NCBI GenBank assembly: GCA_951812955.1
Contig: OX638340.1
Location: forward strand, 2,560,001 to 2,624,000
Length of the DNA: 64,000 nucleotides
Direction: 5' to 3'
Source of the DNA: an uncultured Gemmatimonadota bacterium
Lineage (GTDB): Bacteria > JAAXHH01
Shown: piece after piece, positions 1 through 64,000 of the stretch
Layout of the letters: every line of letters begins with the position of its first letter
Position numbering within the stretch: the stretch's first letter is position 1
Notes under the pieces: generated by a model
What the model saw: the letters and a program-made list of their open reading frames with translations, nothing else
What the model was told of the DNA's origin: nothing
Database searches by the model: none
Program-made: the position numbers and the translations under genes

Positions 1-20
1 ATACACTAAGCATCGCGCGG

Positions 21-1061
21 ATGAGTATCGTTCCATCCGATACCGTCTATGCCTGGGCCAGCAGCCAGTACGCGAATATGATGGAGGGGACGCCGAATCT
101 GGCCGCCGCCCATACCGCCATGGCGATCGTGTACAACCAGGGCGGGTACCTCGACGAAGCGGTCCACCATTACCGGCAGGCTATTGAGGACGATTCCTCC
201 TACGTCGACGCCTATACCAATCTCGGCAAGGTCTATTCAGATACCGAAGAATACGAAATGGCGGCCGATGCCTACGAGAAGGTGCTCACCCTGTCTCCCC
301 CAGAGGACCAGTTGCCCAGGATCCATCTCAATCTTGGCGTCTCATACATGGGCATGGACCGCGTCGACGACGCGATCAGGGAATGGAAACGGGCCGTCGA
401 TCTTCAGCCGGACTACGTGGACGCCTACATGAACCTGGGAACCGCATTCCAGAATAAGAATCTGCCGGACAGCACGCGCGTCGTCTGGGAAAGAGCCCTG
501 GAGGTCGGCGGGCAGTCGGTCGTGCCTCGTATCGCATTGGGCCGCCTGGCGTTCGCCGAGGACCGCCTGTCAGATGCCCTGAGCTACTACGGGCAAGTAC
601 TCGAGCTGGGCGCGAGAGATCCCCGCATTTTCGTGGAAATCGCCATGGTACATGAACGGAGTGAAGACTTCGACCAGGCGATTGTCCAATACGAACAGGC
701 GCTCGCCCTGGCGCCGGACAACGCTCAGCTGAAAGCCGCGTTGAACCGTGTCAGGCGGATCGTGGAGGAACGGACGACGGCCATCGAGTCAAACAAGATC
801 CGCGTTCGCCAGATCGTCGTCGCCACGCAGGCGGAAGCGCAGGCGGCGATGAATCGGTTGCAGGCAGGCGCCGATTTCGTCGAACTGGCCCGGGAATTAT
901 CCATCGATTCGAGCAGGGACAGCGGGGGTGACCTCGGGTTCTTCGGCCCGGGAGAGATGATCCCGGAATTCGAGCAGGCCGCGATGGAGCTGAAGGTCGG
1001 TGAGTTAAGCGGGGTCGTTCAAACGCCCATGGGTTTTCACATCATCAGGCGAATCGAGTAG
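21..1061 (+). CDS. TPR-repeat protein with C-terminal PpiC/parvulin-type peptidyl-prolyl isomerase domain (SurA/PrsA-like)
   Basis: 346-aa ORF. TPR-like repeats (AIVYNQGGYLDEAVHHYRQAIEDDSSYVDAYTNLG...). C-terminal parvulin signature (DSGGDLGFFGPGEMIPEFEQAA...GVVQTPMGFHIIRRIE). The frame stays open to base 3, so the true start may lie upstream of the window. Confidence 0.75.
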   Translation: MSIVPSDTVYAWASSQYANMMEGTPNLAAAHTAMAIVYNQGGYLDEAVHHYRQAIEDDSSYVDAYTNLGKVYSDTEEYEMAADAYEKVLTLSPPEDQLPRIHLNLGVSYMGMDRVDDAIREWKRAVDLQPDYVDAYMNLGTAFQNKNLPDSTRVVWERALEVGGQSVVPRIALGRLAFAEDRLSDALSYYGQVLELGARDPRIFVEIAMVHERSEDFDQAIVQYEQALALAPDNAQLKAALNRVRRIVEERTTAIESNKIRVRQIVVATQAEAQAAMNRLQAGADFVELARELSIDSSRDSGGDLGFFGPGEMIPEFEQAAMELKVGELSGVVQTPMGFHIIRRIE

Positions 1062-1110
1062 CGCGCCGCCGCGGGCAGCCGGTCGCGTCCACGGCATTGA
1101 AGGGAAACAG

Positions 1111-2055
1111 ATGGACAAGGAATCCGCTGAAACGAAACAGGTCGTCGTCATCGGCGGGGGGCCGGCGGGTTACACGGCGGCCCTGTATGCGGCCCGGGCG
1201 AACCTTTCCCCCGTCGTATTGACGGGCAGCACGGTCGGCGGACAGTTGTCGCTTACCAGCGAGATCGAGAACTTCCCGGGATTCCCCGAAAGCCTGGGAG
1301 GCATGGATCTCATGGACCGCATGAGGGAACAGGCCGAGCGTTTCGGCGCCGAGATGAAGTACGAGGAAGTCGTCTCGGTGGATTTTGAACCGGGAGCCCA
1401 CCGGATACGCACGGACCGGAGCGAATACACGGCGAAAACCGCGGTGATCAGTACCGGTTCGTCGCCCAGACTGCTCAACGTGCCTGGCGAGGATACCTTC
1501 TTCGGCCGGGGCGTTTCCACCTGCGCGACCTGCGACGGCGCCTTCTACCGGGACCGGAAGGTCGCCGTGGTGGGCGGAGGCGACAGCGCCATGGAGGAGG
1601 GACTCTTCCTGACGCGGTTCGCAAGCCAGGTCTGGATCATTCACCGCCGCAACGAACTGAGAGCGAGCCGGATCATGCAGGAACGGGCCCTGGAACATCC
1701 AAAGATAGCGTTCCAGTGGGGATCCGTGGTCGACGAGGTGCTGGGTGATGAAACCGCGGGCGTGACCGGGGTGCGCGTGCAGGAACTGGAAACGGACCGG
1801 GTACGGGTGCTGGACGCCGAGGGCCTCTTCATCGCTATCGGGCATACGCCCAATACCGGACTCTTCAGAGACAAGATCGACCTGGACGAACAGGGCTACA
1901 TCCTGACCGACAGGAGGCAGCGCACCAGCGTGCCCGGCGTGTTCGCGGGCGGGGACGTGCAGGACCACGTCTATCGCCAGGCGATTACGGCGGCGGGAAC
2001 GGGATGCGCCGCCGCCATGGAGGCGGAGAAGTATATCGCGGGGAACGGGGGCTAG
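1111..2055 (+). CDS. trxB: thioredoxin-disulfide reductase
   Basis: 314 aa. FAD motif VVVIGGGPAGYTAALYAARA, redox-active CATCDG, NADPH motif VAVVGGGDSAMEE, C-terminal FAGGDVQD. Confidence 0.9.
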   Translation: MDKESAETKQVVVIGGGPAGYTAALYAARANLSPVVLTGSTVGGQLSLTSEIENFPGFPESLGGMDLMDRMREQAERFGAEMKYEEVVSVDFEPGAHRIRTDRSEYTAKTAVISTGSSPRLLNVPGEDTFFGRGVSTCATCDGAFYRDRKVAVVGGGDSAMEEGLFLTRFASQVWIIHRRNELRASRIMQERALEHPKIAFQWGSVVDEVLGDETAGVTGVRVQELETDRVRVLDAEGLFIAIGHTPNTGLFRDKIDLDEQGYILTDRRQRTSVPGVFAGGDVQDHVYRQAITAAGTGCAAAMEAEKYIAGNGG

Positions 2056-2061
2056 GCCGCC

Positions 2062-2178
2062 GGGTCAGGGCGTTCGATCAGGTCGTTCGGGTCAGGGCGT
2101 TCGATCAGGTCGTTCGGGTCAGGGCGTTCGATCAGGGCGTGCGGGCGTCGTTCAGGGCGTTCGTTCAGGCCGTTCGGG
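2062..2178. repeat. tandem array: 27-nt unit GGGTCAGGGCGTTCGATCAGGTCGTTC (x3, then degenerate), made of 13-14-nt TCAGGNCGTTCGR sub-units
   Basis: Direct reading. TCAGG starts at 2065, 2078, 2092, 2105, 2119, 2132, 2152 and 2165. The first two 27-mers (2062-2088, 2089-2115) are identical. The last sub-unit is the cysE stop codon plus last codons. Confidence 0.9.
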
Positions 2179-3160
2179 CGTCGTGCTTTACCACGTCCAG
2201 CTTCGGGTTTCCGATGGTAACCTTGGAATGGGGCGGCACCGGTTCCGTCAGCCAGACGTTGGCACCGATCACGGAATCGTGTCCTATGGTCGTTCCGCCA
2301 CCCAGGATCGTCGCACCCGAATAAATGACCACGTCGTCTTCAATGGTGGGGTGGCGCTTGCCGCCCTTAACGAGACGTCCGCCCTCATCCTTCCTGAAAC
2401 TCAGCGCGCCCAGCGTTACGCCCTGGTATAACTTGACGTTGGCGCCGATCAGCGCGGTCTCCCCGATGACAACGCCCGTGCCGTGGTCGATGAAGAAGCG
2501 GGTGCCGATGGTCGCGCCGGGGTGGATGTCGATACCGGTGCGGCTGTGGGCGTGTTCGGACATGATCCGCGGGATGAGCGGCGTATTCCTCAGATAAAGT
2601 TCATGGGCGAGCCGGTATGTGGCGATGGCTGCCATGCACGGGTAGCTGAGTATGATCTCGTCATGACTTTTGGCCGCGGGATCCCCGTCGTAGGCCGCTT
2701 CCACGTCGCCCATGAGCAGCTTTCGGATCCCGGGAATCGTCTCCAGGAGTTCGAGGGTGATCCCGTCGGCGATTTCCTGGCAGGCCGCCGGATCCTCCTC
2801 CCGGCACGGGGCGTCGTGCATCAGGCTTCGGGCGATTTCCTCCCGCAGCCTGATATAGATGGCGTCCACCAGCCCGTCGACGAAAAAGGCCACGTTCTTC
2901 GTCATGAGCGGTTCGTTCCCGAAATACCCCGGGAAACAAAGGACCAGCAGGTCCCTCAGGATGCCGTAAATCCGTTCCCGCGAAGGCAGGTTATTTCCAT
3001 CTTTGCGGTTCAGGCCACCGACCGAGTCGTAGGATCGTACGATCTGGGATGCCAGCGCGCCGAGCTGGCTGCGCGTCTCCGACATGGTGAGATTGCAGAT
3101 CGGCACCACCTTCTCACCCGAAGTCTCATCGCGCCTGGAACGTTTCATGATGCTCCGCAT
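2165..3160 (-). CDS. cysE: serine O-acetyltransferase (long EpsC-type form)
   Basis: 331 aa. Hexapeptide-repeat core GIDIHPGATIGTRFFIDHGTGVVIGETALIGANVKLYQGVTLG...IEDDVVIYSGATILGG preceded by an SAT N-terminal helical domain (YDGDPAAKSHDEIILSYPCMAAIATYRLAHEL). Confidence 0.85.
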   Translation of the reverse strand: MRSIMKRSRRDETSGEKVVPICNLTMSETRSQLGALASQIVRSYDSVGGLNRKDGNNLPSRERIYGILRDLLVLCFPGYFGNEPLMTKNVAFFVDGLVDAIYIRLREEIARSLMHDAPCREEDPAACQEIADGITLELLETIPGIRKLLMGDVEAAYDGDPAAKSHDEIILSYPCMAAIATYRLAHELYLRNTPLIPRIMSEHAHSRTGIDIHPGATIGTRFFIDHGTGVVIGETALIGANVKLYQGVTLGALSFRKDEGGRLVKGGKRHPTIEDDVVIYSGATILGGGTTIGHDSVIGANVWLTEPVPPHSKVTIGNPKLDVVKHDARTA

Positions 3161-3405
3161 CGGTTTTCAGATACCGGTTTCCGCACAGGTCAGAATCGGT
3201 GCCGGGCTTCTCTTCCCGGCCCTTTCGCCGCTGTCTGAATTTCGAGGAACCATCGCGGTAAGTCAAGCGATTTCTTTTGTTAACGGCTGTGCCATGATCG
3301 TTCGGCAGACGCTACAAAGCAGTTGCCTGAGGAAGCGGTACGGCCTTATATTGCAGTAATTTCGCGTCGCGTTTCGATCCCCGGTACACCAGGCAGCGGT
3401 CCCCT

Positions 3406-5364
3406 ATGGATATCAAACGAACGCTCGTCGTTCTTTCCCTCTTTCCATGCCTGCTTGCAACCGGCTTGCCGGTCGCGGGCCAGTCTGCCGGCGGGTACAT
3501 GGCTATCACCGAGGTGCAACCGGGCATGCGCGGATACGGCCTCACAGTTTTTCAGGATGCCCGGATCGATACCTTCGAGATCGAAGTGCTGGGCGTCATG
3601 AAGAACATTTTCTACGCGAAACACGATATCATCATGGTTGGAGTTTCGGGTCCCTACGTCGACGATGCGGGTGTAATCGCGGGGATGAGCGGCAGCCCCG
3701 TGTACATAGACGGAAAGCTCGTCGGCGCGTTGGCGTACCGCTTCGGGACGTTTCCGATGAAACCCATCGGCGGCGTCACGCCAATCGGCCATATGCTGGC
3801 CATACGCGATGCCCTGGAGACCGAACCGGCGCGGGACCGCAGTGCGCCCGGAGGAAACCTGGGAGGGCAGGGCGAGTTCCGGGGTGAAACCGGACCGGGT
3901 GAACTGGGTGGAACGGGCGGACCGGACGGTCCGGACGAAGCATCCGCGGATCCGGTATTCCCCGGTTCGCTTTGGCCGGGTGAAGACGGCATCGAAACGG
4001 AGTACTCCGGGCAGCCGGGTATCCCTTCTGGTCCGTCCAACCTCAAACCCATCGCCGTGCCGATGGTGTTTTCGGGTTTCCATCCCATGACGGTCAGTCT
4101 GTTCGAAAACGACCTGCGCCGTCGCGGACTCGTACCCCTGGCCGGGGGCGCTTCCAGCGGGACGTCCGGCACGGTTCCAGCCGGCGACGACTCGGTTACG
4201 GAACAGGCCGGTCCGGCGTCCAGCGGTGGGAGATCCTCCCTGGAACCCGGCGCCGCCGTGAGCGCGCAGCTCATACGGGGCGATTACAATCTTTCGGGTA
4301 CCGGTACGGTCACCTGGCGCGATGAAGACGCCATACTTGCCTTCGGGCATCCCTTTCTGTGGACGGGCGCCCTGAACATACCGATGAACCGGGCCGATAT
4401 CATTACGGTCATTCCGGACCAGATCGGATCCACGAAAATCAGCAGCGTGGCGGATGAAGTCGGTTCGGTCCTGTGGGACCACACAAACGGGATTTACGGC
4501 CAACTTGGCGATACGGCGCGCATGATACCGGTGGAACTCTCCTACGACGATGCCACCGGCACGCCCCGTACCTACCTGTTCGACGTGATGATGGCGAACG
4601 GCTGGACGCCTCTGCTGGTAAACATGGCGGTGGCGAATACGATTATCGCGAACGGCAGGGCGGCCGGCGAGCGAACGATAACACTCGGCGGACGGATCGA
4701 GCTGCGGGGCCATCCGGATGTCGTCTTCGAAGACCAGTTTTCCGGACAGGGGTCCCTCTCGGCATTGGCCAGAGATGTGAACGGCGTGCTCGACTTCGTG
4801 CTCGACAACCGCTTCGTGACCCCGATGATCGAGTCACTGAGTATCGAGATACAATCGTCGAACGAGCGCAGGACGGCCGTCATCGAAGACGTCTGGTTCG
4901 GATCGGAAACCGTGAAGCCGGGCGACACGCTGGAGGTCAGGGTATTCCTTCGGCCCTACCGAGGCGACCGCGTGGTCAAGCGGCTCGACGTGACGATCCC
5001 CAAGACCATATCCAACGGACCGGTACAGGTACTTGTCGGTTCCTCCCAGGCCGTTCTCCGCCACGACCTGAATGCCGTTCCCCAGCGGTACAGGCCCACG
5101 GACGGTCCCCGGCTGATTGAACTGCTCAACAACCGCCGTACCGGAAACCGGGTATATCTGAAGATGTTCCAGGGCGGCGCGGGGGGCATGGTGAAGGGCA
5201 GGGAGATGCCCGGACTGCCTCCATCGGTCCTCGCCGTCATGAATTCAGAGCGGACGAAGGGCAGTTTCCTGCCGATCCGCGAGAAGGTGGTCGCCGAGGA
5301 AACGGTCCGAACGGACTATGTCATCGCCGGGCAGAACTGGAGCCGGCTGACCGCAAAGCGATAG
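3406..5364 (+). CDS. secreted SpoIVB-type serine peptidase (peptidase S55 family)
   Basis: 652 aa. Signal peptide MDIKRTLVVLSLFPCLLATGLPVAGQ. S55-like core GMRGYGLTVFQDARIDTFEIEVLGVMKN...DDAGVIAGMSGSPVYIDGKLVGALAY. Contains a Gly/Pro-rich low-complexity insert (about residues 140-210). Confidence 0.75.
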   Translation: MDIKRTLVVLSLFPCLLATGLPVAGQSAGGYMAITEVQPGMRGYGLTVFQDARIDTFEIEVLGVMKNIFYAKHDIIMVGVSGPYVDDAGVIAGMSGSPVYIDGKLVGALAYRFGTFPMKPIGGVTPIGHMLAIRDALETEPARDRSAPGGNLGGQGEFRGETGPGELGGTGGPDGPDEASADPVFPGSLWPGEDGIETEYSGQPGIPSGPSNLKPIAVPMVFSGFHPMTVSLFENDLRRRGLVPLAGGASSGTSGTVPAGDDSVTEQAGPASSGGRSSLEPGAAVSAQLIRGDYNLSGTGTVTWRDEDAILAFGHPFLWTGALNIPMNRADIITVIPDQIGSTKISSVADEVGSVLWDHTNGIYGQLGDTARMIPVELSYDDATGTPRTYLFDVMMANGWTPLLVNMAVANTIIANGRAAGERTITLGGRIELRGHPDVVFEDQFSGQGSLSALARDVNGVLDFVLDNRFVTPMIESLSIEIQSSNERRTAVIEDVWFGSETVKPGDTLEVRVFLRPYRGDRVVKRLDVTIPKTISNGPVQVLVGSSQAVLRHDLNAVPQRYRPTDGPRLIELLNNRRTGNRVYLKMFQGGAGGMVKGREMPGLPPSVLAVMNSERTKGSFLPIREKVVAEETVRTDYVIAGQNWSRLTAKR

Positions 5365-5373
5365 GAGCGACTC

Positions 5374-7674
5374 TTGAACCAGGTCACGGGATGGCGCGTA
5401 CCACTCTTGGCTTCGGTCCTTCTGATGGCCGCGTTCGGCGCCCTCGCGTCGACGCCGGTAATCTGGAAACAGGCCGGACACGGGGACTTTCTCAGAGGAG
5501 AAACCCGCGGCGTTTCCATAACCGGAAAGGGCCGCCTGACCCTGTCACCGGTCCTGGATCCCGTTTTCGAGAGCGACGAACCGCTGATATGGAGTATCGC
5601 GACCGATTCCAGCGGTAATATCTACGCGGGTACGGGAAATGACGGCAGGCTGTACCGTGTGGATTCCTCGGGCCAGACCGAAGTGTTTTTCGACGCGGAA
5701 GAGCTTGAAATCCGCAGTGTCGCGATTGATGGCGACGACAGGATCTACGCAGCCACCTTCCCCGACGGCCGGATCTACCGGATCGACCCGGACGGGACCC
5801 ATACAGTGTTTTTCGATCCAGCGCGCGATGGCGGCTCGGACGACGGGAATGGCGGCTCGGACGACGGGAATGGCGGCTCGGACGACGGGAATGGCGGCTC
5901 GGACGACGGGACGGGCTACATCTGGTCGCTGGCGCTGGACGGGGAGGGCGGGCTTTACGCGGGAACGGGTGATCAGGGAAGGATATATCGTATCGACGAG
6001 CATGGCGACGCACACCTGCTGGCCGAGCTGGAGGAGGCCCATGTCATGGCCCTGGCCGTGGATGGATCGGGCCGACTGATCGCCGGCACCGAGCCGGGCG
6101 GAAGAGTCTACCGCATGGAATGGACCACGCCCGACGGCCCCCTTTCCCTTTCGGTCCTCCACGATTCTCCCTACGGCGAAATCAACGCCCTTCAGGTTGA
6201 CGCGGAGGGCGCCGTGTTCGCCTGCGCGCTGAGTGGACCGCGCCGGGGCGGCCGGGGCGGGGGAGCGATGTCTCCGCCATCCCGGAGCACTCCCGACGAG
6301 CCTGGCGGCGAATCCGCACGCAACACGGTCGAAGTGACGGCATCGGCGGATGGCGCGGACCGGCCGACAGTCCGCAGTTTCGCCGCGGGGGGCAGTGTGG
6401 TCTTACGGATAGATCCGGATGGACGGGTGGAAGAATGGTGGCGATCCCAGGCGGACGTATGCCTGTCTCTGGCGGTTCGAGGAGAAAAAGAACTGCTCAT
6501 TGGCACCGGGCAGCGCGGCCGGCTGTACAGCGTCCGGGAACGGGGCCGGGGCACGCTGCTGAACGAATTGCGGGATTCGCAGATCACGGCGCTGATGCCT
6601 GTCGCAACGGACGGGGTTTTGGTGGCGACGAGTAATCGCGGCAACCTGTACCGTCTGCTTTCCCGGCCCGTGCGCGAGGGCGAATACGAATCCGATGTCC
6701 GGGATACCCGGGGCATCGCGCGGTGGGGCCGTATACGATGGGAAAACGAGCAGCCCGCGGGGACGACGGTCCGCCTGTATGCGCGGTCGGGCAATACGGA
6801 TGCTCCCGACCAGACCTGGAGCGAATGGACCGGTCCCTACACCGACCCGGAAGGAGAAGCCCTGGCATGCCCGCCCGCCCGCTATCTGCAGTGGAAGGCG
6901 GTGCTGAACACGCGGAACGAGCAAACCCCCTCGGTCTCTTCCGTTTCGGCCTCGTACCTGACGCGAAACAATCCGCCCAGGGTGCACTCGGTCACGGTAT
7001 ACGAGCCGGGCGTCCAATTGCGGGACGCCGCGCCAGGTTCAGGCTTACAGACCGATCTTCCCCCGGGCATCGCAGCGCAGGTCGGTGGCCGTGGCAACGG
7101 CCGCGGCCAGAACGCATCGGCCGGCTCCCCCACCTACCGGAAGGGCATGCGGGCCATCGCGGTCCAGGCGAGCGATCCTGACGGGGACGGACTGTCCTTC
7201 GAAATCTATTTCCGGGGCGCGGCTGAAGAAACCTGGAAACTCCTGGAGTCGGAACGGCGCACCCCTTCCTATTCCTGGGATTCCGAGACTTTCCCGGATG
7301 GAGAATACGTCATACGCGTCGTGGTCAGCGACGCGTCGTCGAACCCGCCTGACCAGGCACTGGAGTCGGATCACCTCACCGAACCTTTTCTGGTGGACAA
7401 TACCGGTCCGCTGGTAACCCGGATCAACATATCAGACGGACTGTTGTCCTTTCTTGTCCAGGATAACGCCAGTCCCCTTTTTCGCGTGGAATACGCCATA
7501 GACGGGCGCGATTGGCGGGTGGTTCACCCCGTGGACGGCGTTACGGATTCGAAGACGGAGTCATTCGAGATCACCCTGGACGGACTGGAACCCGGCGAAC
7601 ACACCCTCGCCGTTCGCGCCAGGGACACATCAAATAACACGGGTACGGGGAAACGGGTCGTCAGGATCCCCTGA
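5374..7674 (+). CDS. secreted repeat protein (beta-propeller-like G..GR[IL]YR[IV]D repeats plus C-terminal Ig/Fn3-like region), function unknown
   Basis: 766 aa with a TTG start 10 nt after the S55 gene stop. Signal peptide LLASVLLMAAFGALA. Recurring GNDGRLYRVD / PDGRIYRID / GDQGRIYRID / PGGRVYRME / GQRGRLYSV / SNRGNLYRL motifs. No recognised catalytic motif. Confidence 0.6.
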   Translation: MNQVTGWRVPLLASVLLMAAFGALASTPVIWKQAGHGDFLRGETRGVSITGKGRLTLSPVLDPVFESDEPLIWSIATDSSGNIYAGTGNDGRLYRVDSSGQTEVFFDAEELEIRSVAIDGDDRIYAATFPDGRIYRIDPDGTHTVFFDPARDGGSDDGNGGSDDGNGGSDDGNGGSDDGTGYIWSLALDGEGGLYAGTGDQGRIYRIDEHGDAHLLAELEEAHVMALAVDGSGRLIAGTEPGGRVYRMEWTTPDGPLSLSVLHDSPYGEINALQVDAEGAVFACALSGPRRGGRGGGAMSPPSRSTPDEPGGESARNTVEVTASADGADRPTVRSFAAGGSVVLRIDPDGRVEEWWRSQADVCLSLAVRGEKELLIGTGQRGRLYSVRERGRGTLLNELRDSQITALMPVATDGVLVATSNRGNLYRLLSRPVREGEYESDVRDTRGIARWGRIRWENEQPAGTTVRLYARSGNTDAPDQTWSEWTGPYTDPEGEALACPPARYLQWKAVLNTRNEQTPSVSSVSASYLTRNNPPRVHSVTVYEPGVQLRDAAPGSGLQTDLPPGIAAQVGGRGNGRGQNASAGSPTYRKGMRAIAVQASDPDGDGLSFEIYFRGAAEETWKLLESERRTPSYSWDSETFPDGEYVIRVVVSDASSNPPDQALESDHLTEPFLVDNTGPLVTRINISDGLLSFLVQDNASPLFRVEYAIDGRDWRVVHPVDGVTDSKTESFEITLDGLEPGEHTLAVRARDTSNNTGTGKRVVRIP
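5830..5913. repeat. in-frame 21-nt tandem repeat x4 (GGCGGCTCGGACGACGGGAAT) encoding GGSDDGN x4
   Basis: Read directly. Copies at 5830-5850, 5851-5871, 5872-5892 and 5893-5913; the first three are identical and the last ends ...GGGACG. Confidence 0.95.
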
Positions 7675-7683
7675 GGAGGCAAG

Positions 7684-8433
7684 GTGTCCGGGCATTCCAA
7701 GTGGAGCACGATCAAGCGGAAGAAGGAACAGAAAGACGCCGCTCGCGGGAAGATCTTCACCCGCGTCATCAAGGAGATCACCATCGCCGCGCGGCAGGGC
7801 GGCGGTTCGGTGAACGTCAACCCTCGGCTCAGGACGGCCATACTGGCCGCCAAGACGGAAAACGTGCCGCAGGCCAACATCGACCGGGCCATCGCGCGAG
7901 GCACGGGCGAACTGGACGGCGTTCATTACGAGGAACTGGTCTACGAGGGATACGGGCCATCGGGCGTTGCGTTGATGGTGGAAGCGGTGACGGACAACAA
8001 GAACCGCACCACCTCCGAGATGCGCCATGCCTTCACTAAGAACGGCGGCAACATGGGGGAGGCGGGCTGCGTGGCCTGGATGTTCGACCAGAAGGGCACG
8101 ATCGTCGTGGACAAGAATGGGGTCGACGAGGACGAGGTCATGATGATCGCCCTCGAAGCCGGCGCGGAAGACATCCTGGACGAAGGAGATACCCTGGACG
8201 TATACACCGCCGTTTCCGATTACGAATCGGTGCGGGCCCAGCTCGAGGAAAACGGGTTCGCCCCCCTGCGGGCTGAAATAGGCCGCATTCCGCAGTCGAC
8301 CGTGGCGGTCGAGGGCAAGGACGCGGAGCAGCTTCTCCGGTTGATGGAGGTTCTCGAGGACCACGACGACGTCCAGCACGTCTACGCTAATTTCGACGTG
8401 GACGACGGGATGCTGGAGAAGATGAACGGGTAG
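7684..8433 (+). CDS. yebC: YebC/PmpR-family DNA-binding transcriptional regulator
   Basis: 249 aa, GTG start. N-terminus MSGHSKWSTIKRKKEQKDAARGKIFTRVIKEITIAARQGGG is the family hallmark. Classical position upstream of ruvCAB. Confidence 0.9.
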   Translation: MSGHSKWSTIKRKKEQKDAARGKIFTRVIKEITIAARQGGGSVNVNPRLRTAILAAKTENVPQANIDRAIARGTGELDGVHYEELVYEGYGPSGVALMVEAVTDNKNRTTSEMRHAFTKNGGNMGEAGCVAWMFDQKGTIVVDKNGVDEDEVMMIALEAGAEDILDEGDTLDVYTAVSDYESVRAQLEENGFAPLRAEIGRIPQSTVAVEGKDAEQLLRLMEVLEDHDDVQHVYANFDVDDGMLEKMNG

Positions 8434-8442
8434 CGGGTATAC

Positions 8443-8961
8443 ATGATCATCCTCGGAATCGACCCGGGCAGCGTAATTACGGGATACGGCGTGATCGACA
8501 CCCGGGGCAGGAACACTCGGCTATTGGACTGCGGCGTGGTGCGGACGGGGTCGCGCAAGGCCCTTCCGGATCGGCTGAAGTTAATCTACGACGGCCTGTG
8601 CGAAGTAATCGACCGAAACCACCCGGAACTGGTGGCCGTCGAGTCCACCTTCGGCGGGCGGTTTCCCAAAGCGGCCCTCGTACTGGGACACGCCCGGGGG
8701 GTCGCCCTCCTGGCCGCGGCGAACCGGGGACTGCAGGTCTGGGAATACGCCCCGCGCGATGTGAAAATGGCCATTACCCGCGCGGGTGGCGCGTCGAAAC
8801 AGCAGGTTCAGTACCTGGTGCGCGCCATGCTGAACCTCGACCGGGACCCCGACCGAAAGCCCATGCCGGAAGACGCGTCGGACGCGCTGGCGGTCGCTAT
8901 CTGTCACTTTCACAGGATAACCGGAGGGATCCAGGCGGTTGATCGCATTCGTCGAAGGTGA
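8443..8961 (+). CDS. ruvC: crossover junction endodeoxyribonuclease RuvC
   Basis: 172 aa. MIILGIDPGSVITGYGVID catalytic N-terminus. Synteny with ruvA and ruvB. Confidence 0.9.
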   Translation: MIILGIDPGSVITGYGVIDTRGRNTRLLDCGVVRTGSRKALPDRLKLIYDGLCEVIDRNHPELVAVESTFGGRFPKAALVLGHARGVALLAAANRGLQVWEYAPRDVKMAITRAGGASKQQVQYLVRAMLNLDRDPDRKPMPEDASDALAVAICHFHRITGGIQAVDRIRRR

Positions 8962-9547
8962 ATTGGTCGACAAGCAACCCGACGGCATCACGGTGTCCGT
9001 CGGCGGGATCGGCCTTTACATGGACGTCCCCCTCTCCACGGTCCAGGCCCTCGGTGCCCAGGGTTCGCGCGTGCGCGTGGAAACGGTGCTCCACAGCCGG
9101 GAGGACGGCATGCAGCTCTATGGTTTCGCAACCGTGGACGAGAAGCGCCTCTTCGAAGTGCTGATCACGCTGCCTGGCATAGGGCCCGGCGTGGCCCTGA
9201 ACATCCTGTCCGGCGCGACGGTCGCCGAGTTTACCGCCGCGATCATTAACGAAGACGTGGGCAAGCTGGTCTCACTGCCGAAGATCGGCCGGAAGACCGC
9301 GCAGCGGTTAATCATGGAGCTACGCGACAAGCTCGCCTCCATGGATACCGGCAAGGGGGAAGCGCTGCCCGTGGCGCCTTCGGGAGAGGCCCCCGAAGTG
9401 GACGATGCGATCATGGGCCTGGTGGCATTGGGCTACGACCAGCCTGAAGCCCGTAAGCAGGTCATCCGGGTGATGTCCGATAGCGCGGAAACCCCTGCGG
9501 CGGAGGAGATCATTCGATTGGTGCTGCGGAACCAGGGAGGGCGGTAG
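8939..9547 (+). CDS. ruvA: Holliday junction branch migration complex subunit RuvA
   Basis: 202 aa, TTG start overlapping the ruvC end. MIAFVEGELV...; HhH region LITLPGIGPGVALNILS / LPKIGRKTAQRLIMEL. Confidence 0.9.
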   Translation: MIAFVEGELVDKQPDGITVSVGGIGLYMDVPLSTVQALGAQGSRVRVETVLHSREDGMQLYGFATVDEKRLFEVLITLPGIGPGVALNILSGATVAEFTAAIINEDVGKLVSLPKIGRKTAQRLIMELRDKLASMDTGKGEALPVAPSGEAPEVDDAIMGLVALGYDQPEARKQVIRVMSDSAETPAAEEIIRLVLRNQGGR

Positions 9548-10582
9548 ATGGACGAACGGGACTACCCGTTGTCCGACCCGGACCGGTTCGACGAGGATAA
9601 CGAGTTCGACCGCGTGCTGCGGCCGGGCCGTTTCGATGAATTCCCCGGCCAGGAAAAGGCCAAGGCGGAGCTGCAGCTGTATATCGAGGCAGCGAAGACC
9701 CGCGGAGAGAACCACATCGACCACGTGTTGCTCCACGGACCGCCCGGATTGGGCAAGACTACGCTGGCCACCATTCTCGCCAACGAAATGGGCGTGGAGA
9801 TCCGTCAGACCGCCGGGCCCGTGCTGGACAAACCGGCCGACCTGGCGGGCCTGTTGACCAACCTGCAGCCGGGAGACGTGTTCTTCATCGACGAGATCCA
9901 CCGCCTGAACCACGTGGTGGAGGAACACATGTACGCCGCCATGGAGGACTTCAAGATCGACATCCTGGTCGACCGGGGGCCGAGCGCCCGTTCGCTCTCC
10001 CTTAACCTGGATCACTTCACGCTGGTAGGCGCGACGACGCGCACGGGCCTGCTTACGGCGCCGCTCCTGGCGCGTTTCGGCATCCCCATCCGCCTCGATT
10101 TCTACACGCCGGAAGAACTCTTCCTGATCGTAACGCGGGCGGCCGAAATCATTGGCGTGGAGACCGATAAAGGCGGGGCGATGGAGATCGCCCGGCGGTC
10201 ACGGGGTACGCCCCGAATCGCCAACCGGTACCTGAAGCGGGTGCGGGACTACGCCCAGGTCAAGCGCGACGGCCGTATTACCGGGGAGACCGCGACGGCC
10301 GCGTTCGACATGCTGGGCGTGGATCACATGGGTCTGGACGACATGAACCGCCTGATCCTCACGGCCATCATCGAGAAGTACGAGGGCGGTCCCGTGGGCC
10401 TGAACACGCTGGCCGTGGCCGTAGGTGAGGAGAGCGGGACGCTCGAGGAAGTATACGAGCCATATCTCATCGTCCAGGGCCTGATCAAGCGCACGCCCCG
10501 GGGCAGGGTGGCCACCGAGCTGGCATACGGGCACCTGGGATTCGACGCGAACAAGAGGCCGCGGCCCGGACTGTTCGACTGA
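9548..10582 (+). CDS. ruvB: Holliday junction branch migration DNA helicase RuvB
   Basis: 344 aa. Walker [15 protein letters not shown], Walker [11 protein letters not shown], sensor [18 protein letters not shown]. Confidence 0.95.
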
Positions 10583-10709
10583 CGGCCTGCAGGCTTGCTA
10601 CCGGCGCGGCCGGCGGTCCCCTTAGCCAGCGCGGTCGGCGCAGCGCTTCAGTTTCGTCGCCCGCTCGGCACGGCGGACCCTGAATCCCACTCGGCCGGCG
10701 CGAAAGATC

Positions 10710-11921
10710 TTGCGAGCATCCGTGAATCTAGCCGCATACGATTTTAACCTGCCGGAAGACCTGATCGCCCAGCATCCGGCCGAACACCGCGACGCGTCCC
10801 GATTGATGGTGGTGCACAGGCGCGGCGGTATGATCGAACACCGAGCATTCCGGGACATTGTAGAATACCTGGCCCCGGCCGACGCGCTGGTGCTCAACCG
10901 GACGAAAGTGATGCCGGCGAGGCTGCTGGGGACGCGGCCGGAGACCGGCGGAAAGGTCGAAGTCGTGCTGGTCCGCCAGGTCCGCGAGTCCGCGCCCGCC
11001 CTCTGGGAAGCCCTGCTGAAGCCCGGCGCCCGGCTCGCGAGAGGGACGCGCTTGGATCTGGAGGGCGGCGTACTTACTGCCACGGTGGAGGACGACCCCG
11101 GTCCGGACATACGCCATGTTCGATTCGGCGGGAACGAGGACGTTACGCGGGTCATAGAGCAGGTTGGCCGCACGCCGCTGCCCCCCTACATACGCCGTTC
11201 GCCGGACGCGACCGACAGGGATCGGTACCAGACGGTCTACGCGGAGGAATACGGCGCCGTGGCCGCTCCCACGGCCGGGCTGCACTTCACGGCCCCCCTG
11301 CTGGACCGCATCCGGTCGCGGGGAACGGCCGTGGTGCCGATCCTGCTCCACGTCGGGCCGGGTACGTTCCAGCCGATCCGCTCTGCCGCCGTGGAAGACC
11401 ACGAAATGGACGCGGAATACTACCGTATGGAGGCGCACGAAGCGGAAGCGATCCTGAAAAAGCGTGGCGAGGGCCGCGTGGTCGCCGTGGGAACCACGGT
11501 CGTGCGCGCCCTGGAAACGATCGCGGCCGGGTCCTCCGCCGTCGACGCAGGATCCGGGCCCGATAGAGCATCCGCGGACGCAGGATCAGGGCCCGATAGA
11601 GCATCCGCGGCCGGTGGCGCGTCCGAAGGCGGAGGTGGGTTCGGCCCAGGCGGTCCACGCGATCCAGGCGGTCCAGGCGACCCAGGCGGACATGGACTCG
11701 TTCCGCGCCGGTACGAGGGGCGCACCCGGTGTTTCATCTATCCCCCCTACAATTTCCGGCTGGTCGACGCGCTGCTGACTAATTTCCATCTGCCGAAGTC
11801 GACGCTCCTCTTGCTGGTCAGCGCCTTCGCCGGAAGGGAACGGATCCTTTCCGCTTACGAGGAGGCGGTCAGGGAGAAATACCGGTTCTACAGCTATGGC
11901 GACGCCATGCTGATCGTATGA
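10710..11921 (+). CDS. queA: tRNA preQ1(34) S-adenosylmethionine ribosyltransferase-isomerase
   Basis: 403 aa. DFNLPEDLIAQHPA, LPPYIRR, GAVAAPTAGLHFT, TNFHLPKSTLLLLVSAFAG. An alternative GTG start lies at 10722. Carries a ~45-aa low-complexity insert. Confidence 0.9.
   Translation: MRASVNLAAYDFNLPEDLIAQHPAEHRDASRLMVVHRRGGMIEHRAFRDIVEYLAPADALVLNRTKVMPARLLGTRPETGGKVEVVLVRQVRESAPALWEALLKPGARLARGTRLDLEGGVLTATVEDDPGPDIRHVRFGGNEDVTRVIEQVGRTPLPPYIRRSPDATDRDRYQTVYAEEYGAVAAPTAGLHFTAPLLDRIRSRGTAVVPILLHVGPGTFQPIRSAAVEDHEMDAEYYRMEAHEAEAILKKRGEGRVVAVGTTVVRALETIAAGSSAVDAGSGPDRASADAGSGPDRASAAGGASEGGGGFGPGGPRDPGGPGDPGGHGLVPRRYEGRTRCFIYPPYNFRLVDALLTNFHLPKSTLLLLVSAFAGRERILSAYEEAVREKYRFYSYGDAMLIV
11544..11609. 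repeat. in-frame 33-nt tandem duplication inside queA (GACGCAGGATC[C/A]GGGCCCGATAGAGCATCCGCG x2) encoding DAGSGPDRASA x2
   Basis: Read directly. Copies at 11544-11576 and 11577-11609 with one mismatch. Confidence 0.95.
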
Positions 11922-12661
11922 GGAGGACAAAGGCCGTGAAATCCGCTATGGGCATCATCCCCGCGGCCGGTCTCGGCCAGCGTATGCGGTCGGATGAGGA
12001 GAAACCATACATCACGATCGGCGGAAGGTCGATCCTGGCCCACACCCTTTCGGCCTTCGAGGCGTGTCAGGCCGTGGAGGGTTACGTGCTGGTGGTAGAG
12101 CCGTCGCGCGTGCAATTCTGCAAGGCGCAGCTGACCGGGCCGTTCGGGCCGTCCGAGCCGTCCGGTCCGGGTGTTGCATATCCGAAGCTTGCCAAAGTGG
12201 TCGCCGGTGGAAGCACGCGCCAGGAGTCTGTATACCGCGGCCTGATGGCCCTGGACGACGAGACCGGGTACGTGCTGGTCCATGACGCGGCGCGCCCCTG
12301 CGTCGAGCCCGGCGCGCTCGAAGCTTCCGTCCTCGGTTGCGCCAGGCACGGCGCCGTGATCGCGGCCACCCCGTCGACGGATACGATGAAGATCATCCGC
12401 GACGGCGTGGTCGAGGCGACACCGGACCGATCGACGATCTGGCGGGCGCAGACGCCCCAGACGTTCGCGTACGGGATGCTCCGGACGGCACACGAACGGG
12501 CGCGGGAACAGGGATACGTCGGGACCGACGACGCCGAACTGGTGGAACGGGCCGGTTACGTGGTTCGGGTCCTGGAAGGCGCCCCAGACAACATCAAGGT
12601 GACCACGGCCGAGGACCTGGAAACCGCGGAGCGCATCTTGCGGCGGCAGGGGCGGATCTGA
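11918..12661 (+). CDS. ispD: 2-C-methyl-D-erythritol 4-phosphate cytidylyltransferase
   Basis: 247-aa ORF. GIIPAAGLGQRM P-loop-like motif, VLVHDAARP, TDDA. The true start is probably GTG 11936 or ATG 11948. Confidence 0.85.
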   Translation: MRRTKAVKSAMGIIPAAGLGQRMRSDEEKPYITIGGRSILAHTLSAFEACQAVEGYVLVVEPSRVQFCKAQLTGPFGPSEPSGPGVAYPKLAKVVAGGSTRQESVYRGLMALDDETGYVLVHDAARPCVEPGALEASVLGCARHGAVIAATPSTDTMKIIRDGVVEATPDRSTIWRAQTPQTFAYGMLRTAHERAREQGYVGTDDAELVERAGYVVRVLEGAPDNIKVTTAEDLETAERILRRQGRI

Positions 12662-12702
12662 CAGCGGATTAACCTGAGATTACATCATGAGGCTTTCTTG
12701 CC

Positions 12703-13194
12703 ATGGATGACATACGCGTAGGAACCGGCTACGACGTGCACGCCTTCGCGGACGACAGGCCCTGTGTACTGGGCGGCGTGACCGTTCCCCACGAACGCGG
12801 GCTGCAGGGCCACTCGGACGCGGACGTGCTTTCGCACGCCATCGGCGACGCCCTCCTGGGCGCAGCCGCGCTGGGCGATATCGGGATTCACTTCCCCGAT
12901 AACGAGTCCCGTTACCGTGGGATTTCCAGTCTCGTCCTGCTCCAACGGATTGTTGACGCACTGGGCGAATCCGGTTATACTGTATCGAATGTGGACGCCA
13001 CCGTCGTCGCGGAACGTCCGAAACTGTCGCCATTCGTGCCGCTGATGCGCCGCCGGATCGGCAAAGCCCTCGGACTGCCGGAAGACCGCGTGTCGATCAA
13101 GGCCACAACTTCAGAAAGACTCGGATTCACGGGACGGGAAGAAGGCATCGCGGCCCATGCCGTGGTATTGATCCGTTCCGATGGCGGCGGGTGA
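12703..13194 (+). CDS. ispF: 2-C-methyl-D-erythritol 2,4-cyclodiphosphate synthase
   Basis: 163 aa. IRVGTGYDVHAF, GHSDADVLSHAIGDALLGAAALGDIG, ERPKL. Confidence 0.92.
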   Translation: MDDIRVGTGYDVHAFADDRPCVLGGVTVPHERGLQGHSDADVLSHAIGDALLGAAALGDIGIHFPDNESRYRGISSLVLLQRIVDALGESGYTVSNVDATVVAERPKLSPFVPLMRRRIGKALGLPEDRVSIKATTSERLGFTGREEGIAAHAVVLIRSDGGG

Positions 13195-13249
13195 GTTACG
13201 TTCCCGCGCGCGCACCGATTCTGCTTATGCGCGTCGTAGTGGGGTATTT

Positions 13250-14053
13250 ATGGGCAAGGTCATTTCGATCGCGAATCAGAAGGGCGGGGTGGGCAAGACG
13301 ACCACGTCCGTCAACCTGTCGGCCTGCCTTGGCGTCGCTGAGAAGAAGACGCTGCTGATCGACCTGGATCCGCAGTCGAACGCCACGTCGGGACTCGGCC
13401 TGCAGGACCGCACGCTGGACGTGACGATATACGAAGTCCTGCTGGACGAACGCAACATCGAGGAAGCCGTTCAGCAGACCGAGATCCCCGCGCTTCACGC
13501 AGTTCCGGCCCATCGGCGGCTGGTGGGCGCCGAAATCGAACTGGTATCGGCCATCGCCCGGGAACGGAAACTGGAAGAGGCAATCAAGCCCATACGCGAC
13601 GAGTACGATTACATCCTGATCGACTGCCCGCCTTCCCTGAGCCTGCTCACCCTGAACGCCCTCACGGCGGCCGACTCGGTGTTGATTCCCATACAGTGCG
13701 AGTATTATGCCCTCGAGGGACTCGGGCAACTGCTCAGTTCGATCCGGAAGATCCAGAAGCATCTGAACCGCAGCCTGAAGATTGAAGGCATCCTCCTGAC
13801 GATGTACGACAAGCGGCTCAATCTCACGAGACAGATCGAGGTGGAAGCCAAACAGTATTTCGCGGACAAAGTCTATCAGACTACCATCCCGAGAAACGTT
13901 CGTCTGAGCGAAGCGCCGAGCTTCGGCAGTCCGATCATACTGTATGATATTCTCTCGTCGGGAGCGGAAAGCTATATGAATCTAGCCAGAGAGGTAATTG
14001 CCAATGGCAGCCAGGAAAGTGCTGGGACGGGGGCTCGAAGCGCTGATTCCTGA
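13250..14053 (+). CDS. parA: chromosome partitioning ATPase ParA/Soj
   Basis: In-frame ATG inside ORF 13181-14053. MGKVISIANQKGGVGKTTTSVNLSA deviant Walker A, YILIDCPPSL. Confidence 0.9.
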   Translation: MGKVISIANQKGGVGKTTTSVNLSACLGVAEKKTLLIDLDPQSNATSGLGLQDRTLDVTIYEVLLDERNIEEAVQQTEIPALHAVPAHRRLVGAEIELVSAIARERKLEEAIKPIRDEYDYILIDCPPSLSLLTLNALTAADSVLIPIQCEYYALEGLGQLLSSIRKIQKHLNRSLKIEGILLTMYDKRLNLTRQIEVEAKQYFADKVYQTTIPRNVRLSEAPSFGSPIILYDILSSGAESYMNLAREVIANGSQESAGTGARSADS

Positions 14054-14864
14054 TCTTCCGGAAGATCAGGAAGACCGGCAAAGCGTGCTCCAGGTGCCGA
14101 TAGACCGGATTTCGGCCAATCCCTACCAACCACGGCAGTCGTTCGACCAGGCCAGGCTCGATGAACTGGCCCGGTCCATCCTCGAAAAGGGCGTTATTCA
14201 GCCGATCGCCGTCCGAAGGAAAAACGAAAAGGATGAATACGAACTGATCGCCGGGGAGCGAAGGCTCCGGGCCGCCCGTCAAACAGGCTACCAGACCATA
14301 CCGGCCATCGTCATGGCGGTTTCATCCCCCGAAGAAATGATGGAACTGTCGCTGATCGAGAACATCCAGCGGGACGATCTGAATCCGATCCACGAAGCCC
14401 GTGCATACCTTCGGTTGCAGGAAGAATGCCACCTCACGCAGGAAGAGGTCGCAACCCGCGTGGGAAAAAACAGGACGACGGTAGCCAACACGCTCCGGCT
14501 GTTGAAACTGCCGGCCGAAGTCCAGAAGTGCCTCCTGGCAGATGAGATCACCATGGGCCACGCGCGAGCGCTGCTCGGACTCGAAAACCGCGCGGAACAG
14601 GCCGATTTGTCCAAACAGATCGTAAAGAAGGGCCTGTCGGTGCGCAAAGTGGAAGAACTCGTGAAGAAACGCTACCAGGAGAAGCGGGAAAGCGCGCCGG
14701 CACACAAGCCTCACGACCTCTCGGCCGCCGAGACCATCATGCAGCGCATACTGGGAACGAAGGTGAACATCAACCGCAGGCAGCACAAGGGGAAGATCGA
14801 AATCGAGTTCTATTCCACCGATGACCTGAACCGCATCCTCGAACTGCTGAAAGTCCGGCTGTGA
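13998..14864 (+). CDS. parB: chromosome partitioning protein ParB/Spo0J
   Basis: 288 aa. LGRGLEALIP, NPYQPRQSFD, IQPIAVRR, LIAGERRLRAA, HTH LTQEEVATRVGKNRTTVANTLRLLKL. Start is TTG 13998 or ATG 14004. Confidence 0.9.
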   Translation: MPMAARKVLGRGLEALIPDLPEDQEDRQSVLQVPIDRISANPYQPRQSFDQARLDELARSILEKGVIQPIAVRRKNEKDEYELIAGERRLRAARQTGYQTIPAIVMAVSSPEEMMELSLIENIQRDDLNPIHEARAYLRLQEECHLTQEEVATRVGKNRTTVANTLRLLKLPAEVQKCLLADEITMGHARALLGLENRAEQADLSKQIVKKGLSVRKVEELVKKRYQEKRESAPAHKPHDLSAAETIMQRILGTKVNINRRQHKGKIEIEFYSTDDLNRILELLKVRL

Positions 14865-14927
14865 AGCCCGCCGAACCCCGTACACGTCCCTCGCCCGTCC
14901 AACCCCCGTTATTTTAACCGATATCCT

Positions 14928-14955
14928 TTGACATTTCGGCCCGGCGGCCTATATT
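14928..14955 (+). promoter_or_regulatory. near-consensus sigma70-type promoter (TTGACA - 16 nt - TATATT)
   Basis: TTGACA at 14928-14933 and TATATT at 14950-14955, in the 121-nt parB/M23 spacer. This is the best -35/-10 match I saw in the window. No experimental support. Confidence 0.5.
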
Positions 14956-14971
14956 TATGCCGTCGCGCCGA

Positions 14972-14994
14972 TTCCGTCACGAGACGTGACGGAA
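14972..14994. promoter_or_regulatory. perfect 10-bp inverted repeat TTCCGTCACG-AGA-CGTGACGGAA (operator or 5'-leader hairpin candidate)
   Basis: Read directly. Lies about 17 nt downstream of the putative -10 and overlaps the GTG (14986) called as the M23 start. Confidence 0.5.
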
Positions 14995-15891
14995 CAAGGA
15001 CGGATGTACGAATCCGGGGTGGTATCGGTCATGCCCAGAATGCACTGGATGTCACTGGTTTTCGTCTCTGACCGATCGGGCCGGGCGCACGAGTTGCGCA
15101 TGCCGAGGTTCCTGTTTGTCGCACTCGTCTCGATGTTGGGACTCGGCTTGCTCGCGCCGGTGGTTGCCCTGGTCCTCCCGGCGGGTATAGCCGAGGTTTC
15201 TTTCGGCCAAACCTGGAAAACACAGATAAAGTCGGTAGAGGAAAAGTCCATGGAGCTGACCCGGCAACTGGAGGAACTGAAGGACACCGCCAGGTCGATA
15301 CGCAGGCTGGCGGGCGTCGAGCGGTTCGATTCCGAATCCCCGGTACGCGTGGACGATGAAAACGGCCTCCTGTCCGCCAACCGGGACGGGTTGCCTTTTC
15401 TGACGGACGACGGCCTTCCGGCGAGGGTGGAAGCCGCCGCCGGGGAAAGCGCGGCGCTGTTACGATACGTGCCGTCCATATGGCCGGTCGCCGGCTGGGT
15501 GACGCGGGAGTACGAACATGGGGACGATCCCATCACCGGGACTCATTTCGGCCTGGACGTCGCCGCCCGTGAAAGCGCGCCGGTCAGGTCCGCCGCCGAT
15601 GGGACCGTGACCTTCGCGGACTGGGATCAGAACCTGGGCTGGCTGGTCGAGATAGACCACGGATACGATATGTCGACGCGTTACGGTCACAACGCCATGC
15701 TGCGGGTCGACCGCGGACAGACGGTCCGTCGCGGGCAGATCGTCGCCCTGGTCGGGAATACGGGCCGCAGCACGGCGCCGCATCTGCATTACGAGGTCTG
15801 GAAAGACGGCGTCCCCGTCGATCCTCGCGGCTACCTGCCCGAGGTCATCCACTGGGATGATCTGCTGTTGAGCCTGCGAACGCAGCGCTGA
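14986..15891 (+). CDS. M23/LytM-family metallopeptidase (membrane-anchored)
   Basis: 301 aa. N-terminal TM FLFVALVSMLGLGLLAPVVALVL, coiled region, M23 core HFGLDVAA...GTVTFADWDQNLGWLVEIDHG...GNTGRSTAPHLHYEVW. The start could be ATG 15004 or later. Confidence 0.85.
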   Translation: MTEQGRMYESGVVSVMPRMHWMSLVFVSDRSGRAHELRMPRFLFVALVSMLGLGLLAPVVALVLPAGIAEVSFGQTWKTQIKSVEEKSMELTRQLEELKDTARSIRRLAGVERFDSESPVRVDDENGLLSANRDGLPFLTDDGLPARVEAAAGESAALLRYVPSIWPVAGWVTREYEHGDDPITGTHFGLDVAARESAPVRSAADGTVTFADWDQNLGWLVEIDHGYDMSTRYGHNAMLRVDRGQTVRRGQIVALVGNTGRSTAPHLHYEVWKDGVPVDPRGYLPEVIHWDDLLLSLRTQR

Positions 15892-15892
15892 C

Positions 15893-16300
15893 ATGTTCGG
15901 ATCATCAGGTGCAGGACGTTTTCGGGAGCTCGGTATGACGATCATCGCCAAGGGCACTGAACTGAACGGATCGGTGGACGTTGAAGGCAATATCCGGGTA
16001 GACGGCACCGTGAACGGCGATGTCAAAGCCACCGACGGTGTAGAGGTCGGAAAGTCCGGCCGGATCGTAGGGTCGTCCATTGAGTCCAAGACGGCGGTCA
16101 TTCATGGTTACGTGGAGAGTCAGCTTATTGTATCGCAACACGTACTCCTGGGCGGCAAATCCATTCTGGTCGGTGACTTGAAGACCAAGTCCCTCGTCAT
16201 CGAAGAAGGGGCTGTCTTCCACGGGAATTCGTCCATGTCCGAAGAATACGCCGGAACGGACCGTGTGATGGGCGGAGACGACCGTACGGATGGGGCTTAA
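15893..16300 (+). CDS. bactofilin (polymer-forming cytoskeletal protein)
   Basis: 135 aa. Typical bactofilin beta-helix repeats TIIAKGTELNGSVDVEGNIRVDGTVNGDVKATDGVEVGKSGRIVGSSIESKTAVIHGYVES...LVIEEGAVFHGNSSM. Starts 2 nt after the M23 stop. Confidence 0.85.
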   Translation: MFGSSGAGRFRELGMTIIAKGTELNGSVDVEGNIRVDGTVNGDVKATDGVEVGKSGRIVGSSIESKTAVIHGYVESQLIVSQHVLLGGKSILVGDLKTKSLVIEEGAVFHGNSSMSEEYAGTDRVMGGDDRTDGA

Positions 16301-16339
16301 AACCCGAACGAGCGTTGATTGAGCGTTGACTGATGGTAT

Positions 16340-16609
16340 ATGGCACGGGATACGCAGGGCAAATGGCAGTACATGAGGGAAGCCGGAGAGCTTGCCGTAA
16401 TCGGCCTGACCCTGGTTTTCGCCACGGCGATAGGATACTTTCTGGGTCACCAAGTCGAACTGGCCTGGCCTGAGTGGAATCCCTGGGGCGGCGTCGTCGG
16501 CGCCATGCTCGGCGTCGTGGCCGGGTTCCTGGAAATGGCGAGGACGCTGAAACGTCTGAACAGAAAGCTGGAAGCGGCGGAGCGGGAGAGCAATGGCACA
16601 AAGCACTGA
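16340..16609 (+). CDS. AtpZ/AtpI-family small membrane protein (F0F1 operon gene 1)
   Basis: 89 aa with two TM segments (ELAVIGLTLVFATAIGYFLG; GGVVGAMLGVVAGFL). Position immediately upstream of the atp genes. Confidence 0.6.
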   Translation: MARDTQGKWQYMREAGELAVIGLTLVFATAIGYFLGHQVELAWPEWNPWGGVVGAMLGVVAGFLEMARTLKRLNRKLEAAERESNGTKH

Positions 16610-17126
16610 GCGTGACGGCGAAACATTGATCGGCGGCATGTCGACGGCCGGAACGGCGACGGACGCGGAATCTCCGTCCGGAAACAACGATGAACCGTTG
16701 CGGCGGTTCCTGCCCCGAGTCTACCGGATAAGCGCCGTGCTGACCGTGGTCGGCACCATCGCGTCGCGCGTAGCGGGCGCGGACCTGCTTGCCGTCAATT
16801 TCTTCACCGGATCGTTTATCGGACTGTTGCTGCTGTATGTCACGGCCTGGCTGGTCCGCCGTTACATGACGCCCGTCGCGCACATCAAGCGGAACCGCAA
16901 CCGGTTGTTCCTGCTTCTGATGGCCAAGCTGCCGCTGCTGGGAATCGTGTTGTATTTCGTGACTTCGGGGGACTGGTTCCACCCGATCGGGTTTTTGATG
17001 GGTGTGTCCTTGACGCCATTCACGCTGACCCTGTGCGGATTGATCCTGCTCACGAGGCAGGGCTCGGGGGATGGGCGGCCCGACTGGACCGCCGTACTGG
17101 ACAAGACGAAGCGGTCGTACCGGTAA
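16593..17126 (+). CDS. membrane protein, possible ATP synthase subunit I (AtpI-like)
   Basis: 177 aa with 4 predicted TM segments. Overlaps the previous gene by 17 nt and ends 12 nt before atpB. Called from position and hydrophobicity only. Confidence 0.45.
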   Translation: MAQSTERDGETLIGGMSTAGTATDAESPSGNNDEPLRRFLPRVYRISAVLTVVGTIASRVAGADLLAVNFFTGSFIGLLLLYVTAWLVRRYMTPVAHIKRNRNRLFLLLMAKLPLLGIVLYFVTSGDWFHPIGFLMGVSLTPFTLTLCGLILLTRQGSGDGRPDWTAVLDKTKRSYR

Positions 17127-17138
17127 GGAGGTTTTCCT

Positions 17139-17951
17139 TTGACTACTCCGTGGTCGAGTGTCCTCTCTCTGAAGATGGCGTCGGAGGGAGGAAGCGGTGA
17201 AGCGCACTACTCGATACTACATGGGTTGTTTCTATTGCTGGGCCCGCTGGCCGAATGGATTCCCAGGCCGGTCAGGCAGCCGGATCTCCTGCTGAACACC
17301 CTGCTCGTCTTCGTAATCGTCCTCGTTCTCGTAACCATCGCGGTAAGAACGCTCAAGCGTATTCCCGAAGGCTCGATCCAGGCCCTTTTCGAAATGGCCG
17401 TCGAAGGGCTGACCGATTTCTTCCTCAATATCGTAGGGGAGCGCGGCAGGAAGTACATTCCCTTTTTCGCCTCCTTTTTCATCTACATCTGGTTCATGAA
17501 CATGCTGGGCGTCATACCCGGCATGCAGTCGCCCACCGCCGATCTGAACACCACGCTCGGATTCGCCCTCATCTCCGTCGTCGCGGCCCATCTCATCGGC
17601 CTGCGCGAGATAGGGATCAAGGCCTATCTCTGGCATTTCTGGGGTGAGCCCAGGTGGATGGGCGTGCTCATGTGCCCGCTCCATATAATCGGCGAGTTCG
17701 CCAAGGTCGTCTCGCTTTCGATACGGCTTTTCGGGAATGTGTTCGGGGAGGAAATGATCCTCCTCGTGCTGGCCGGCCTGTCCCCGGTGCTGCTTTTAGG
17801 CGCCCTGGAAGTGCCCTTCGTGCCGCTGCAGGTCCCGATGTTGATGTTCGCGGTGTTTTCCGGGACGATTCAGGCGATGATCTTCTCGGTGCTCAGCGCC
17901 GTGTACGTAGCCCAGTTCCTGGATCATGGTCACGGGGAAGAAGACCACTGA
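17139..17951 (+). CDS. atpB: F0F1 ATP synthase subunit a
   Basis: 270 aa. TTG start 6 nt after a strong SD (AAGGAGG). Conserved LSIRLFGNVFGEEMIL (essential Arg) and PLHIIGEFAKVVS. Confidence 0.9.
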   Translation: MTTPWSSVLSLKMASEGGSGEAHYSILHGLFLLLGPLAEWIPRPVRQPDLLLNTLLVFVIVLVLVTIAVRTLKRIPEGSIQALFEMAVEGLTDFFLNIVGERGRKYIPFFASFFIYIWFMNMLGVIPGMQSPTADLNTTLGFALISVVAAHLIGLREIGIKAYLWHFWGEPRWMGVLMCPLHIIGEFAKVVSLSIRLFGNVFGEEMILLVLAGLSPVLLLGALEVPFVPLQVPMLMFAVFSGTIQAMIFSVLSAVYVAQFLDHGHGEEDH

Positions 17952-17976
17952 CGTGCTGTAGGTGCGTATGCTGTGT

Positions 17977-18018
17977 AACGAGTTCAGAATGTTTCAAAAC
18001 GAGTTCAGAATGTTTCAA
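17977..18018. repeat. AT-rich 21-nt perfect tandem duplication AACGAGTTCAGAATGTTTCAA x2 in the atpB-atpE spacer
   Basis: Read directly. Copies at 17977-17997 and 17998-18018. Confidence 0.95.
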
Positions 18019-18073
18019 TATGACGTTATGATGCTGCTGTAATTCGTTCTCCATTCCGAAAGGAGTTTGCTTC

Positions 18074-18346
18074 ATGCTGTACTATATGGGTTTGGGACTA
18101 GGCGTGGCCCTTGCTGTTTCCGTCGCCGCCATCGGCGCCGGCGTTGGACAGGGTATCGCCACCGGTCTGGCCTGCCAGGGCATTTCCCGTCAGCCCGAAG
18201 CCGCCGGCCGCATTCAGCTGGTGATGATCATCGGCCTGGCGTTCATGGAATCGCTGGCTATCTACGGCCTGCTGGTTTTCTTCATGCTCCAGGGCCGGTT
18301 GCCTTCATTCGAGCAGGTCATGCAACTGACTCAGGTCGGACAGTAG
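18074..18346 (+). CDS. atpE: F0F1 ATP synthase subunit c
   Basis: 90 aa. SD AAAGGAG upstream. [11 protein letters not shown]...ISRQPEA loop, ion-binding helix [17 protein letters not shown]. Confidence 0.92.
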
Positions 18347-18421
18347 GATGCAAACGGACTGCATGGCTTGCGGCGCGCGTCCATCCGGCGCGTGTTGCCG
18401 GCGTTCGAAGGAGCATAGCGC

Positions 18422-18931
18422 GTGTTAGATATCTTGCACGATCTTGGCATTGACCTGAGCACCCTGATCATCCAGATGATCGGGTTCGCCATCCTGTTCT
18501 TCGTCCTGAAGAAGTACGTTTTCGGCATGATCGCCCAGGCCATCGAGGACAGGAAACGGGATATCCGCGACCGCATGGCCGGACTGGACGCGGACCGGGC
18601 GGAACTGGACCGTCTCCACGATGAAGCCAGGCGGCGGCTCGAGGAAATAGAGGCCGAGGCCCGTGAGAAGGTGCAGGCCGCGGTCGACCAGGCCAACGCG
18701 GAGCGCGGCCGGATCCTCGAGCTGACCCAGCAGGACACGGAACGCGAACTGGAGAAGGCGCGCAACACCATCCGGCGCGAGAAGGAACACGCGGTGGCCG
18801 AACTGCGCGCGCAGGTGGGCGACCTGGCGGTGGAGATCGCGGGCAAAGTCCTGAACAGCACACTGGACGCGGCGGAACATCGTAAGGTCGTGGACGAATT
18901 CATCGCACAGATACCCTCTGCGAAGGAATAG
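18422..18931 (+). CDS. atpF: F0F1 ATP synthase subunit b
   Basis: 169 aa, GTG start after GAAGGAG. Single N-terminal TM (LIIQMIGFAILFFVLKKYVF) followed by a long charged helix. Confidence 0.85.
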   Translation: MLDILHDLGIDLSTLIIQMIGFAILFFVLKKYVFGMIAQAIEDRKRDIRDRMAGLDADRAELDRLHDEARRRLEEIEAEAREKVQAAVDQANAERGRILELTQQDTERELEKARNTIRREKEHAVAELRAQVGDLAVEIAGKVLNSTLDAAEHRKVVDEFIAQIPSAKE

Positions 18932-18940
18932 CGGGGAACC

Positions 18941-19480
18941 ATGGCCAGTATGAAAGACATCGCACACAGGTATGCCGGGGCGTGGCTGGAAGCCGCGGCG
19001 GAAAGGGAATTGCTGGAACCGGTCCGCGGCGAAATCGCGGCGTTCGAGCAGCTGTGCCGGGATTCCGAACCCTTTGTGGAATTCATCACGGACAAGGTCA
19101 TACCGGCTGACGTAAAGCAGCGCATTCTGGGCGAATTGTTCGAAGGCAAAGTCCAGGACATCACCCTCAATTTCCTATACCTGCTGGCTACCAGGCGGCG
19201 GGCACGCCTCATGCCGGAGATCCTGGAATCGTGTCGGGAGATCCTGGATGAGTGGGACGGAATCGTAAACGCGGACGTCTCGAGCGCGGTATCGCTTTCA
19301 GAGACGCAGGAGAGCGGCCTGAGGTCGAGCCTTGAAGCGCTTACGGGCAAGCGGATACGGATGAAGACTGGCGTGAACCCGGAACTGATCGGCGGTTTCG
19401 TGGTCCGCGTGGGCGACCAGGTCTTTGACAGCAGCCTGGCCACCCAGCTCCAGCGGGTTCGCCAGTCGCTTGCTTCATAA
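18941..19480 (+). CDS. atpH: F0F1 ATP synthase subunit delta
   Basis: 179 aa, OSCP-like. C-terminal NPELIGGFVVRVGDQVFDSSLATQL. Confidence 0.85.
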   Translation: MASMKDIAHRYAGAWLEAAAERELLEPVRGEIAAFEQLCRDSEPFVEFITDKVIPADVKQRILGELFEGKVQDITLNFLYLLATRRRARLMPEILESCREILDEWDGIVNADVSSAVSLSETQESGLRSSLEALTGKRIRMKTGVNPELIGGFVVRVGDQVFDSSLATQLQRVRQSLAS

Positions 19481-19489
19481 TGAGCATCG

Positions 19490-21034
19490 ATGGAGAAGAC
19501 AATGGCGTTTGATGAAATAGCAATTCGTGCGGACGAGGTCTCCGAACTCCTGAAGCAGCAGGTCCTGGACTTCAAGAGAGAGGTCGACATCTACGAAACG
19601 GGTACCGTGCTCCAGGTGGGCGACGGGATCGCCCGGGTGCAGGGCCTTTCCAACGTGATGGCGAACGAGCTCGTCGAGTTTCCCAATGACGTGGTGGGCA
19701 TGGTGCTCAACCTGGAAGAAGACAACGTCGGATGCATTCTCTTCGGGGACGACCAGTTGATCAAGGAAGGCGATCAGGTCAAACGGACGCAGCGGATCGT
19801 CGAGTGCGCCGTGGGCGACGGCATGCTGGGCCGCGTGGTGGACTCCCTGGGCCGGCCTATCGACGGCAAGGGGTCCGTCATCGGAACGGAGTCGCGCCCG
19901 ATTGAGACGAAGGCGCCCGGCGTGGTGCAGCGACAGCCCGTAAATGAACCCATGTATACCGGTCTCAAGGTGATCGACAGCATGTTCCCCATCGGAAGGG
20001 GACAGCGCGAGCTGATCATCGGCGACCGGCAGACCGGTAAGACGGCCGTGGCCCTGGACGCGATCATCAACCAGAAGGGCCAGGACGTGGCCTGCATCTA
20101 CGTGGCCATCGGACAGAAGGGTTCGACGATCGCCAAGACGGTCGCGATTTTGGAAGAACACGGCGCCATGGAATACACCACGGTGGTCGTGGCCGCGGCC
20201 AGCGCGCCGGCGCCCATGCAGTTCCTGGCCCCTTACGGCGGGGCGACTATGGGTGAATTCTACCGCGACAATGGCAAGCACGCCCTGGTCATCTACGACG
20301 ACCTGACCAAGCACGCGGTGGCCTACCGTCAGTTGTCGCTGAACCTGCGGCGTCCGCCCGGCCGCGAGGCCTACCCCGGGGACGTGTTCTACCTGCATTC
20401 CCGGCTCCTGGAACGTGCAGCCAAGATGAGCGACGAATACGGCGCCGGCTCGCTGACCGCGCTGCCTGTCATCGAAACCCAGTTCGGCGACGTGTCTACG
20501 TACATCCCGACCAACGTGATATCCATCACCGACGGCCAGATCTACCTGGAGTCCAACCTGTTCTTCGCGGGACAGCGGCCGGCCGTCAACGTGGGCCTGT
20601 CGGTATCCCGCGTGGGTGGCGCCGCGCAGATCAAGGCGATGAAGTCGCGCCAGGTGGCCGGTCTGCTCAGAACGTCGCTCGCCCGCTACCGGGAGCTGGA
20701 AGCCTTTGCCCGGTTCGGCACTTCGGGCCTGGACCAGACCACGCAGCGGGAACTTCACTTGGGCGAAAGGCTGGTCGAACTGATCAAGCAGCCGCAGTAC
20801 CGGCCCATGGCGGTCGAAGAGCAGATCATTTCGCTGTATGTGGGCGTCAACGGCATGTTGAACGACCTGTCCGTGGACCAGGTGCAGCCCTTCGTGGCGG
20901 CCTTTCTCCAACACATGGAGACACATCATTCGGACGTGGGCCGTGAAATCAGGGAAACCGAACAGTTGTCCGAGGATGCGGAACAGCATATCCGGGACGC
21001 GGCCAAGGAATTCAGCAAGACGTTCAACGGTTAG
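19490..21034 (+). CDS. atpA: F0F1 ATP synthase subunit alpha
   Basis: 514 aa. Walker [12 protein letters not shown]; [22 protein letters not shown]; ITDGQIYLE. Confidence 0.97.
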
Positions 21035-21044
21035 AAAGGGTACC

Positions 21045-23334
<2,290 letters not shown>

Positions 23335-23337
23335 ATC

Positions 23338-23739
23338 ATGGCGGGCGAATTTCCTTTAGTCATCGTTACGCCTTCCTGCATGGCCTATGAAGGCGAAGTG
23401 CGCAACGTGCTGGCGCCGGGCACCGATGGATACTTCGAGGTGCTGATCGGCCATGTGCCCATGCTCACCTCACTGCGGCCCGGAATCCTCTCCATCCGGA
23501 ACGAAGACGGCCGTACCAGGTACGCCGTGTCCGGCGGATTCGTCGAAGTGCTGCGGTCCCAGGTTACCATCCTGGCCGAAACCATCGAAGCGGAAGGCGA
23601 CATCGACGTGGAGCGTGCGCAACGGGCCGAGAAACGGGCGCGCCAGCGCCTGGAATCGGATGAAGACGGCGTCGACGTCGAACGGGCCATGTCCTCGCTG
23701 GACCGGGCGCTCAACCGCATCAAGGCGAGCCAGCAGTAG
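23338..23739 (+). CDS. atpC: F0F1 ATP synthase subunit epsilon
   Basis: 133 aa. LVIVTP...EGEV..V.APGTDGYFEVLIGHVPMLTSLRPG; C-terminal helical hairpin. Confidence 0.9.
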   Translation: MAGEFPLVIVTPSCMAYEGEVRNVLAPGTDGYFEVLIGHVPMLTSLRPGILSIRNEDGRTRYAVSGGFVEVLRSQVTILAETIEAEGDIDVERAQRAEKRARQRLESDEDGVDVERAMSSLDRALNRIKASQQ

Positions 23740-23857
23740 GACTCTCTGCGGCGAGTCCCTCTGCCGCGAGCTCCTATTCGGCGTGTCCCACTGTCGTGAG
23801 TCCCACTGCGGCGAGTCCCTCTACTGCGGGTTCCTCTGTCTCGAGTCCCTTCGCTGC
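23740..23857. repeat. degenerate ~15-nt tandem array (consensus GAGTCCCNCTGCGGC, about 8 units) directly after the atpC stop
   Basis: Units read at 23740, 23753, 23768, 23783, 23798, 23813, 23830 and 23843. Direct repeats only; no inverted symmetry noticed. Confidence 0.85.
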
Positions 23858-23874
23858 ACCAGGCTTAACTTCTC

Positions 23875-24870
23875 ATGAATCCCAAAGGCAGCGGTGTCGA
23901 ACTTGACCTGATTCCAGTCGCATGCGCAATGTGCGGAAGCGCGGAGACCGAACCGCGTCCTGTGTTCGAGGGATACGACTACGAGTACCGGTCCTGCGAA
24001 AACAGGTTCAGGTTCGTCGCGTGCTCGGATTGCGGACACGTGTATCTGTCGCCGAGGGTTCGGCTGGAGGACATCGATCGCATCTATCCGAGCAACTACA
24101 CGCTTCGCATCACGGAAACCGAGTACCCCACCTTTGCTCCGTTCAGGTGGCTGAAGCTTAACATACTCGACCGGGGATGGAACAGGAAAGTGATCTCGAA
24201 TCTCCGGCCCGGTGCCCGGGTGCTCGATATCGGCGCGGGATTCGGAGGGAATCTGACCTTCCTGGCAGAACTGGCGCCTTTTCCGCTCAAACTCTTCGCC
24301 AATGACTTGAAATTCGAGCCTGAAGCCCGGTCATACCTTTCCGATCGCGGCGTAACCCTAATCGAAGGCCCTGTCGAAGACGTCGCATGCGGAGAACGGT
24401 TCGATGCCATCATCTGCCAACAGGTTATCGAACACGTACCCGATCCCGGACGGATGATCCAATGGATTTCGGATCATCTCGCGCCGGGAGGCGTCGTATA
24501 TCTCGAAACGCCCGATCTGAGCGGGCTTTCCCGTTACTTCTTCAAGAACCACTGGCTTGCCTTAAGTATCCCTCGACACTTCCATATGTTCTCTCGAAAG
24601 GCGTTTGCGGCCTGCGTCGGTAAAGTCGACCTGGAGATCGAGTTCCACGGTGCCATCGTCGAAGCGAGTCATTGGCCTGCAAGCCTCCGGATCAAACTGG
24701 GCATGGATCCGCACGCACCCCGCTCGGCCGGTTTCATGTACAGCCTGATCAGCTACGAAAACTTTCTTATCAAGTCGATTAGCTGCATGATCGATCTGTC
24801 GGCCATCCTGCTGGGAATGTCCACGGTGAGCCAGGCGTTGATTGCGCGGAAACCGGACGCTTCAGCTTAA
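23875..24870 (+). CDS. class I SAM-dependent methyltransferase with N-terminal Cys4 zinc-ribbon-like motif
   Basis: 331 aa. CAMCGS...CSDCGHVY; SAM motif I VLDIGAGFGGN; motif post-I/II FDAIICQQVIEHVPDP; GGVVYLETP. Confidence 0.75.
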   Translation: MNPKGSGVELDLIPVACAMCGSAETEPRPVFEGYDYEYRSCENRFRFVACSDCGHVYLSPRVRLEDIDRIYPSNYTLRITETEYPTFAPFRWLKLNILDRGWNRKVISNLRPGARVLDIGAGFGGNLTFLAELAPFPLKLFANDLKFEPEARSYLSDRGVTLIEGPVEDVACGERFDAIICQQVIEHVPDPGRMIQWISDHLAPGGVVYLETPDLSGLSRYFFKNHWLALSIPRHFHMFSRKAFAACVGKVDLEIEFHGAIVEASHWPASLRIKLGMDPHAPRSAGFMYSLISYENFLIKSISCMIDLSAILLGMSTVSQALIARKPDASA

Positions 24871-24909
24871 TTTCTACTACGGCCGACGATCGCGAATGAC
24901 TGTATGAAT

Positions 24910-24932
24910 CGATAGGCCGGATTGGCCTATCG
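24910..24932. terminator. 9-bp perfect hairpin CGATAGGCC-GGATT-GGCCTATCG between convergent genes (weak terminator candidate, no U-tract)
   Basis: Read directly. Overlaps the TAG (24927-24929) of the minus-strand aldolase gene. No T/A run on either side, so the call is weak. Confidence 0.3.
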
Positions 24933-25712
24933 GTCCTTCCGCAGGAATCCAAGTTCTTGCACCGCCCGCCGAAACCCGTCCTTCAAGACCGGCTCATCGC
25001 CGCCAACGAGAAGCAGACGCACACCTTCTTCTATCTGGCGGCGAACGTTCTCCTCGTCATCTGGTGAGCCGAGCAGGGGGTGTCCCACGGGCTTTCCCGT
25101 TCGCTGGCCGGCTTCCCGCACGCGGCGGAGCGCGTCGAGGTACTTTGGATGGTCGAACCGGAATGGAACTCCGAGGGAAATACACAGGTCCACCGGACCC
25201 ACGATACAGCCATCCACCCCCTCCACGGCCATGATGTCGTCGATGCGCTCGACGGCTTCGGCCGACTCGATTATCGGGAGATAGACCACGACGTCATCGA
25301 TCCCGGCGGTGTATTCCTCTTCAAACAACCCGTATCCCGCGGCTCGGTGCGGTCCCCACCCCCGCGTGCCCCGCGGAGGATAGCGGCAGGCGTCCGCCCC
25401 CAGCTTCGCCTCTTCCGGGGTGTTCACGAAGGGGACGACAATTCCCACTGCGCCCATGTCGAGGTATAATTTGATCAGGTCGGGATCGGTACGGGTAATC
25501 CGAACTATCGGCGCGGCTGGCGTACAGCCCGCCGCCTGGATCTGGGCCTGCACGGTAACCGGCGTTTGCGGCGCGTGCTCCGTGTCGATCAGGATCCAGT
25601 CGAAACCGGCCAGTCCGGCCAGTTCCGCGATGGCGGGGGATCCGAATCGAAGCTGTATGCCGAAGGCGGGCTTGCCTTCGGCCATCAGGTTCTTGAGGTG
25701 GCTGTGAATCAT
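24927..25712 (-). CDS. HpcH/HpaI-family aldolase (2-keto-3-deoxy-acid aldolase type)
   Basis: 261 aa. GKPAFGIQLRFGSPAIAELAGLAGFDWILIDTEHAP; VVPFVNTPEEA; PIIESAEAVERIDDI. Confidence 0.8.
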   Translation of the reverse strand: MIHSHLKNLMAEGKPAFGIQLRFGSPAIAELAGLAGFDWILIDTEHAPQTPVTVQAQIQAAGCTPAAPIVRITRTDPDLIKLYLDMGAVGIVVPFVNTPEEAKLGADACRYPPRGTRGWGPHRAAGYGLFEEEYTAGIDDVVVYLPIIESAEAVERIDDIMAVEGVDGCIVGPVDLCISLGVPFRFDHPKYLDALRRVREAGQRTGKPVGHPLLGSPDDEENVRRQIEEGVRLLLVGGDEPVLKDGFRRAVQELGFLRKDR

Positions 25713-25725
25713 GGATCGTCTGCGG

Positions 25726-26520
25726 TCATGTCCTGGTCACGTCCTGGTAGAATCCCAGCTCGAAGAGGCGGTCGAGCCATCGCTGCCGTTTTGGCCTGCC
25801 ATCGGGATTGGCAAGCCAGTACGGATCGACCAGGGGATCGCCGGGTCGGTTGTACTTGGCTGTGGCCTTGCCGTTGTTCGCCCCCTGCTCGCGCGTGGTC
25901 TCGACTTCCTCCGGCGTCCTCGGATTGTTGTAGTACACGCAAGTGCACATGCGCCGGTCGCTGGATCCTCCGTAACTCGCATGCCACAACCGGAGGTCGA
26001 ATCCCACTACGTCGCCCGGTTCCGATACGCAGACATGTGACGGCACTTCCGCGACGGACAGGCCCAGACCGGGCATCACCTTTCTCAGTTCGCCATGGTA
26101 AGGATTTTGGTGCGAACCCGGGATGACGCGCAGCGCGCCGGTCTCCGGTCCCACGGGTTGGAGGTAGAAGGCGAACTTGATGCCGTACTGGTGGATACTG
26201 TGTGTATCCGGATGCCATCCCGTGTTGCCGACGTAACGGTTGGCGTCGGTCGCGATCCCCAGCGCATCTTCGCCGTAGAGCTGTTCGGCGACACCACATA
26301 ACCGGGGATCTTCCATGAGACTCGCGAAGAAGGGCGTGGATTTCCCCATCATCGTGACCCAGTGCCGGACCGAGCCGTCGAAAGGCAGGTGACGGTAAGC
26401 CATTTCCAGCCCGTGGTCGAACTCCCCGTTGATCTGGTCCAGTTCGTCCGGCGTGAAGACCTGGCGCAAGACGACAAAACCAAATGTCTTATAGTGTTGA
26501 TATTGTTGTTCGGTCAACAT
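25726..26520 (-). CDS. phytanoyl-CoA dioxygenase (PhyH) family Fe(II)/2-oxoglutarate oxygenase
   Basis: 264 aa. N-terminal LTEQQYQHYKTFGFVVLRQVFTPDELDQI; HxD motif in GWHPDTH; distal LRLWHASYG. Confidence 0.7.
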   Translation of the reverse strand: MLTEQQYQHYKTFGFVVLRQVFTPDELDQINGEFDHGLEMAYRHLPFDGSVRHWVTMMGKSTPFFASLMEDPRLCGVAEQLYGEDALGIATDANRYVGNTGWHPDTHSIHQYGIKFAFYLQPVGPETGALRVIPGSHQNPYHGELRKVMPGLGLSVAEVPSHVCVSEPGDVVGFDLRLWHASYGGSSDRRMCTCVYYNNPRTPEEVETTREQGANNGKATAKYNRPGDPLVDPYWLANPDGRPKRQRWLDRLFELGFYQDVTRT

Positions 26521-26554
26521 GCCGGGCTCCCCTCCATCTCCAGGTTGAAGCGTG

Positions 26555-27271
26555 TCATATGCGGCGCAGCAGGCGCTGCAGGCGCAGCCACCAGACGATC
26601 CATACCGCCTCGTTGATCACGCCCTGGGAGAGTTTCGATGTGCCTGATCGCCGGTCTACGAAGATAATGGGGATTTCACGCAGGCGATATCCCTTTCGCC
26701 AGCACCGGAAATTCATCTCGATCTGGAAGGCGTATCCGTCGGACCGGACTTCATCCAGCTCGATGTGTTCCAATACTTCGCGGCGGAAGCACTTGTATCC
26801 GCTGGTGGTGTCCCGGATCGTCATCCCCGTGACCAGTCGAGTGTAAATGTTGGCGAAGTAGCTGAGCAGTAACCGGGACATGGGCCAGTTTACCACGTTG
26901 ATGCCGCTGATGTACCGGGATCCGATCACCACGTCGCAGGACGCGATCTCTTCGATGAACCGCGGAACCATGGCGGGATCGTGGGAAAAGTCCGCGTCCA
27001 TCTCGAATACGCAGTCCACGTCCTGTTGGATAGCGTACCTGAAACCCGCAACGTAAGCCGATCCGAGTCCGAGTTTGCCGGGTCGATGCAGGACGCTGAT
27101 CCGTTCATTCTCCGCGGCAAGTTCATCGGCCAGTTTCCCCGTCCCGTCCGGCGAGTTGTCATCCACCACGAGCACGCGGATATCCGGACTCAATGCCATT
27201 AACTCGGGCAAAAGCCGGCGGATGTTCTCGAGCTCGTTGTAGGTGGGGACGATGATCAGGGTTTTCATCAT
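26555..27271 (-). CDS. GT2 polyprenol-phosphate glycosyltransferase (Dpm1/Ppm1/GtrB-like)
   Basis: 238 aa. LIIVPTYNELENI, VLVVDDNSPDGT, HRPGKLGLGSAYVAGF, EMDADFSHDP. Confidence 0.85.
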   Translation of the reverse strand: MMKTLIIVPTYNELENIRRLLPELMALSPDIRVLVVDDNSPDGTGKLADELAAENERISVLHRPGKLGLGSAYVAGFRYAIQQDVDCVFEMDADFSHDPAMVPRFIEEIASCDVVIGSRYISGINVVNWPMSRLLLSYFANIYTRLVTGMTIRDTTSGYKCFRREVLEHIELDEVRSDGYAFQIEMNFRCWRKGYRLREIPIIFVDRRSGTSKLSQGVINEAVWIVWWLRLQRLLRRI

Positions 27272-27286
27272 TTTACGGTTCCGGTG

Positions 27287-29746
27287 TCAGGCCCGGGCCT
27301 TCAGGCGTTTTCTGATGTGCATCGCACCCGCTGAAATCAACCCGGCGAGGATCAGTGCGCTGGCGATCCGGCTTATCAGGAGGCCCGTGGCGAAGGAAGC
27401 GGGGGCGAAAGTCATCACCACGTCATGACGGCCTTCGGGTACGGCCACGGAGCGAAGGACGTAGTTGGTCTTGTGTATTTCCGCCGGCTGGCCGTCAATC
27501 TCGGCGCTCCATCCTGCCGGATAATAGATCTCGCTGAGCACCAGCAAACAAGATGAGGCCGCATCCACTGCCATCTCGATACGGTGCGGTGAGTGCAGGG
27601 TGATCTCCACGGACGAGTCGCCCGCCGGACCGAGCCGTTCCTGGAGAGGTTCTTCCACGATTGCGTATTTGCCGGGATTGAACCCCGGGTCGCTCAGCGC
27701 TTCGAAGATGGCGTCCTTCCCGGCAATGACGCGCACACTGTCCACCAGGAAGGCCCGCGGCAGCGCGTCGTCGTTCCGATACAGGTATCCACCGTCGGTT
27801 TCGGCCACGGGTGCGAGCGCGGCTTCAGGGAGCGGCTGTCGAGACACCAGGTAACGGGTATTCAGCATGTTCAGAACCGGAAAGGAACTGAGTCCCACCT
27901 GGTCCATGAGTTCCTGGTAGATGCCCAACTTGGCGGCGTGGTAGCCGCCAATACTGGATATCCCGAAGTATCCGTATTCATTCGAAGAGAACTCGGAGAG
28001 CGGCAGGATGCGGTACAGGCTTGTGTCGTCTTCCAGGGCTTTCACAATTTCGTTGTCTCGGGCGGTGTAATAGGCTTCGATCCGCGCGGGATCATCTTGG
28101 GGGTTCACGATCCGCGAGGCCACGAGCGATAGATCGATGGAGACGAGTATGCATACGCCCGCGGCAAACAGTGACGGGCTCATCTTTCGGGTGGCGAAAA
28201 GCAGCGCCGCAGCCGCGCAGAGGAACAATGCCATGGTCCACAGATCGCCCATGAACAGGTCGAATCGCATGGCGTTGAGCCTGGCATGGTAGTCCACGTT
28301 GTCCAGGAGGGCCGCGCGCGAACCATGGGCCGCATCCGCCTGCGAATAGACGCCCGTCATGAAGGACTGGAAGGAGGACTCGAATACGGTCAGTACCAGG
28401 ACCAGCAGGAGGACTCCGCCGGCTACGCAGCACAGTTTTTTCGCGAAGCTCCCCAGGCTGTCCCGGCCGGCACGTATCCGTTCGATCACCGCGTGCACGC
28501 CGTATCCCGCCAGCAGGGCTGCCGCGAACTGCAGGATCACCAGGATCATGACCGGCGCGCGGAACTTGCCGAAGAAGGGGACGAAGTGGAGCATGACGTA
28601 GGACAGGGGAGGCAGGTGCCGTCCGAAGGAGACCAGAAGGGCCAGCACGGCCGCCAGGACGAGAAACAGGGTCATGCGCGAACTTCGCAGCAAGAAGCCC
28701 GCCAGGGCCAGGACAACGACGACGACGCCCAGGTAGTTCGGGAAATCCGTGAAGGGCATTTCTCCCCAGTAGAAGAGACCGCCGAACCCGGCGAAGGAAG
28801 GGATGATGAAGGTCAGTACTTCGATGGGAGGGAACGACCAGCTCGTGGCGAAGGGGACGTTGACGCCGCTACCGCCGACTGAGAGGCCCCGAGCGGAATA
28901 CTGCGCGTATTCCTGCATGGGAAAGACCAGCACCGCCGCGACGGCGACGGCCAGGACGATACCGCCCACAAAGAGACCGGATTTTCGCAGTATCTCGCGT
29001 GCAGGAGTCCTGTCCCTCCATTCATTGATTACGGCGTATGCGGCGTACAGGCCGATCAGCATGGCCGTGTAGAAGGCGATCTGGGGATGAAAGGAACACA
29101 ACTGCGAGCCGAACGCGCCTCCGAGCAATACCATGTCGAACACCCCGCCGCGATCAAATACGCGGTAGGCTGCCAGGAAGACGAGGGGGACATGCATGAA
29201 GCAGATGAACCGGTTCGCGTGTTCCGTGGCCATCATGTGGGTGGAAAACACGAAGGCCGCCGCCGCGACGAAAGACGCGGGCCTGGAGAGCGACAAGGTT
29301 CGCGCCAGAAGAAACATGGAAACCGCGCCGAGGAGCAGGTGGAAGAAGAAACGGCCGTGCAGCGCGCTGACGAGCCGGTCCGGCAGGACGGCATTGACCA
29401 GGGCTTCGTAGCTGTATTGTAGATGGTGGTACGTGCCGCTGGCCTGGAAGGGCATGCCGCCGAAGATGTGGGGGTACCAGAGGGGCGTTTCGCCGGATCC
29501 GCTTTTAAAGTCCTGCGCGAAGCGGTCGAAGGGAATGGCCTGGCCAATGAAATCGGGCCTGATGTCCATCTTCCCGTCGATGATATAGCCGCGGTACACG
29601 AATACGGCCAGCACCGCGATGATCAGGCAGAACAGGGCGTCCTGGACCAACGGATGCAGGCTTCGGTCCGCGCGCTCCCGACGGCTATCGTCCCGTCCGC
29701 GGATTCGGCGCTGTTCAGATCGTGGTGGGTTTCGCTGCTTCGCCAT
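27287..29746 (-). CDS. YfhO-family polytopic membrane protein (putative GT-C-type glycosyltransferase)
   Basis: 819 aa. About 13 TM segments in the first ~520 aa, then a soluble C-terminal domain and a final TM. N-terminal PLWYPHIFGGMPFQASG resembles the YfhO family. Called from architecture and this motif only. Confidence 0.7.
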   Translation of the reverse strand: MAKQRNPPRSEQRRIRGRDDSRRERADRSLHPLVQDALFCLIIAVLAVFVYRGYIIDGKMDIRPDFIGQAIPFDRFAQDFKSGSGETPLWYPHIFGGMPFQASGTYHHLQYSYEALVNAVLPDRLVSALHGRFFFHLLLGAVSMFLLARTLSLSRPASFVAAAAFVFSTHMMATEHANRFICFMHVPLVFLAAYRVFDRGGVFDMVLLGGAFGSQLCSFHPQIAFYTAMLIGLYAAYAVINEWRDRTPAREILRKSGLFVGGIVLAVAVAAVLVFPMQEYAQYSARGLSVGGSGVNVPFATSWSFPPIEVLTFIIPSFAGFGGLFYWGEMPFTDFPNYLGVVVVVLALAGFLLRSSRMTLFLVLAAVLALLVSFGRHLPPLSYVMLHFVPFFGKFRAPVMILVILQFAAALLAGYGVHAVIERIRAGRDSLGSFAKKLCCVAGGVLLLVLVLTVFESSFQSFMTGVYSQADAAHGSRAALLDNVDYHARLNAMRFDLFMGDLWTMALFLCAAAALLFATRKMSPSLFAAGVCILVSIDLSLVASRIVNPQDDPARIEAYYTARDNEIVKALEDDTSLYRILPLSEFSSNEYGYFGISSIGGYHAAKLGIYQELMDQVGLSSFPVLNMLNTRYLVSRQPLPEAALAPVAETDGGYLYRNDDALPRAFLVDSVRVIAGKDAIFEALSDPGFNPGKYAIVEEPLQERLGPAGDSSVEITLHSPHRIEMAVDAASSCLLVLSEIYYPAGWSAEIDGQPAEIHKTNYVLRSVAVPEGRHDVVMTFAPASFATGLLISRIASALILAGLISAGAMHIRKRLKARA

Positions 29747-29825
29747 GAATATCCTTTAGCGGACTGTTTCTGCGCTTCGCAATGAATACCCTATAACGGC
29801 CTGTTGCTGCGATATGAATGGCGGG
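29745..29825. repeat. degenerate tandem copies of the yfhO start region (ATGAAT-initiated units at 29745, 29782, 29814 on the plus strand)
   Basis: ATGAATATCCTTTAGCGGACTGTTTCTGCGCTTCGCA / ATGAATACCCTATAACGGCCTGTTGCTGCGAT / ATGAATGGCGGG. The first unit abuts the yfhO start codon (CAT at 29744-29746). Confidence 0.7.
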
Positions 29826-29878
29826 AACATCCGATTAAATCAATCGATTAAAGCAAACGGTAAATTCTGCTGGTTAAA

Positions 29879-30802
29879 TCAACGAGTATTCGAGGTGATC
29901 GGGGTAGCGAAGCCTTCCCAAATCCCTCGATGGAGCGCGCCCAGGTGGCCCCACCTGCGACGGATGACCAAGATAGCCGCCGACCGAAGATAACGATACA
30001 GAAAAAGGTAAGGCAGGAACGCGAACAGAAACTGCGGAAGCGGCACGTGTTTTCTCGCAAACAGAATCCTGCTGCGTATCATGTGACGCATATAGAATGG
30101 ACTGTTGAAACCGGCCGTCCGTGACCCCTTGTGGTGGACAACGGCCTTTGGCTCCAAAAGCAATCTATATCCGGCTTCCCGCACCTTCATTCCCCAGTCG
30201 AAGTCGTCGAAATAGCAAAAATAATCTTCGTCCATCAGTCCGACCTTCTCCAGGACAGCGCGCTTGACGAGGAGTGCAGTTCCCGTGATGTACGGCATCT
30301 CGGTCGAGGAATCGAACTGCCCCCTGTCCTCTTCCCCGTGACCCAGAAGAAACCCCTGCGCCAGCCACGGGATGGTGCGTGTACCTGCCGAGTCGAGCAC
30401 GCGTTCCTCTCCATACTTGTAGATCTTCGGTCCGGCCATGCCTATATCGCTGGAGCGTTCCGCCGCTCGAACAAGGTTGGCCAATACGTCTGGCTCCACG
30501 ACGGTGTCGTTGTTCAGCAGGAACACGTAATCGGCGTCTTTTGAAAGGGCATGGCGCATGCCCTGGTTGCTACCACGGACGAATCCCCTGTTTTCGGCGT
30601 TACGAATCAGCGTCAAAGGGAGGTTTTCACGCCCCCACCGCTCGATGGCATCAGGCGAGCCGTCTGTCGATCCATTGTCCACAACAATGACCGAAAAGGA
30701 CGGGTAGTCTATACGCGCCAGTGATTCGAGGCACTCCAGCGTATCCGCTTCCCGGTTCCAGTTGAGTATGACGATGGCGACGTGGGGAAGTGATAGACTC
30801 AT
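29879..30802 (-). CDS. GT2-family glycosyltransferase
   Basis: 307 aa. VAIVILNWNREADTLECLESL, VIVVDNGSTDGS, LLNNDTVV, MDEDYFCYFDDFDW. Confidence 0.8.
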   Translation of the reverse strand: MSLSLPHVAIVILNWNREADTLECLESLARIDYPSFSVIVVDNGSTDGSPDAIERWGRENLPLTLIRNAENRGFVRGSNQGMRHALSKDADYVFLLNNDTVVEPDVLANLVRAAERSSDIGMAGPKIYKYGEERVLDSAGTRTIPWLAQGFLLGHGEEDRGQFDSSTEMPYITGTALLVKRAVLEKVGLMDEDYFCYFDDFDWGMKVREAGYRLLLEPKAVVHHKGSRTAGFNSPFYMRHMIRSRILFARKHVPLPQFLFAFLPYLFLYRYLRSAAILVIRRRWGHLGALHRGIWEGFATPITSNTR

Positions 30803-30811
30803 AATCCAGGT

Positions 30812-32275
30812 TCAATCCGATGATTGGTGCGGAATGCCCAACTTCCTAATCCAGCCGCGAACGTATTCCTTCTCCGGCTGATCCAGCAACCGGAACGCGT
30901 ACCAGAGGTAGAGCGCCATACCCAGAATCACCAGGGCGACGCTGACCTCGATCCGATCGAAGGTCCACCTGGCCGCGCCGAAGGAGGCTGCTGAAAGGAC
31001 GATCAGGAGAATGTAGGGTTTCCAGGGGAAAAGCCGTCCTACGGTCGTGTCGAGCAGCCGGGCGTACCGGCCCAGATAGTAGATCCATCCGGCGGCGGTT
31101 CCGCACAGGGTGGCGAGTGCCGCGCCCCAGAGGCCGAAGGCCTTGATGAAGACCAGGTTGCCCGCGACGTTGACGATCAGCATGGCGGTCGCTGCCTGGA
31201 CGATGATCGCGTTGCGGTTCAGGGCCCTCGCGAGGACGTCCGGACTGTTGAAGCGGAGCAGGAGGAGCAGCGCGTAGATGCCCAGGACCCGGTGGCCCTC
31301 GAAGTAGGCGTCGGGCAGGATGATGCGGTACAGCACGTCGGAGAAGAGAAAGACGAAGATCCCCGCCGGTATGATGGCGATCATGCCGCAGGTCGAGCAC
31401 TTGTGCCACAGGGCCGCCATGGACGGATGGTCGCCGCCTTCGGCGTACCCCACGTAGGTGGAAAAGAGCACCGACCCGAACACGCTCATCAGGATGCCGG
31501 CGATGGGCAGTTCGATGGCCGATACGCTGTAGATCGCGAAGCTGGATGCGCCCAGGAAGGCGCTGATCATGATCTTGTCCAGGCTCCCGTTGACGAACGG
31601 AATGAACCCGGCGATACCCAGTCCCAGGGCGTAACGGTACTGGCCCTTGTTGTCGATACTCCGCACCCGGAAGGACAGCAGCTTCCTGTTGAGCAGGACG
31701 AGTCCGTAGAGTAGGGACTGAAAGGCCTCCAGGAGCACGATCAGGACGATGAGTTCGAAAACGGCCGTAATCAGCCCCGAAAACAGCGCGCCGGCGATGG
31801 CCGCGATGCGCAGCAGGTACTGAAACACGCGAAGACCGCTGGCCGCGGCGGTGTGTTCAGTCCCCACCAGGGCGTTGTGTGCGGCCATGTTTACGAATAA
31901 AAACAGGGCGATCAGGAGATAGGCGCCGATCTCCCGTAGATAGGGTCCCAGTTCCGTGTGAACGAGCAGGTAGGGCTTGATGAGAAGATGGAACAGCAGG
32001 AGGAGGGCCAGGAAGATCACCGCACAACTGGCCAGCGTGTTTCCCACGTATCTGCGTGCGTCCGCCGCGTATTTCCCCGATATGAAGTAGAAGACGCTCT
32101 CGATCAGCCCGGCGGCGAACAGGTACGCGAATCCGGCGGTCAGAATGCCGTACCTGTAAGGCGCCAGGTATTCCGGATCGAAGAAATGGGCGACGACGAT
32201 CGACTGGAGTACCTGGAGCGCGCTCGCACCGAGCAGCGCGGTATAGAGTATGACCGCCGCGTTTCGTTTAGACAT
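30812..32275 (-). CDS. MOP-superfamily polysaccharide/oligosaccharide flippase (Wzx-like)
   Basis: 487 aa with about 12-14 TM segments. Position at the head of the glycosyltransferase genes. No diagnostic motif, so the call rests on architecture and context. Confidence 0.65.
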   Translation of the reverse strand: MSKRNAAVILYTALLGASALQVLQSIVVAHFFDPEYLAPYRYGILTAGFAYLFAAGLIESVFYFISGKYAADARRYVGNTLASCAVIFLALLLLFHLLIKPYLLVHTELGPYLREIGAYLLIALFLFVNMAAHNALVGTEHTAAASGLRVFQYLLRIAAIAGALFSGLITAVFELIVLIVLLEAFQSLLYGLVLLNRKLLSFRVRSIDNKGQYRYALGLGIAGFIPFVNGSLDKIMISAFLGASSFAIYSVSAIELPIAGILMSVFGSVLFSTYVGYAEGGDHPSMAALWHKCSTCGMIAIIPAGIFVFLFSDVLYRIILPDAYFEGHRVLGIYALLLLLRFNSPDVLARALNRNAIIVQAATAMLIVNVAGNLVFIKAFGLWGAALATLCGTAAGWIYYLGRYARLLDTTVGRLFPWKPYILLIVLSAASFGAARWTFDRIEVSVALVILGMALYLWYAFRLLDQPEKEYVRGWIRKLGIPHQSSD

Positions 32276-32313
32276 GGTCCCGTCAGGCGGTGGACCTGCA
32301 CCGGCGGTAAGGC

Positions 32314-33645
32314 TCAGACCCCGTCCCTCAGTATCTCCGCGACGGCGGCGACGGCGCGGTCCGCCTCGTCGAGCGTGTTATAGATATGTGGGGAAAGCCG
32401 GACGTTGGGCCCCATGCCCGCGCCGGCCACATGGTACGTGTCGTAGAGCTTTGCGAAGACCTTGCGCGGGTCGAGATCACCTGGTTTGAAGATGACCACG
32501 CCGCCGGAGAGCGCGGGGTCCATGGACGTGGAGAGTGTCACGCCGGGCAGTTCGGTAAGGCCTTCCTTGATGGCCGTGGCCACCTGCCGCATGCGGGCCT
32601 CCACGCGGTCCGGTCCGATCTTCTCGTGGAAATCGACCCCCCGGCCCGTGGCCGTCAGCGCGGCGTCGTCCCGCTGGCCGAGAACTTCGTACTTTCGGGC
32701 GCTATCCACGTCGTCCCGCCATCCGGCGCTCACGATACTGGGCCAGACGGCGTCCTGGCTGTCTTTCCGGACGTACAGCACGCCGACTTCCTTAGGCCCC
32801 ATGAACCACTTGTGGGCGCTTCCGGAGTACGCGTCGCAGCCCATGTCGGCGAGATCGATCTTCAGGGCCCCGAAACTCTGGGCGCCGTCGACGAGGGAAA
32901 ACACGCCCCGTTCCCGCGCCGTCGCACAGAGCTGCCTGGCCGGCATGGAAAGTCCCGTCGTGTTGGACACGTGGGTGAAGGACATCACCTTCGTCGCCGG
33001 GGTGTACGCCCGTTCGAAGGCATCGATGATTTCGTCCTCGCCGCCTGGAATCAAGGGAACCGACACGTAGTTGATCTTAAATCCGTAACGTCTGGACTTG
33101 ACCTCCCACGCCGATTTGTTCGAGGGATGGTTCAGGTCGGACAGGAGCACCTCGTCACCCGTCTGGAGGTGGTAACCGGAACTGATGGCGTTGTTGGCTT
33201 CGCTCGTGTTCCGCACCAGTGCGATTTCATCGGGATGAGCACCCAGGAGCCGCGCCATCTTCTCGCGGGTATCCTCCCGGATCTGCCGGTATTTGATCCT
33301 GTTCTGGAAGGACGCGTCGTAATCCAGGTCGCGGGTATACTTGAAGACCGCTTCCATCACGGGAAAGGGTGACGGGCAAAGGTTGGCGGCGTTCATCAGG
33401 GCCAGGTTGTCCCGGAGGAGGAACTGGTTCCGGACCGCGTGCCAGTACCGTTCGTCGCCGGGGTCTGTGCCGGAGACGGCCGTGTCCAGGTCCTGTGGAG
33501 GCGAAGCGGCGGTGGAGGTGCCGTAACCGGCGACGAGGGCGCCGCCCGCGGCGATACCGCCGGCCAGCCGTTTCATGAACGATCGGCGGGATTCCTGCCA
33601 CGCCGACTCTGGAATACTCTCGATTTTCAATTCGTCCTGGATCAT
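32314..33645 (-). CDS. class-V (cysteine desulfurase/isopenicillin-N-epimerase-like) PLP-dependent enzyme with Tat signal peptide
   Basis: In-frame ATG within ORF 32314-33696. Twin-arginine motif SRRSFMKRLAGGIAAGGALVAGYG...AAS. PLP-lysine context YSGSAHKWFMGPKEVG; FTHVSNTTG. Confidence 0.75.
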   Translation of the reverse strand: MIQDELKIESIPESAWQESRRSFMKRLAGGIAAGGALVAGYGTSTAASPPQDLDTAVSGTDPGDERYWHAVRNQFLLRDNLALMNAANLCPSPFPVMEAVFKYTRDLDYDASFQNRIKYRQIREDTREKMARLLGAHPDEIALVRNTSEANNAISSGYHLQTGDEVLLSDLNHPSNKSAWEVKSRRYGFKINYVSVPLIPGGEDEIIDAFERAYTPATKVMSFTHVSNTTGLSMPARQLCATARERGVFSLVDGAQSFGALKIDLADMGCDAYSGSAHKWFMGPKEVGVLYVRKDSQDAVWPSIVSAGWRDDVDSARKYEVLGQRDDAALTATGRGVDFHEKIGPDRVEARMRQVATAIKEGLTELPGVTLSTSMDPALSGGVVIFKPGDLDPRKVFAKLYDTYHVAGAGMGPNVRLSPHIYNTLDEADRAVAAVAEILRDGV

Positions 33646-33697
33646 CCTTAAGCCTCCGGATGTGAGGGATAGGGACGCCGCGGAGCGGGATCCCATC

Positions 33698-33729
33698 GCT
33701 AGAAATCCACTTGGCTAGAAATCCACCGC
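33698..33729. repeat. 16-nt tandem duplication GCTAGAAATCCAC[TTG/CGC] x2; the second copy is the 3' end plus stop codon of the OM-barrel gene
   Basis: Copies at 33698-33713 and 33714-33729. CTA at 33715-33717 is the TAG of ORF 33715-34572. Confidence 0.9.
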
Positions 33730-34572
33730 AATTCCGAGGTGGGCTGTAATGAGATCGGTGGTCGACTTGGTTATGTTGAGTTCGGCCGTACCCGACCTGC
33801 GGACGATGTCGCCCCGCTTCAGGTAGTCGGCCTCGGACCCGTCATGGTAGCGCATCCTGACATCCAGGGATACGGACCGCACGGTGCGGTTCTGCGACGT
33901 CCGGTCTTCGCCGGCTCCCCACACCTCGATCAGCACCCCGCCGCCCACACCCTTGGTAAATGCGAAATCATCGAGGTTCGTGGAACTGGCGATCTCCTCT
34001 CCGCTGAGACGGGGAAGGTTCTCGATCGCCGTACTCGTGAAAAGGTAGTGGAAGCCCACGACGCCTTCTACGTAGAAACGCAGTGGGGCGGTGGTACCGG
34101 TCATCAGACGAAGAAAGGCGTTCATCGAAAAGATGTTGTTCTCGGTGACCACGTCGACGAGGACGTCGGGGATGGTAAGGCTGAATTGCTCGGTGCGCCG
34201 CTCGTGGCCGTAGATCATGTAACCCAGGTCTAGGCCAATCACGGCCGGTGTACGGGGGATTATGTAGCCCACGAACCCGGACACGCCGATCCCCGGGTTC
34301 TTGACATTGTCGCCGAATTCGCCCGTCGGAAATCCGCCGAGGATGCCGATCCCGGTGATAACGACGGGGGGCACGTCCGCGGTTTCCCCTTCCTGCGCGT
34401 TGGCCGGCGCCGGACGCGCCAGGAGTACCAGTCCGACAAGGGCCGCTATGAACGTGGGATAGGTTGCGCGTCGAGTTATTCGGCTAAATATCCGGCGGAA
34501 AATGCGCTGCATTGGGAAGGTGTGTATTCGAGGTTGTGATTTATGCATGGCAGTTCGGGCCTTCCTGATCAA
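33715..34572 (-). CDS. outer-membrane beta-barrel protein (porin/OmpA-barrel-like), function unknown
   Basis: 285-aa ORF. Signal peptide FIAALVGLVLLARPAPANA-QEG (likely start M21, about 34512). Alternating beta-strand pattern. C-terminal ...GIAVDF with terminal Phe, typical of OMP sorting signals. Confidence 0.55.
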   Translation of the reverse strand: MIRKARTAMHKSQPRIHTFPMQRIFRRIFSRITRRATYPTFIAALVGLVLLARPAPANAQEGETADVPPVVITGIGILGGFPTGEFGDNVKNPGIGVSGFVGYIIPRTPAVIGLDLGYMIYGHERRTEQFSLTIPDVLVDVVTENNIFSMNAFLRLMTGTTAPLRFYVEGVVGFHYLFTSTAIENLPRLSGEEIASSTNLDDFAFTKGVGGGVLIEVWGAGEDRTSQNRTVRSVSLDVRMRYHDGSEADYLKRGDIVRRSGTAELNITKSTTDLITAHLGIAVDF

Positions 34573-34585
34573 CCGCTTGTCGGAC

Positions 34586-35119
34586 TCAGGACGGTAGCTC
34601 TCCGATTTTGGCGAACACGGCGGACCACCGCGTTCGGTGACTGTCCTCTATAAAGTCGGGTACGAATCCCAGGCCGAGATAGGTCCTGATGGCCGGCACG
34701 CGAAAATCATCCGTACCCAGAAAGGCGGCCTGGTAACCATGATCACGCATATAATGAAGCACGGCCAGGGTTACGAGGCGCCCCAATCCCCGCCCCCGGT
34801 GGGCGGGTTTCGCGCATACCATGTGAACCTGCGCGGCGTTGACCCCTTCGGGTGGATTGTCGTAGGCGCAGGCCGTGGCCACGCCCTCCTCGGATTTCGT
34901 TACGAAGAAGCAGCCGTCCGGCAGAAACGGTTCCCGGCCGGTCACTTCCTCCCGGCACTTCTCGACGGTCCAGCCCGTGCCGATGCCCGTGTTCATGATC
35001 TCGCACCAGGCTGCTTCGTCGCCGGGCCGGTAGGTCCTCAGCGCATACCCCGCCGGCACGCCGATTCCCGGAAGGTTATTCAGGTCGGGGCGTACCATCC
35101 GAAGCTGACGTTCAGGCAT
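34586..35119 (-). CDS. GNAT-family N-acetyltransferase
   Basis: 177 aa. Acetyl-CoA motif VCAKPAHRGRGLGRLVTLAVLHYMRDHGY. Confidence 0.7.
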   Translation of the reverse strand: MPERQLRMVRPDLNNLPGIGVPAGYALRTYRPGDEAAWCEIMNTGIGTGWTVEKCREEVTGREPFLPDGCFFVTKSEEGVATACAYDNPPEGVNAAQVHMVCAKPAHRGRGLGRLVTLAVLHYMRDHGYQAAFLGTDDFRVPAIRTYLGLGFVPDFIEDSHRTRWSAVFAKIGELPS

Positions 35120-35133
35120 GGACGCCCCGTCCT

Positions 35134-35901
35134 CTACACGTCACATCCGACGCTCCGCAGGTGCGCCACCGAATCCGCCACGCGCCGGCAGGTCTCGTCC
35201 TCGTCAAGCGATTCGCCTTCCACGCCTTCGATTTCCATGGTGAAAGGCCCATAGAACCCGTGGCCGTTCAACCGGTCGAAAACCGCCTTGAAATCGACGA
35301 TTCCCACGCCGAAGGTCGGGAAACACCAGGTCTTGTAACTGCCGTCCGTATCCTTGAGATGCATGCTGCCGATGTAGTCGATGACCTTAACCATCTCGTC
35401 GACGTGGTCCACGTCCCGGTTGTAGTAGTGGATGTTGGCCGTGTCGTAATTCACTCGGATGTTGGGGTGATCGACGCCGCGCATGGTCTCCACCGCGACA
35501 GCCGCGTTGGTGATCAGGTCGGGATGGGTTTCCATGCCGATGGTGATCCCGTACTCGGCGGCCTTTATCCCCGCGCGGTGCAACCGCTCGTAGACCACTT
35601 TCTTGTCCAGTTCCCCGGCCTGCACGCTCACGAAGAGCAATCCGGCGCCCAGGGCCGCGGCGGCATCCAGGTGCGGGGTCAGCCGCGCGTCCACGTCGTC
35701 GTGCTCGACTTCCACCGGACACTGCAGACTGCTGGCCGACAGACCGTGACGTTCGAGCCTGGCCTTGACCTCGTCTATCCGGTCCGGCGCGGGCGCGTCG
35801 ATTTCCACGTGATGAACACCGATCGTGGGCAGATGGGCATAGGCGGAATCGCTGAATTTTCCGTAGCTTGCCGTTCGGCACGCAAGCAGGTTGGCGGGCA
35901 T
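35134..35901 (-). CDS. sugar phosphate isomerase/epimerase (xylose-isomerase-like TIM barrel)
   Basis: 255 aa. Pattern GVHHVEI..., LGAGLLFV, GITIGMETHPD, NIRVNYDTANIHYY, HLKD typical of the AP-endonuclease-2/xylose-isomerase-like fold. Confidence 0.65.
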   Translation of the reverse strand: MPANLLACRTASYGKFSDSAYAHLPTIGVHHVEIDAPAPDRIDEVKARLERHGLSASSLQCPVEVEHDDVDARLTPHLDAAAALGAGLLFVSVQAGELDKKVVYERLHRAGIKAAEYGITIGMETHPDLITNAAVAVETMRGVDHPNIRVNYDTANIHYYNRDVDHVDEMVKVIDYIGSMHLKDTDGSYKTWCFPTFGVGIVDFKAVFDRLNGHGFYGPFTMEIEGVEGESLDEDETCRRVADSVAHLRSVGCDV

Positions 35902-35998
35902 AAGGATCCTTCTTTCGGGAAGCGTTACGTGTGCGGACGGGATGCGTACCTTTCAAAATATAACCGAAGGGTACGAGGGGGTCAAGATATCGTACCGG

Positions 35999-37474
35999 TC
36001 AGATGCCCCGATTTCCCGCTAACCATTTCATCAGGCCTTCAGCGGGCAATTCGGATTTCAGGATGGGCGTCCGTACGCCCTGGGTCCGCAGCAGGGCTTC
36101 GGCGCCCTGGTAACCGCTGCGCACCGCGCTTTCCATGGTAGCCGGCCAGCCCGTCTGTACCCAGTCGCCGGCGAGGAAGAAATTGGAAAGGGGACTGGAT
36201 GGACCGGGGCGCAGTGCGTCGCAACCGGGGTTGGGCGCGAACGTCGCCCTGCCCTCCTTGACGACGATGGCCTTGAGCAGTTCTGCCTGGCGTACGGCGG
36301 GCAGCAGGGACCTGAGATCTTCCATGGCCTGATCGATGATCATCTGTCGCGGCATTTTCATCCATTCATCGGAAGCACTGACTACGAGTCCGAGATAGGC
36401 TCCGTCGTTTTCCATGGCGTTGGTCCCGTCGTTTTCCACGGAGTTGGCTCCGGAGTGCCGATTGGACTGGTTGAATATCCACTGTATCCTCCTTCCGATC
36501 ACCGCGGCGTAGTCCAGTTCCGTCACGGGCCGGTCGAACCAGACGTGGACGGCCGTGATGGGAGAAACCGACAGCCCGGCAAGCATCGCGAAGTAGGGAT
36601 TCGAGGCTTGGCTTTGCGGCAGCAGCCGGCACAAAACATCGAATGGCAGGGCCGAAAGGTATGCCCCGGCCTCGACGGTCGAACCGTCCTGCAGCGAGAT
36701 GGAAGCCACCTTGCCGCCGTGGACGGCAATGCCGGTAACGCCCCGGTTGAACACGACGCGGCCGCCCCGCCGTTCGATGTAATCTATGCACGGCGCGTAC
36801 AGGTCTCCCAGCGGAACGGCGGGCAGCCCCACCTCGTACCCTCGGCGATTGATCAGAAAGGCCCGAACGGCCGTCCCGATTCCGTAATCGGCATCGATGT
36901 CGTCCAGTTCATCGTTGAGCGCACTGATTAGAAAGGGTTTCCAGAAGGCTTCGATGGCCCGCTTCGTTGCGCCGTGGGCTAGAAGCCAGGCAGACATGGA
37001 AACCGGAGACGGTGCTTCGGCGGCCTGATGTGTTTCCGGATAGCCGGTATTCCGTGATCTCATGACGTGGCGGACCATGCCGGCCACGGTGCGGACGATC
37101 GACAGCTTGTCCCGGATTCCCATCGTTTTAAGCCGGAGGAACGATGGAAGCAGGTGCAGGGGCGCGGGGAGACCCGAGGGCCCGATGACCGAAACGCGGT
37201 TGGACTCGTCGATGAATGGAATGGTCTCGTGAAAGTCGATATGGTTCGCGACGCCGAGACGGTCGTAGAAGTCCAGGAGGTTAACACAGCAGCCCAGGAG
37301 CACGTGCTGGCAGTTGTCCACCCGCTCGCCGCTTGACGGGTGTATGAAGGAGGTGGCGCGGCCGCCCAGGATTGGACGTCTTTCGTACAGTTCGACCTCG
37401 AAACCGGCATCGGCCAGCGCAACCGCGCCGGCCAGTCCAGCCAGCCCGCCACCGATTACGATTACCTGGCTCAT
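35999..37474 (-). CDS. hpnE: hydroxysqualene dehydroxylase (FAD-dependent amine-oxidase family)
   Basis: In-frame ATG (MSQVIVIGGGLAGLAGAVALADAGFEVELYERRPILGGRA) forming an ATGA overlap with the hpnD stop (TCAT at 37471-37474). C-terminal FLAGDW...ATMESAVRSG. Immediately follows two squalene/phytoene-synthase paralogs. Confidence 0.8.
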   Translation of the reverse strand: MSQVIVIGGGLAGLAGAVALADAGFEVELYERRPILGGRATSFIHPSSGERVDNCQHVLLGCCVNLLDFYDRLGVANHIDFHETIPFIDESNRVSVIGPSGLPAPLHLLPSFLRLKTMGIRDKLSIVRTVAGMVRHVMRSRNTGYPETHQAAEAPSPVSMSAWLLAHGATKRAIEAFWKPFLISALNDELDDIDADYGIGTAVRAFLINRRGYEVGLPAVPLGDLYAPCIDYIERRGGRVVFNRGVTGIAVHGGKVASISLQDGSTVEAGAYLSALPFDVLCRLLPQSQASNPYFAMLAGLSVSPITAVHVWFDRPVTELDYAAVIGRRIQWIFNQSNRHSGANSVENDGTNAMENDGAYLGLVVSASDEWMKMPRQMIIDQAMEDLRSLLPAVRQAELLKAIVVKEGRATFAPNPGCDALRPGPSSPLSNFFLAGDWVQTGWPATMESAVRSGYQGAEALLRTQGVRTPILKSELPAEGLMKWLAGNRGI

Positions 37475-38406
37475 ACGCGCTTTCGGATCAGCGCCCGGGC
37501 CGTGATGGAGATTTTCTTCCATGGGGACAGGCCGATGCGCTGGCTATACACGTCGTACTGGCGACGGGGGATTTCTTCAAGGCACGCCCGGTAGATGCCG
37601 ATCATGGCCGCCAGACACGCCCTGCTTGAGAACTGAACCTTCGGAAGGAGCGGCAGCGCTGCGTCGTAGTAGCTTCTGGCGCGTTCCACCTGGAATTCCA
37701 TCAGTCGCCGGAACGAATCGTCTAAAAGTCCGTTCCGCAGACGTTCCTCCGGGTACCCGAAGGCGTCAAGGTCCTCCTGCGGCAGGTAGATACGGCCCAT
37801 CCCCGCGTCCTCCCTCAGGTCGCGCAGTATATTTGTCAGCTGAAAGGCGATGCCACAGGACTCGGCGTGTTTTTTGGCTTCCGCGCCATTGAATCCGAAG
37901 ATGTGTATGCACACCAGTCCGACGGCGGAAGCCACGCGGTAGCAGTACTGGTAAAGTTCTTCGAAGGTGGCGTAACGCGTCACCGTAAGGTCCATTTGCG
38001 CGCCGTCGATAATGGCGTCGAAGTACGCTCTCGGGATGTCGTATCTCCCCACCGTGTCCCTGAATGCCGGCAACAGCCCGCGGACGTCGGGCGGTGTTTC
38101 GCCATAGGCGTCGGCCGGTGGTCCGTCATATGCGTCGGGCGGTGGTCCGTCATAGGCGCGGTCCAGGGACTCGCGGCAGGCGTTCAACCGGTTTTCCTTG
38201 TCCGCCTCCCCGGCCTCCTCGTCGACGATGTCGTCGCAGTAGCGCATGAAGGCGTACACGGCGCACATGGCCCGTCGCCGTTCAGCCGGCAGGACGATAA
38301 AGGAATAGTAGAAGTTCTTAGCCCTCGATTTCGCGATTTCGCGGCAGAAATCATAGGAGCGCTTCAACGATTCCGGATCGGCAGATTGTTTTTTCACAGG
38401 GTTCAT
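37471..38406 (-). CDS. hpnD: presqualene diphosphate synthase
   Basis: 311 aa. SRAKNFYYSFIVLPAERRRAMCAVYAFMRYCDDIVDE (first Asp-rich motif), TNILRDLREDAGMGRIYLP (second motif). Confidence 0.82.
   Translation of the reverse strand: MNPVKKQSADPESLKRSYDFCREIAKSRAKNFYYSFIVLPAERRRAMCAVYAFMRYCDDIVDEEAGEADKENRLNACRESLDRAYDGPPPDAYDGPPADAYGETPPDVRGLLPAFRDTVGRYDIPRAYFDAIIDGAQMDLTVTRYATFEELYQYCYRVASAVGLVCIHIFGFNGAEAKKHAESCGIAFQLTNILRDLREDAGMGRIYLPQEDLDAFGYPEERLRNGLLDDSFRRLMEFQVERARSYYDAALPLLPKVQFSSRACLAAMIGIYRACLEEIPRRQYDVYSQRIGLSPWKKISITARALIRKRV
38106..38153. repeat. in-frame 24-nt tandem duplication inside hpnD encoding YDGPPPDA / YDGPPADA
   Basis: Plus-strand copies AGGCGTCGGCCGGTGGTCCGTCAT (38106-38129) and ATGCGTCGGGCGGTGGTCCGTCAT (38130-38153). 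Confidence 0.9.
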
Positions 38407-38475
38407 GACAACGGCGTTCCATCGTTACGTACAACGAGCACGGTTCGACGAGTACGGTTCGACGCGCACGACCCA

Positions 38476-39435
38476 CTAAGGGGTCGCGGACGGTCCGGTC
38501 CGGTTCCAGATCCGTTTCAGTGCGTATTTCACAAACAGGCTGGTCTTTCGGGCGGGCGACAGGGTGGGCCGACTGGACAGCACGTCGTAACGCCGTCTTT
38601 CGATCTGGTCGAGCAGGGCGGAGCCACAGCGGTTGAACAGTTCGATGTCCAGCCGGACCCGCCCGTCCAACATCCCGCACAACCCGAGCCCCTCATCGAA
38701 CAGCGCTCGCGTCCTGTTCACCTGGTACGCCATCAGTCTCCTGAAACGCTCGTCGACGACCCCGGCCTCGAGGTCCGCCTCGGTGTAATGGTACCGATCC
38801 AGGTCCTCCTGGGGCAAGTAGATCCTGCCTTTTTCCAGGTCCACCCTGACGTCCTGCCAGAAGTTGGCCAGCTGGAGCGCGGTACACGTAGCGTCGGAAA
38901 GGACCTGGCGTTCATTGTCCCGGTGGCCGCACAGGTAGAGCACGAGGTGGCCCACCGGATTGGCGGAGTACCGACAGTATTCGAGCACATCCGCGTAGGT
39001 CCTGTAACGCGTTACGACCTGGTCTTGCCGGAACGCGGTCAGCAAGTCTCGAAACGGGGTTATGGGTATCTCGAATCGGTCGATCGTCTCCCGGAGGGCG
39101 ATGAATACCGGATGCCGGGCGCTACCGTCGTAACAGGCCTGCAACTCGGCGTCCCACCAATCGAGCAGTTCCAGGGAAAGGCCGGTATCGCCGGTTTCGT
39201 CGGCGAGGTCGTCGGACCACCGGCAGTAGGCGTAGACATGGTAGAAGTGCTGCCGCAGCGCGGTGGGCAGGAACCGGGAAACGACAATGAAATTCTCGTA
39301 GTGCTGGCGTGCGAGGTGGCTGCAGTACCGGGTAGCGGACGCCAGGGAGGCGTCGCCGGCGCCGGGCAGCGCGTCGAGGGCGAGGTGATCGAACCGGCGC
39401 ATGGCTTCAGGCAGGTAGTCGGGTAGCTGGGACAT
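38476..39435 (-). CDS. hpnC: hydroxysqualene synthase
   Basis: 319 aa. QHYENFIVVSRFLPTALRQHFYHVYAYCRWSDDLADE; ANFWQDVRVDLEKGRIYLP. Paralog of the next gene, at the head of the hpnCDE trio. Confidence 0.82.
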   Translation of the reverse strand: MSQLPDYLPEAMRRFDHLALDALPGAGDASLASATRYCSHLARQHYENFIVVSRFLPTALRQHFYHVYAYCRWSDDLADETGDTGLSLELLDWWDAELQACYDGSARHPVFIALRETIDRFEIPITPFRDLLTAFRQDQVVTRYRTYADVLEYCRYSANPVGHLVLYLCGHRDNERQVLSDATCTALQLANFWQDVRVDLEKGRIYLPQEDLDRYHYTEADLEAGVVDERFRRLMAYQVNRTRALFDEGLGLCGMLDGRVRLDIELFNRCGSALLDQIERRRYDVLSSRPTLSPARKTSLFVKYALKRIWNRTGPSATP

Positions 39436-39495
39436 GGCCGGTTCGCGTACCCCTCGTTCTCGTTCCGGCCATGGTTCAGCCGGGATTACGCCGCT

Positions 39496-40143
39496 CTATC
39501 CGCCGCTGCAGGCGAATTCCAGTACGAGTTCCTCTTCGAGACGGTATTCGATGAGGTCCTTGATTGTGGCGATCTTCAGATGATGCTCTTCGGCGATTTC
39601 GATCAACCGGGGAAGACGGGCCATGGAGCCGTCCACATCCAGCACCTCGCACAGGACGCCCGCGGGGTAAAGGCCGGCCAGCCTCATCAGGTCGACCGTG
39701 GCCTCGGTGTGTCCGTCCCTTTCCAGCACGCCTCCGTCCCGTGCCTGCAACGGGAAGAGATGTCCCGGCCGTTCGAAGTCTTCCGGCGCCGTATCCGGGC
39801 TCACGAACAACTGGGCGCTGATCGCCCTGTCATGGGCGGAAATGCCGGATGTCACGCCGTTTACGGCATCTACGGACACCGTGAAGGGCGTGTCCGCGAT
39901 CGACGTCTTTCCGTTGACCATGATCGGAATATCCAGCTCTTCAAGCCGCTGCTTCGTGGTGGGCAGACAGATCAGTCCCCGTCCATGCCTCGCCATGAAG
40001 TTGATGATTTCGGGCGTGACTCTCTCGGCGGATACCATGAAGTCGCCCTCGTTCTCGCGGTTTTCGTCGTCGATGACGATCAGTACACGTCCCGCCCTGA
40101 CTTCTTCCACGGCTTCGGGAATGGTACAGAAATGGGATAACAT
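39496..40143 (-). CDS. ribB: 3,4-dihydroxy-2-butanone-4-phosphate synthase (stand-alone, no GTP cyclohydrolase II domain)
   Basis: 215 aa. VLIVIDDENRENEGDFMVSAE, GRGLICLP, ISAHDRA, GHLFPL, RDGGVLERDGHTEA. SD GGGGGGTAGGAG upstream. Confidence 0.9.
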   Translation of the reverse strand: MLSHFCTIPEAVEEVRAGRVLIVIDDENRENEGDFMVSAERVTPEIINFMARHGRGLICLPTTKQRLEELDIPIMVNGKTSIADTPFTVSVDAVNGVTSGISAHDRAISAQLFVSPDTAPEDFERPGHLFPLQARDGGVLERDGHTEATVDLMRLAGLYPAGVLCEVLDVDGSMARLPRLIEIAEEHHLKIATIKDLIEYRLEEELVLEFACSGG

Positions 40144-40350
40144 GCTCCTACCCCCCTTTTCTCGGGTTTAATAAAACATGAACGATACGGTCTCACAATC
40201 GGATTCGCAACCTGGTGGAAGATTAGACTTATGCTCATAGGGGGATTATATTCATTACTGGTATGGAATGCATGAGGTCCCAGTGAGTATTCTGTGAGCA
40301 ATGTGTGAATACTTCGATTTTCGCTACGAAATTCATCCACTGAGCCCCGA

Positions 40351-43104
40351 ATGACGCAACAGACCGCCGCCAAAGGCTTCCGATTCGACGACTTTGTGCT
40401 GGACGTCCAGAACCGCCAGGTTCGACGGAAAGATTCCGTGCTGCCCTTGAGTTCCAGGTATTTCGACGTATTGGTGCTGCTGGTATCCAATGCGGGGCAG
40501 TTGGTGGAGAAAAACCGCATCTTCGACGAAGTCTGGGAAGACGTGATCGTCAGCGATACGGCGCTGACCCAGTGTATCAAGTCGATCCGAAAACAGTTGA
40601 AGGACGACGCGTCGAACCCCAGATACGTCAAAACGGTGCCCAAACACGGATACGTCTTCATCGGCGACGCGGTGGAGATCCCCGAAGAACTTTCCGCGCC
40701 GTCCGTTCAAGGCAAGCCGCCCCGTCCGTACAAGTTCCTCGACTACTATACCGAAAACGACCAGGGCCTGTTCTTCGGCCGCGAGGAGGAGATCGAGAAC
40801 ATCTGCTCCCGCATCCTTGCCCGGCGCTCGTTTCTCCTCTACGGCCGTTCCGGTGTCGGTAAGAGTTCGATTCTACGAGCCGGCGTTATCCCCCGGTTGC
40901 ACGGCCAGGGACATAAAGCGTGTATCATCCGGAGTTTTACCGACCCGTTGCAGCACATGCAACGCATGGTCCGGCGGCTCGTCACCGGTAACGGCGAGGG
41001 CGACGTTGATCCGGACGGTGATGCTCTCGGGGACTTGCTTCACCGCCGATGGTCCGATTCATCGTCCCGGATCGTCGTCATGCTGGACCAGTTCGAAGAG
41101 TTTTTTCTCCTGCTCGATGACGGGGGCCGGCAGGCGTTTATCGATGAACTCGGTGCGATCATGGAGGACGACGAGCTGCCGTTGCAGTTCGTATTCGTGA
41201 TGCGTGAGGACATGCTGGCGGAGATGAGCCGACTCAAGCCGGTGGTACCGGAGATCTTCCACCATGAGTGCCGGCTCGGCCGACTGACGCCCGAACAGGC
41301 CGCCCGGGCCATAACGGGTCCTGCGTGGCGGGTAGGATGCCGGTTTGAAGACATGCTCGTCGACCGCCTGTTGGAGGATCTCTCCGACCAGGACTCTGTC
41401 GACCCGCCCCACCTGCAGATCGTGTGCGACACGCTGTACGATCAGCGCGATGAGAGAAACCTGATCACGGAATCGGCCTATGACCGTCTGGGCGGCGCTT
41501 CACAGATCCTGGCCGACTACCTCTCCCGGGTGCTCCGCCGGTTTTCAGCGGCCGACCTGTCCGTGGTGCAGCAGGTGCTTCTGGCGCTCATTTCCGCGGA
41601 CGAACGGCTCATCGTGGTGCGGGAGGCCGAATTGCTTTCGCGAATCCGGACCGGCGACCGGTACGACGACAATGCCCTAGAAAAACTGCTCGGCGAACTG
41701 GTTGACGCCCGTATCGTCAGGCGTCGAAACCAGGAAGGTGAAGGATGGCTTGAACTCGCCCACGAATGCTTGATTCCGGAGGTGTCCCGCTGGCTGACCA
41801 ATAGCGTTTACGAAGCAAAACAGGCCCGCAGCCTGCTCGAGCGGTCGGTGGAGAATTACCGTACCTACCAGCTCATCATGGACCGTGAAAGTCTGGATCT
41901 GCTTTCGCCCTACCTGGAAGAAATCGGGGTTTCCGGCCATGAAGCGTACCTGCTTTGCATCAGTCTGCTCAACAGGGACCGGCCGGTGCCGGGCTGGCTG
42001 GTTGAAAGGGTGCCGGACGCGCTGAACGTGATCCTGGATGCCACGTACAACGATCGCCAGGAAGTACGCCAGCGGGCGGTGGAGTCCTCCCGGCCCGTGC
42101 GCTGCGCGGCGCTGAACAACCGGCTGAGACACCTTGCGTTGCGGGATCACGAGCTGAAGGTACGCAGGGCGGCCAGCATCGAGCTGGCGGACTGGTTCGG
42201 CTCGGCCGTGGAATCGATTCTGACCCGTCCCACGGGCAACGAGTCCGTGAGCCGCCTGCAGCGCGCGGTCAGCCTGGCGTTTCTGAGGGAACAGAACCGT
42301 TCATTCAAACTTTCCCGGCTGTACCGCGTTATGGTGATGGTCGGTTTCATACTGATGCGCCTGCAACAGGGCGGGATCGACATCATGCAACAGGGGATCG
42401 GCGGAACATTCGGCGGCGCCGTGTCCGGCCTGCTTGGCGGGCTTCTCCTGGGAACCGCACTCGCCGCGGCCGGTTCCGGCCTGCCGTCGGAAGCCCTCTC
42501 ACCCATTTTCGTCCTGGCGGGCCTGGGCCTGTTCGGCGGCGTTTTCGGCGGCGCGGGCGTATCCTTCGGCATGGTCGCGCTGCGGCGCGTATCGAGGATT
42601 TACAGCCGATGGCTCGGCGTATTGGGCGGCGCGCTGGGCGGCGGCCTGGTAGGCGCCGCATTCAATCTCTTCAGTTCCGATACCCTGGAAACCCTGTTCG
42701 GCCGACATCCCGCGGGTCTTACCGGTGGCCTCGAAGGCGCCCTGATCGGGACGGGGGTAGCCCTTGGTCCGGTCGTCACGTATTACCTGGCCGGGCGGTC
42801 CGGGCAGTGGCGAAGCTTTCTCAACATCGTCTTCGGCGCACTGGGAGGCATGATCGCCAGTATCGTCCTGACCGTGATGGGAGGCAGCATGTTCACGGCC
42901 AGCCTGGAGACGCTGCGGCAGTCCTTCGATGCGTCGCAGATACGGCTCGAAACCATCGCGACGATCTTCGGAGAAGGCGAATTCGGCCGCACCACACAGG
43001 TCGCCCTGGGCGCCCTGGAGGGACTGCTCTTCGGTGGCGGCGTTTCGGCCGGCATCGAAACTTTCACCCGCTCGAGGGAGCGGGTCGAGAGACGGTACGA
43101 GTAA
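40351..43104 (+). CDS. multidomain protein: OmpR/PhoB-type winged-helix DNA-binding domain + STAND-like P-loop NTPase + HEAT-like repeats + C-terminal glycine-zipper polytopic membrane domain
   Basis: 917 aa. wHTH FRFDDFVLDVQNRQVRRKDSVLPLSSRYFDVLVLLVSNAGQLVEKNRIFDEVWEDVIVSDTALTQCIKSIRKQL...PRYVKTVPKHGYVFIG. Then PYKFLDYYTENDQGLFFGREEEIENICSRILARRSFLLYGRSGVGKSSILRAGVIPRL (Walker A) and RIVVMLDQFEEFF (Walker B-like). HEAT-like DRQEVRQRAVESS...LRDHELKVRRAASIELADW. The last ~280 aa hold 6-7 Gly-rich hydrophobic segments (GIGGTFGGAVSGLLGGLLLGTALAAAG, FVLAGLGLFGGVFGGAGVSFGMVAL, LGVLGGALGGGLVGAAF...). Confidence 0.7.
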   Translation: MTQQTAAKGFRFDDFVLDVQNRQVRRKDSVLPLSSRYFDVLVLLVSNAGQLVEKNRIFDEVWEDVIVSDTALTQCIKSIRKQLKDDASNPRYVKTVPKHGYVFIGDAVEIPEELSAPSVQGKPPRPYKFLDYYTENDQGLFFGREEEIENICSRILARRSFLLYGRSGVGKSSILRAGVIPRLHGQGHKACIIRSFTDPLQHMQRMVRRLVTGNGEGDVDPDGDALGDLLHRRWSDSSSRIVVMLDQFEEFFLLLDDGGRQAFIDELGAIMEDDELPLQFVFVMREDMLAEMSRLKPVVPEIFHHECRLGRLTPEQAARAITGPAWRVGCRFEDMLVDRLLEDLSDQDSVDPPHLQIVCDTLYDQRDERNLITESAYDRLGGASQILADYLSRVLRRFSAADLSVVQQVLLALISADERLIVVREAELLSRIRTGDRYDDNALEKLLGELVDARIVRRRNQEGEGWLELAHECLIPEVSRWLTNSVYEAKQARSLLERSVENYRTYQLIMDRESLDLLSPYLEEIGVSGHEAYLLCISLLNRDRPVPGWLVERVPDALNVILDATYNDRQEVRQRAVESSRPVRCAALNNRLRHLALRDHELKVRRAASIELADWFGSAVESILTRPTGNESVSRLQRAVSLAFLREQNRSFKLSRLYRVMVMVGFILMRLQQGGIDIMQQGIGGTFGGAVSGLLGGLLLGTALAAAGSGLPSEALSPIFVLAGLGLFGGVFGGAGVSFGMVALRRVSRIYSRWLGVLGGALGGGLVGAAFNLFSSDTLETLFGRHPAGLTGGLEGALIGTGVALGPVVTYYLAGRSGQWRSFLNIVFGALGGMIASIVLTVMGGSMFTASLETLRQSFDASQIRLETIATIFGEGEFGRTTQVALGALEGLLFGGGVSAGIETFTRSRERVERRYE

Positions 43105-43174
43105 AGCGGATCGGCGGATGGTGGGTAGGAGGATGGCACCGTAAGAGACAGCTTCGAGGATTGTGCATGGATTC

Positions 43175-43270
43175 GCACGTCGCGCCCGCGCGAGAACGAA
43201 TGGATAAACCGTGAGACCTGGATACGTGCGTCACGGCCACGCGAAAAGGAATGGATGAACCGTGGAGAAC
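43175..43270. repeat. ~51-nt tandem duplication covering the RBS/start region of thiL
   Basis: GAATGGATAAACCGTGAGA (43198-43216) versus GAATGGATGAACCGTGGAGA (43249-43268), with similar flanks CGCGCCCGCGCGAGAAC / CACGGCCACGCGAAAAG. The second copy contains the thiL GTG (43262); the first has GTG followed by TGA. Confidence 0.8.
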
Positions 43271-44305
43271 CGGAAGGAAGGCAAGGGCCTTCCCACCGAA
43301 TTCGAGTTGATCCGCCGAATCGGGCATGCGCTGCCCGAGACGGATCCGAGCGTCATTTTAGGGATCGGCGATGACGCCGCGGCCGTAGAACCCGGACCCG
43401 GTATGACGACCCTGCTGACGACCGATACCTTCGTGGAAGGCGTGGATTTCGACGTTGCCTTCTCGTCCTGGCGGCAGATCGGATGGAAATGCATGGCCGC
43501 CAACTACAGCGATATCGCGGCCATGGGCGGCGTTCCCCGGCACGCGCTGACGACGCTCTGCCTTCCCGCTCATCGCACTGCGGAAGACGTGGAGGCGCTG
43601 TACGCGGGCATTCGCGACTTGACGCAACACACAGGCCAATCGGTGTCCATCGTCGGAGGCGATCTGAGTTCCACGGACGGACCGACCGTCGTCTCCATCA
43701 TGGTAAGGGGAGAAGCGGCAGAGGAACGCATCACGGCGCGCCGCGGCGCCCGTGTGGGAGATGTTCTCTGCGTCACCGGACACCTGGGCGGAAGCGAGGC
43801 CGGTCTTCGCCTGCTCAAATCGGCGCGGGCGCATCCGGAACCGGGGAGACTGGCGGACCGTTTCGAAGGCGCGCTGCGCCGACACCGCACGCCCGTTCCG
43901 CGTGTCCGAGAAGGCGGCATACTGGCATGCAGCGGTTGGGTACACGCCATGATCGACGTAAGCGACGGGCTCAGTTCGGATGCCCTGCACCTGGCTCGTA
44001 GCAGCGGAGTTGGTTTGAAACTGGATGGGAACGCACTGCCAGTCGCGGATGAGACCAGGCAGGTTATGGAGGAGCTTGGGATCGATCCCGTAGAGACTGC
44101 GCTGGAAAGCGGAGAGGAATTCGAACTGCTGTGCGCCGTTGCGCCGGAGAAGGTGGATCGCCTGGCAGCCGAACTCGGGGAACGTACCGGAACGCCCCTG
44201 ACCCCCATTGGCGAATGCGTGTCCGTGGATCGCGGATGCACCTTTTCGGACCACACCGGACCCCGGCCCCTGCGTCCGGGAGGGTACGAACATTTCAGAG
44301 ACTGA
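43262..44305 (+). CDS. thiL: thiamine-monophosphate kinase
   Basis: 347 aa, GTG start. EFELIRRIG...ILGIGDDAAAVEP...TTDTFVEGVDF; NYSDIAAMGG; IVGGDLS; MIDVSDGL. Confidence 0.85.
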   Translation: MENRKEGKGLPTEFELIRRIGHALPETDPSVILGIGDDAAAVEPGPGMTTLLTTDTFVEGVDFDVAFSSWRQIGWKCMAANYSDIAAMGGVPRHALTTLCLPAHRTAEDVEALYAGIRDLTQHTGQSVSIVGGDLSSTDGPTVVSIMVRGEAAEERITARRGARVGDVLCVTGHLGGSEAGLRLLKSARAHPEPGRLADRFEGALRRHRTPVPRVREGGILACSGWVHAMIDVSDGLSSDALHLARSSGVGLKLDGNALPVADETRQVMEELGIDPVETALESGEEFELLCAVAPEKVDRLAAELGERTGTPLTPIGECVSVDRGCTFSDHTGPRPLRPGGYEHFRD

Positions 44306-44308
44306 CGG

Positions 44309-44614
44309 CTAGACTTCTATTTCTACGGCATCGCCGGTCACCCGGACCGGGAAGCAGGTGAGATTCTCGTAGGCCGGCGGCGAAAGCACGTCACCCGTAG
44401 TCACGTCAAAAGACGCGCCGTGGAAGGGACACCAGAGATCGGTGCCGTCCAGTTCCCCTTCGCTCAGGGGCGCGCCCATGTGGGGGCAGAAATTATCGGC
44501 GGCATAGTACTTCCCATCCACATTGCACAGGACGATCTCTTTCCCATCGATCGAGACCATTTTCATCTTGCCCGGACTCAATTCATCCAGGTCCGCCGCC
44601 TTGACGTATCCCAT
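44309..44614 (-). CDS. Rieske [2Fe-2S] ferredoxin-type protein
   Basis: 101 aa. CPHMGAPLSEG ... CPFHGASF Rieske cluster-binding boxes. Confidence 0.85.
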   Translation of the reverse strand: MGYVKAADLDELSPGKMKMVSIDGKEIVLCNVDGKYYAADNFCPHMGAPLSEGELDGTDLWCPFHGASFDVTTGDVLSPPAYENLTCFPVRVTGDAVEIEV

Positions 44615-44683
44615 GTAAGGATTCTCCTTTCTCGGAATTTCGATCTCCTGGTCCCGGGGTGCCGGACGGTCGCTACGGCCCTC

Positions 44684-44771
44684 GGTCAGCCTGGTATGAT
44701 GATCTGCCTGGAGTGATAATCGGCTTGGTTCATTGATTAGCCTGAAATCCTGGTCAGCCTGGTATGATGAT
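44684..44771. repeat. 68-nt-period duplication of the 3' end (last 5 codons plus stop) of the transglycosylase gene
   Basis: Identical 20-mers GGTCAGCCTGGTATGATGAT at 44684-44703 and 44752-44771. The second contains the TGA (TCA 44754-44756) and codes ...IIIPG. Sequences after each copy are recognisably related but diverged. Confidence 0.85.
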
Positions 44772-46496
44772 TCGTTGGCCGATCCTCAACCGGTTGGCCT
44801 GTACATCGGGGTTCGCCCGCATAAGGGCCGCTACGGTAACCTTGAAGACCCGCGCGATACGTGATAGCGTATCCCCCGAGCGGATGTCGTAGGTCACCGG
44901 ACTGCCGACCGTTCCCCTTCCGCCGATCCCGTTCCCAGTAAGGCGAAGCACCTGGCCGGGGCGGATGATGTCTCCCCGCAACCCGTTCGACTGCTTTAGC
45001 GCGGTAACGGATGTCCCGTAATACCGGGCGATGCGGGTCAGTGTGTCGCCGCGCCGCACGGTATGCGAAGTAGCGTTCTTCGGTGTACCGTACGAAGGCC
45101 CCTGGCCTACCCATGTCTGGTTATTGTAGCTGCGCCCGGGCACGCGGAGCATCTGGCCAATGCGGATCAGGCTGCCCCGTATCCGGTTCATGCTCCGGAT
45201 TCTGCTGACCGACGTCCGGAATCTGCGGGCGATATGGCCGAGGGTATCGCCTCGCCGCACGCGGTACCTGCTTACCTCGGGAGGGGGTCTGAAATTCGAC
45301 TCCGGCAGCTCGTCGAGACTGCCGAGCAGGGTCGAGCCTGCGCCGAGGGGCACGCGCAGCGCGTAACCGGTGGGCGGCGTCACGCCGTAACGAATGTCGG
45401 TATTCAGGGCCTTGAGATCGTCCTGCGGCATGTCCAGCATTTCGGCGACGTGCTGCAGCGTGACCGACTTGTCGAGAAGCACCTCTTCGAAGAGGTGGGG
45501 ATGATGGGTCTCCGGCCATTCGACGCCGTATTTCTCGGCGTTCTCGATGATATGCACCACCGCGAGGAATTTGGGTATGTAGTTCCGGGTCTCCCTGGGC
45601 AGCCGCATTTTCCAGTAGTCCCGGTTCCCCGTCCGGTTGATCTCGCGGAGTACGCGATACTCGCCGCAGTTGTATGCCGCGAGGGCGAGAAACCAGTCGT
45701 CGAACATGCCGTACAGGTCCTCCAGGTAGGCGAGTGCGGCCGGTGTGGCCTTGTGGGGGTCAAAGCGGTCGTCTACCCAACCGGATCGGCGGAGTCCGTA
45801 CCGCTTGCCGGTATCGAAGATGAATTGCCACATGCCCGCCGCGGCCGCCCATGAGTACGCCCTGGGCTTGAAGCCGCTTTCGACGATCGGAAGCCACTGA
45901 AGCTCTCCAGGCATTCCGCGGGCGGCGAGCTCCTCACGGATCATGGGTGTGTATCGCCCGGACCGCTGGTACGCGGCCTTGAGTATGTCCAGGCTCCTGC
46001 CCTTGAGAAACTGATTGATTTGCAGGGTGACGCGGCGGTTGAGTTCTCTGGGAATCGAACCCCTGACTTCGGCGGCCGCGCGGTGTCTGTCCTGGATGCG
46101 GTCCACCAGCAGGCCGAGTTGCCTGAGCAGGTCGGCCTGCGCGGGAGTCGCGGCGTGTTTCTGGTCGTCGCTCAGGAGGATGAGCAGCCCGAGCACTTCG
46201 TCGACCGCGTCGCGCGCGGACGTGGTATCGGAACGCTCCAGCGCCGCGAGCGCCGCGTCATAGCGCAGCCTGGCATCGGCGAGAAGACGATCCGGATCCT
46301 GTGTCACCAGGGAGTCGGCCAGGGTGACGTGATCGAGGGTAAGATCCTGACCCGGCATTTGCTCCACCGCGACGGCCGTTCCGGTGGTGTCCGCCGTCTC
46401 GGGAGAGGCCGTGGCGCGCGAGCCCGGTTCAAGGGACCGGTGTCCGGCGCAGCCGGCGAGGATAACAAGGCCTATGAGCGGGAGGTATCTTATCAT
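44754..46496 (-). CDS. lytic murein transglycosylase (MltD-like) with three C-terminal LysM domains
   Basis: 580 aa. Lipoprotein-like N-terminus LIGLVILAGCAG. SLT core ELQWLPIVESGFKPRAYSWAAAAGMWQF. LysM repeats YRVRRGDTLGHIARRF, HTVRRGDTLTRIARYY, YDIRSGDTLSRIARVF. Confidence 0.85.
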   Translation of the reverse strand: MIRYLPLIGLVILAGCAGHRSLEPGSRATASPETADTTGTAVAVEQMPGQDLTLDHVTLADSLVTQDPDRLLADARLRYDAALAALERSDTTSARDAVDEVLGLLILLSDDQKHAATPAQADLLRQLGLLVDRIQDRHRAAAEVRGSIPRELNRRVTLQINQFLKGRSLDILKAAYQRSGRYTPMIREELAARGMPGELQWLPIVESGFKPRAYSWAAAAGMWQFIFDTGKRYGLRRSGWVDDRFDPHKATPAALAYLEDLYGMFDDWFLALAAYNCGEYRVLREINRTGNRDYWKMRLPRETRNYIPKFLAVVHIIENAEKYGVEWPETHHPHLFEEVLLDKSVTLQHVAEMLDMPQDDLKALNTDIRYGVTPPTGYALRVPLGAGSTLLGSLDELPESNFRPPPEVSRYRVRRGDTLGHIARRFRTSVSRIRSMNRIRGSLIRIGQMLRVPGRSYNNQTWVGQGPSYGTPKNATSHTVRRGDTLTRIARYYGTSVTALKQSNGLRGDIIRPGQVLRLTGNGIGGRGTVGSPVTYDIRSGDTLSRIARVFKVTVAALMRANPDVQANRLRIGQRIIIPG

Positions 46497-46634
46497 AATC
46501 TGCGTTTAGCGAATCAGAAACCGATTCGGCTTCCGAACGTCGATCCATCGATCGGCACCGGTCACCGCAGCCGTCTGAAATATATCCTTAACCGTCGAGT
46601 AGGCAAGGGTTTTTAAAAAACCTCAGCCTGGTTC

Positions 46635-46691
46635 GTCGGCCATTCGTCGGGCAGTCGGCCATTCGTTAGGCAGTCGGCCATTGGTCGGGCA
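46635..46691. repeat. 19-nt tandem repeat x3 (GTCGGCCATTCGTCGGGCA / ...GTTAGGCA / ...TTGGTCGGGCA) downstream of queG
   Basis: Copies at 46635-46653, 46654-46672 and 46673-46691. A related sequence GAGTCAGCCATTCGTCA (about 46724-46740) forms the queG stop region. Confidence 0.9.
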
Positions 46692-46737
46692 AAGGTTCGG
46701 GCGCGGCACCGGCAGGTACGTATGAGTCAGCCATTCG

Positions 46738-47901
46738 TCACGACGCTTCGCATTCCGTGAGCGCCTGGTCTATTTCCTTGATTACCCACTGATCTACTTC
46801 GGATTTCTTCGCCTGCTCCAGTACCGCGAGCGCCCGGCCGCCGCCGACGTTCCCCAGCGCCCAGGCCGCATGCCCCCGGACCAGCGGCTCGTCGTCGACA
46901 AGCGAATCGGCGAGCGCGGGTATCGCCTCGGGGTCCTTCGTGTTGCCCAGGGCAACCGCGGCGTTCCGCAGCAGGCCCCGCCGCTTGGTCCGTTTTACGG
47001 GACTGCCCCGGAATCGCGTCCTGAATTCCTCCGGCGTCAACCCCAGCATTTCGATCAGGCCCGGCGCTTCGTTCCACGGACGGGAAACGAACGCCGAATG
47101 GCCGGTTTCCGGTGCGCGGCGGTTCCAGGGACAGACATCCTGGCAGTCGTCGCACCCGAACACGCGGTCTCCCATCGCCGCGCGGTACTCCAGGGGGATG
47201 GCGCCTTTCAGTTCGATGGTGTGGTAGGAAATGCAGCGACGCGAATCGATCACGTAGGGCTCGACGATGGCTTCCGTGGGACAGGCCTCGATGCACCTCG
47301 TGCACGTGCCGCAGTGGTCGGCGGCAGGCCGGTCCCCGTCCAGGTCGATGTCCAGGAGAATCTCCCCGATCAACAGCCACGAACCCACGCGCTTGTGTAT
47401 GAGATTGGTGTGCTTCCCGAACCACCCCAGGCCGGCGCGGACGGCGAACTCACGTTCCAGCACGGGCCCCGTGTCCACGTACACCCTGCCCTCCACGGGA
47501 CGTCCGGCCCTTTCCCGGATGAATCCGAGCAGTTCCTGCAGCTTCTCCTTCATTACGTCATGATAGTCGTCGCCCCGGGCGTACCGGGCGATCTTTCCGC
47601 GGTACGTGTCTCCAGGCGTTCCTCGTTGCGTGTCTCCAGGCACGCCGCTGGGGACGGGGTCCGGGTCCGGACACCGGTAGTTCATCGCGACTACGACGAG
47701 GGACCGCGCGTTCGGCAGGATCTGTCCCGGGTCCTGCCGTTTCTCGATCTGCCGGCCCAGGTAGGCCATCTCGCCGGCCATGCCCTGCTCGATCCATTTG
47801 GCGTAATATTCACCGTGACGAGGTGGCTCGGCAGTGGTTACGCCGGATAGATCGAAACCGAGATACGCGGCGTGCGCCTTGATTTCTTCGGTAAGAGACA
47901 C
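46738..47901 (-). CDS. queG: epoxyqueuosine reductase
   Basis: 387 aa. 4Fe-4S motifs CGTCTRCIEACPTEA and CDDCQDVCPWN. C-terminal HEAT-like AAVALGN...DDEPLVRGHAAWALG. Confidence 0.9.
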   Translation of the reverse strand: MSLTEEIKAHAAYLGFDLSGVTTAEPPRHGEYYAKWIEQGMAGEMAYLGRQIEKRQDPGQILPNARSLVVVAMNYRCPDPDPVPSGVPGDTQRGTPGDTYRGKIARYARGDDYHDVMKEKLQELLGFIRERAGRPVEGRVYVDTGPVLEREFAVRAGLGWFGKHTNLIHKRVGSWLLIGEILLDIDLDGDRPAADHCGTCTRCIEACPTEAIVEPYVIDSRRCISYHTIELKGAIPLEYRAAMGDRVFGCDDCQDVCPWNRRAPETGHSAFVSRPWNEAPGLIEMLGLTPEEFRTRFRGSPVKRTKRRGLLRNAAVALGNTKDPEAIPALADSLVDDEPLVRGHAAWALGNVGGGRALAVLEQAKKSEVDQWVIKEIDQALTECEAS

Positions 47902-47923
47902 GGGTATCCACTACGCGGCGAAG

Positions 47924-49603
47924 CTATCCCGCCGCTTGTCCGCTGGGCGTCGGAGAATGACGCCGGTTCCGGTTTCGTCCGTACGACCTTCGACGTCCGC
48001 CCTGTTGCTGGTCGTCCCGCTTGTTGGTCATCCTGTGCGCGATTTTCTCCCGGATGACGGTCACCTTGATGTGCCCGGGATAGGTCAGATCGTTGCGGAT
48101 CTTCTGGGATATTTCGGAGGCCAGTAAGTGCGTCCGGTCGTCGTCTACCTGGTCCGGCCGGACCATGACCCGGATCTCACGGCCCGCGTTGATGGCGTAG
48201 GCGTCGGCCACCCCGTCGAACGCCCGGGCGAGTTCTTCAAGCTCCACCACCCTGCGGACATAGTCTTCAGGGTCATTCCTGCGGGCGCCGGGCCGGGCAC
48301 CCGAAATCGCGTCCGCCGCGGCGACAAGAAACGTGATCGGCGAGGTGATTTCCTCGTTCTCGTCGTTGTGATGGGCGATAATGGCGTTCTTGACTTCCTC
48401 GGGTTCGCCATACTTCTCCGCGAAGGCCAGTCCGATTTCAGGGTGGGATCCCTCCATCTCGTGGTCCAGGGCCTTGCCGACGTCGTGAAGGAGTCCGCAG
48501 CGCCGGGCGAGCAACTCGTCCAACCCGATCTCAACGGCCATCATACCGGTAAGGAACGCCACCTCCTTCGAGTGATCCAGGGCGTTCTGGCCGTAACTGG
48601 ACCGGAACCGCAGCCGGCCGACCAGTTTCATCATCTCGGGATGCATGGGTTTCAATTTAAGCTGGTTGACGGTCTGTTGCCCTTCCGATAGCAGACGGCT
48701 GTCGATCTGTTCCCGTGCCCGCGTGATGATTTCTTCTATTCGGCTCTGGGTGATCTTGCCGTTGGATACGAGATCGGCCATGGCCGTCCGTGCGATTTCC
48801 CTGCGGATGGGATCGAAACAGGAGATGACCACGGCTTCGGGTGTATCGTCCACCATCACCTTGACTTCGCTGGCCGCCTCGAAAGTCCGAATGTTACGGC
48901 CGTCTTTTCCGATTATACGGGCTTTGATCTGGTCGTTGGGCAGGGGAACCACCGCGACGCTCGTCTGCGTGGACTGATCCACCGCGCACCGGCTGATCGC
49001 CAGCGTGACGACATTTCTCGCTTCCCGGTTGGCATTGGTCTGCGCGGTTTTCAGTATGTCCCTTACCCTGTGCTCCGCTTCCTGCTTCACGTCGTGGATG
49101 AGCTCATCGTGAAGCTGTTGCTTGGCTTCTTCCGCGGTCAGCCGGGCCAGGGATTCCAACCGGTTGCGGTATTCAGAGGCCGCTTCCTTCAGCCGGACTT
49201 GCTGCGTGTTAAATTTCTCTTCCAGCTTTTCCAACTCTTCTTCCCTCAGGCCGGCCTGATCTTCCCGATCCTTCAGGCTGTCGAGTCGCTGTTCGCACTC
49301 TTTCTCCCGGACCATCATATCCTGCTCCTGGTTGTCCAGGGCAGACTGCCTGCTGTTGATTTCTACCTCCTGCGCCTCCCGCGCATCATGCCATTTTCTC
49401 TTTTCCTCGAGCAGTTCAGCCCGGCGCTGCACTTCCATTTCCTTGAAAAGGCGCTGCGCGCGTTTCTGAGCTTTTTCCTCCATTTCGCCGGCTTTGCTGC
49501 GCCGCCAGAGCATGCCGATTGCCAGCCCGACAAGACCGGAAATCACGGCCAGCGCGGCCAGAGGCAGCAATAAATCGTTCAGGTTTTCCAATGGGAATTC
49601 CAT
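47924..49603 (-). CDS. rny: ribonuclease Y
   Basis: 559 aa. N-terminal TM LLPLAALAVISGLVGLAIGMLW, coiled coil, KH VVPLPNDQIKARIIGKDGRNIRTFE, HD domain HSKEVAFLTGMMA...LLHDVGKALDHE. Unusual Arg-rich C-terminal tail. Confidence 0.93.
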   Translation of the reverse strand: MEFPLENLNDLLLPLAALAVISGLVGLAIGMLWRRSKAGEMEEKAQKRAQRLFKEMEVQRRAELLEEKRKWHDAREAQEVEINSRQSALDNQEQDMMVREKECEQRLDSLKDREDQAGLREEELEKLEEKFNTQQVRLKEAASEYRNRLESLARLTAEEAKQQLHDELIHDVKQEAEHRVRDILKTAQTNANREARNVVTLAISRCAVDQSTQTSVAVVPLPNDQIKARIIGKDGRNIRTFEAASEVKVMVDDTPEAVVISCFDPIRREIARTAMADLVSNGKITQSRIEEIITRAREQIDSRLLSEGQQTVNQLKLKPMHPEMMKLVGRLRFRSSYGQNALDHSKEVAFLTGMMAVEIGLDELLARRCGLLHDVGKALDHEMEGSHPEIGLAFAEKYGEPEEVKNAIIAHHNDENEEITSPITFLVAAADAISGARPGARRNDPEDYVRRVVELEELARAFDGVADAYAINAGREIRVMVRPDQVDDDRTHLLASEISQKIRNDLTYPGHIKVTVIREKIAHRMTNKRDDQQQGGRRRSYGRNRNRRHSPTPSGQAAG

Positions 49604-50181
49604 AGAACACCCCCTGCTATGAAAACAGCTTATCCCTCAGTAGCGTCGAACCAGGGCTTGATTTCGATAAGCTGGCCGCTGCCGATCCGGAGCGTGGCCG
49701 GGTCGGCGTATGCCGGCAGGGGAGTGTTGCTTACGGGCGAGGAAGGTATGGCACCCGTGTTTTTCGAACCGTTCCGCCGCGGTGGTGTTTATGTGCGTGT
49801 TCCCGACGAGCTGCCGTCGAGCGTCTCCAGAGTTGTCCGCTCAGAAATACCTTAGACCTTTCAGCGTCGAGTAAATACATGCACGTTTCCGCGAATCTCA
49901 ATCTGTATTTGAACAGAACCGGATACCACCTGTTTGCCTGGAACGGAGTCGGCCATATGTTGTGCTTGCCATATTGTTTTCCAAGGCGCCCGGACTTCCT
50001 CGGGAGCGCCCCCACCCTGCCTATCGAGTTACTAAATCAGGTCGTACAGTTACCAAATCAGGTCATGCATTGTTAAAACACCGGTGCATGATCCGGGTTA
50101 GAGCGTTGCGACATTCGACGCGGATAATTCGACTGACCCTGATGGTTGTGGGTGCCGCGTCCATGATACACACATGGTCTT
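49604..50181. other. 578-bp non-coding spacer between ccmF (stop) and rny (start), with a visibly GC-poor core (about 49860-50100)
   Basis: No ORF with protein-like composition on either strand. Contains the direct repeat at 50028-50069 and a GC hairpin GGCGCCCG-GACTTCCT-CGGGAGCGCC (about 49985-50010). Confidence 0.7.
50028..50069. repeat. 21-nt tandem duplication GTTACTAAATCAGGTCGTACA / GTTACCAAATCAGGTCATGCA
   Basis: Read directly. Copies at 50028-50048 and 50049-50069 with 3 mismatches. Confidence 0.9.
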
Positions 50182-52191
50182 TCAAGCGATCGAATCCCGG
50201 GTCCCGGGCACTTGCGTGCGAGGTTCGCCACGCCCATCTCGAATGCCGGTTTTCCTTCCGAATCGATCCGGGAGCAAGAGGATAATCGTCCCCAGCATGA
50301 GCAGCGCCGTACCGATCCAGACCCAGTTTACTAATGGATTAATGTAGACCTTAAATGTAGCTACGTCAAGCGTTTCGTTCAGTTCGGCGAGGACCACGTA
50401 CAGGTCTTCATTCAGCGTCGACCAGATGGACACTTCCGATGTCACCTGGTCCTGAATGGGGTAGATACGTTTCTCCGGAGCCATCATGACGACGGGCTCG
50501 CCATCCACGGAAAGTCGAAGCAGGCCGGCGTAGGACACGTACTCGCCCATGTTGGTCTCGGTGAGGGAATCGAAGTCCAGCGTGTAGTTCTTGATCTGGA
50601 ACGACTCGCCCTCCCGGACCGCGAAGTTCTCTTCCCGGTCGAAGGCGGCCCCGGTAAATCCCACGAACAGAAGTACGATTGAGATATGAACGACGTAACC
50701 GCCGTACCGGCGCTTGTAGCCCATGACCAGGCGGTAGAAAGCCGCGGGGTAGGATTCATCGTTCGTCGAACGGCGTGCGCGGACGCCGCGGTAGAACTCC
50801 AGTCCGATGGCCCCTACGACGAAGGCGCACATGCTGAAGGAAAGCAGGGCGTAGACGTGCCGGATGCCGATAGCGAACAGGATGCCGGCCACGGCGAGGA
50901 AGCAGGCAACGGGTACGGTGAAGTGCCGTTTCAGGCTTTGCACGGACGTCTTGCGCCAGGCGAACAGGGGCCCCGCTCCAGTAAGGAAGAGGAGGAAGAT
51001 GCCCAGCGGTATGTTGATCTGGTTGAAGTACGGTGCGCTCACCGTAATCTTTTCGCCGCTGACCGCTTCGGAAAGCACGGGGAAGATCGTTCCCCAGAGG
51101 ATGGCGAAACATATGCCCACGAGCGCCAGGTTATTCAGCAGGAAGCTGCTTTCCCGCGAGACGAAAGAGTCGAGTTCGTTGCGGGCCTTCAAGGCGCGGC
51201 GCCGGCTGATCAGCAGGCCGAAGGACAGTACCATCGAGACGATGACGAAACCCATGAACATGGGTCCGATGCCCGAAGTGGTGAAGGAATGCACTGAGGA
51301 AACGACACCGCTTCGCGTGAGAAAGGTACCGAAGTAGACCAGGCCGAAGGTCAGGATGATCAGCGTGAAGTTCCAGATCTTCAGCATGCCCTTCTTCTCC
51401 TGGATCATCACGGAGTGGAGAAAGGCGGTGATGGTCAGCCAGGGCATGAGTGCCGCGTTCTCCACGGGATCCCAGGCCCAGTATCCGCCCCATCCCAGTT
51501 CAACGTAAGCCCACCGGCCGCCCAGTATCAGGCCGAACCCCAGGAAGAACCACGCGTAAAGGGTCCATCTGCGGATCGTCCGGATCCAGGTGTCCCCCAG
51601 TTCGCCGGTCATCAGCGCGGCCATGGCAAAGGCGAAGGGAACCACGGTCCCCACGTACCCCTGGTAGAGTATGGGCGGGTGAATGATCATCAGCGGCATC
51701 TGCAGCACCGGGTTCAGGCCACGGCCTTCGCTGGGCACGAAGGGCAGCAGCTCGAAGGGGTTGGCCACGAAAATGAGCAGGGCGATGAAGAACAGGACCA
51801 CCGACATCATCACCGCATGAACGTACGGGATCAGCGTCTGGTTGCGGTCCCGGTTGGTCAGGTGCACCAGCAGCGCGAAGAGGCCCAGGGTCCATACCCA
51901 CAGGAGCAGGGACCCACTCTGACCGGCCCACAGCGCGGTGATGCGGTAGAATTCGGGCAGGGTGCTGCTGGTGTAGGAGGCGACGTATTCCACCTGGAAG
52001 TTGCCGGTGTACAAATGGTACACCAGCACGACGGAAGCCAGCGTCAGCAGGCCGAAAGTGGCGATGACGCCGTGGGCGCCGCTGGCGATCATCTGCGGGT
52101 TCCGCGCCCGGGCGCCGACCACGCTGGTCACGCCGCCGTAGGTCGCCGTCATGAAGGCGAGCAGCAGGCTGAAGTATCCGATTTCGTTCAT
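50182..52191 (-). CDS. ccmF: cytochrome c-type biogenesis heme lyase subunit CcmF
   Basis: 669 aa, about 15 TM segments. Trp-rich WWD motif WAYVELGWGGYWAWDPVENAALMPWL. CcmF-like N-terminus MNEIGYFSLLLAFMTATYGG. Confidence 0.85.
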   Translation of the reverse strand: MNEIGYFSLLLAFMTATYGGVTSVVGARARNPQMIASGAHGVIATFGLLTLASVVLVYHLYTGNFQVEYVASYTSSTLPEFYRITALWAGQSGSLLLWVWTLGLFALLVHLTNRDRNQTLIPYVHAVMMSVVLFFIALLIFVANPFELLPFVPSEGRGLNPVLQMPLMIIHPPILYQGYVGTVVPFAFAMAALMTGELGDTWIRTIRRWTLYAWFFLGFGLILGGRWAYVELGWGGYWAWDPVENAALMPWLTITAFLHSVMIQEKKGMLKIWNFTLIILTFGLVYFGTFLTRSGVVSSVHSFTTSGIGPMFMGFVIVSMVLSFGLLISRRRALKARNELDSFVSRESSFLLNNLALVGICFAILWGTIFPVLSEAVSGEKITVSAPYFNQINIPLGIFLLFLTGAGPLFAWRKTSVQSLKRHFTVPVACFLAVAGILFAIGIRHVYALLSFSMCAFVVGAIGLEFYRGVRARRSTNDESYPAAFYRLVMGYKRRYGGYVVHISIVLLFVGFTGAAFDREENFAVREGESFQIKNYTLDFDSLTETNMGEYVSYAGLLRLSVDGEPVVMMAPEKRIYPIQDQVTSEVSIWSTLNEDLYVVLAELNETLDVATFKVYINPLVNWVWIGTALLMLGTIILLLPDRFGRKTGIRDGRGEPRTQVPGTRDSIA

Positions 52192-52249
52192 TTTTGGACT
52201 CGGATCGTCTGTGTGTTCGGTCTCTTGCTATGCCGCGAACCGCGGCGTC

Positions 52250-52330
52250 CATTGGACTGAGGCGGCCGACCATAGCCCCCCGGCGGCCATCCATAGCCCC
52301 CCGGCGGCCATTGGTCTGAGGCGAATGGCC
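52250..52330. repeat. composite direct repeats in the rpiA-ccmF spacer: CCATAGCCCCCCGGCGGCCAT x2 flanked by CCATTGG[A/T]CTGAGGCG
   Basis: 21-mers at 52270-52290 and 52291-52311 are identical. Flanking CCATTGGACTGAGGCGGCC (about 52250) and CCATTGGTCTGAGGCGAATGGCC (about 52308). Confidence 0.9.
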
Positions 52331-52339
52331 TTACCGACT

Positions 52340-53050
52340 TCAGCTCCTTCGATCCACTTCGATTCGTCCCTCGCCGGAGATGCTCCCGATCAGAACTTCG
52401 GTGGCCAGTCCGACGAAAAGACCGTTTTCCAGGATGCCGGGTATGTTGTTGAGCGTGCTTTCCATTCCGACGGGGTCGTCGATACCATCGAATCGGGCGT
52501 CTACGACCATGTTCCCCTGGTCCGTGATGACCGGTCCGTCCTTTTGAGCCGCCATGCGCAGCACGGGTTCCCCGCCCAGCGCTTCGACGGCCCGCAACAC
52601 GGGTCGTACGGCCATGGGAAGGACTTCCAGCGGCACGGGGCACTTCGATCCCAGCCGGTCGACCAGTTTCGATTCGTCCACGATGACGATGAACCGATCG
52701 GCCATGCCGTCCACGATCTTCTCGCGAAGATGGGCGGCCCCGCGGCCCTTTATCAGGTTCATATCGGGATCTACCTCGTCCGCGCCGTCCACGGCGATAT
52801 CGACCCGGTCCACATCGTCCGGCGTGAACGTGGGAATGGCGTTTTTTCGGGCCTGCACCGACGCGTCGAAGGAGGTGGGAATGCCCTGGATTCGAAGGTC
52901 CTCGTCCCGCACGCGCCGTCCCAGTTCCTCGATCATGAACACCGCCGTCGAGCCCGTGCCCAGTCCGACCACGTCCCCGTGCCGGACCATCCGGGCGGCC
53001 TCGACGCCAACGGTTTGCTTCATCTTACGGGTCAGTTCTTCGGATGGCAT
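52340..53050 (-). CDS. rpiA: ribose-5-phosphate isomerase A
   Basis: In-frame ATG ([12 protein letters not shown]...) inside ORF 52340-53095. [38 protein letters not shown]. Confidence 0.88.
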
Positions 53051-53256
53051 GGCCTGGTTCCCGGGATTCGAGCCGCGTGAACGACAGCGTCCCAAGATAA
53101 GCGGGAACGCCGGGTAAAGTCAACTGATTCCCGTTCTCCTGGAGTCGAGTCCGAATGTCGGCTGGCAGGAATGCACGGGATGGGTCGGCTGGTGATACCC
53201 GGCTTTGCAGGAGCCCGTCCGTGATGCTGGACGGGAAACAGGGCGCGGCGCTTCAT

Positions 53257-53796
53257 TCAGTCGGAACTGCGTCGGAAGGCCATCTGGTTACCGCTGGGGA
53301 AGAAGATCGTGAGAAGGTCTTCTTCGATGGTAATGGTGCAGGGCTCGGAAGGCGCGTCCTCGGCGTCCTTCGGTCTCACCTTCATCGACAGGTCGCTGGC
53401 CTCGAAACCTTCGACCGCATGGCCGCCGGAGAGGTTGTACAGGTGCCGGAAGGTCAGTTTGTCGCCGTCCAGGGTGTAGGTTCCCCCTTCTCCCGAACCC
53501 CGCCGGGGTCCTTCGTCGGTGAAGATGAAGAAGAGGACCGACCAGTCCTTTTTGGTGAACGTGATCAGGCCGGTCAATTCGTGGACCGGTCCGGACTTGA
53601 GCCGGTACGTTTCCGGTTGCCAGGAGCCGCGGATATCAAGCGGTCCGGCCGCGGATTGTGCAGGCGTGTTCGCGGTAGCGTTCGTTTCGGCCGCGGATTG
53701 TGCAGGTGTGTTTGCGGCGGCGGTCGTTACGGCGGCGCCCAGTACCAGGAACGCGGCCAGGGAAATAAGTAGACTCCAGCGCATGGTTGTCCTCAC
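53257..53796 (-). CDS. secreted protein of unknown function (small beta-rich, lipocalin-size)
   Basis: 179 aa. Signal peptide MRWSLLISLAAFLVLGAAVTTAAA. ATGA-type overlap with the upstream dehydrogenase gene. No recognised motif. Confidence 0.5.
   Translation of the reverse strand: MRTTMRWSLLISLAAFLVLGAAVTTAAANTPAQSAAETNATANTPAQSAAGPLDIRGSWQPETYRLKSGPVHELTGLITFTKKDWSVLFFIFTDEGPRRGSGEGGTYTLDGDKLTFRHLYNLSGGHAVEGFEASDLSMKVRPKDAEDAPSEPCTITIEEDLLTIFFPSGNQMAFRRSSD
53647..53730. repeat. in-frame 42-nt tandem duplication encoding ANTPAQSAA-containing 14-aa units just after the signal peptide
   Basis: GGCCGCGGATTGTGCAGG[C/T]GTGTT[C/T]GCGG... repeats with period 42 (53647-53688 and 53689-53730). Confidence 0.85.
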
Positions 53797-54680
53797 GATT
53801 TCCCGGCCAGGTCTATTCCCGACCGATTCAGATAGTCTTCGATGTACGCGAGAAGGTCCGCCTGGGCGTTTCCCTGGTCCTGGAAACGCCTGAGGATCTC
53901 CTCGACCACAGGGCCGAGTTCCAGCGGGACGTCGAGCGTCCTGGCCAGATCGACGCCCAGGTGCATGTCTTTCACGCCCAGGTCAACGGCCGAATACAAC
54001 GGTTTGCCGTCCAGGAACCGTTTCAGGCACCGTTCCATCATCCGGCTCTGGCCCATGCTGGGCCGGATGGCGTCGATCAACGCATGTGGATCGATGCCCG
54101 CCCGCGCGCCGATGGCCATCCCTTCGCACGCGCCGATGAAATTGATGAACATCATGAAATTGTTGACCAGCTTGGTCGCGACGCCGCTGCCGCTGCCTCC
54201 CATGCGGACCACCGTCTTGCCTACGCCGCGCAAGAGGGGTTCGTACCGGTCGAATACGGCCTGCTCGCCTCCGACGAACACGGTCAGGGTGGCGTCCCTG
54301 GCGCCGAAGACGCCGCCACTGATGGGTGCGTCGAGCACGTCGATCCCCCTCGCAGCGCCTTCCCTGGCGATCCGCCGGATGTGTGCCGGATCGCCGGTGC
54401 TCGTGTCGATGTAGACCGCACCGTGGGCAAGTCCTTCGAACACGCCGTCGCCGCCCATGACCACCTCCTCCACGGCGGACGGCCCGGGCAGCGAAGTGAC
54501 GACCGCGTCGGCGTCCGCGGCCGTCTCCCGGGGAGATGCAGCCCACGAAGCTCCGGCGTCCAGCAGGTTGGCGGCCTTATCCTCGCACAGGTCATGGACC
54601 TGCAGGTCGTGCCCTGCCCGCAGCAGGCTCGCGGCCATGGGATTGCCCATGTTGCCCAAGCCGATGAATCCCACGTTCAT
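53793..54680 (-). CDS. NAD(P)-dependent 3-hydroxyisobutyrate/6-phosphogluconate-dehydrogenase-family oxidoreductase
   Basis: 295 aa. MNVGFIGLGNMGNPMAASLLRAGHDLQVHD Rossmann motif; DAPISGG; KLVNNFM. Confidence 0.85.
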   Translation of the reverse strand: MNVGFIGLGNMGNPMAASLLRAGHDLQVHDLCEDKAANLLDAGASWAASPRETAADADAVVTSLPGPSAVEEVVMGGDGVFEGLAHGAVYIDTSTGDPAHIRRIAREGAARGIDVLDAPISGGVFGARDATLTVFVGGEQAVFDRYEPLLRGVGKTVVRMGGSGSGVATKLVNNFMMFINFIGACEGMAIGARAGIDPHALIDAIRPSMGQSRMMERCLKRFLDGKPLYSAVDLGVKDMHLGVDLARTLDVPLELGPVVEEILRRFQDQGNAQADLLAYIEDYLNRSGIDLAGKS

Positions 54681-54688
54681 GGCCGGTC

Positions 54689-55075
54689 CTAACGTGTTTC
54701 GTCGATGGTGGGGAAATCACCCGGTATGGTGATTTCAATCACTTCAAAGTCGTCCGAGAATTCCATCAGTTCATGCTTGACGCCGGGCGCCTGGTACCAC
54801 GCGTCGCCCGCGTTCACCTCGATCTCGCCCACGTCCTCCAGATCGATGCGCGCCCAGCCTTTGAGCAGGTAGTTCATCTGGAATTCGAGTTCGTGGGAAT
54901 GATAGCCCATGGGACCGTCGCAGGACTGTGCCGCGCGGATGACGTGGGCCATGACCCTGCCTTCCGTCGCGGTCTTCATGCCCAGGTCGCGGTACACGAA
55001 ATAGGGCCGTAGTCCCTTGACCCATTCGGCGCCGTCGGACGGGGCCGCGAAGGATTTGGATGTTTTGTCAGCCAT
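54689..55075 (-). CDS. cupin-domain protein
   Basis: Start moved to the in-frame ATG (MADKTSKS...) preceded by SD GAAGGGAG; ORF track start is 55111. Cupin motifs GYHSHELEFQMNYLLKG and GDAWYQAPGVKHE. Confidence 0.72.
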   Translation of the reverse strand: MADKTSKSFAAPSDGAEWVKGLRPYFVYRDLGMKTATEGRVMAHVIRAAQSCDGPMGYHSHELEFQMNYLLKGWARIDLEDVGEIEVNAGDAWYQAPGVKHELMEFSDDFEVIEITIPGDFPTIDETR

Positions 55076-55090
55076 GGTGATGCTCCCTTC

Positions 55091-55170
55091 GATTGAGGAT
55101 TGCAGATTCATTCAGGTCCATTCGAGTTCATTTCGGGTTCATTGAGGTACATTTCTGGTTGTATGATTCG
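55091..55170. repeat. ~10-11-nt periodic low-complexity array (ATTGAGG / TTCATTCAGG / TCCATTCGAG / TTCATTTCGGG / TTCATTGAGG / TACATTTCTGG)
   Basis: Read directly in the 107-nt SDR-cupin spacer. T/A-rich blocks recur at roughly one helical turn. Confidence 0.75.
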
Positions 55171-55182
55171 GAACAGGGATGT

Positions 55183-55971
55183 TCAAGGAATGCCCCTTCT
55201 CCCGCCGCCATCCATGTAGACCGCAGTACCGAAGACGTAAGAACAGGCTTCCGATACCAGGAAAGTCGCCACGTCGGCGATCTCTTCCGGTTCCGCGATG
55301 CGTCCGGCGGGAAGCCCTTCGCCGGCTTCGCGAAGCAGGGCCTCGACGTCGCGGCCCTGCCGGTCGGCCTCCGCCTGCTGCACGTCCCGGGCTCTCTGCG
55401 TGTTCGTCAGCCCGGGACAGATGGCGTTGACCAGGATGCCGTCTCCGGATACGGCGTCGGACAGGGCCCGGGTGCAGTTCAGGACGGCGATGTTGGCCAG
55501 GCTCAACGGGATGTTGACGCGGTCTGGACTCGTTCCCGCGCTGCCGGCGATATGGACGATGCGACCCCACCTGTTCTTCTGCATATACGGGATCACCAGT
55601 TGCGACATCCGCAGGTATCCGTGGGCCTTGAGCGCCATCCCGTCCTCGATCTGCTCAGTGGGCAGCGCCAGGATGTCTCCACCCCGGGCGGCCCCGGCGC
55701 TGTTGATGAGCATGTCGATACCGCCGAAGGTGTCAACAACCTCCTGGACCACCCTTAGGCAATCATCCGGCGAAGTCAGATCGGCCGCGACCGCAAAACC
55801 TTCGCCACCCGCCGCGTTTATGTCGCGGACCGCCTCGTCGAGCAAAGGACGGTTCCGGGCCGTGACGCATACGCGGGCGCCTTCCCGCGCCAGGGCCAGC
55901 GCGCAGCACCTCCCGATGCCCCGGCTTCCGCCGGTGACGATCGCCCTTTTTCCCTGGAGTTTGAGGTCCAT
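55183..55971 (-). CDS. short-chain dehydrogenase/reductase (SDR)
   Basis: In-frame ATG (MDLKLQGKRAIVTGGSRGIGR...) within ORF 55183-56019. NSAG; PGLTNT; classical SDR length. Confidence 0.86.
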   Translation of the reverse strand: MDLKLQGKRAIVTGGSRGIGRCCALALAREGARVCVTARNRPLLDEAVRDINAAGGEGFAVAADLTSPDDCLRVVQEVVDTFGGIDMLINSAGAARGGDILALPTEQIEDGMALKAHGYLRMSQLVIPYMQKNRWGRIVHIAGSAGTSPDRVNIPLSLANIAVLNCTRALSDAVSGDGILVNAICPGLTNTQRARDVQQAEADRQGRDVEALLREAGEGLPAGRIAEPEEIADVATFLVSEACSYVFGTAVYMDGGGRRGIP

Positions 55972-56034
55972 GGTTTCAGCGTCCCGATTGATAGATACGC
56001 GTGGCCGCGGTCCGGTCACAGATATTCGGTTCGA

Positions 56035-57018
56035 TCAAAGTCCAAGCAGCCGGATCGCATTCCCCCCGAGTATGGCGGTCCGGTCGCTCTCCGACAGATC
56101 CATCGCGTTGATGCTCTCGATCATCTTCGGCATGCTCCCGATCTGGTGGGGATAGTCGCTCCCGGCGAGGATTCGGCCGGCGCCCGCGAAGCCCAGGGCG
56201 AAGTGCAGCGCGTCCACGTCGAAGTTCACCGTGTCGTAGTAGAACTGGCTCTTCAGGTAGTCGGTGGGATGGCGCTCCAGGTTGGCGCGGCACTGGGGAA
56301 AGGCCTCGTAGCACCGGTCGAAGCGTTCGGCGAGGTAAGGCACGGCGCCGCCCAGGTGACCCAGTACCCAGCGAATGTTCGGAAACCGCTCCACCACGCC
56401 GCTGAACAGCAGGCTCGCCGTGGCCAGGGTCGTATCCATCAGGAACCCGACCGCGGGCATGAGCATGTAGTCCTTCATGGCCTCCACGCCCAGGGGGAAG
56501 GTGGGATGGATGAAAACGACCATTTCGCGATCGTCCGCCACCTCGTACATGGGCCAGAACCTCGAATCGCTCAGGGCCACGCCGTTGGCGTTGCTGTACA
56601 CACAGGCCCCCTTCAGGCCCAGCGAGCCTACGGCCCGTTCGAGTTCGGCGGCGCAGGCTTTCGCATTGTTAAGCGGAAGGGTGGCCAGTGCGGGGAAACG
56701 GTCGGGATGTTCGCGCTGAATTTCGGCGAAGAGGTCGTTGACCTTGCCGCTCAGCTCGGCGGACCGTTCCGGCGTCTCGATGAGCGTGCCGGGCGCCGTG
56801 AAGGTGATGAGATGGGTGTCGACCCCGGCTTCCGCCATCACTTCCAGGCGCACGTCCATGAGCCGGTGACCAGGTACGAGGATGTTGTAGTCGCCGGGAG
56901 AATGCAGGACCGGATTGCCGTCCTCGTCGTCCGTCACCGTGTAAGCGCTCGGTCCATTCCGGATTTCCTCGACGTAGGCTGGTGGATAGACGTGGTTGTG
57001 AAAGTCTACGATGGGCAT
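56035..57018 (-). CDS. amidohydrolase-2 family metal-dependent hydrolase/decarboxylase (ACMSD/lactonase-like)
   Basis: Start at in-frame ATG 57018 (MPIVDFHNHVYPP, HxH metal motif). FIHP, LGHLGG, GSDYPH. The 147-aa upstream extension of the ORF is Arg/Pro-rich and overlaps the M14 gene. Confidence 0.8.
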   Translation of the reverse strand: MPIVDFHNHVYPPAYVEEIRNGPSAYTVTDDEDGNPVLHSPGDYNILVPGHRLMDVRLEVMAEAGVDTHLITFTAPGTLIETPERSAELSGKVNDLFAEIQREHPDRFPALATLPLNNAKACAAELERAVGSLGLKGACVYSNANGVALSDSRFWPMYEVADDREMVVFIHPTFPLGVEAMKDYMLMPAVGFLMDTTLATASLLFSGVVERFPNIRWVLGHLGGAVPYLAERFDRCYEAFPQCRANLERHPTDYLKSQFYYDTVNFDVDALHFALGFAGAGRILAGSDYPHQIGSMPKMIESINAMDLSESDRTAILGGNAIRLLGL

Positions 57019-57047
57019 GGGGTGTTCTCCGGTCCGCGCACTCAAGA

Positions 57048-59594
57048 TCAGGCGCCGTACAGCGCGTTGAATAGCAGCTTGAAGGTGCCGTGGGTCTGGT
57101 TGCGGAAGTTTACCTGGAACCCGTAGAGCACGATCCGTCCCTCGCCGTGACGCACGCTGATCATGGCGGGCTTGCCGGCGATGTGTTCCTCGCCGATCAG
57201 CCACCCGCTCTCGAGCACGTCTTCTTCGGGATAGGCGGCGATCACTTCGTACAGGTCGTTGTAGTGTGACGGGTTGATCGAATATACGGGGCTGGTGCGG
57301 TGCATGGCCAGGGCCTGGTCCGGCATGCCGAATCCGAGGCGGTGGGAATTGTCGACGCGGATCCGCAGCATGGAACCGGGACAGAAGAATGCGCTTTCCG
57401 GCAGGCCGGCGGATACGTCCGTGATATGCAGGCCGAACTTCTCGATGGGTAGCCGGCACGCGCGGCCGACGGCCACGAGCGTCCCGCCCTTTTCCACGAG
57501 GTCCCCAATGGCTTCGATTTCCGGATCGCCCAGGGCGCTCCGGTACGCTTCGGGCTGGGACATGGTCTTCAGGCGACTTTCGATCTCCTGTTCCGTGCCG
57601 GCCATCATGTCCATCGTGTCGTCGGGCAGGATGAGCACGTCACAGAGGTCGCGAAGGCCGCCCCGGATATCGGCGTCCCGCACGCTGCGGTAGGGGAACC
57701 CCGCTTGTTCCAGCGTCATGCGGGTCCATCCCTCGGGCATGTTGCCGCCCCAGTACCGCTGATACATGGCTATGCGCGGCTTCGAGAGCGGTTCTCCTTC
57801 CACCTGCTCCTCGAGTCGATAGCCGATTGCGCCGGTATCGCGTATGATCTGCTCGGCCCGTTCCAGGTCGCCTTCCCTGACGATAAAAGCGCCGGCCGGC
57901 AGTTCGCGGTCGCCTACGGAAAGGGGTCCCGCGGTCCGGCCGATTTCAGCGCCGGTCTCCAGCAGTTCGTTGACCGCGGAGAAAGCGGCGTTGTGCCGGG
58001 GATCGACGGCCATTCCGTGCTCCCCGTCGCCGGTCACGGAGCCATTCACCGGCACAGACTCGATCACCGGATCGAGGTTCAGCGAGCCGATGTCCAGTGC
58101 GGTGTGGGGCACCTCCGAGGGTTCCGCCACGACGCCCATCATCTCCGCCAGCGTGTCCGTCGTCGTATCGAAGATCCGCGTGGGCGAGCCATCGGCCTTT
58201 CTTGCCCAGGCGTCGTCGGGCCAGATGGTCCGTTCAAGCAGCGTCTTGACCACGCCCCGTTTGGGCTGCGCGTTGGAAATGAACCAGGTGCCCGCGGGAT
58301 AAACCCGGGTTCCCACTGTAGCGCGTGTCCGGGTCCGCTGCACGTCGATCCCCTGTCGCACCAGGGCGTTTACCAGGCCGGCCGCGACGGGGGCGTCGTG
58401 CTGATCGGGACGTATGAAGAAACCCGCCGAATCGTCCTCCTGGCCCCTGCCGGTCTGGTGCAGGGCCTTCTGCGCGGCGTTCCGCAGCACGGTATCCCGG
58501 CACCGCGCCGCGATGTCCATGAGACCGATGGCCGCGACGCGCTGCTGGTCCACCATGTCGCGCAACCGCCACCATCCCCCAGGCCACGGGTTTGGAAAGT
58601 TCGTCTGGGGCTTGTAGTGGGGCAGCGTGTGGAGCGTGTCGCCGTCCTCCCCCCTGAGCTGATGGGGATGGACGTAAAGGGGACTGGCCAGTTTCGCCTG
58701 GGCAGTTTCAGTCAGCAGACTCGCTATGTTGTGGTAGTTGCCGAGCCAGTGGAAGCCCATGTGGTACCATGCCGGGAACATGGCGCCGCTGATCACGCCC
58801 TGTTTGCCCGCTTCCTCCAGCTTGTAGACCATGTGCGCCCCGTACCAGTTGATCTCGCGCCAAATGAGCGGATCGGCGTGGGGATGAATGGGTTCGCAGT
58901 ATGGGCAGACGAACAGCCGGGGCTGGTATCCGCCCATTTCGTGGTGGTCCTGGAAGACGTGGGGGTGCCAGTCATTGAACATGATTTTGGCCATGTACCG
59001 GGACTCTACAAGGTTCAACATGAAGGCGTCCCGGTTGTTGTCGTGTCCGCAATACTTGTGATACAGCCACGGTAGTTCGCATCCCTCGTATTCCGTGCCA
59101 AGGTGCTCGTTGTACCAGTCCGACACCATGATCTGGCCATCGGGATTGAAGCACGGAACCATCAGGAATATGACGTTCTCCAGGATATTCTTCGTGGTCT
59201 CGTCGTCGCCCGTGACCAGGTCGTAGGCGAACTGGGGCGCCATCTGGGTCGCGGCGATCTCGCTGGCGTGAAGACCCATGGACTGGCAGACGATGACCTT
59301 TCCCCTGCCGACAAGACCGTCGATTTCGTCGTCCGAAAGGCCCCGGGGATCGCAGATTCGCCGGTTGGTCTCCCGCAATTCTTCCAGGTCGGCCAGGTTT
59401 CCGGCCGAAGTGATAATGGCCAGCAGGAAGGGGTTGTTCTCCGTCGTGGGACCCAGATTAACCACGCGGATGTTTTCGCTCTGCTGGTTCAGCAGGTAGA
59501 AGTACTCCGAAATGCGGTCCCAGCGGGCCATTTTGCAGTCGTCGCCGAGCCGGAAGCCGAAGAAAGATTCCGGACGCTCAACGCGGTCGGTCAT
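57048..59594 (-). CDS. large M14-like zinc carboxypeptidase-family protein
   Basis: 848 aa. HxxE zinc motif in QSMGLHASEIAATQ, PCFNPDG, later FQDHHEMGG. No obvious signal peptide. The C-terminal ~450 aa are unassigned. Confidence 0.65.
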   Translation of the reverse strand: MTDRVERPESFFGFRLGDDCKMARWDRISEYFYLLNQQSENIRVVNLGPTTENNPFLLAIITSAGNLADLEELRETNRRICDPRGLSDDEIDGLVGRGKVIVCQSMGLHASEIAATQMAPQFAYDLVTGDDETTKNILENVIFLMVPCFNPDGQIMVSDWYNEHLGTEYEGCELPWLYHKYCGHDNNRDAFMLNLVESRYMAKIMFNDWHPHVFQDHHEMGGYQPRLFVCPYCEPIHPHADPLIWREINWYGAHMVYKLEEAGKQGVISGAMFPAWYHMGFHWLGNYHNIASLLTETAQAKLASPLYVHPHQLRGEDGDTLHTLPHYKPQTNFPNPWPGGWWRLRDMVDQQRVAAIGLMDIAARCRDTVLRNAAQKALHQTGRGQEDDSAGFFIRPDQHDAPVAAGLVNALVRQGIDVQRTRTRATVGTRVYPAGTWFISNAQPKRGVVKTLLERTIWPDDAWARKADGSPTRIFDTTTDTLAEMMGVVAEPSEVPHTALDIGSLNLDPVIESVPVNGSVTGDGEHGMAVDPRHNAAFSAVNELLETGAEIGRTAGPLSVGDRELPAGAFIVREGDLERAEQIIRDTGAIGYRLEEQVEGEPLSKPRIAMYQRYWGGNMPEGWTRMTLEQAGFPYRSVRDADIRGGLRDLCDVLILPDDTMDMMAGTEQEIESRLKTMSQPEAYRSALGDPEIEAIGDLVEKGGTLVAVGRACRLPIEKFGLHITDVSAGLPESAFFCPGSMLRIRVDNSHRLGFGMPDQALAMHRTSPVYSINPSHYNDLYEVIAAYPEEDVLESGWLIGEEHIAGKPAMISVRHGEGRIVLYGFQVNFRNQTHGTFKLLFNALYGA

Positions 59595-59628
59595 GAAACG
59601 CTCCTGTCTGGGGATGGCCTGCGGGTTT

Positions 59629-60264
59629 TTACCTGGTTTTTCTCATCACGCTGGTAATCACGACCGGCGGTGTGAGACGCTGGTTTTCGCGGGGAGACTT
59701 CTGGATCTTCCGGATCACGTCCATGCCCCGGGTCACGCGGCCGAAAGCGGCGAATCCCTGTCCGTCCGGGTTGCGTTTGCCGCCGTAATCGAGCTCGGGC
59801 TGATCGCCTATGCAGAAGAAGAAACCCGAGGTCGCCGTGTCCGGTCCCATGCGGGCCATGGAAATGGCGCCGTCCACGTGCCTGATCTCGGTCGAGGTGG
59901 TCCGTTCCAGTGGAATCGGATCGAATCCGCTGTTTGGCGGATAACTGTCATCCCGGAAATCGGGGTTCACGGCGCCCTGTATCACCTCGATCTTCACGTC
60001 GTTGTTCGGCTGGTTGTCCATGGTCACCGTCCGGTGGAAGACTCCGCCGTTGTATTGCCCGGCGTCCACGTATCGCATGAAATTCGATACCGTAACCGGT
60101 GCCCGGACCGGGTCGAGCACGATTTCGATGACCCCCGCTTCCGTAGTCATTTCCAGGGTGATTTCTCTTTCCTGGGCCTGGCCCGGTCCGGCCGGCATGC
60201 CCAGGAGGCCGAAGAGCAGCAGGCCGGACAGGATGCGAATCATTTTCGTCGCCGGATTTCTCAT
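59629..60264 (-). CDS. secreted cyclophilin-type peptidyl-prolyl cis-trans isomerase
   Basis: In-frame ATG (MRNPATKMIRILSGLLLFGLLGMPAGPGQAQ signal) within ORF 59629-60567. Cyclophilin core APVTVSNFMRYVDAGQYNGGVFHRTV...GAISMARMGPDTATSGFFFC...GFAAFGRVTRGMDV. Start could be 60243, 60264 or 60270. Confidence 0.86.
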   Translation of the reverse strand: MRNPATKMIRILSGLLLFGLLGMPAGPGQAQEREITLEMTTEAGVIEIVLDPVRAPVTVSNFMRYVDAGQYNGGVFHRTVTMDNQPNNDVKIEVIQGAVNPDFRDDSYPPNSGFDPIPLERTTSTEIRHVDGAISMARMGPDTATSGFFFCIGDQPELDYGGKRNPDGQGFAAFGRVTRGMDVIRKIQKSPRENQRLTPPVVITSVMRKTR

Positions 60265-60447
60265 GTGCATGCTCCCAGCGCAGTAATCGACGCGGTGGCT
60301 GCCGGTAGGGGCCGAATCGTATGACCCGCCCGACCACCAGGATCGGCCGCGACGCGAATGTATGGAAATAGAAGTGGATGGCCGGTTTGACCGGCATGCG
60401 GGACGAACCGCAAAACGTATGGCATGATGAAACCTGGGTAGTTCCCT

Positions 60448-60539
60448 GTCAAGCGTTTTATGGCTGCGCCGGACGGGGTCGCGGGACTTCTGCGTCAAGC
60501 GTTTTGTGGCTGCGCCGGATGAGGTTGCGAAGTCCCTGC
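60448..60539. repeat. 46-nt tandem duplication (GTCAAGCGTTTT[A/G]TGGCTGCGCCGGA...) in the divergent cyclophilin/TonB-like spacer
   Basis: Copies at 60448-60493 and 60494-60539. The first ~27 nt are nearly identical and the remainder is diverged. Confidence 0.85.
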
Positions 60540-60654
60540 GATACAGCCAAAGACCTTGACAGCACACCCCGCGCGGTGGAACTTATGACCATTGACAGCG
60601 ACGCAAGTTTCCTGCCGGACCGGCCTCCGTGACCGGTCTCCGAGTAGAACTACC

Positions 60655-61521
60655 ATGAACGGTGAATTCGGACAAATCGCGTACCGGGTCGGACGCTTCC
60701 TGGAAAGACTCGAAGCCGATGAACTGGTGCCCCACCCCCTTAAGAGATTCTCGCGTCGTTTTCTGGGCGCCGGAATCTGGTGCGCCGCCTTCGTGCATTT
60801 TTTCGTGGTCGGCGGGGTCTACCTCTACAACGAGATCGAATTCGAACCCATGGTGGAAATCGAGATCATGCCCTATCCCGATCACTTGATCGACCTCATC
60901 GATCCGAGCAGGCTGCTCACATCGGAGCGGGGCGGCGGCCGTCCCGGCCGGCTCGAGCCGCCGGAGGATCCCGGGGACGATATCATGAGCAAGGGCGTGC
61001 CCGTTCCCGTGGTCGTGGGGATACCCGAACCGATAGACGACAGCCTGATCGCCGAGGAGCACGAGATCGCTTCCCAGGAAGAGATGGAAAGTGCCGTGGC
61101 CGTCGCCATGGAAACCGAGGATGAAGTGGGAGACGAGGCAGGGATGGGAGGAGCGGGCTCGGAAGGCGGCGTCGAAGGGGGAAGCGGGACTGGTGGTACC
61201 GGCGGCCTGGGCGAGGGGGGCGATGGTACCTGGAAATACGACACGCCGCCCATTCCCCGGCGCCTCAACATGAGTATTTCCCGGAAGGAGATCCCGCGGA
61301 ATCTGCGCAAAGTAAAGGAGAGCATCGTCCGGTTCGAGTTGCTGATCGATGAACGGGGCAAGGTCGTGGATGCCGCCATGATCGAATCGACCGGATATGC
61401 CGAGATCGACGATCTGCTCCTTCGGAAGATATTCGCTTCCCTGTATCATCCCGCCACCTTGAAACAGCAGCCGGTCAAGGCGTGGATCGCCGTGGGCTAC
61501 GGCTACAAGGTAGGCAGATAG
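60655..61521 (+). CDS. TonB-family energy-transducer-like protein (N-terminal TM, acidic/Gly-rich linker, C-terminal TonB domain)
   Basis: In-frame ATG within ORF 60592-61521. TM IWCAAFVHFFVVGGVYLY. Linker rich in E/D/G. C-terminal ...VRFELLIDERGKVVDAAMIESTGYAEIDDLLLRKI...YHPATLKQQPVKAWIAVGYGYKV. No exbB or exbD adjacent. Confidence 0.6.
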   Translation: MNGEFGQIAYRVGRFLERLEADELVPHPLKRFSRRFLGAGIWCAAFVHFFVVGGVYLYNEIEFEPMVEIEIMPYPDHLIDLIDPSRLLTSERGGGRPGRLEPPEDPGDDIMSKGVPVPVVVGIPEPIDDSLIAEEHEIASQEEMESAVAVAMETEDEVGDEAGMGGAGSEGGVEGGSGTGGTGGLGEGGDGTWKYDTPPIPRRLNMSISRKEIPRNLRKVKESIVRFELLIDERGKVVDAAMIESTGYAEIDDLLLRKIFASLYHPATLKQQPVKAWIAVGYGYKVGR

Positions 61522-61575
61522 ACTCGCTTCCCGCCGGCGGCCAAGCCCCGGCAGGACCAGGCGGACCAGGATTCC

Positions 61576-62799
<1,224 letters not shown>

Positions 62800-62897
62800 G
62801 CCCGATAACCACGTGCCCCGAAAACTGCGCGGCAGGGCAACTGTGCGGCATATCAGGATTGCAACGAAAGGAACGGCGTCCGGGATCCGGAGGAGAC

Positions 62898-64000
62898 TCA
62901 GGCTTTCCGGAACCAGATCAGGTACACGACGGCGCCCAGCCCGAGGCATCCCAGTCCGGGCAGCGCCTGCAGGAAGTTCTGGGTGACAACCGTCACCACC
63001 ACCCACGCAACCACCACCAGGAACAGGATCGGTACGTAGGGGTAGCCAGGAACCTTATAGGGCCTCCGGGCGTCCGGGAACTTGCGCCGAAGCACGATGA
63101 GGGCGAGGACGTTGAGCCCGTAGTAGAGGTAGACGATGTAGACGAAGGCGTTGATGATAGACTGAAAGTCGCCCAGGAAGGTCCACACGAAACCCATGAC
63201 CGACATGGCAACGATGGCGCGGGATGGCGTCCGGTACCGTGGATGCACGTGGGTGAACCACTTGAAGAACAACCCCGCCCTCGCCATGGCGTAGGGGATC
63301 CGGGGCGTGATGATCATGGTGCCGTTCATGGTTCCGAAGGTCGAGATCATGACGGCCGCCGAAATCAGCGACGCCCCCACGGGACCGATCAGCCTGCTGG
63401 CCGCGTCGGCCGCCACGCGCTCGGAAGCCGCGATTTCGCCGATGCTCAGGACGTAGAGGTAGGACCAGTTGACCGCAAGATATACGAGGGTACAGAGTCC
63501 GAGACCGAAGAAGATCACCCGGGGCAGGATACGCTGCGGATCCTTCACTTCCCCCACGACCATGTTGGTGTTGACCCAGCCCTGATAGGCGAATAGCCCA
63601 CCGATCATCGCGGGCCCCAGCACTGTAAGGATGCTCGTGTCGAGATCCGGAGGAACCAGTGGTTCGAAATGGCTGACGTTCCCGCCGATCCAGGCTGCCA
63701 GCAGCGCCAGGCCGACCAGGGCGGTCACCTTGGCGAAGGTGGTCAGGTTCATTAGGAGGCCGCCGAAACGGACGCCCACATAGTTGACGAAACAGAGGAA
63801 CAGGATCAATGCCCAGACGGCGACCTGCTGGGAAGAGATGGCGAGGGGCCCCAGCGAAAATACGGTGATGTGAGACGAAATCTCCGGGATGAAATAGCCC
63901 ATGTAGCTGGTGCAGATGGCGCCGATGGCGGCCATGCCGGCGCTCTGCAGCAGGATGAACTCCACCCAACCGTAGAGGAAGGCCACGATCGGTGGAAAGG
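62898..64000 (-). CDS. APC-superfamily amino acid permease (5' end outside the window)
   Basis: ORF open to the window edge, with at least 362 aa visible. Polytopic, with typical APC segments (GPAMIGGLFAYQGWVNTNMVVGEVKDPQRILPR; FFKWFTHVHPRYRTPSRAI). Confidence 0.78.
   Translation of the reverse strand, partial: FPPIVAFLYGWVEFILLQSAGMAAIGAICTSYMGYFIPEISSHITVFSLGPLAISSQQVAVWALILFLCFVNYVGVRFGGLLMNLTTFAKVTALVGLALLAAWIGGNVSHFEPLVPPDLDTSILTVLGPAMIGGLFAYQGWVNTNMVVGEVKDPQRILPRVIFFGLGLCTLVYLAVNWSYLYVLSIGEIAASERVAADAASRLIGPVGASLISAAVMISTFGTMNGTMIITPRIPYAMARAGLFFKWFTHVHPRYRTPSRAIVAMSVMGFVWTFLGDFQSIINAFVYIVYLYYGLNVLALIVLRRKFPDARRPYKVPGYPYVPILFLVVVAWVVVTVVTQNFLQALPGLGCLGLGAVVYLIWFRKA

Follow-up and report, generated by a model that had tools for sequence, protein, structure and literature searches.

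A hypervariable tandem repeat, apparently derived from a gene end, in the convergent spacer between trxB and a serine O-acetyltransferase gene of an uncultured Gemmatimonadota bacterium

Bacterial variable-number tandem repeats (VNTRs), such as the typing loci of Yersinia pestis (PMC3689786), are head-to-tail repeats that vary in copy number and make-up between strains and are absent from the orthologous site in relatives; their periods are in-frame within genes and of any length between them. These features are shared by the array studied here, which lies between convergent trxB and serine O-acetyltransferase (‘cysE’) genes in a 64,000-nucleotide stretch of DNA (the window). It differs from such VNTRs in that its unit is traceable, base for base, to the last codons and stop of the adjacent gene, that an array appears here to have created the whole convergent spacer, and that the host is an uncultured Gemmatimonadota lineage.

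Tandem repeats of the Borgs, elements of Methanoperedens, are pervasive, recent, independently arising and fast evolving, with flanking partial repeats; all genic unit lengths are divisible by three, most intergenic ones are not, and there are arrays that start in the end of an open reading frame (ORF) (PMC9879509). Arrays in the window are like them in having genic periods that are multiples of three and intergenic periods that are free. Borg repeats, however, are perfect and A-rich and occur at a much higher density, only on the element and not on the chromosome of the host, whereas those of the window are imperfect (74–100% matches), GC-rich, located on a bacterial chromosome and about 2.7 times as dense as in unrelated genomes.

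MIRUs, which Supply and colleagues reportedly described in 1997, are said to be a dispersed family with units of 46–101 bp at about 40 intercistronic operon sites, carrying small coupled ORFs. They resemble our locus in being variable-number repeats at gene boundaries, with units whose stop and start codons overlap those of the flanking genes. The ‘cysE’/trxB array, by contrast, has units of 13–14 nt that are out of frame, lies between convergent rather than co-oriented operon genes, and was found at one locus, not dispersed over many, when the whole window was scanned with its 13-mer. Its units also abut directly, unlike CRISPR repeats, which alternate with unique spacers.

Two more distant cases bear comparison. 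The TAACTGA direct repeats of marine Beggiatoaceae (PMC4679880) are a single heptamer at 169 loci with a proposed regulatory role; these are likewise short intergenic direct repeats with stop-codon triplets, whereas the window arrays each have their own, locally derived unit. The mitogenome of Orseolia oryzae (PMC4520695) has tandem duplications at gene boundaries that form new spacers and vary between lineages. The likeness is to a gene-dense genome in which slippage duplications persist mainly at gene boundaries, although the genetic system, an organelle, is a different one.

Anatomy of the array

The trxB gene (1111–2055, + strand; stop TAG at 2053–2055) encodes a 314-residue thioredoxin-disulfide reductase, which contains the CATC redox motif and passes TIGR01292 in a profile search (396 bits against a cut-off of 343). 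Opposite it lies the serine O-acetyltransferase gene (2165–3148, − strand), whose product is 100% identical to a 327-residue protein of public assemblies; an alternative upstream ATG at 3160 would yield 331 residues. This product passes the NCBIfam EpsC cut-off (NF041874; 166.6 bits against 150) and falls short of the TIGR01172 cut-off for cysE. The names given to the pair in an initial annotation of this DNA thus stand for trxB and, for cysE, stand in the sense of an EpsC-type serine O-acetyltransferase and not of TIGR01172; we write ‘cysE’ throughout.

The two genes are convergent, and 109 nt separate them as assembled. The initial annotation had described this spacer as consisting entirely of array, which is true for 100 of the 109 bases (2065–2164), but not for the 9 nt adjoining the trxB stop (2056–2064; GCCGCCGGG, or CCCGGCGGC in the cysE sense), which are a remnant of the ancestral spacer. 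The array proper comprises seven head-to-tail relic copies of the ‘cysE’ end, each 13, 14 or 20 nt long, each terminated by TGA on the − strand, and each with 0–3 mismatches to the last 13, 14 or 20 nt of ‘cysE’, stop included.

Read in the cysE sense, the series begins with the source unit, the last 20 nt of ‘cysE’ with its stop (2165–2184, −; ACGACGCCCGAACGGCCTGA), which encodes ...H-D-A-R-T-A-stop within the gene end CAC GAC GCC CGA ACG GCC TGA. It is followed by U1 (2152–2164, −; ACGAACGCCCTGA, 13 nt), U2 (2132–2151, −; ACGACGCCCGCACGCCCTGA, 20 nt, differing from the gene end at 2 positions) and U3 (2119–2131, −; TCGAACGCCCTGA, 13 nt). These three form an older part of the array (2119–2164), in which U2 and U3 together are a 33-nt duplicate of the gene end plus U1. 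Two 27-nt higher-order units come next, in which CCCGAACGACCTGA (14 nt) and TCGAACGCCCTGA (13 nt) alternate: U4 (2105–2118, −) with U5 (2092–2104, −), and U6 (2078–2091, −) with U7 (2065–2077, −). The series ends with CCCGGCGGC and CTA, the trxB stop.

This anatomy agrees closely with what had been noticed at first sight. The TCAGG starts reported at 2065, 2078, 2092, 2105, 2119, 2132, 2152 and 2165 are all exact, and the intervals between them, given as 13–14 nt with one 20-nt gap, measure 13, 14, 13, 14, 13, 20 and 13 nt. The first two copies of the proposed 27-nt higher-order unit are identical (2065–2091 and 2092–2118), and the last sub-unit is indeed the real ‘cysE’ terminus, as 2165–2184 encodes ...D-A-R-T-A-stop (TCA being TGA on the − strand).

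TRF detected the array with a period of 27 (2061–2145; 3.1 copies, 96% matches, score 156), of 13 (2065–2176; 8.9 copies, 78% matches, score 115) and of 33 (2119–2184; 2.0 copies, 90% matches, score 111). In 40 Markov-simulated windows, the mean number of arrays scoring at least 50 was 0.25 and the top score was 67; array strength at this spacer is far above chance. Allowing up to 2 mismatches, the 13-mer has 8 matches in the array and 11 in the whole window, against 2.9 expected.

Repeats of this kind might instead be inserted members of a dispersed extragenic family (REP/BIME-, MIRU- or Correia-like) of protein-binding or mobile elements. There is a loose likeness between the units of different arrays (CGAACGGCC at the ‘cysE’/trxB spacer and CGAATGGCC at 46635), and ACCAGGCTGA occurs at three intergenic or gene-end sites. 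Outside the array, however, the 13-mer finds only 3 matches, with 2 mismatches, where about 2.9 are expected for the whole window, and CGAATGGCCGAC is not enriched (17 against 13.6). The dispersed stem-loop palindrome of REP/BIME elements is lacking too: the unit is not dispersed in the window and contains no palindrome, and the cysE-sense strand is unfolded (z = +1.09). The units correspond to the conserved coding end beside them, a sequence dictated by the ...ARTA residues of the protein, and each array in the window has a unit of its own, drawn from its own flank. An inserted family is therefore a very improbable source.

Junctions in related species and alleles within the species

We asked which of the repeated sequences is the original. 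The ...ARTA C-terminus is kept in 18 CysE homologues of similar length, down to 65% identity, and because it is conserved to this depth, the ‘cysE’ end is the original and the repeat units are the copies. The last 18 nt of ‘cysE’ (GACGCCCGAACGGCCTGA) are identical in a sister species whose CysE is 91% identical. A CysE scan of the genome collection gave only distant homologues (at most 56% identity among the matches listed).

No array is present at the orthologous trxB/‘cysE’ junction of three related species (82–85% DNA identity; the 82–84.5% identity of the related loci holds over BLAST-aligned parts). Their junctions follow the pattern TGA-CCNGNNGGC-CTA, with a spacer of 9–15 nt. In the sister species, represented by ten contigs, the junction reads GAC GCC CGA ACG GCC TGA CCTGCTGGC CTA, with a 9-nt spacer, and in two further species (CysE 86–87% identical) the spacers are 9 and 15 nt; the relatives’ spacers can be read as TGA-CCTGCTGGC-CTA or TGA-CCGGCCGGC-CTA. 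The window has the ancestral 9-mer (CCCGGCGGC) plus exactly 100 nt of array between this 9-mer and the ‘cysE’ stop. This comparison of sequences shows the array to be derived from the ancestral gene end, recent and species-specific. The relatives bear Gemmatimonadota MAG labels, and closed contigs are 3.7–3.9 Mb long.

Within the species, an array was found at the junction in 14 of 14 contigs (the window and 13 others, 94.7–98.3% identity), so that orthologous spacers are 9–15 nt without an array in relatives and 48–109 nt with one in conspecifics. The conspecific contigs come from different samples and from both short-read (SPAdes-style) and long-read assemblies, including long-read contigs of 2.2–2.5 Mb. 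An 18-mer scan of metagenomes returned 36 loci, of which just two, L098 and L109, were orthologous; the other 34 matched unrelated genes by chance.

Eight alleles were distinguished. The spacer is 109 nt in the window, 95 nt in L136, L137, L138 and L140 (one identical allele), 89 nt in L139, 82 nt in L081, 63 nt in two variants (L141 and L143), 55 nt in L098 and L109, and 48 nt in L142. All are made up of 13–14-nt and sometimes 20-nt units, which mostly end in TGA, with some decayed to CTA, TAA or CGA. Six of the eight allele types terminate in CCCGGCGGC, and the two 63-nt variants in CCCGGCGAA and CCCAGCGAA. Some alleles contain a second copy of the ancestral spacer and trxB stop (CCCGGCGGCCTA), so that the segment duplicated in those lineages must have included both stops. 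U1 and U2 are common to the window, L081 and L098/L109 alleles. Compared with L081, the window has 14 + 13 = 27 extra nt within 2065–2118, a segment that differs in every allele; the two identical 27-mers beside trxB are the youngest and most variable part of the array.

Short tandem repeats are prone to assembly error, and expansion or collapse by an assembler would be an obvious explanation for an array of this kind. Thirteen independent contigs from different samples and assemblers nevertheless place it at exactly the same junction, and the alleles are related yet distinct, with four contigs sharing the identical 95-nt allele. Because arrays occur in all conspecific contigs, across multiple samples and assembly types, and in eight alleles, an artefact, which the initial annotation had named as a possible refutation, is highly unlikely, and the contig comparison identifies the array as a hypervariable tandem repeat (VNTR).

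Even the smallest conspecific array has at least three units (48 nt or more), and none of the 14 contigs has collapsed to 9 nt. It might be a sign that some spacing is selected for, or no more than a result of common descent.

Proposed origin by slippage and tests of function

We propose, with a probability of roughly 0.85, that the array is a VNTR or minisatellite formed by serial slipped-strand (out-of-register) duplication of the ‘cysE’ 3′ end into a 9-nt convergent spacer. The ancestral ARTA end, the array-free relatives and the eight conspecific alleles bear out the suggestion in the initial annotation that the spacer was generated by repeated slippage or duplication of a gene end. Head-to-tail units, polymorphism among conspecifics, an unexpanded state in relatives and microhomology at the borders, as are typical of a VNTR, are all found here.

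We infer slippage, as the mechanism, from the anatomy of the array. At the ancestral junction (...GCC-CGA-ACG-GCC-TGA CCCGGCGGC CTA...), the tetranucleotide CCCG is directly repeated around a stretch of exactly 14 nt (CCCGAACGGCCTGA|CCCG), the two copies standing 14 nt apart as G-CCCG-AACGGCCTGA-CCCG-GCGGC. Such a pair would favour out-of-register realignment in replication and so predicts a 14-nt primary unit. Microhomology is thus present around the primary unit, and the distal border is TGA|CCCGGCGGC.

The order of events would then be as follows. Misalignment at CCCG would have duplicated the last 14 nt of ‘cysE’, stop included, a duplication that would be tolerated because the stop codon came with it and the ORF was left intact. 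From two copies, slippage or unequal exchange could add 13- and 14-nt units; later events would have given a duplication of 33 nt, made up of the first relic and the 20 nt that end the gene, as well as the 27-nt higher-order units. The most upstream copy, which closes the ORF, would remain under selection, and the downstream copies would be non-coding relics, drifting and turning over. Beyond making two overlapping 3′ untranslated regions longer, the array most likely serves no function.

A contrasting view is that slippage supplied the array and selection retained it as a 3′ element, either a rut site, C-rich and unstructured, at which Rho would load onto the ‘cysE’ transcript, or a spacer between convergent genes whose ancestral 9-nt gap would force their transcripts to overlap. 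No intrinsic terminator (GC-rich hairpin with U tract) was found on either strand in 2000–2200, which leaves both genes without one, and at least 48 nt is kept in 14 of 14 conspecific contigs. Rfam gave no match at gathering score in the window; in 1950–2300 it returned only a chance-level miRNA model (E = 0.23). The cysE-sense RNA of the 109-nt spacer has 47 C against 27 G and is unstructured (MFE −21.7 kcal/mol, fold z = +1.09); the 100-nt array has 42 C against 23 G, which on composition alone is what is expected of a Rho loading site, and the C–G excess of the cysE strand lies at the 99.4th percentile of 78-nt windows.

High C–G windows are, however, common on antisense strands across the window, and the other post-stop arrays of the window show no consistent C>G skew (5 positive, 5 negative). 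Three related species manage without an array, and among strains its length and unit sequence are free to vary. The trxB-sense RNA, moreover, is G-rich and strongly folded (z = −4.5), through G–U pairs between repeats, so the same DNA cannot serve both genes alike. As relatives are array-free, alleles vary freely and the C>G skew is inconsistent, we consider a functional role of this kind unlikely and a neutral array most likely. We also considered a G-quadruplex on the trxB-sense strand, where there are G3 tracts; with loops of 18–20 nt, these do not form the canonical motif.

The ladder of TGA-containing copies downstream of ‘cysE’, to which the initial annotation drew attention, is real, and might be read as a set of back-up stops selected against read-through or frameshifting at the gene end. 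Its seven extra TGAs alternate between frame 0 and frame +1 (unit lengths 13, 20, 13, 14, 13, 14 and 13). A single additional in-frame stop would suffice for this purpose, though, and relatives have no ladder in spacers of just 9–15 nt. Among conspecifics, TGAs have become CTA, TAA or CGA in other alleles, and TGA is in any case simply part of the duplicated unit. Selection for back-up stops is the least probable of the explanations considered, and a neutral by-product of slippage remains our preferred reading.

Other arrays in the window and their significance

At a TRF score of at least 50, the window contains 16 arrays, against 0.25 in simulations. This corresponds to 2.5 per 10 kb, about 2.7 times the 0.93 per 10 kb found in 80 unrelated loci (856 kb). 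Nine of the 16 lie in or across the intergenic 7.1% of the window (P = 3e-7), with periods of 13/27, 21, 15/45, 37, 16, 14, 17/34, 19 and 21. The seven genic arrays have periods of 21, 33, 18, 24, 24, 24 and 42, all multiples of three (P = 5e-4). The sources of the intergenic arrays are varied: gene ends with their stops at ‘cysE’, at 33690–33726, at 44684–44772 and partly at 46635–46691; a gene start with its ATG at 29729–29811; and plain spacer sequence at 23744–23850, 38434–38470 and 52261–52311.

Comparison with the sister species (20 kb, 80% identity) placed all window-specific insertions of at least 15 nt in arrays or their spacers, with two exceptions (24883–24901 and 29850–29888), and revealed no arrays in the sister species over the compared 20 kb. 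Between conspecifics (7 kb at 98.3% identity; 21 kb at 96.7% and 95.5%), nearly all indels of at least 8 nt are gains or losses of units in arrays, the exception being the distal end of L133, past about 57,000, which no longer aligns properly.

Together, these patterns support a general propensity for tandem duplication that is filtered by selection, and not a mechanism that singles out gene ends or stop codons. This process would act genome-wide, with selection purging out-of-frame or otherwise disruptive events; what survives would be arrays that stay in frame within proteins able to tolerate them and, in the sparse intergenic DNA, which in a compact genome sits at gene boundaries, arrays with any period. 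The association of arrays with gene ends would thus arise because ancestral spacers were very short and disruption of ORFs was selected against. The recurrent gene-boundary pattern seen in the initial annotation is accordingly upheld as to arrays at gene ends, and not as to a process peculiar to them, given the seven genic arrays. Likewise, of the lineage-specific ‘mutational or functional’ process it proposed, the indels between conspecifics support the mutational part and the functional part is unsupported.

Several individual arrays merit description. Inside the gene at 5374–7674 (+), a perfect in-frame 21-nt array (5828–5911) has four units; the 21-mer is present in 4, 3, 3 and 1 copies in four genomes, with three in the conspecifics L081 and L109, whose units differ from those of the window at two positions and are identical within each strain (concerted evolution). 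In related species the site holds one copy only, of dissimilar sequence. Another in-frame array, of 24 nt (47595–47641), lies inside queG (46738–47901, −), where L134 is without 36 nt; QueG homologues of 78–98% identity range from 375 to 438 residues, which suggests a long-lived variable region. Around the ‘cysE’/trxB locus, the called lengths of flanking proteins also vary among the closely related contigs L136–L144 and L081–L093 (a TPR-PpiC protein, 503–544 residues; a Peptidase_S55 protein, 612–684 residues), consistent with further in-gene VNTRs outside the window or at its edge.

Gene ends were copied in more than one way. At the 3′ end of the gene at 44754–46496 (−), 44684–44772 holds five 17-nt units that are copies of this end (ATCATCATACCAGGCTGA). 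Over 20 nt, the distal copy matches the real gene end perfectly in the window and with 1–2 differences, near its inner edge, in L133 and L134. The inner three units are degenerate, and even at 95.5% identity the genomes diverge strongly in them; simple relic decay would predict the opposite. At 33690–33726, a 16-nt duplication of the last three codons and stop (GTGGATTTCTAG twice) lies between the stop and the next ATG. An 11-nt tandem duplication over a stop codon at 25724–25748 scores 43 in TRF and so is outside the 16, although of the gene-end class; in the sister species the two genes overlap (ATGA-type), and the duplication in the window gives a new, earlier stop that uncouples them.

Gene starts are duplicated too, as 29729–29811 demonstrates: a 37-nt tandem duplication there covers the start codon and first codons of a YfhO-family gene (27287–29746, −), is absent from the sister species and has a mutated ATG in the copy. 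The complete F-type ATP synthase operon (16340–23739; atpI-like, a, c, b, delta, alpha, gamma, beta and epsilon), which is syntenic with the sister species and preceded by parA/parB, a peptidase M23 gene and a bactofilin gene, is followed just past the atpC stop by a 107-nt array of seven 15-nt units with a 45-nt higher order (23744–23850). The site is a mere 28-nt spacer in the sister species, and the unit comes from this ancestral spacer and not from the gene end.

Unit number also differs from L133 or L134 at 38085–38158, 38434–38470, 46635–46691, 50027–50068, 52261–52326, 53646–53737 and 55107–55143; at 38441, for instance, L133 is longer by three 14-nt units, and at 46635 the 19-mer is present only once in L134. 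The 10-mer ACCAGGCTGA has three exact sites within 2 kb (44686, 44754 and 46623, −), all at gene ends or intergenic. With at most 1 mismatch it has 11 matches against 3.1 expected, several of them just upstream of start codons; near matches on the + strand lie at 23858 and 61556. The 10-mer could be a short motif with a regulatory role, or a side effect of the duplications.

A broader reading would be that tandem repeats are born pervasively on the bacterial chromosome of this species, perhaps of its genus, in a lineage-specific regime like that of the Borgs, and that selection retains part of the products; an altered replication or repair function could be the cause. We regard this as unlikely. 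Were it true, C-rich post-stop arrays could act as Rho-loading or spacing elements for convergent genes ancestrally 9 nt apart, and in-frame arrays could diversify proteins.

The ‘cysE’/trxB array itself behaves as a slippage-generated VNTR and reveals no genetic element of a new kind. Differences between the compared genomes were seen at a minimum of nine further arrays of the window, and together with this locus those at 5828, 25724, 38085, 38434, 46635, 47595, 52261, 53646 and 55107 are candidate strain-typing markers, which would serve for an uncultured Gemmatimonadota population present in many metagenomes. Short-read assemblies and gene callers are also likely to give conflicting results at array sites, and the lengths of neighbouring proteins already vary between contigs. 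The locus offers a clean, traceable birth of non-coding DNA in a compact bacterial genome, in which a 9-nt junction has become a spacer of 48–109 nt solely through the re-copied last codons and stop of one gene.

What the first reader, a model, noticed from the sequence alone, without database searches (positions are those of the whole stretch)
40351..43104. Orphan 917-aa fusion: OmpR-type winged helix + STAND-like NTPase + HEAT repeats + glycine-zipper polytopic membrane domain
Seen in sequence:
- Residues ~10-105 read as an OmpR/PhoB (trans_reg_C) winged helix.
- Residues ~125-300 carry the 'PY.(F/G)L..Y.E.D...FFGRE..I..L...L....LL.G.SG.GKSS..RAG' lead-in, Walker A (GRSGVGKS) and a 'VVMLDQFEEFF' Walker-B block, which I associate with STAND / 'novel STAND' NTPases.
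- HEAT-like repeats follow.
- The last ~280 aa contain 6-7 hydrophobic, extremely Gly-rich (GxxxG-zipper) segments.

Known relatives cover only parts of this architecture. AfsR/SARP-type regulators have wHTH + NB-ARC + TPR and are soluble. ToxR/CadC-type regulators have wHTH + one TM + a periplasmic sensor. STAND NTPases fused to membrane-perturbing effectors are a theme in prokaryotic conflict (NLR/Avs-like) systems.

Inference: a DNA-binding head, an NTP-driven switch and a polytopic glycine-zipper tail in one chain imply one of two things. It could be a membrane-tethered, NTP-gated transcription factor, or a STAND sensor whose output is membrane permeabilisation.

The gene is monocistronic. 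It sits between housekeeping ribB and thiL and is preceded by a 207-bp GC-poor spacer.
Basis: partly seen in the sequence, partly recalled or inferred. Interest (0 to 1): 0.7.

Follow-up and report, generated by a model that had tools for sequence, protein, structure and literature searches.

The report
Membrane-embedded NTPase-gated transcription regulator family
This gene is not an orphan: it encodes a conserved membrane-embedded DNA-binding regulator with an NTP-driven switch that, in five bacterial lineages, sits beside a conserved 11-bp-repeat DNA site and beside genes that make isoprenoid membrane lipids, which points to an undescribed envelope or lipid control circuit rather than a phage-defence toxin.

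Summary
The 917-aa ORF (40351-43104, +) is real. Its architecture is confirmed as an N-terminal OmpR/ToxR-type winged helix, an nSTAND1 NTPase with invariant Walker A and B motifs, an alpha-helical (HEAT-like) repeat region, and a glycine-rich six-TM domain with predicted N-in/C-in topology. "Orphan" is wrong: full-length relatives occur in 202 species genomes.

Three new findings change the interpretation:
- The Gly-rich TM domain is also fused directly to the same type of wHTH, with no STAND module, in a large family of about 355-aa proteins.
- A 3-4x TGAG direct-repeat array with 11-bp period (window 40273-40309) lies upstream of the gene in 72 of 83 loci across all lineages, against about 0.002 expected per locus.
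- In 58 of 64 loci the divergent upstream genes are FPP-consuming isoprenoid enzymes: hpnCDE (behind ribB) in the window lineage and uppS in the others. Where another gene is inserted, the array stays next to uppS.

There is no defence-island context and no PADLOC match.

Best reading: a membrane-integral STAND-gated transcription factor, like AfsR or MalT but anchored like ToxR, that autoregulates and probably controls isoprenoid-lipid genes. The signal it senses is unknown. No description of it was found in the searchable literature.

The parts
40351..43104 (+). Whole gene: 917-aa wHTH - nSTAND1 - helical repeats - 6TM protein
   Evidence: ORF; Pfam; homologs
40378..40665 (+). OmpR/ToxR-type winged helix-turn-helix (residues ~10-105; Pfam match 31-103)
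   Evidence: Trans_reg_C E 7.8e-18. Best NCBIfam partial matches are the CadC and HilA N-termini. Foldseek finds ToxR 8b4b with TMt 0.87 at 33% identity, plus RstA and CadC.
40726..41853 (+). nSTAND1 NTPase module (residues 126-501)
   Evidence: PF20703 E 3.2e-62. Foldseek hits include Orc1/Cdc6, Apaf-1, CED-4 and Avs4/Avs5.
40843..40869 (+). Walker A GRSGVGKSS (residues 165-173)
   Evidence: G165, R166, S167, G168, G170, K171, S172 and S173 are invariant in 83 sequences
41074..41100 (+). Walker B VVMLDQFEE (residues 242-250)
   Evidence: D246, Q247, F248 and E249 are invariant
41854..42300 (+). Alpha-helical repeat (HEAT-like) region, residues ~502-650
   Evidence: AF2 helices 484-648. HEAT_2 is weak at E 0.16. 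Several homologs carry PF13646.
42316..42369 (+). Hydrophobic/amphipathic helix 656-673 flanked by Arg; probably interfacial and not membrane-spanning
   Evidence: It is absent from the short wHTH-TM forms. A spanning helix here would place the wHTH outside the cell. It carries about 3 K+R residues.
42394..43068 (+). Gly-rich six-TM domain (TM 682-707, 716-744, 754-775, 791-813, 823-845, 883-906), with predicted N-in/C-in topology and a conserved periplasm-side loop at 846-882
40273..40309 (+). Operator-like direct-repeat array, TGAG-N7-TGAG-N7-TGAG-N7-TGAA (11-bp period). A degenerate TGGA lies 9 bp upstream at 40264.
   Evidence: It is unique in the 64-kb window, with 0 of 100 shuffles matching. 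It is conserved in the clade alignment. With up to 1 mismatch it is present upstream of 72 of 83 homolog loci, against about 0.002 expected.
40224..40252 (+). Sigma-70-like promoter candidate, TAGACT-17-TATATT; it would place the repeat array just downstream of the transcription start
   Evidence: Consensus scan (not significant on its own). Both hexamers fall in blocks invariant across 15 genomes.
40191..40199 (-). Single inverted copy of the repeat unit (ATTGTGAGA on the minus strand), 48-56 bp upstream of the ribB start
   Evidence: These are invariant columns in alignment A5. It matches the unit consensus TTGTGAGAA. Its function is inferred only.
35999..40143 (-). Divergent co-directional run ribB (39496-40143), hpnC (38476-39435), hpnD (37471-38406), hpnE (35999-37522); the candidate regulated unit
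   Evidence: NCBIfam gives HpnC 341.8 bits (cut-off 250), HpnD 284.1 (cut-off 278.6) and HpnE 429.3 (cut-off 283). The same arrangement is found in all loci of the window clade and the 55-62% clade that have enough upstream sequence.

Best explanation
The gene encodes a membrane-integral, one-component transcription factor. The six-TM glycine-rich domain anchors it in the cytoplasmic membrane, with both ends of that domain in the cytoplasm. The N-terminal ToxR/OmpR-type winged helix, the nSTAND1 NTPase and the helical repeats are all cytoplasmic.

By analogy with the STAND regulators AfsR, MalT and GutR, the NTPase and repeat module probably keeps the DNA-binding head autoinhibited. A signal, most plausibly read by the TM domain or its conserved periplasm-side loop, would then allow NTP-dependent activation or oligomerisation. 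Side-by-side winged helices would then occupy the tandem TGAG repeats, one protomer per 11-bp repeat, in the gene's own 5' region and divergent promoter.

The regulated genes are the regulator itself and, most likely, the divergent unit encoding FPP-consuming isoprenoid-lipid enzymes. That unit is ribB-hpnCDE (squalene synthesis) here and uppS (undecaprenyl-diphosphate synthase) in other phyla.

Shown:
- the architecture and its conservation;
- a topology consistent with the positive-inside rule;
- co-occurrence of the repeat array with the gene;
- synteny with the isoprenoid genes.

Inferred:
- actual DNA binding;
- the direction of regulation;
- the role of NTP;
- the nature of the signal.
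For: Architecture: Pfam finds Trans_reg_C plus nSTAND1. The Walker A and B motifs are invariant. The AF2 models support the domain layout.

Membrane domain:
- The six-TM N-in/C-in model gives a 3.4-fold K+R excess in the cytoplasmic loops across 83 sequences.

The wHTH and TM domain form a unit. A profile of the TM domain finds 415 representative proteins. These include a large class of about 350-390 aa proteins, and all 10 of those tested are Trans_reg_C directly followed by this domain.

Cis-element:
- TGAG-N7-TGAG-N7-TGAG is unique in the window, with 0 of 100 shuffles matching.
- An exact triple lies within -250..+30 of the gene start in 54-55 of 83 loci, and in 72 of 83 with up to 1 mismatch. 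The background is 0.006-0.007 per kb per strand.
- It is found in all five lineages sampled: the window clade, the 55-62% clade, Blastocatellia, KSB1-like and Calditrichota.
- The leader RNA is no more stable than shuffled sequence (z +0.69), and there is no Rfam hit.

Target link:
- Of 64 species loci with at least 3.5 kb of upstream sequence, 38 have uppS and 20 have hpnCDE within 3.5 kb on the opposite strand.
- The intergenic distance to uppS is often only 125-230 bp.
- Where a radical-SAM gene is inserted, the perfect array stays at the 5' end of uppS or DUF4352-uppS.
- An unbiased Pfam tally of neighbours in 16 diverse loci is topped by Prenyltransf, SQS_PSY and Amino_oxidase.

Precedent: the AfsR afs box is two 11-bp direct repeats, each bound by one OmpR-type domain. 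AfsR is autoinhibited by its C-terminal NOD/TPR and activated by ATP (PMC10936776).
Against: - There is no experimental evidence. DNA binding to the TGAG array is inferred from co-occurrence only.
- In the window clade the array lies downstream of the best promoter candidate, which fits autorepression better than activation of the divergent unit. Only a single inverted half-site lies near ribB.
- A PWM scan finds no second full site in the 64-kb window.
- ribB (riboflavin) or an ADH gene lies between the regulator and hpnC.
- 6 of 64 loci lack an isoprenoid neighbour. In some of those the array fronts a UPF0047/YjbQ gene instead.
- Short-form wHTH-TM genes have unrelated neighbours, and only 1 of 5 has the array.
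- Synteny among related phyla may partly reflect shared ancestry.
- The full-length AF2 pTM is only 0.50, so the inter-domain arrangement is unknown.
- No dedicated topology predictor was available.
Confidence: 0.6

Rival explanations
1. It is a membrane-anchored STAND transcription factor that binds the TGAG array, but only to autoregulate or to control genes elsewhere. On this view the adjacency to uppS and hpnCDE is inherited gene order with no regulatory meaning.
For: In the window clade the array is closest to the regulator's own start and lies downstream of its promoter candidate. Metagenome hits also place the array in front of unrelated genes: a PF00144 beta-lactamase-family gene paired with a 356-aa coiled-coil protein, a subtilase, and UPF0047. 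6 of 64 loci lack isoprenoid neighbours.
Against: Two different FPP-consuming systems (uppS and hpnCDE) occupy the same divergent position in different lineages. The perfect array remains with uppS when the regulator is displaced 1.7-1.9 kb by an inserted gene. The other flanking genes are not conserved between phyla, whereas this pairing is.
Confidence: 0.25
2. It is an NLR/Avs-like conflict system. On this view the STAND module senses an invader and the glycine-zipper domain oligomerises into a membrane pore (abortive infection), with the wHTH serving as an accessory or sensor.
For: nSTAND1 was defined in conflict systems (PMC8195603). Foldseek lists Avs4, Avs5 and Apaf-1 among the NTPase matches. 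GxxxG-rich helices can form pores (general knowledge).
Against: There is no PADLOC hit. Only 1 of 16 loci has a genuine defence system (a Type II R-M) within 5 kb, which is not distinguishable from the 1.5% null used in PMC13581612. The whole length is conserved at about 50% identity across phyla, each retained locus lies in a different species record, and synteny is stable. The TM domain also occurs fused to the wHTH alone. Its fold resembles carriers and ECF S-components. A conserved operator-like array is present.
Confidence: 0.04
3. The TGAG array is not this protein's binding site. It would instead be a site for another factor (for example an alternative sigma factor or a second regulator) or an RNA-level leader element that happens to accompany the gene.
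For: In most phyla the array lies only 18-45 nt from the start codon and always on the sense strand, which would also suit a 5'-UTR element. No binding data exist.
Against: An 11-bp period with 3-4 tandem units is the geometry bound by OmpR-type domains (AfsR paper). The leader shows no excess RNA stability and has no Rfam family. Extra copies occur in antisense-divergent positions upstream of uppS with no sense-strand gene following. The wHTH recognition helix is nearly invariant across the same lineages.
Confidence: 0.07

Closest known systems
ToxR / CadC / TcpP-type membrane-bound one-component regulators
   Same: Both have an N-terminal cytoplasmic OmpR-type wHTH followed by a membrane anchor in one chain. 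ToxR is the best structural match for the wHTH (8b4b, TMt 0.87, 33% identity), and CadC is the best NCBIfam partial match. Both use direct-repeat DNA sites.
   Different: Those proteins have a single TM helix and a folded periplasmic sensor. This one has about 540 cytoplasmic residues (STAND NTPase plus helical repeats) and a six-TM glycine-rich domain with only short loops.
AfsR (SARP-NOD-TPR), and more loosely MalT and GutR: soluble STAND transcription activators
   Same: AfsR has the same module order: an N-terminal OmpR-type DNA-binding domain, a STAND NTPase and helical repeats. Its operator is built from 11-bp direct repeats. Autoinhibition by the C-terminal modules is relieved by ATP (PMC10936776).
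   Different: This protein has no BTAD domain, the NTPase belongs to the nSTAND1 clade rather than NB-ARC or MalT, the repeats are HEAT-like rather than TPR/SUPR, and it ends in a polytopic membrane domain. The taxa and the linked genes are also different.
nSTAND1-containing conflict systems (Kaur, Burroughs, Iyer and Aravind, eLife 2021)
   Same: They share the NTPase clade (PF20703, 211.8 bits).
   Different: Those proteins carry effector or EAD domains (TIR, caspase, trypsin) and variable sensors (FGE/CLec, WD40) in conflict neighbourhoods. This family has a DNA-binding head, conserved repeats, a TM domain and core-metabolism neighbours.
Uncharacterised ~355-aa 'wHTH + Gly-rich 6TM' proteins (e.g. 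Sphingomonas gilva, Altererythrobacter sp. Root672)
   Same: They have the same wHTH type and a homologous TM domain (E down to about 1e-40 against the domain profile). One locus has the same TGAG array (L093).
   Different: They lack the STAND and repeat modules and helix 656-673. Their neighbourhoods are variable, and 4 of 5 loci have no array. They are annotated only as 'transcriptional regulator'.
Mitochondrial carrier, ECF-transporter S-component and Tim17/22/NDUFA11 folds (for the TM domain only)

Membership tests
OmpR/PhoB-type winged helix (Pfam Trans_reg_C, PF00486) | Profile match above the gathering threshold | tested here: met
   64.8 bits against a cut-off of 26.2, residues 31-103
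OmpR/PhoB-type winged helix (Pfam Trans_reg_C, PF00486) | wHTH fold superposable on DNA-bound family members | tested here: met
   ToxR 8b4b TMt 0.87 with rmsd 1.5 A; RstA 4nhj TMt 0.87; CadC 5ju7 TMt 0.83
Two-component response regulators | N-terminal receiver (Response_reg) domain | tested here: not met
   There is no receiver hit. The wHTH is at the extreme N-terminus, and NCBIfam response-regulator models match only their C-terminal parts, far below cut-off.
nSTAND1 NTPase (PF20703) | Profile match above threshold over the full domain | tested here: met
   211.8 bits against 27.1; profile positions 1-369 of 379
nSTAND1 NTPase (PF20703) | Conserved Walker A GxxxxGK[ST] and Walker B hhhhD | tested here: met
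   G165..K171-S172 and D246 are invariant in 83 sequences
nSTAND1 conflict / NLR-Avs-like defence systems | Defence-model match, immune effector domain, or enrichment of defence genes nearby | tested here: not met
   PADLOC gives 0 hits for the protein. Only 1 of 16 diverse loci has a real defence system within 5 kb. Neighbours are dominated by isoprenoid enzymes.
ToxR/CadC-type membrane-bound regulators | N-terminal cytoplasmic wHTH followed by a membrane anchor | tested here: met
ToxR/CadC-type membrane-bound regulators | Single TM helix plus a folded periplasmic sensor domain | tested here: not met
   Six TM helices. The largest outside loop is 37 residues, and about 540 cytoplasmic residues lie between the wHTH and the membrane.
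AfsR / large SARP regulators | BTAD domain after the wHTH; NB-ARC-type NOD; TPR sensor | tested here: not met
   There is no BTAD, NB-ARC or TPR hit at E<=1. The NOD is nSTAND1.
AfsR / large SARP regulators | Operator made of tandem 11-bp direct repeats | tested here: inconclusive
   A conserved 11-bp-period TGAG array accompanies the gene. Binding was not tested.
HEAT repeats (PF13646 HEAT_2) | Profile match above threshold | tested here: inconclusive
   The query scores 12.7 bits against a cut-off of 27.7. About a dozen homologs have precomputed hits. AF2 shows an all-alpha repeat region.
Known glycine-zipper / small Gly-rich membrane families in Pfam | Any profile match | tested here: not met
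   The C-terminal 282 aa, scanned at E<=10, gives only sub-threshold hits to 7TM-7TMR_HD (E 0.013) and Pam17 (E 0.043).
Polytopic inner-membrane protein (generic) | Multiple hydrophobic helices obeying the positive-inside rule | tested here: met
   Six segments have mean KD 1.0-1.95. K+R is 0.24 per residue in the inside loops against 0.07 in the outside loops over 83 sequences. A dedicated predictor (DeepTMHMM) was not available.

The most novel reading that the evidence does not exclude
This is a feedback sensor for membrane isoprenoid lipids. The six-TM glycine-rich domain, with its conserved intramembrane Glu residues and periplasm-side loop, would read the level of a polyprenyl lipid or a related envelope state (for example undecaprenyl phosphate, or squalene- or hopanoid-derived lipid). 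The STAND NTPase would convert that reading into oligomerisation of the winged helices on the TGAG array. The array sets transcription of the committed FPP-consuming enzymes: uppS in Blastocatellia, KSB1 and Calditrichota, and hpnCDE in the window lineage. That would make it the first STAND NTPase whose input is a membrane-embedded signal and whose output is transcription. Functionally it would be a bacterial counterpart of sterol-sensing transcriptional feedback.
Probability: 0.25. Interest if true: 0.85.

Novelty: new variant of a known kind. Interest (0 to 1): 0.66.

Why it matters
STAND NTPases in bacteria are currently studied almost entirely as phage sensors, and the few known STAND transcription factors (MalT, GutR, AfsR) are soluble. 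This family would add a membrane-integral STAND regulator with an identifiable operator and a coherent candidate regulon.

How bacteria set the supply of undecaprenyl phosphate and other FPP-derived membrane lipids at the transcriptional level is, to my knowledge, poorly understood. A dedicated regulator paired with uppS or hpnCDE across five lineages gives a concrete, testable entry point.

The finding also defines a new six-TM domain family. The domain has no Pfam model and a confident AF2 fold, and it is found with the same wHTH in cultivable Sphingomonadales, which makes experiments feasible. It is also a caution against reading every nSTAND fusion as a defence gene.

Tried and rejected
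- PADLOC on the protein gave no hits. PADLOC on 130 flanking ORFs gave only generic cross-hits plus one R-M system. The defence reading was therefore rejected.
- Pfam on the C-terminal part at E<=10 found no family.
- A PDB sequence-profile search with the TM domain gave only marginal NDUFA11 hits at E 0.4-0.7.
- Rfam on 40000-40500 gave nothing relevant, and the leader RNA fold had z +0.69. The structured-RNA reading of the repeats was therefore rejected.
- A PWM scan of the 64-kb window for further operator copies found none beyond 40261-40317.
- Short-form wHTH-TM neighbourhoods (5 loci) showed no conserved partner, and only one had the array.
- In the internal-repeat test, hairpin 1 against hairpins 2 and 3 was not significant; only hairpins 2 and 3 are demonstrably homologous.
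- An exact-sequence lookup of the window protein found it is not on record. The nearest relative is 99% identical (P0001).
- Literature searches for the architecture or for uppS or hpnCDE regulators found nothing relevant.
- Whether the adjacent uppS is the only uppS in those genomes could not be checked.


Full report
1. THE OBSERVATION

The ORF at 40351-43104 (+) exists, starts with ATG and encodes 917 aa. Pfam places Trans_reg_C at residues 31-103 (E 7.8e-18). It places nSTAND1 (PF20703) at residues 126-501 (E 3.2e-62), covering almost the whole profile and far above the curated cut-off. NCBIfam matches only the wHTH; the best partial matches are the CadC and HilA N-termini.

In an alignment of 83 homologs, the Walker A residues (G165, R166, S167, G168, G170, K171, S172, S173), the Walker B residues (D246, Q247, F248, E249) and an R285-E286-D287 block are invariant. 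The NTPase therefore looks functional.

Residues about 484-650 are all-helical in the AF2 model. HEAT_2 is sub-threshold in this protein (E 0.16) but is recorded for about a dozen homologs.

The last ~280 residues are 19% glycine with 21 GxxxG motifs and match no Pfam family even at E<=10. The 207-bp upstream spacer is GC-poor.

The protein is not an orphan. A search of 5.8 billion proteins returned 2464 hits. The 120 best are overwhelmingly full-length (about 900-970 aa) at 49-99% identity. They are annotated only as 'winged helix-turn-helix domain-containing protein' or 'transcriptional regulator'.

A scan of one genome per species found relatives in 202 species, and the 80 retained loci are all full-length or cut only by contig ends. 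By record title they come from:
- MAGs labelled Gemmatimonadota or Latescibacterota (80-96% identity to the window protein);
- a 55-62% identity clade including Zixibacteria;
- Blastocatellia (Acidobacteriota);
- KSB1/Zhuqueibacter-like MAGs;
- Calditrichota (39-45% identity).

The whole length is conserved, including the glycine-rich tail, with a mean column identity of 60-64%. 'Monocistronic' is not established: thiL follows 158 bp downstream on the same strand with no terminator-like site between. Upstream, ribB is the first gene of a co-directional ribB-hpnC-hpnD-hpnE run. All three hpn genes score above NCBIfam equivalog cut-offs.

3. THE C-TERMINAL DOMAIN

No pore-forming toxin appears among them. 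A PDB sequence-profile search gives only marginal NDUFA11 hits.

A six-TM model (682-707, 716-744, 754-775, 791-813, 823-845, 883-906) with both ends in the cytoplasm fits the positive-inside rule across 83 sequences. K+R density is 0.24 per residue in the inside loops against 0.07 in the outside loops. The hydrophobic helix at 656-673 cannot span the membrane under this model, and it is absent from the short forms described below.

Hairpins TM3-4 and TM5-6 are homologous (hhalign 93%, E 5e-8), so the domain grew at least partly by duplication of a 2-TM unit. The most conserved polar features are two Glu residues within TM segments (E795, E890) and the predicted periplasm-side loop SLE..SF..SQIR.E...FGE..FG.TTQ.

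4. THE wHTH AND THE TM DOMAIN FORM A UNIT

A profile of the TM domain searched against 1.84 billion representative proteins found 415 hits. Apart from the ~900-aa forms, there is a large class of 350-390-aa proteins with the domain at about residues 130-355.

All ten tested consist of an N-terminal Trans_reg_C followed directly by this domain, with no NTPase. Thousands of such short forms exist, many in Sphingomonadales, including cultured Sphingomonas gilva and Altererythrobacter sp. Root672. All carry only generic annotation.

A DNA-binding head repeatedly wired straight to this membrane domain argues that the domain is the anchor or sensor of a transcription factor. It argues against the domain being a membrane-damaging effector, and it suggests the nSTAND1-repeat module is an insertion between the two.

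5. A CONSERVED OPERATOR-LIKE ARRAY

Aligning the ribB-regulator spacer from 15 genomes of the window clade showed invariant blocks. One block is TGAG-N7-TGAG-N7-TGAG-N7-TGAA at 40273-40309. The exact triple occurs once in the 64-kb window and in none of 100 shuffles.

The same array, in the same orientation, lies 18-80 nt upstream of the gene in Zixibacteria, Blastocatellia, KSB1-like and Calditrichota loci. The consensus is roughly ATGAGnnnnnnGTGAGAAAnTTGTGAGAA, often with a further unit 9 bp upstream.

The counts are:
- 54-55 of 83 non-redundant loci have an exact triple within -250..+30 of the start;
- 72 of 83 have it with one mismatch allowed;
- the background is 0.006-0.007 per kb per strand, or about 0.002 expected per locus.

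Tandem units with an 11-bp period are the geometry bound by OmpR-type domains. In AfsR, each of two 11-bp direct repeats is contacted by one protomer (PMC10936776). The leader is not an unusually stable RNA (z +0.69) and matches no Rfam family.

In the window, a sigma-70-like candidate promoter (TAGACT-17-TATATT, 40224-40252) lies in invariant blocks just upstream of the array. That position would suit autorepression. A single inverted unit (ATTGTGAGA on the minus strand, 40191-40199) is invariant 48-56 bp upstream of ribB.

6. A CONSERVED LINK TO ISOPRENOID-LIPID GENES

The gene is always divergent from the upstream genes.
- In the window clade and the 55-62% clade, the upstream genes are (ribB or an ADH gene)-hpnC-hpnD-hpnE.
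- In Blastocatellia, KSB1-like and Calditrichota loci, the upstream gene is a cis-prenyltransferase that passes the TIGR00055 uppS cut-off. It is often directly adjacent, with an intergenic distance of 125-230 bp.

Of 64 species loci with at least 3.5 kb of upstream sequence, 38 have uppS and 20 have hpnCDE within 3.5 kb on the opposite strand. Six have neither, and one of those six has uppS at 5.4 kb.

Two unbiased analyses agree. Clustering of all flanking ORFs ranks uppS first (46 loci), then hpnE and hpnC/D. A Pfam tally over 130 neighbours from 16 diverse loci is headed by Prenyltransf, SQS_PSY and Amino_oxidase. Other neighbours are lineage-specific.

Where a B12-radical-SAM gene has been inserted between uppS and the regulator, the perfect array stays at the 5' end of uppS (or of DUF4352-uppS). 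The regulator keeps only a degenerate copy.

A metagenome scan with a specific version of the array returned 73 matches:
- about 46 lie in regulator, uppS, DUF4352, UPF0047 or rSAM contexts;
- 13 lie between a PF00144 beta-lactamase-family gene and an uncharacterised 356-aa coiled-coil protein;
- 3-4 lie upstream of a subtilase.

The array therefore behaves like the operator of a small regulon. Both uppS and hpnD consume farnesyl diphosphate to make membrane polyisoprenoids (established biochemistry). That shared substrate is the common denominator of the two kinds of neighbour.

7. THE DEFENCE READING

The protein matches no PADLOC model. Among 130 flanking ORFs from 16 diverse loci, the only genuine defence system is one Type II R-M in L008; the other hits are generic cross-matches such as desaturases and sigma-54 activators.

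One locus in 16 cannot be distinguished from the 1.5% chance level used in a recent STAND survey. That survey also notes that non-defence STAND clades, including transcription factors, are interspersed with defence clades (PMC13581612).

nSTAND1 itself was described only in conflict systems, with TIR, caspase or trypsin effectors and variable sensors (PMC8195603). This family differs in every module other than the NTPase.

8. MECHANISM

The best-supported mechanism is a membrane-integral one-component regulator. The six-TM domain anchors it in the membrane and probably senses the signal. The nSTAND1-repeat module gates it, by analogy with AfsR, which is autoinhibited by NOD/TPR and activated by ATP. 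The winged helices then bind side by side on the TGAG array to control the gene itself and the divergent FPP-consuming unit.

Shown:
- the architecture, its conservation and a topology consistent with the positive-inside rule;
- co-occurrence of the array and the gene;
- synteny with the isoprenoid genes.

Inferred:
- DNA binding, the sign of regulation, NTP dependence and the signal.

Confidence in the composite statement is 0.6. It is higher (about 0.75-0.8) for 'membrane-anchored DNA-binding regulator' alone and lower (about 0.25) for a lipid signal specifically.

9. NOVELTY

All the modules other than the TM domain are known kinds. Both membrane-bound wHTH regulators (ToxR, CadC) and STAND transcription factors (AfsR, MalT, GutR) are established.

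What is new is the combination:
- a previously undefined six-TM domain;
- a predicted operator conserved across five lineages;
- a consistent pairing with uppS or hpnCDE.

Literature searches found no description of any of these. This is a new variant of a known kind. If the lipid-feedback reading holds, it would be considerably more than that.

Noticed in passing
window 26555-30802 (-): A GT2 (238 aa), a YfhO-family membrane protein (819 aa) and another GT2 (307 aa) lie on the same strand about 5-10 kb beyond hpnE. From general knowledge, GT2 (CsbB/GtrB-like) plus YfhO pairs use polyprenyl-phosphate-linked sugars. That is a second polyprenyl-lipid-dependent function near the regulator.
   Followed up: partly
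L001 6393-7868 (-); also L046, L051, L054, L063, L064, L071, L074, L076, L082: In a subset of Blastocatellia, a B12-binding radical-SAM gene (~490 aa) is inserted between uppS and the regulator. It has only weak similarity to HpnJ, HpnR and BchE, far below their cut-offs. The perfect TGAG array stays on the uppS side.
   Followed up: partly
metagenome loci L100, L107, L118, L120, L127, L129, L130, L132, L136, L148: The TGAG array, with a further repeat unit downstream (...TGAGAAAATCGGTCGTGAGAAG), lies 26 bp upstream of an uncharacterised ~350-aa coiled-coil protein with no Pfam family. It lies about 105 bp from a divergent PF00144 beta-lactamase-family serine hydrolase. These could be additional regulon members.
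   Followed up: partly
L005 6717-7193, L049, L056, L038, L051, L088: In loci without an adjacent uppS, the array fronts a UPF0047/YjbQ gene (Pfam). From memory, YjbQ proteins have been linked to thiamine-phosphate synthase activity, and in the window the gene downstream of the regulator is thiL. This may be coincidence.
   Followed up: no
L093 5963-6000 (short-form protein P0163): One 352-aa wHTH-6TM short form carries a 4x TGAG 11-bp array directly upstream of its start. Four other short-form loci, including cultured Sphingomonas gilva (L168), do not.
   Followed up: yes
[not shown]
   Followed up: partly
window 37471-37522: hpnD and hpnE overlap by 52 bp, and hpnC to hpnD and ribB to hpnC are separated by only about 60-70 bp. 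This suggests a single ribB-hpnCDE transcript. No squalene-hopene cyclase was identified in the ORFs checked between 26.5 and 36 kb.
   Followed up: partly
L047 13510-22497 (+): A ~3000-aa ORF lies about 0.8 kb downstream of the regulator in a KSB1-like MAG. It was not examined.
   Followed up: no
L008 12549-18754: A RelB antitoxin, a Type II R-M pair (CfrBI-like REase plus N6/N4 MTase) and an SNF2 helicase lie 2-8 kb downstream of the regulator in one KSB1 MAG. This is the only defence-like neighbourhood seen.
   Followed up: yes
window 40351-43101: The exact window protein is not on record in the assembly collection; the closest is 99% identical (P0001). Several close relatives come from MAGs with bin names such as APA_bin, IRC1_bin and SB0665_bin, labelled Gemmatimonadetes or Latescibacterota. 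Phylum labels are inconsistent for what is clearly one clade.
   Followed up: no
L003 7540-7890 (-): The 116-aa ORF between uppS and the regulator in a KSB1 MAG has a faint, sub-threshold SLATT_1 match (E 0.0055). It is probably meaningless.
   Followed up: no
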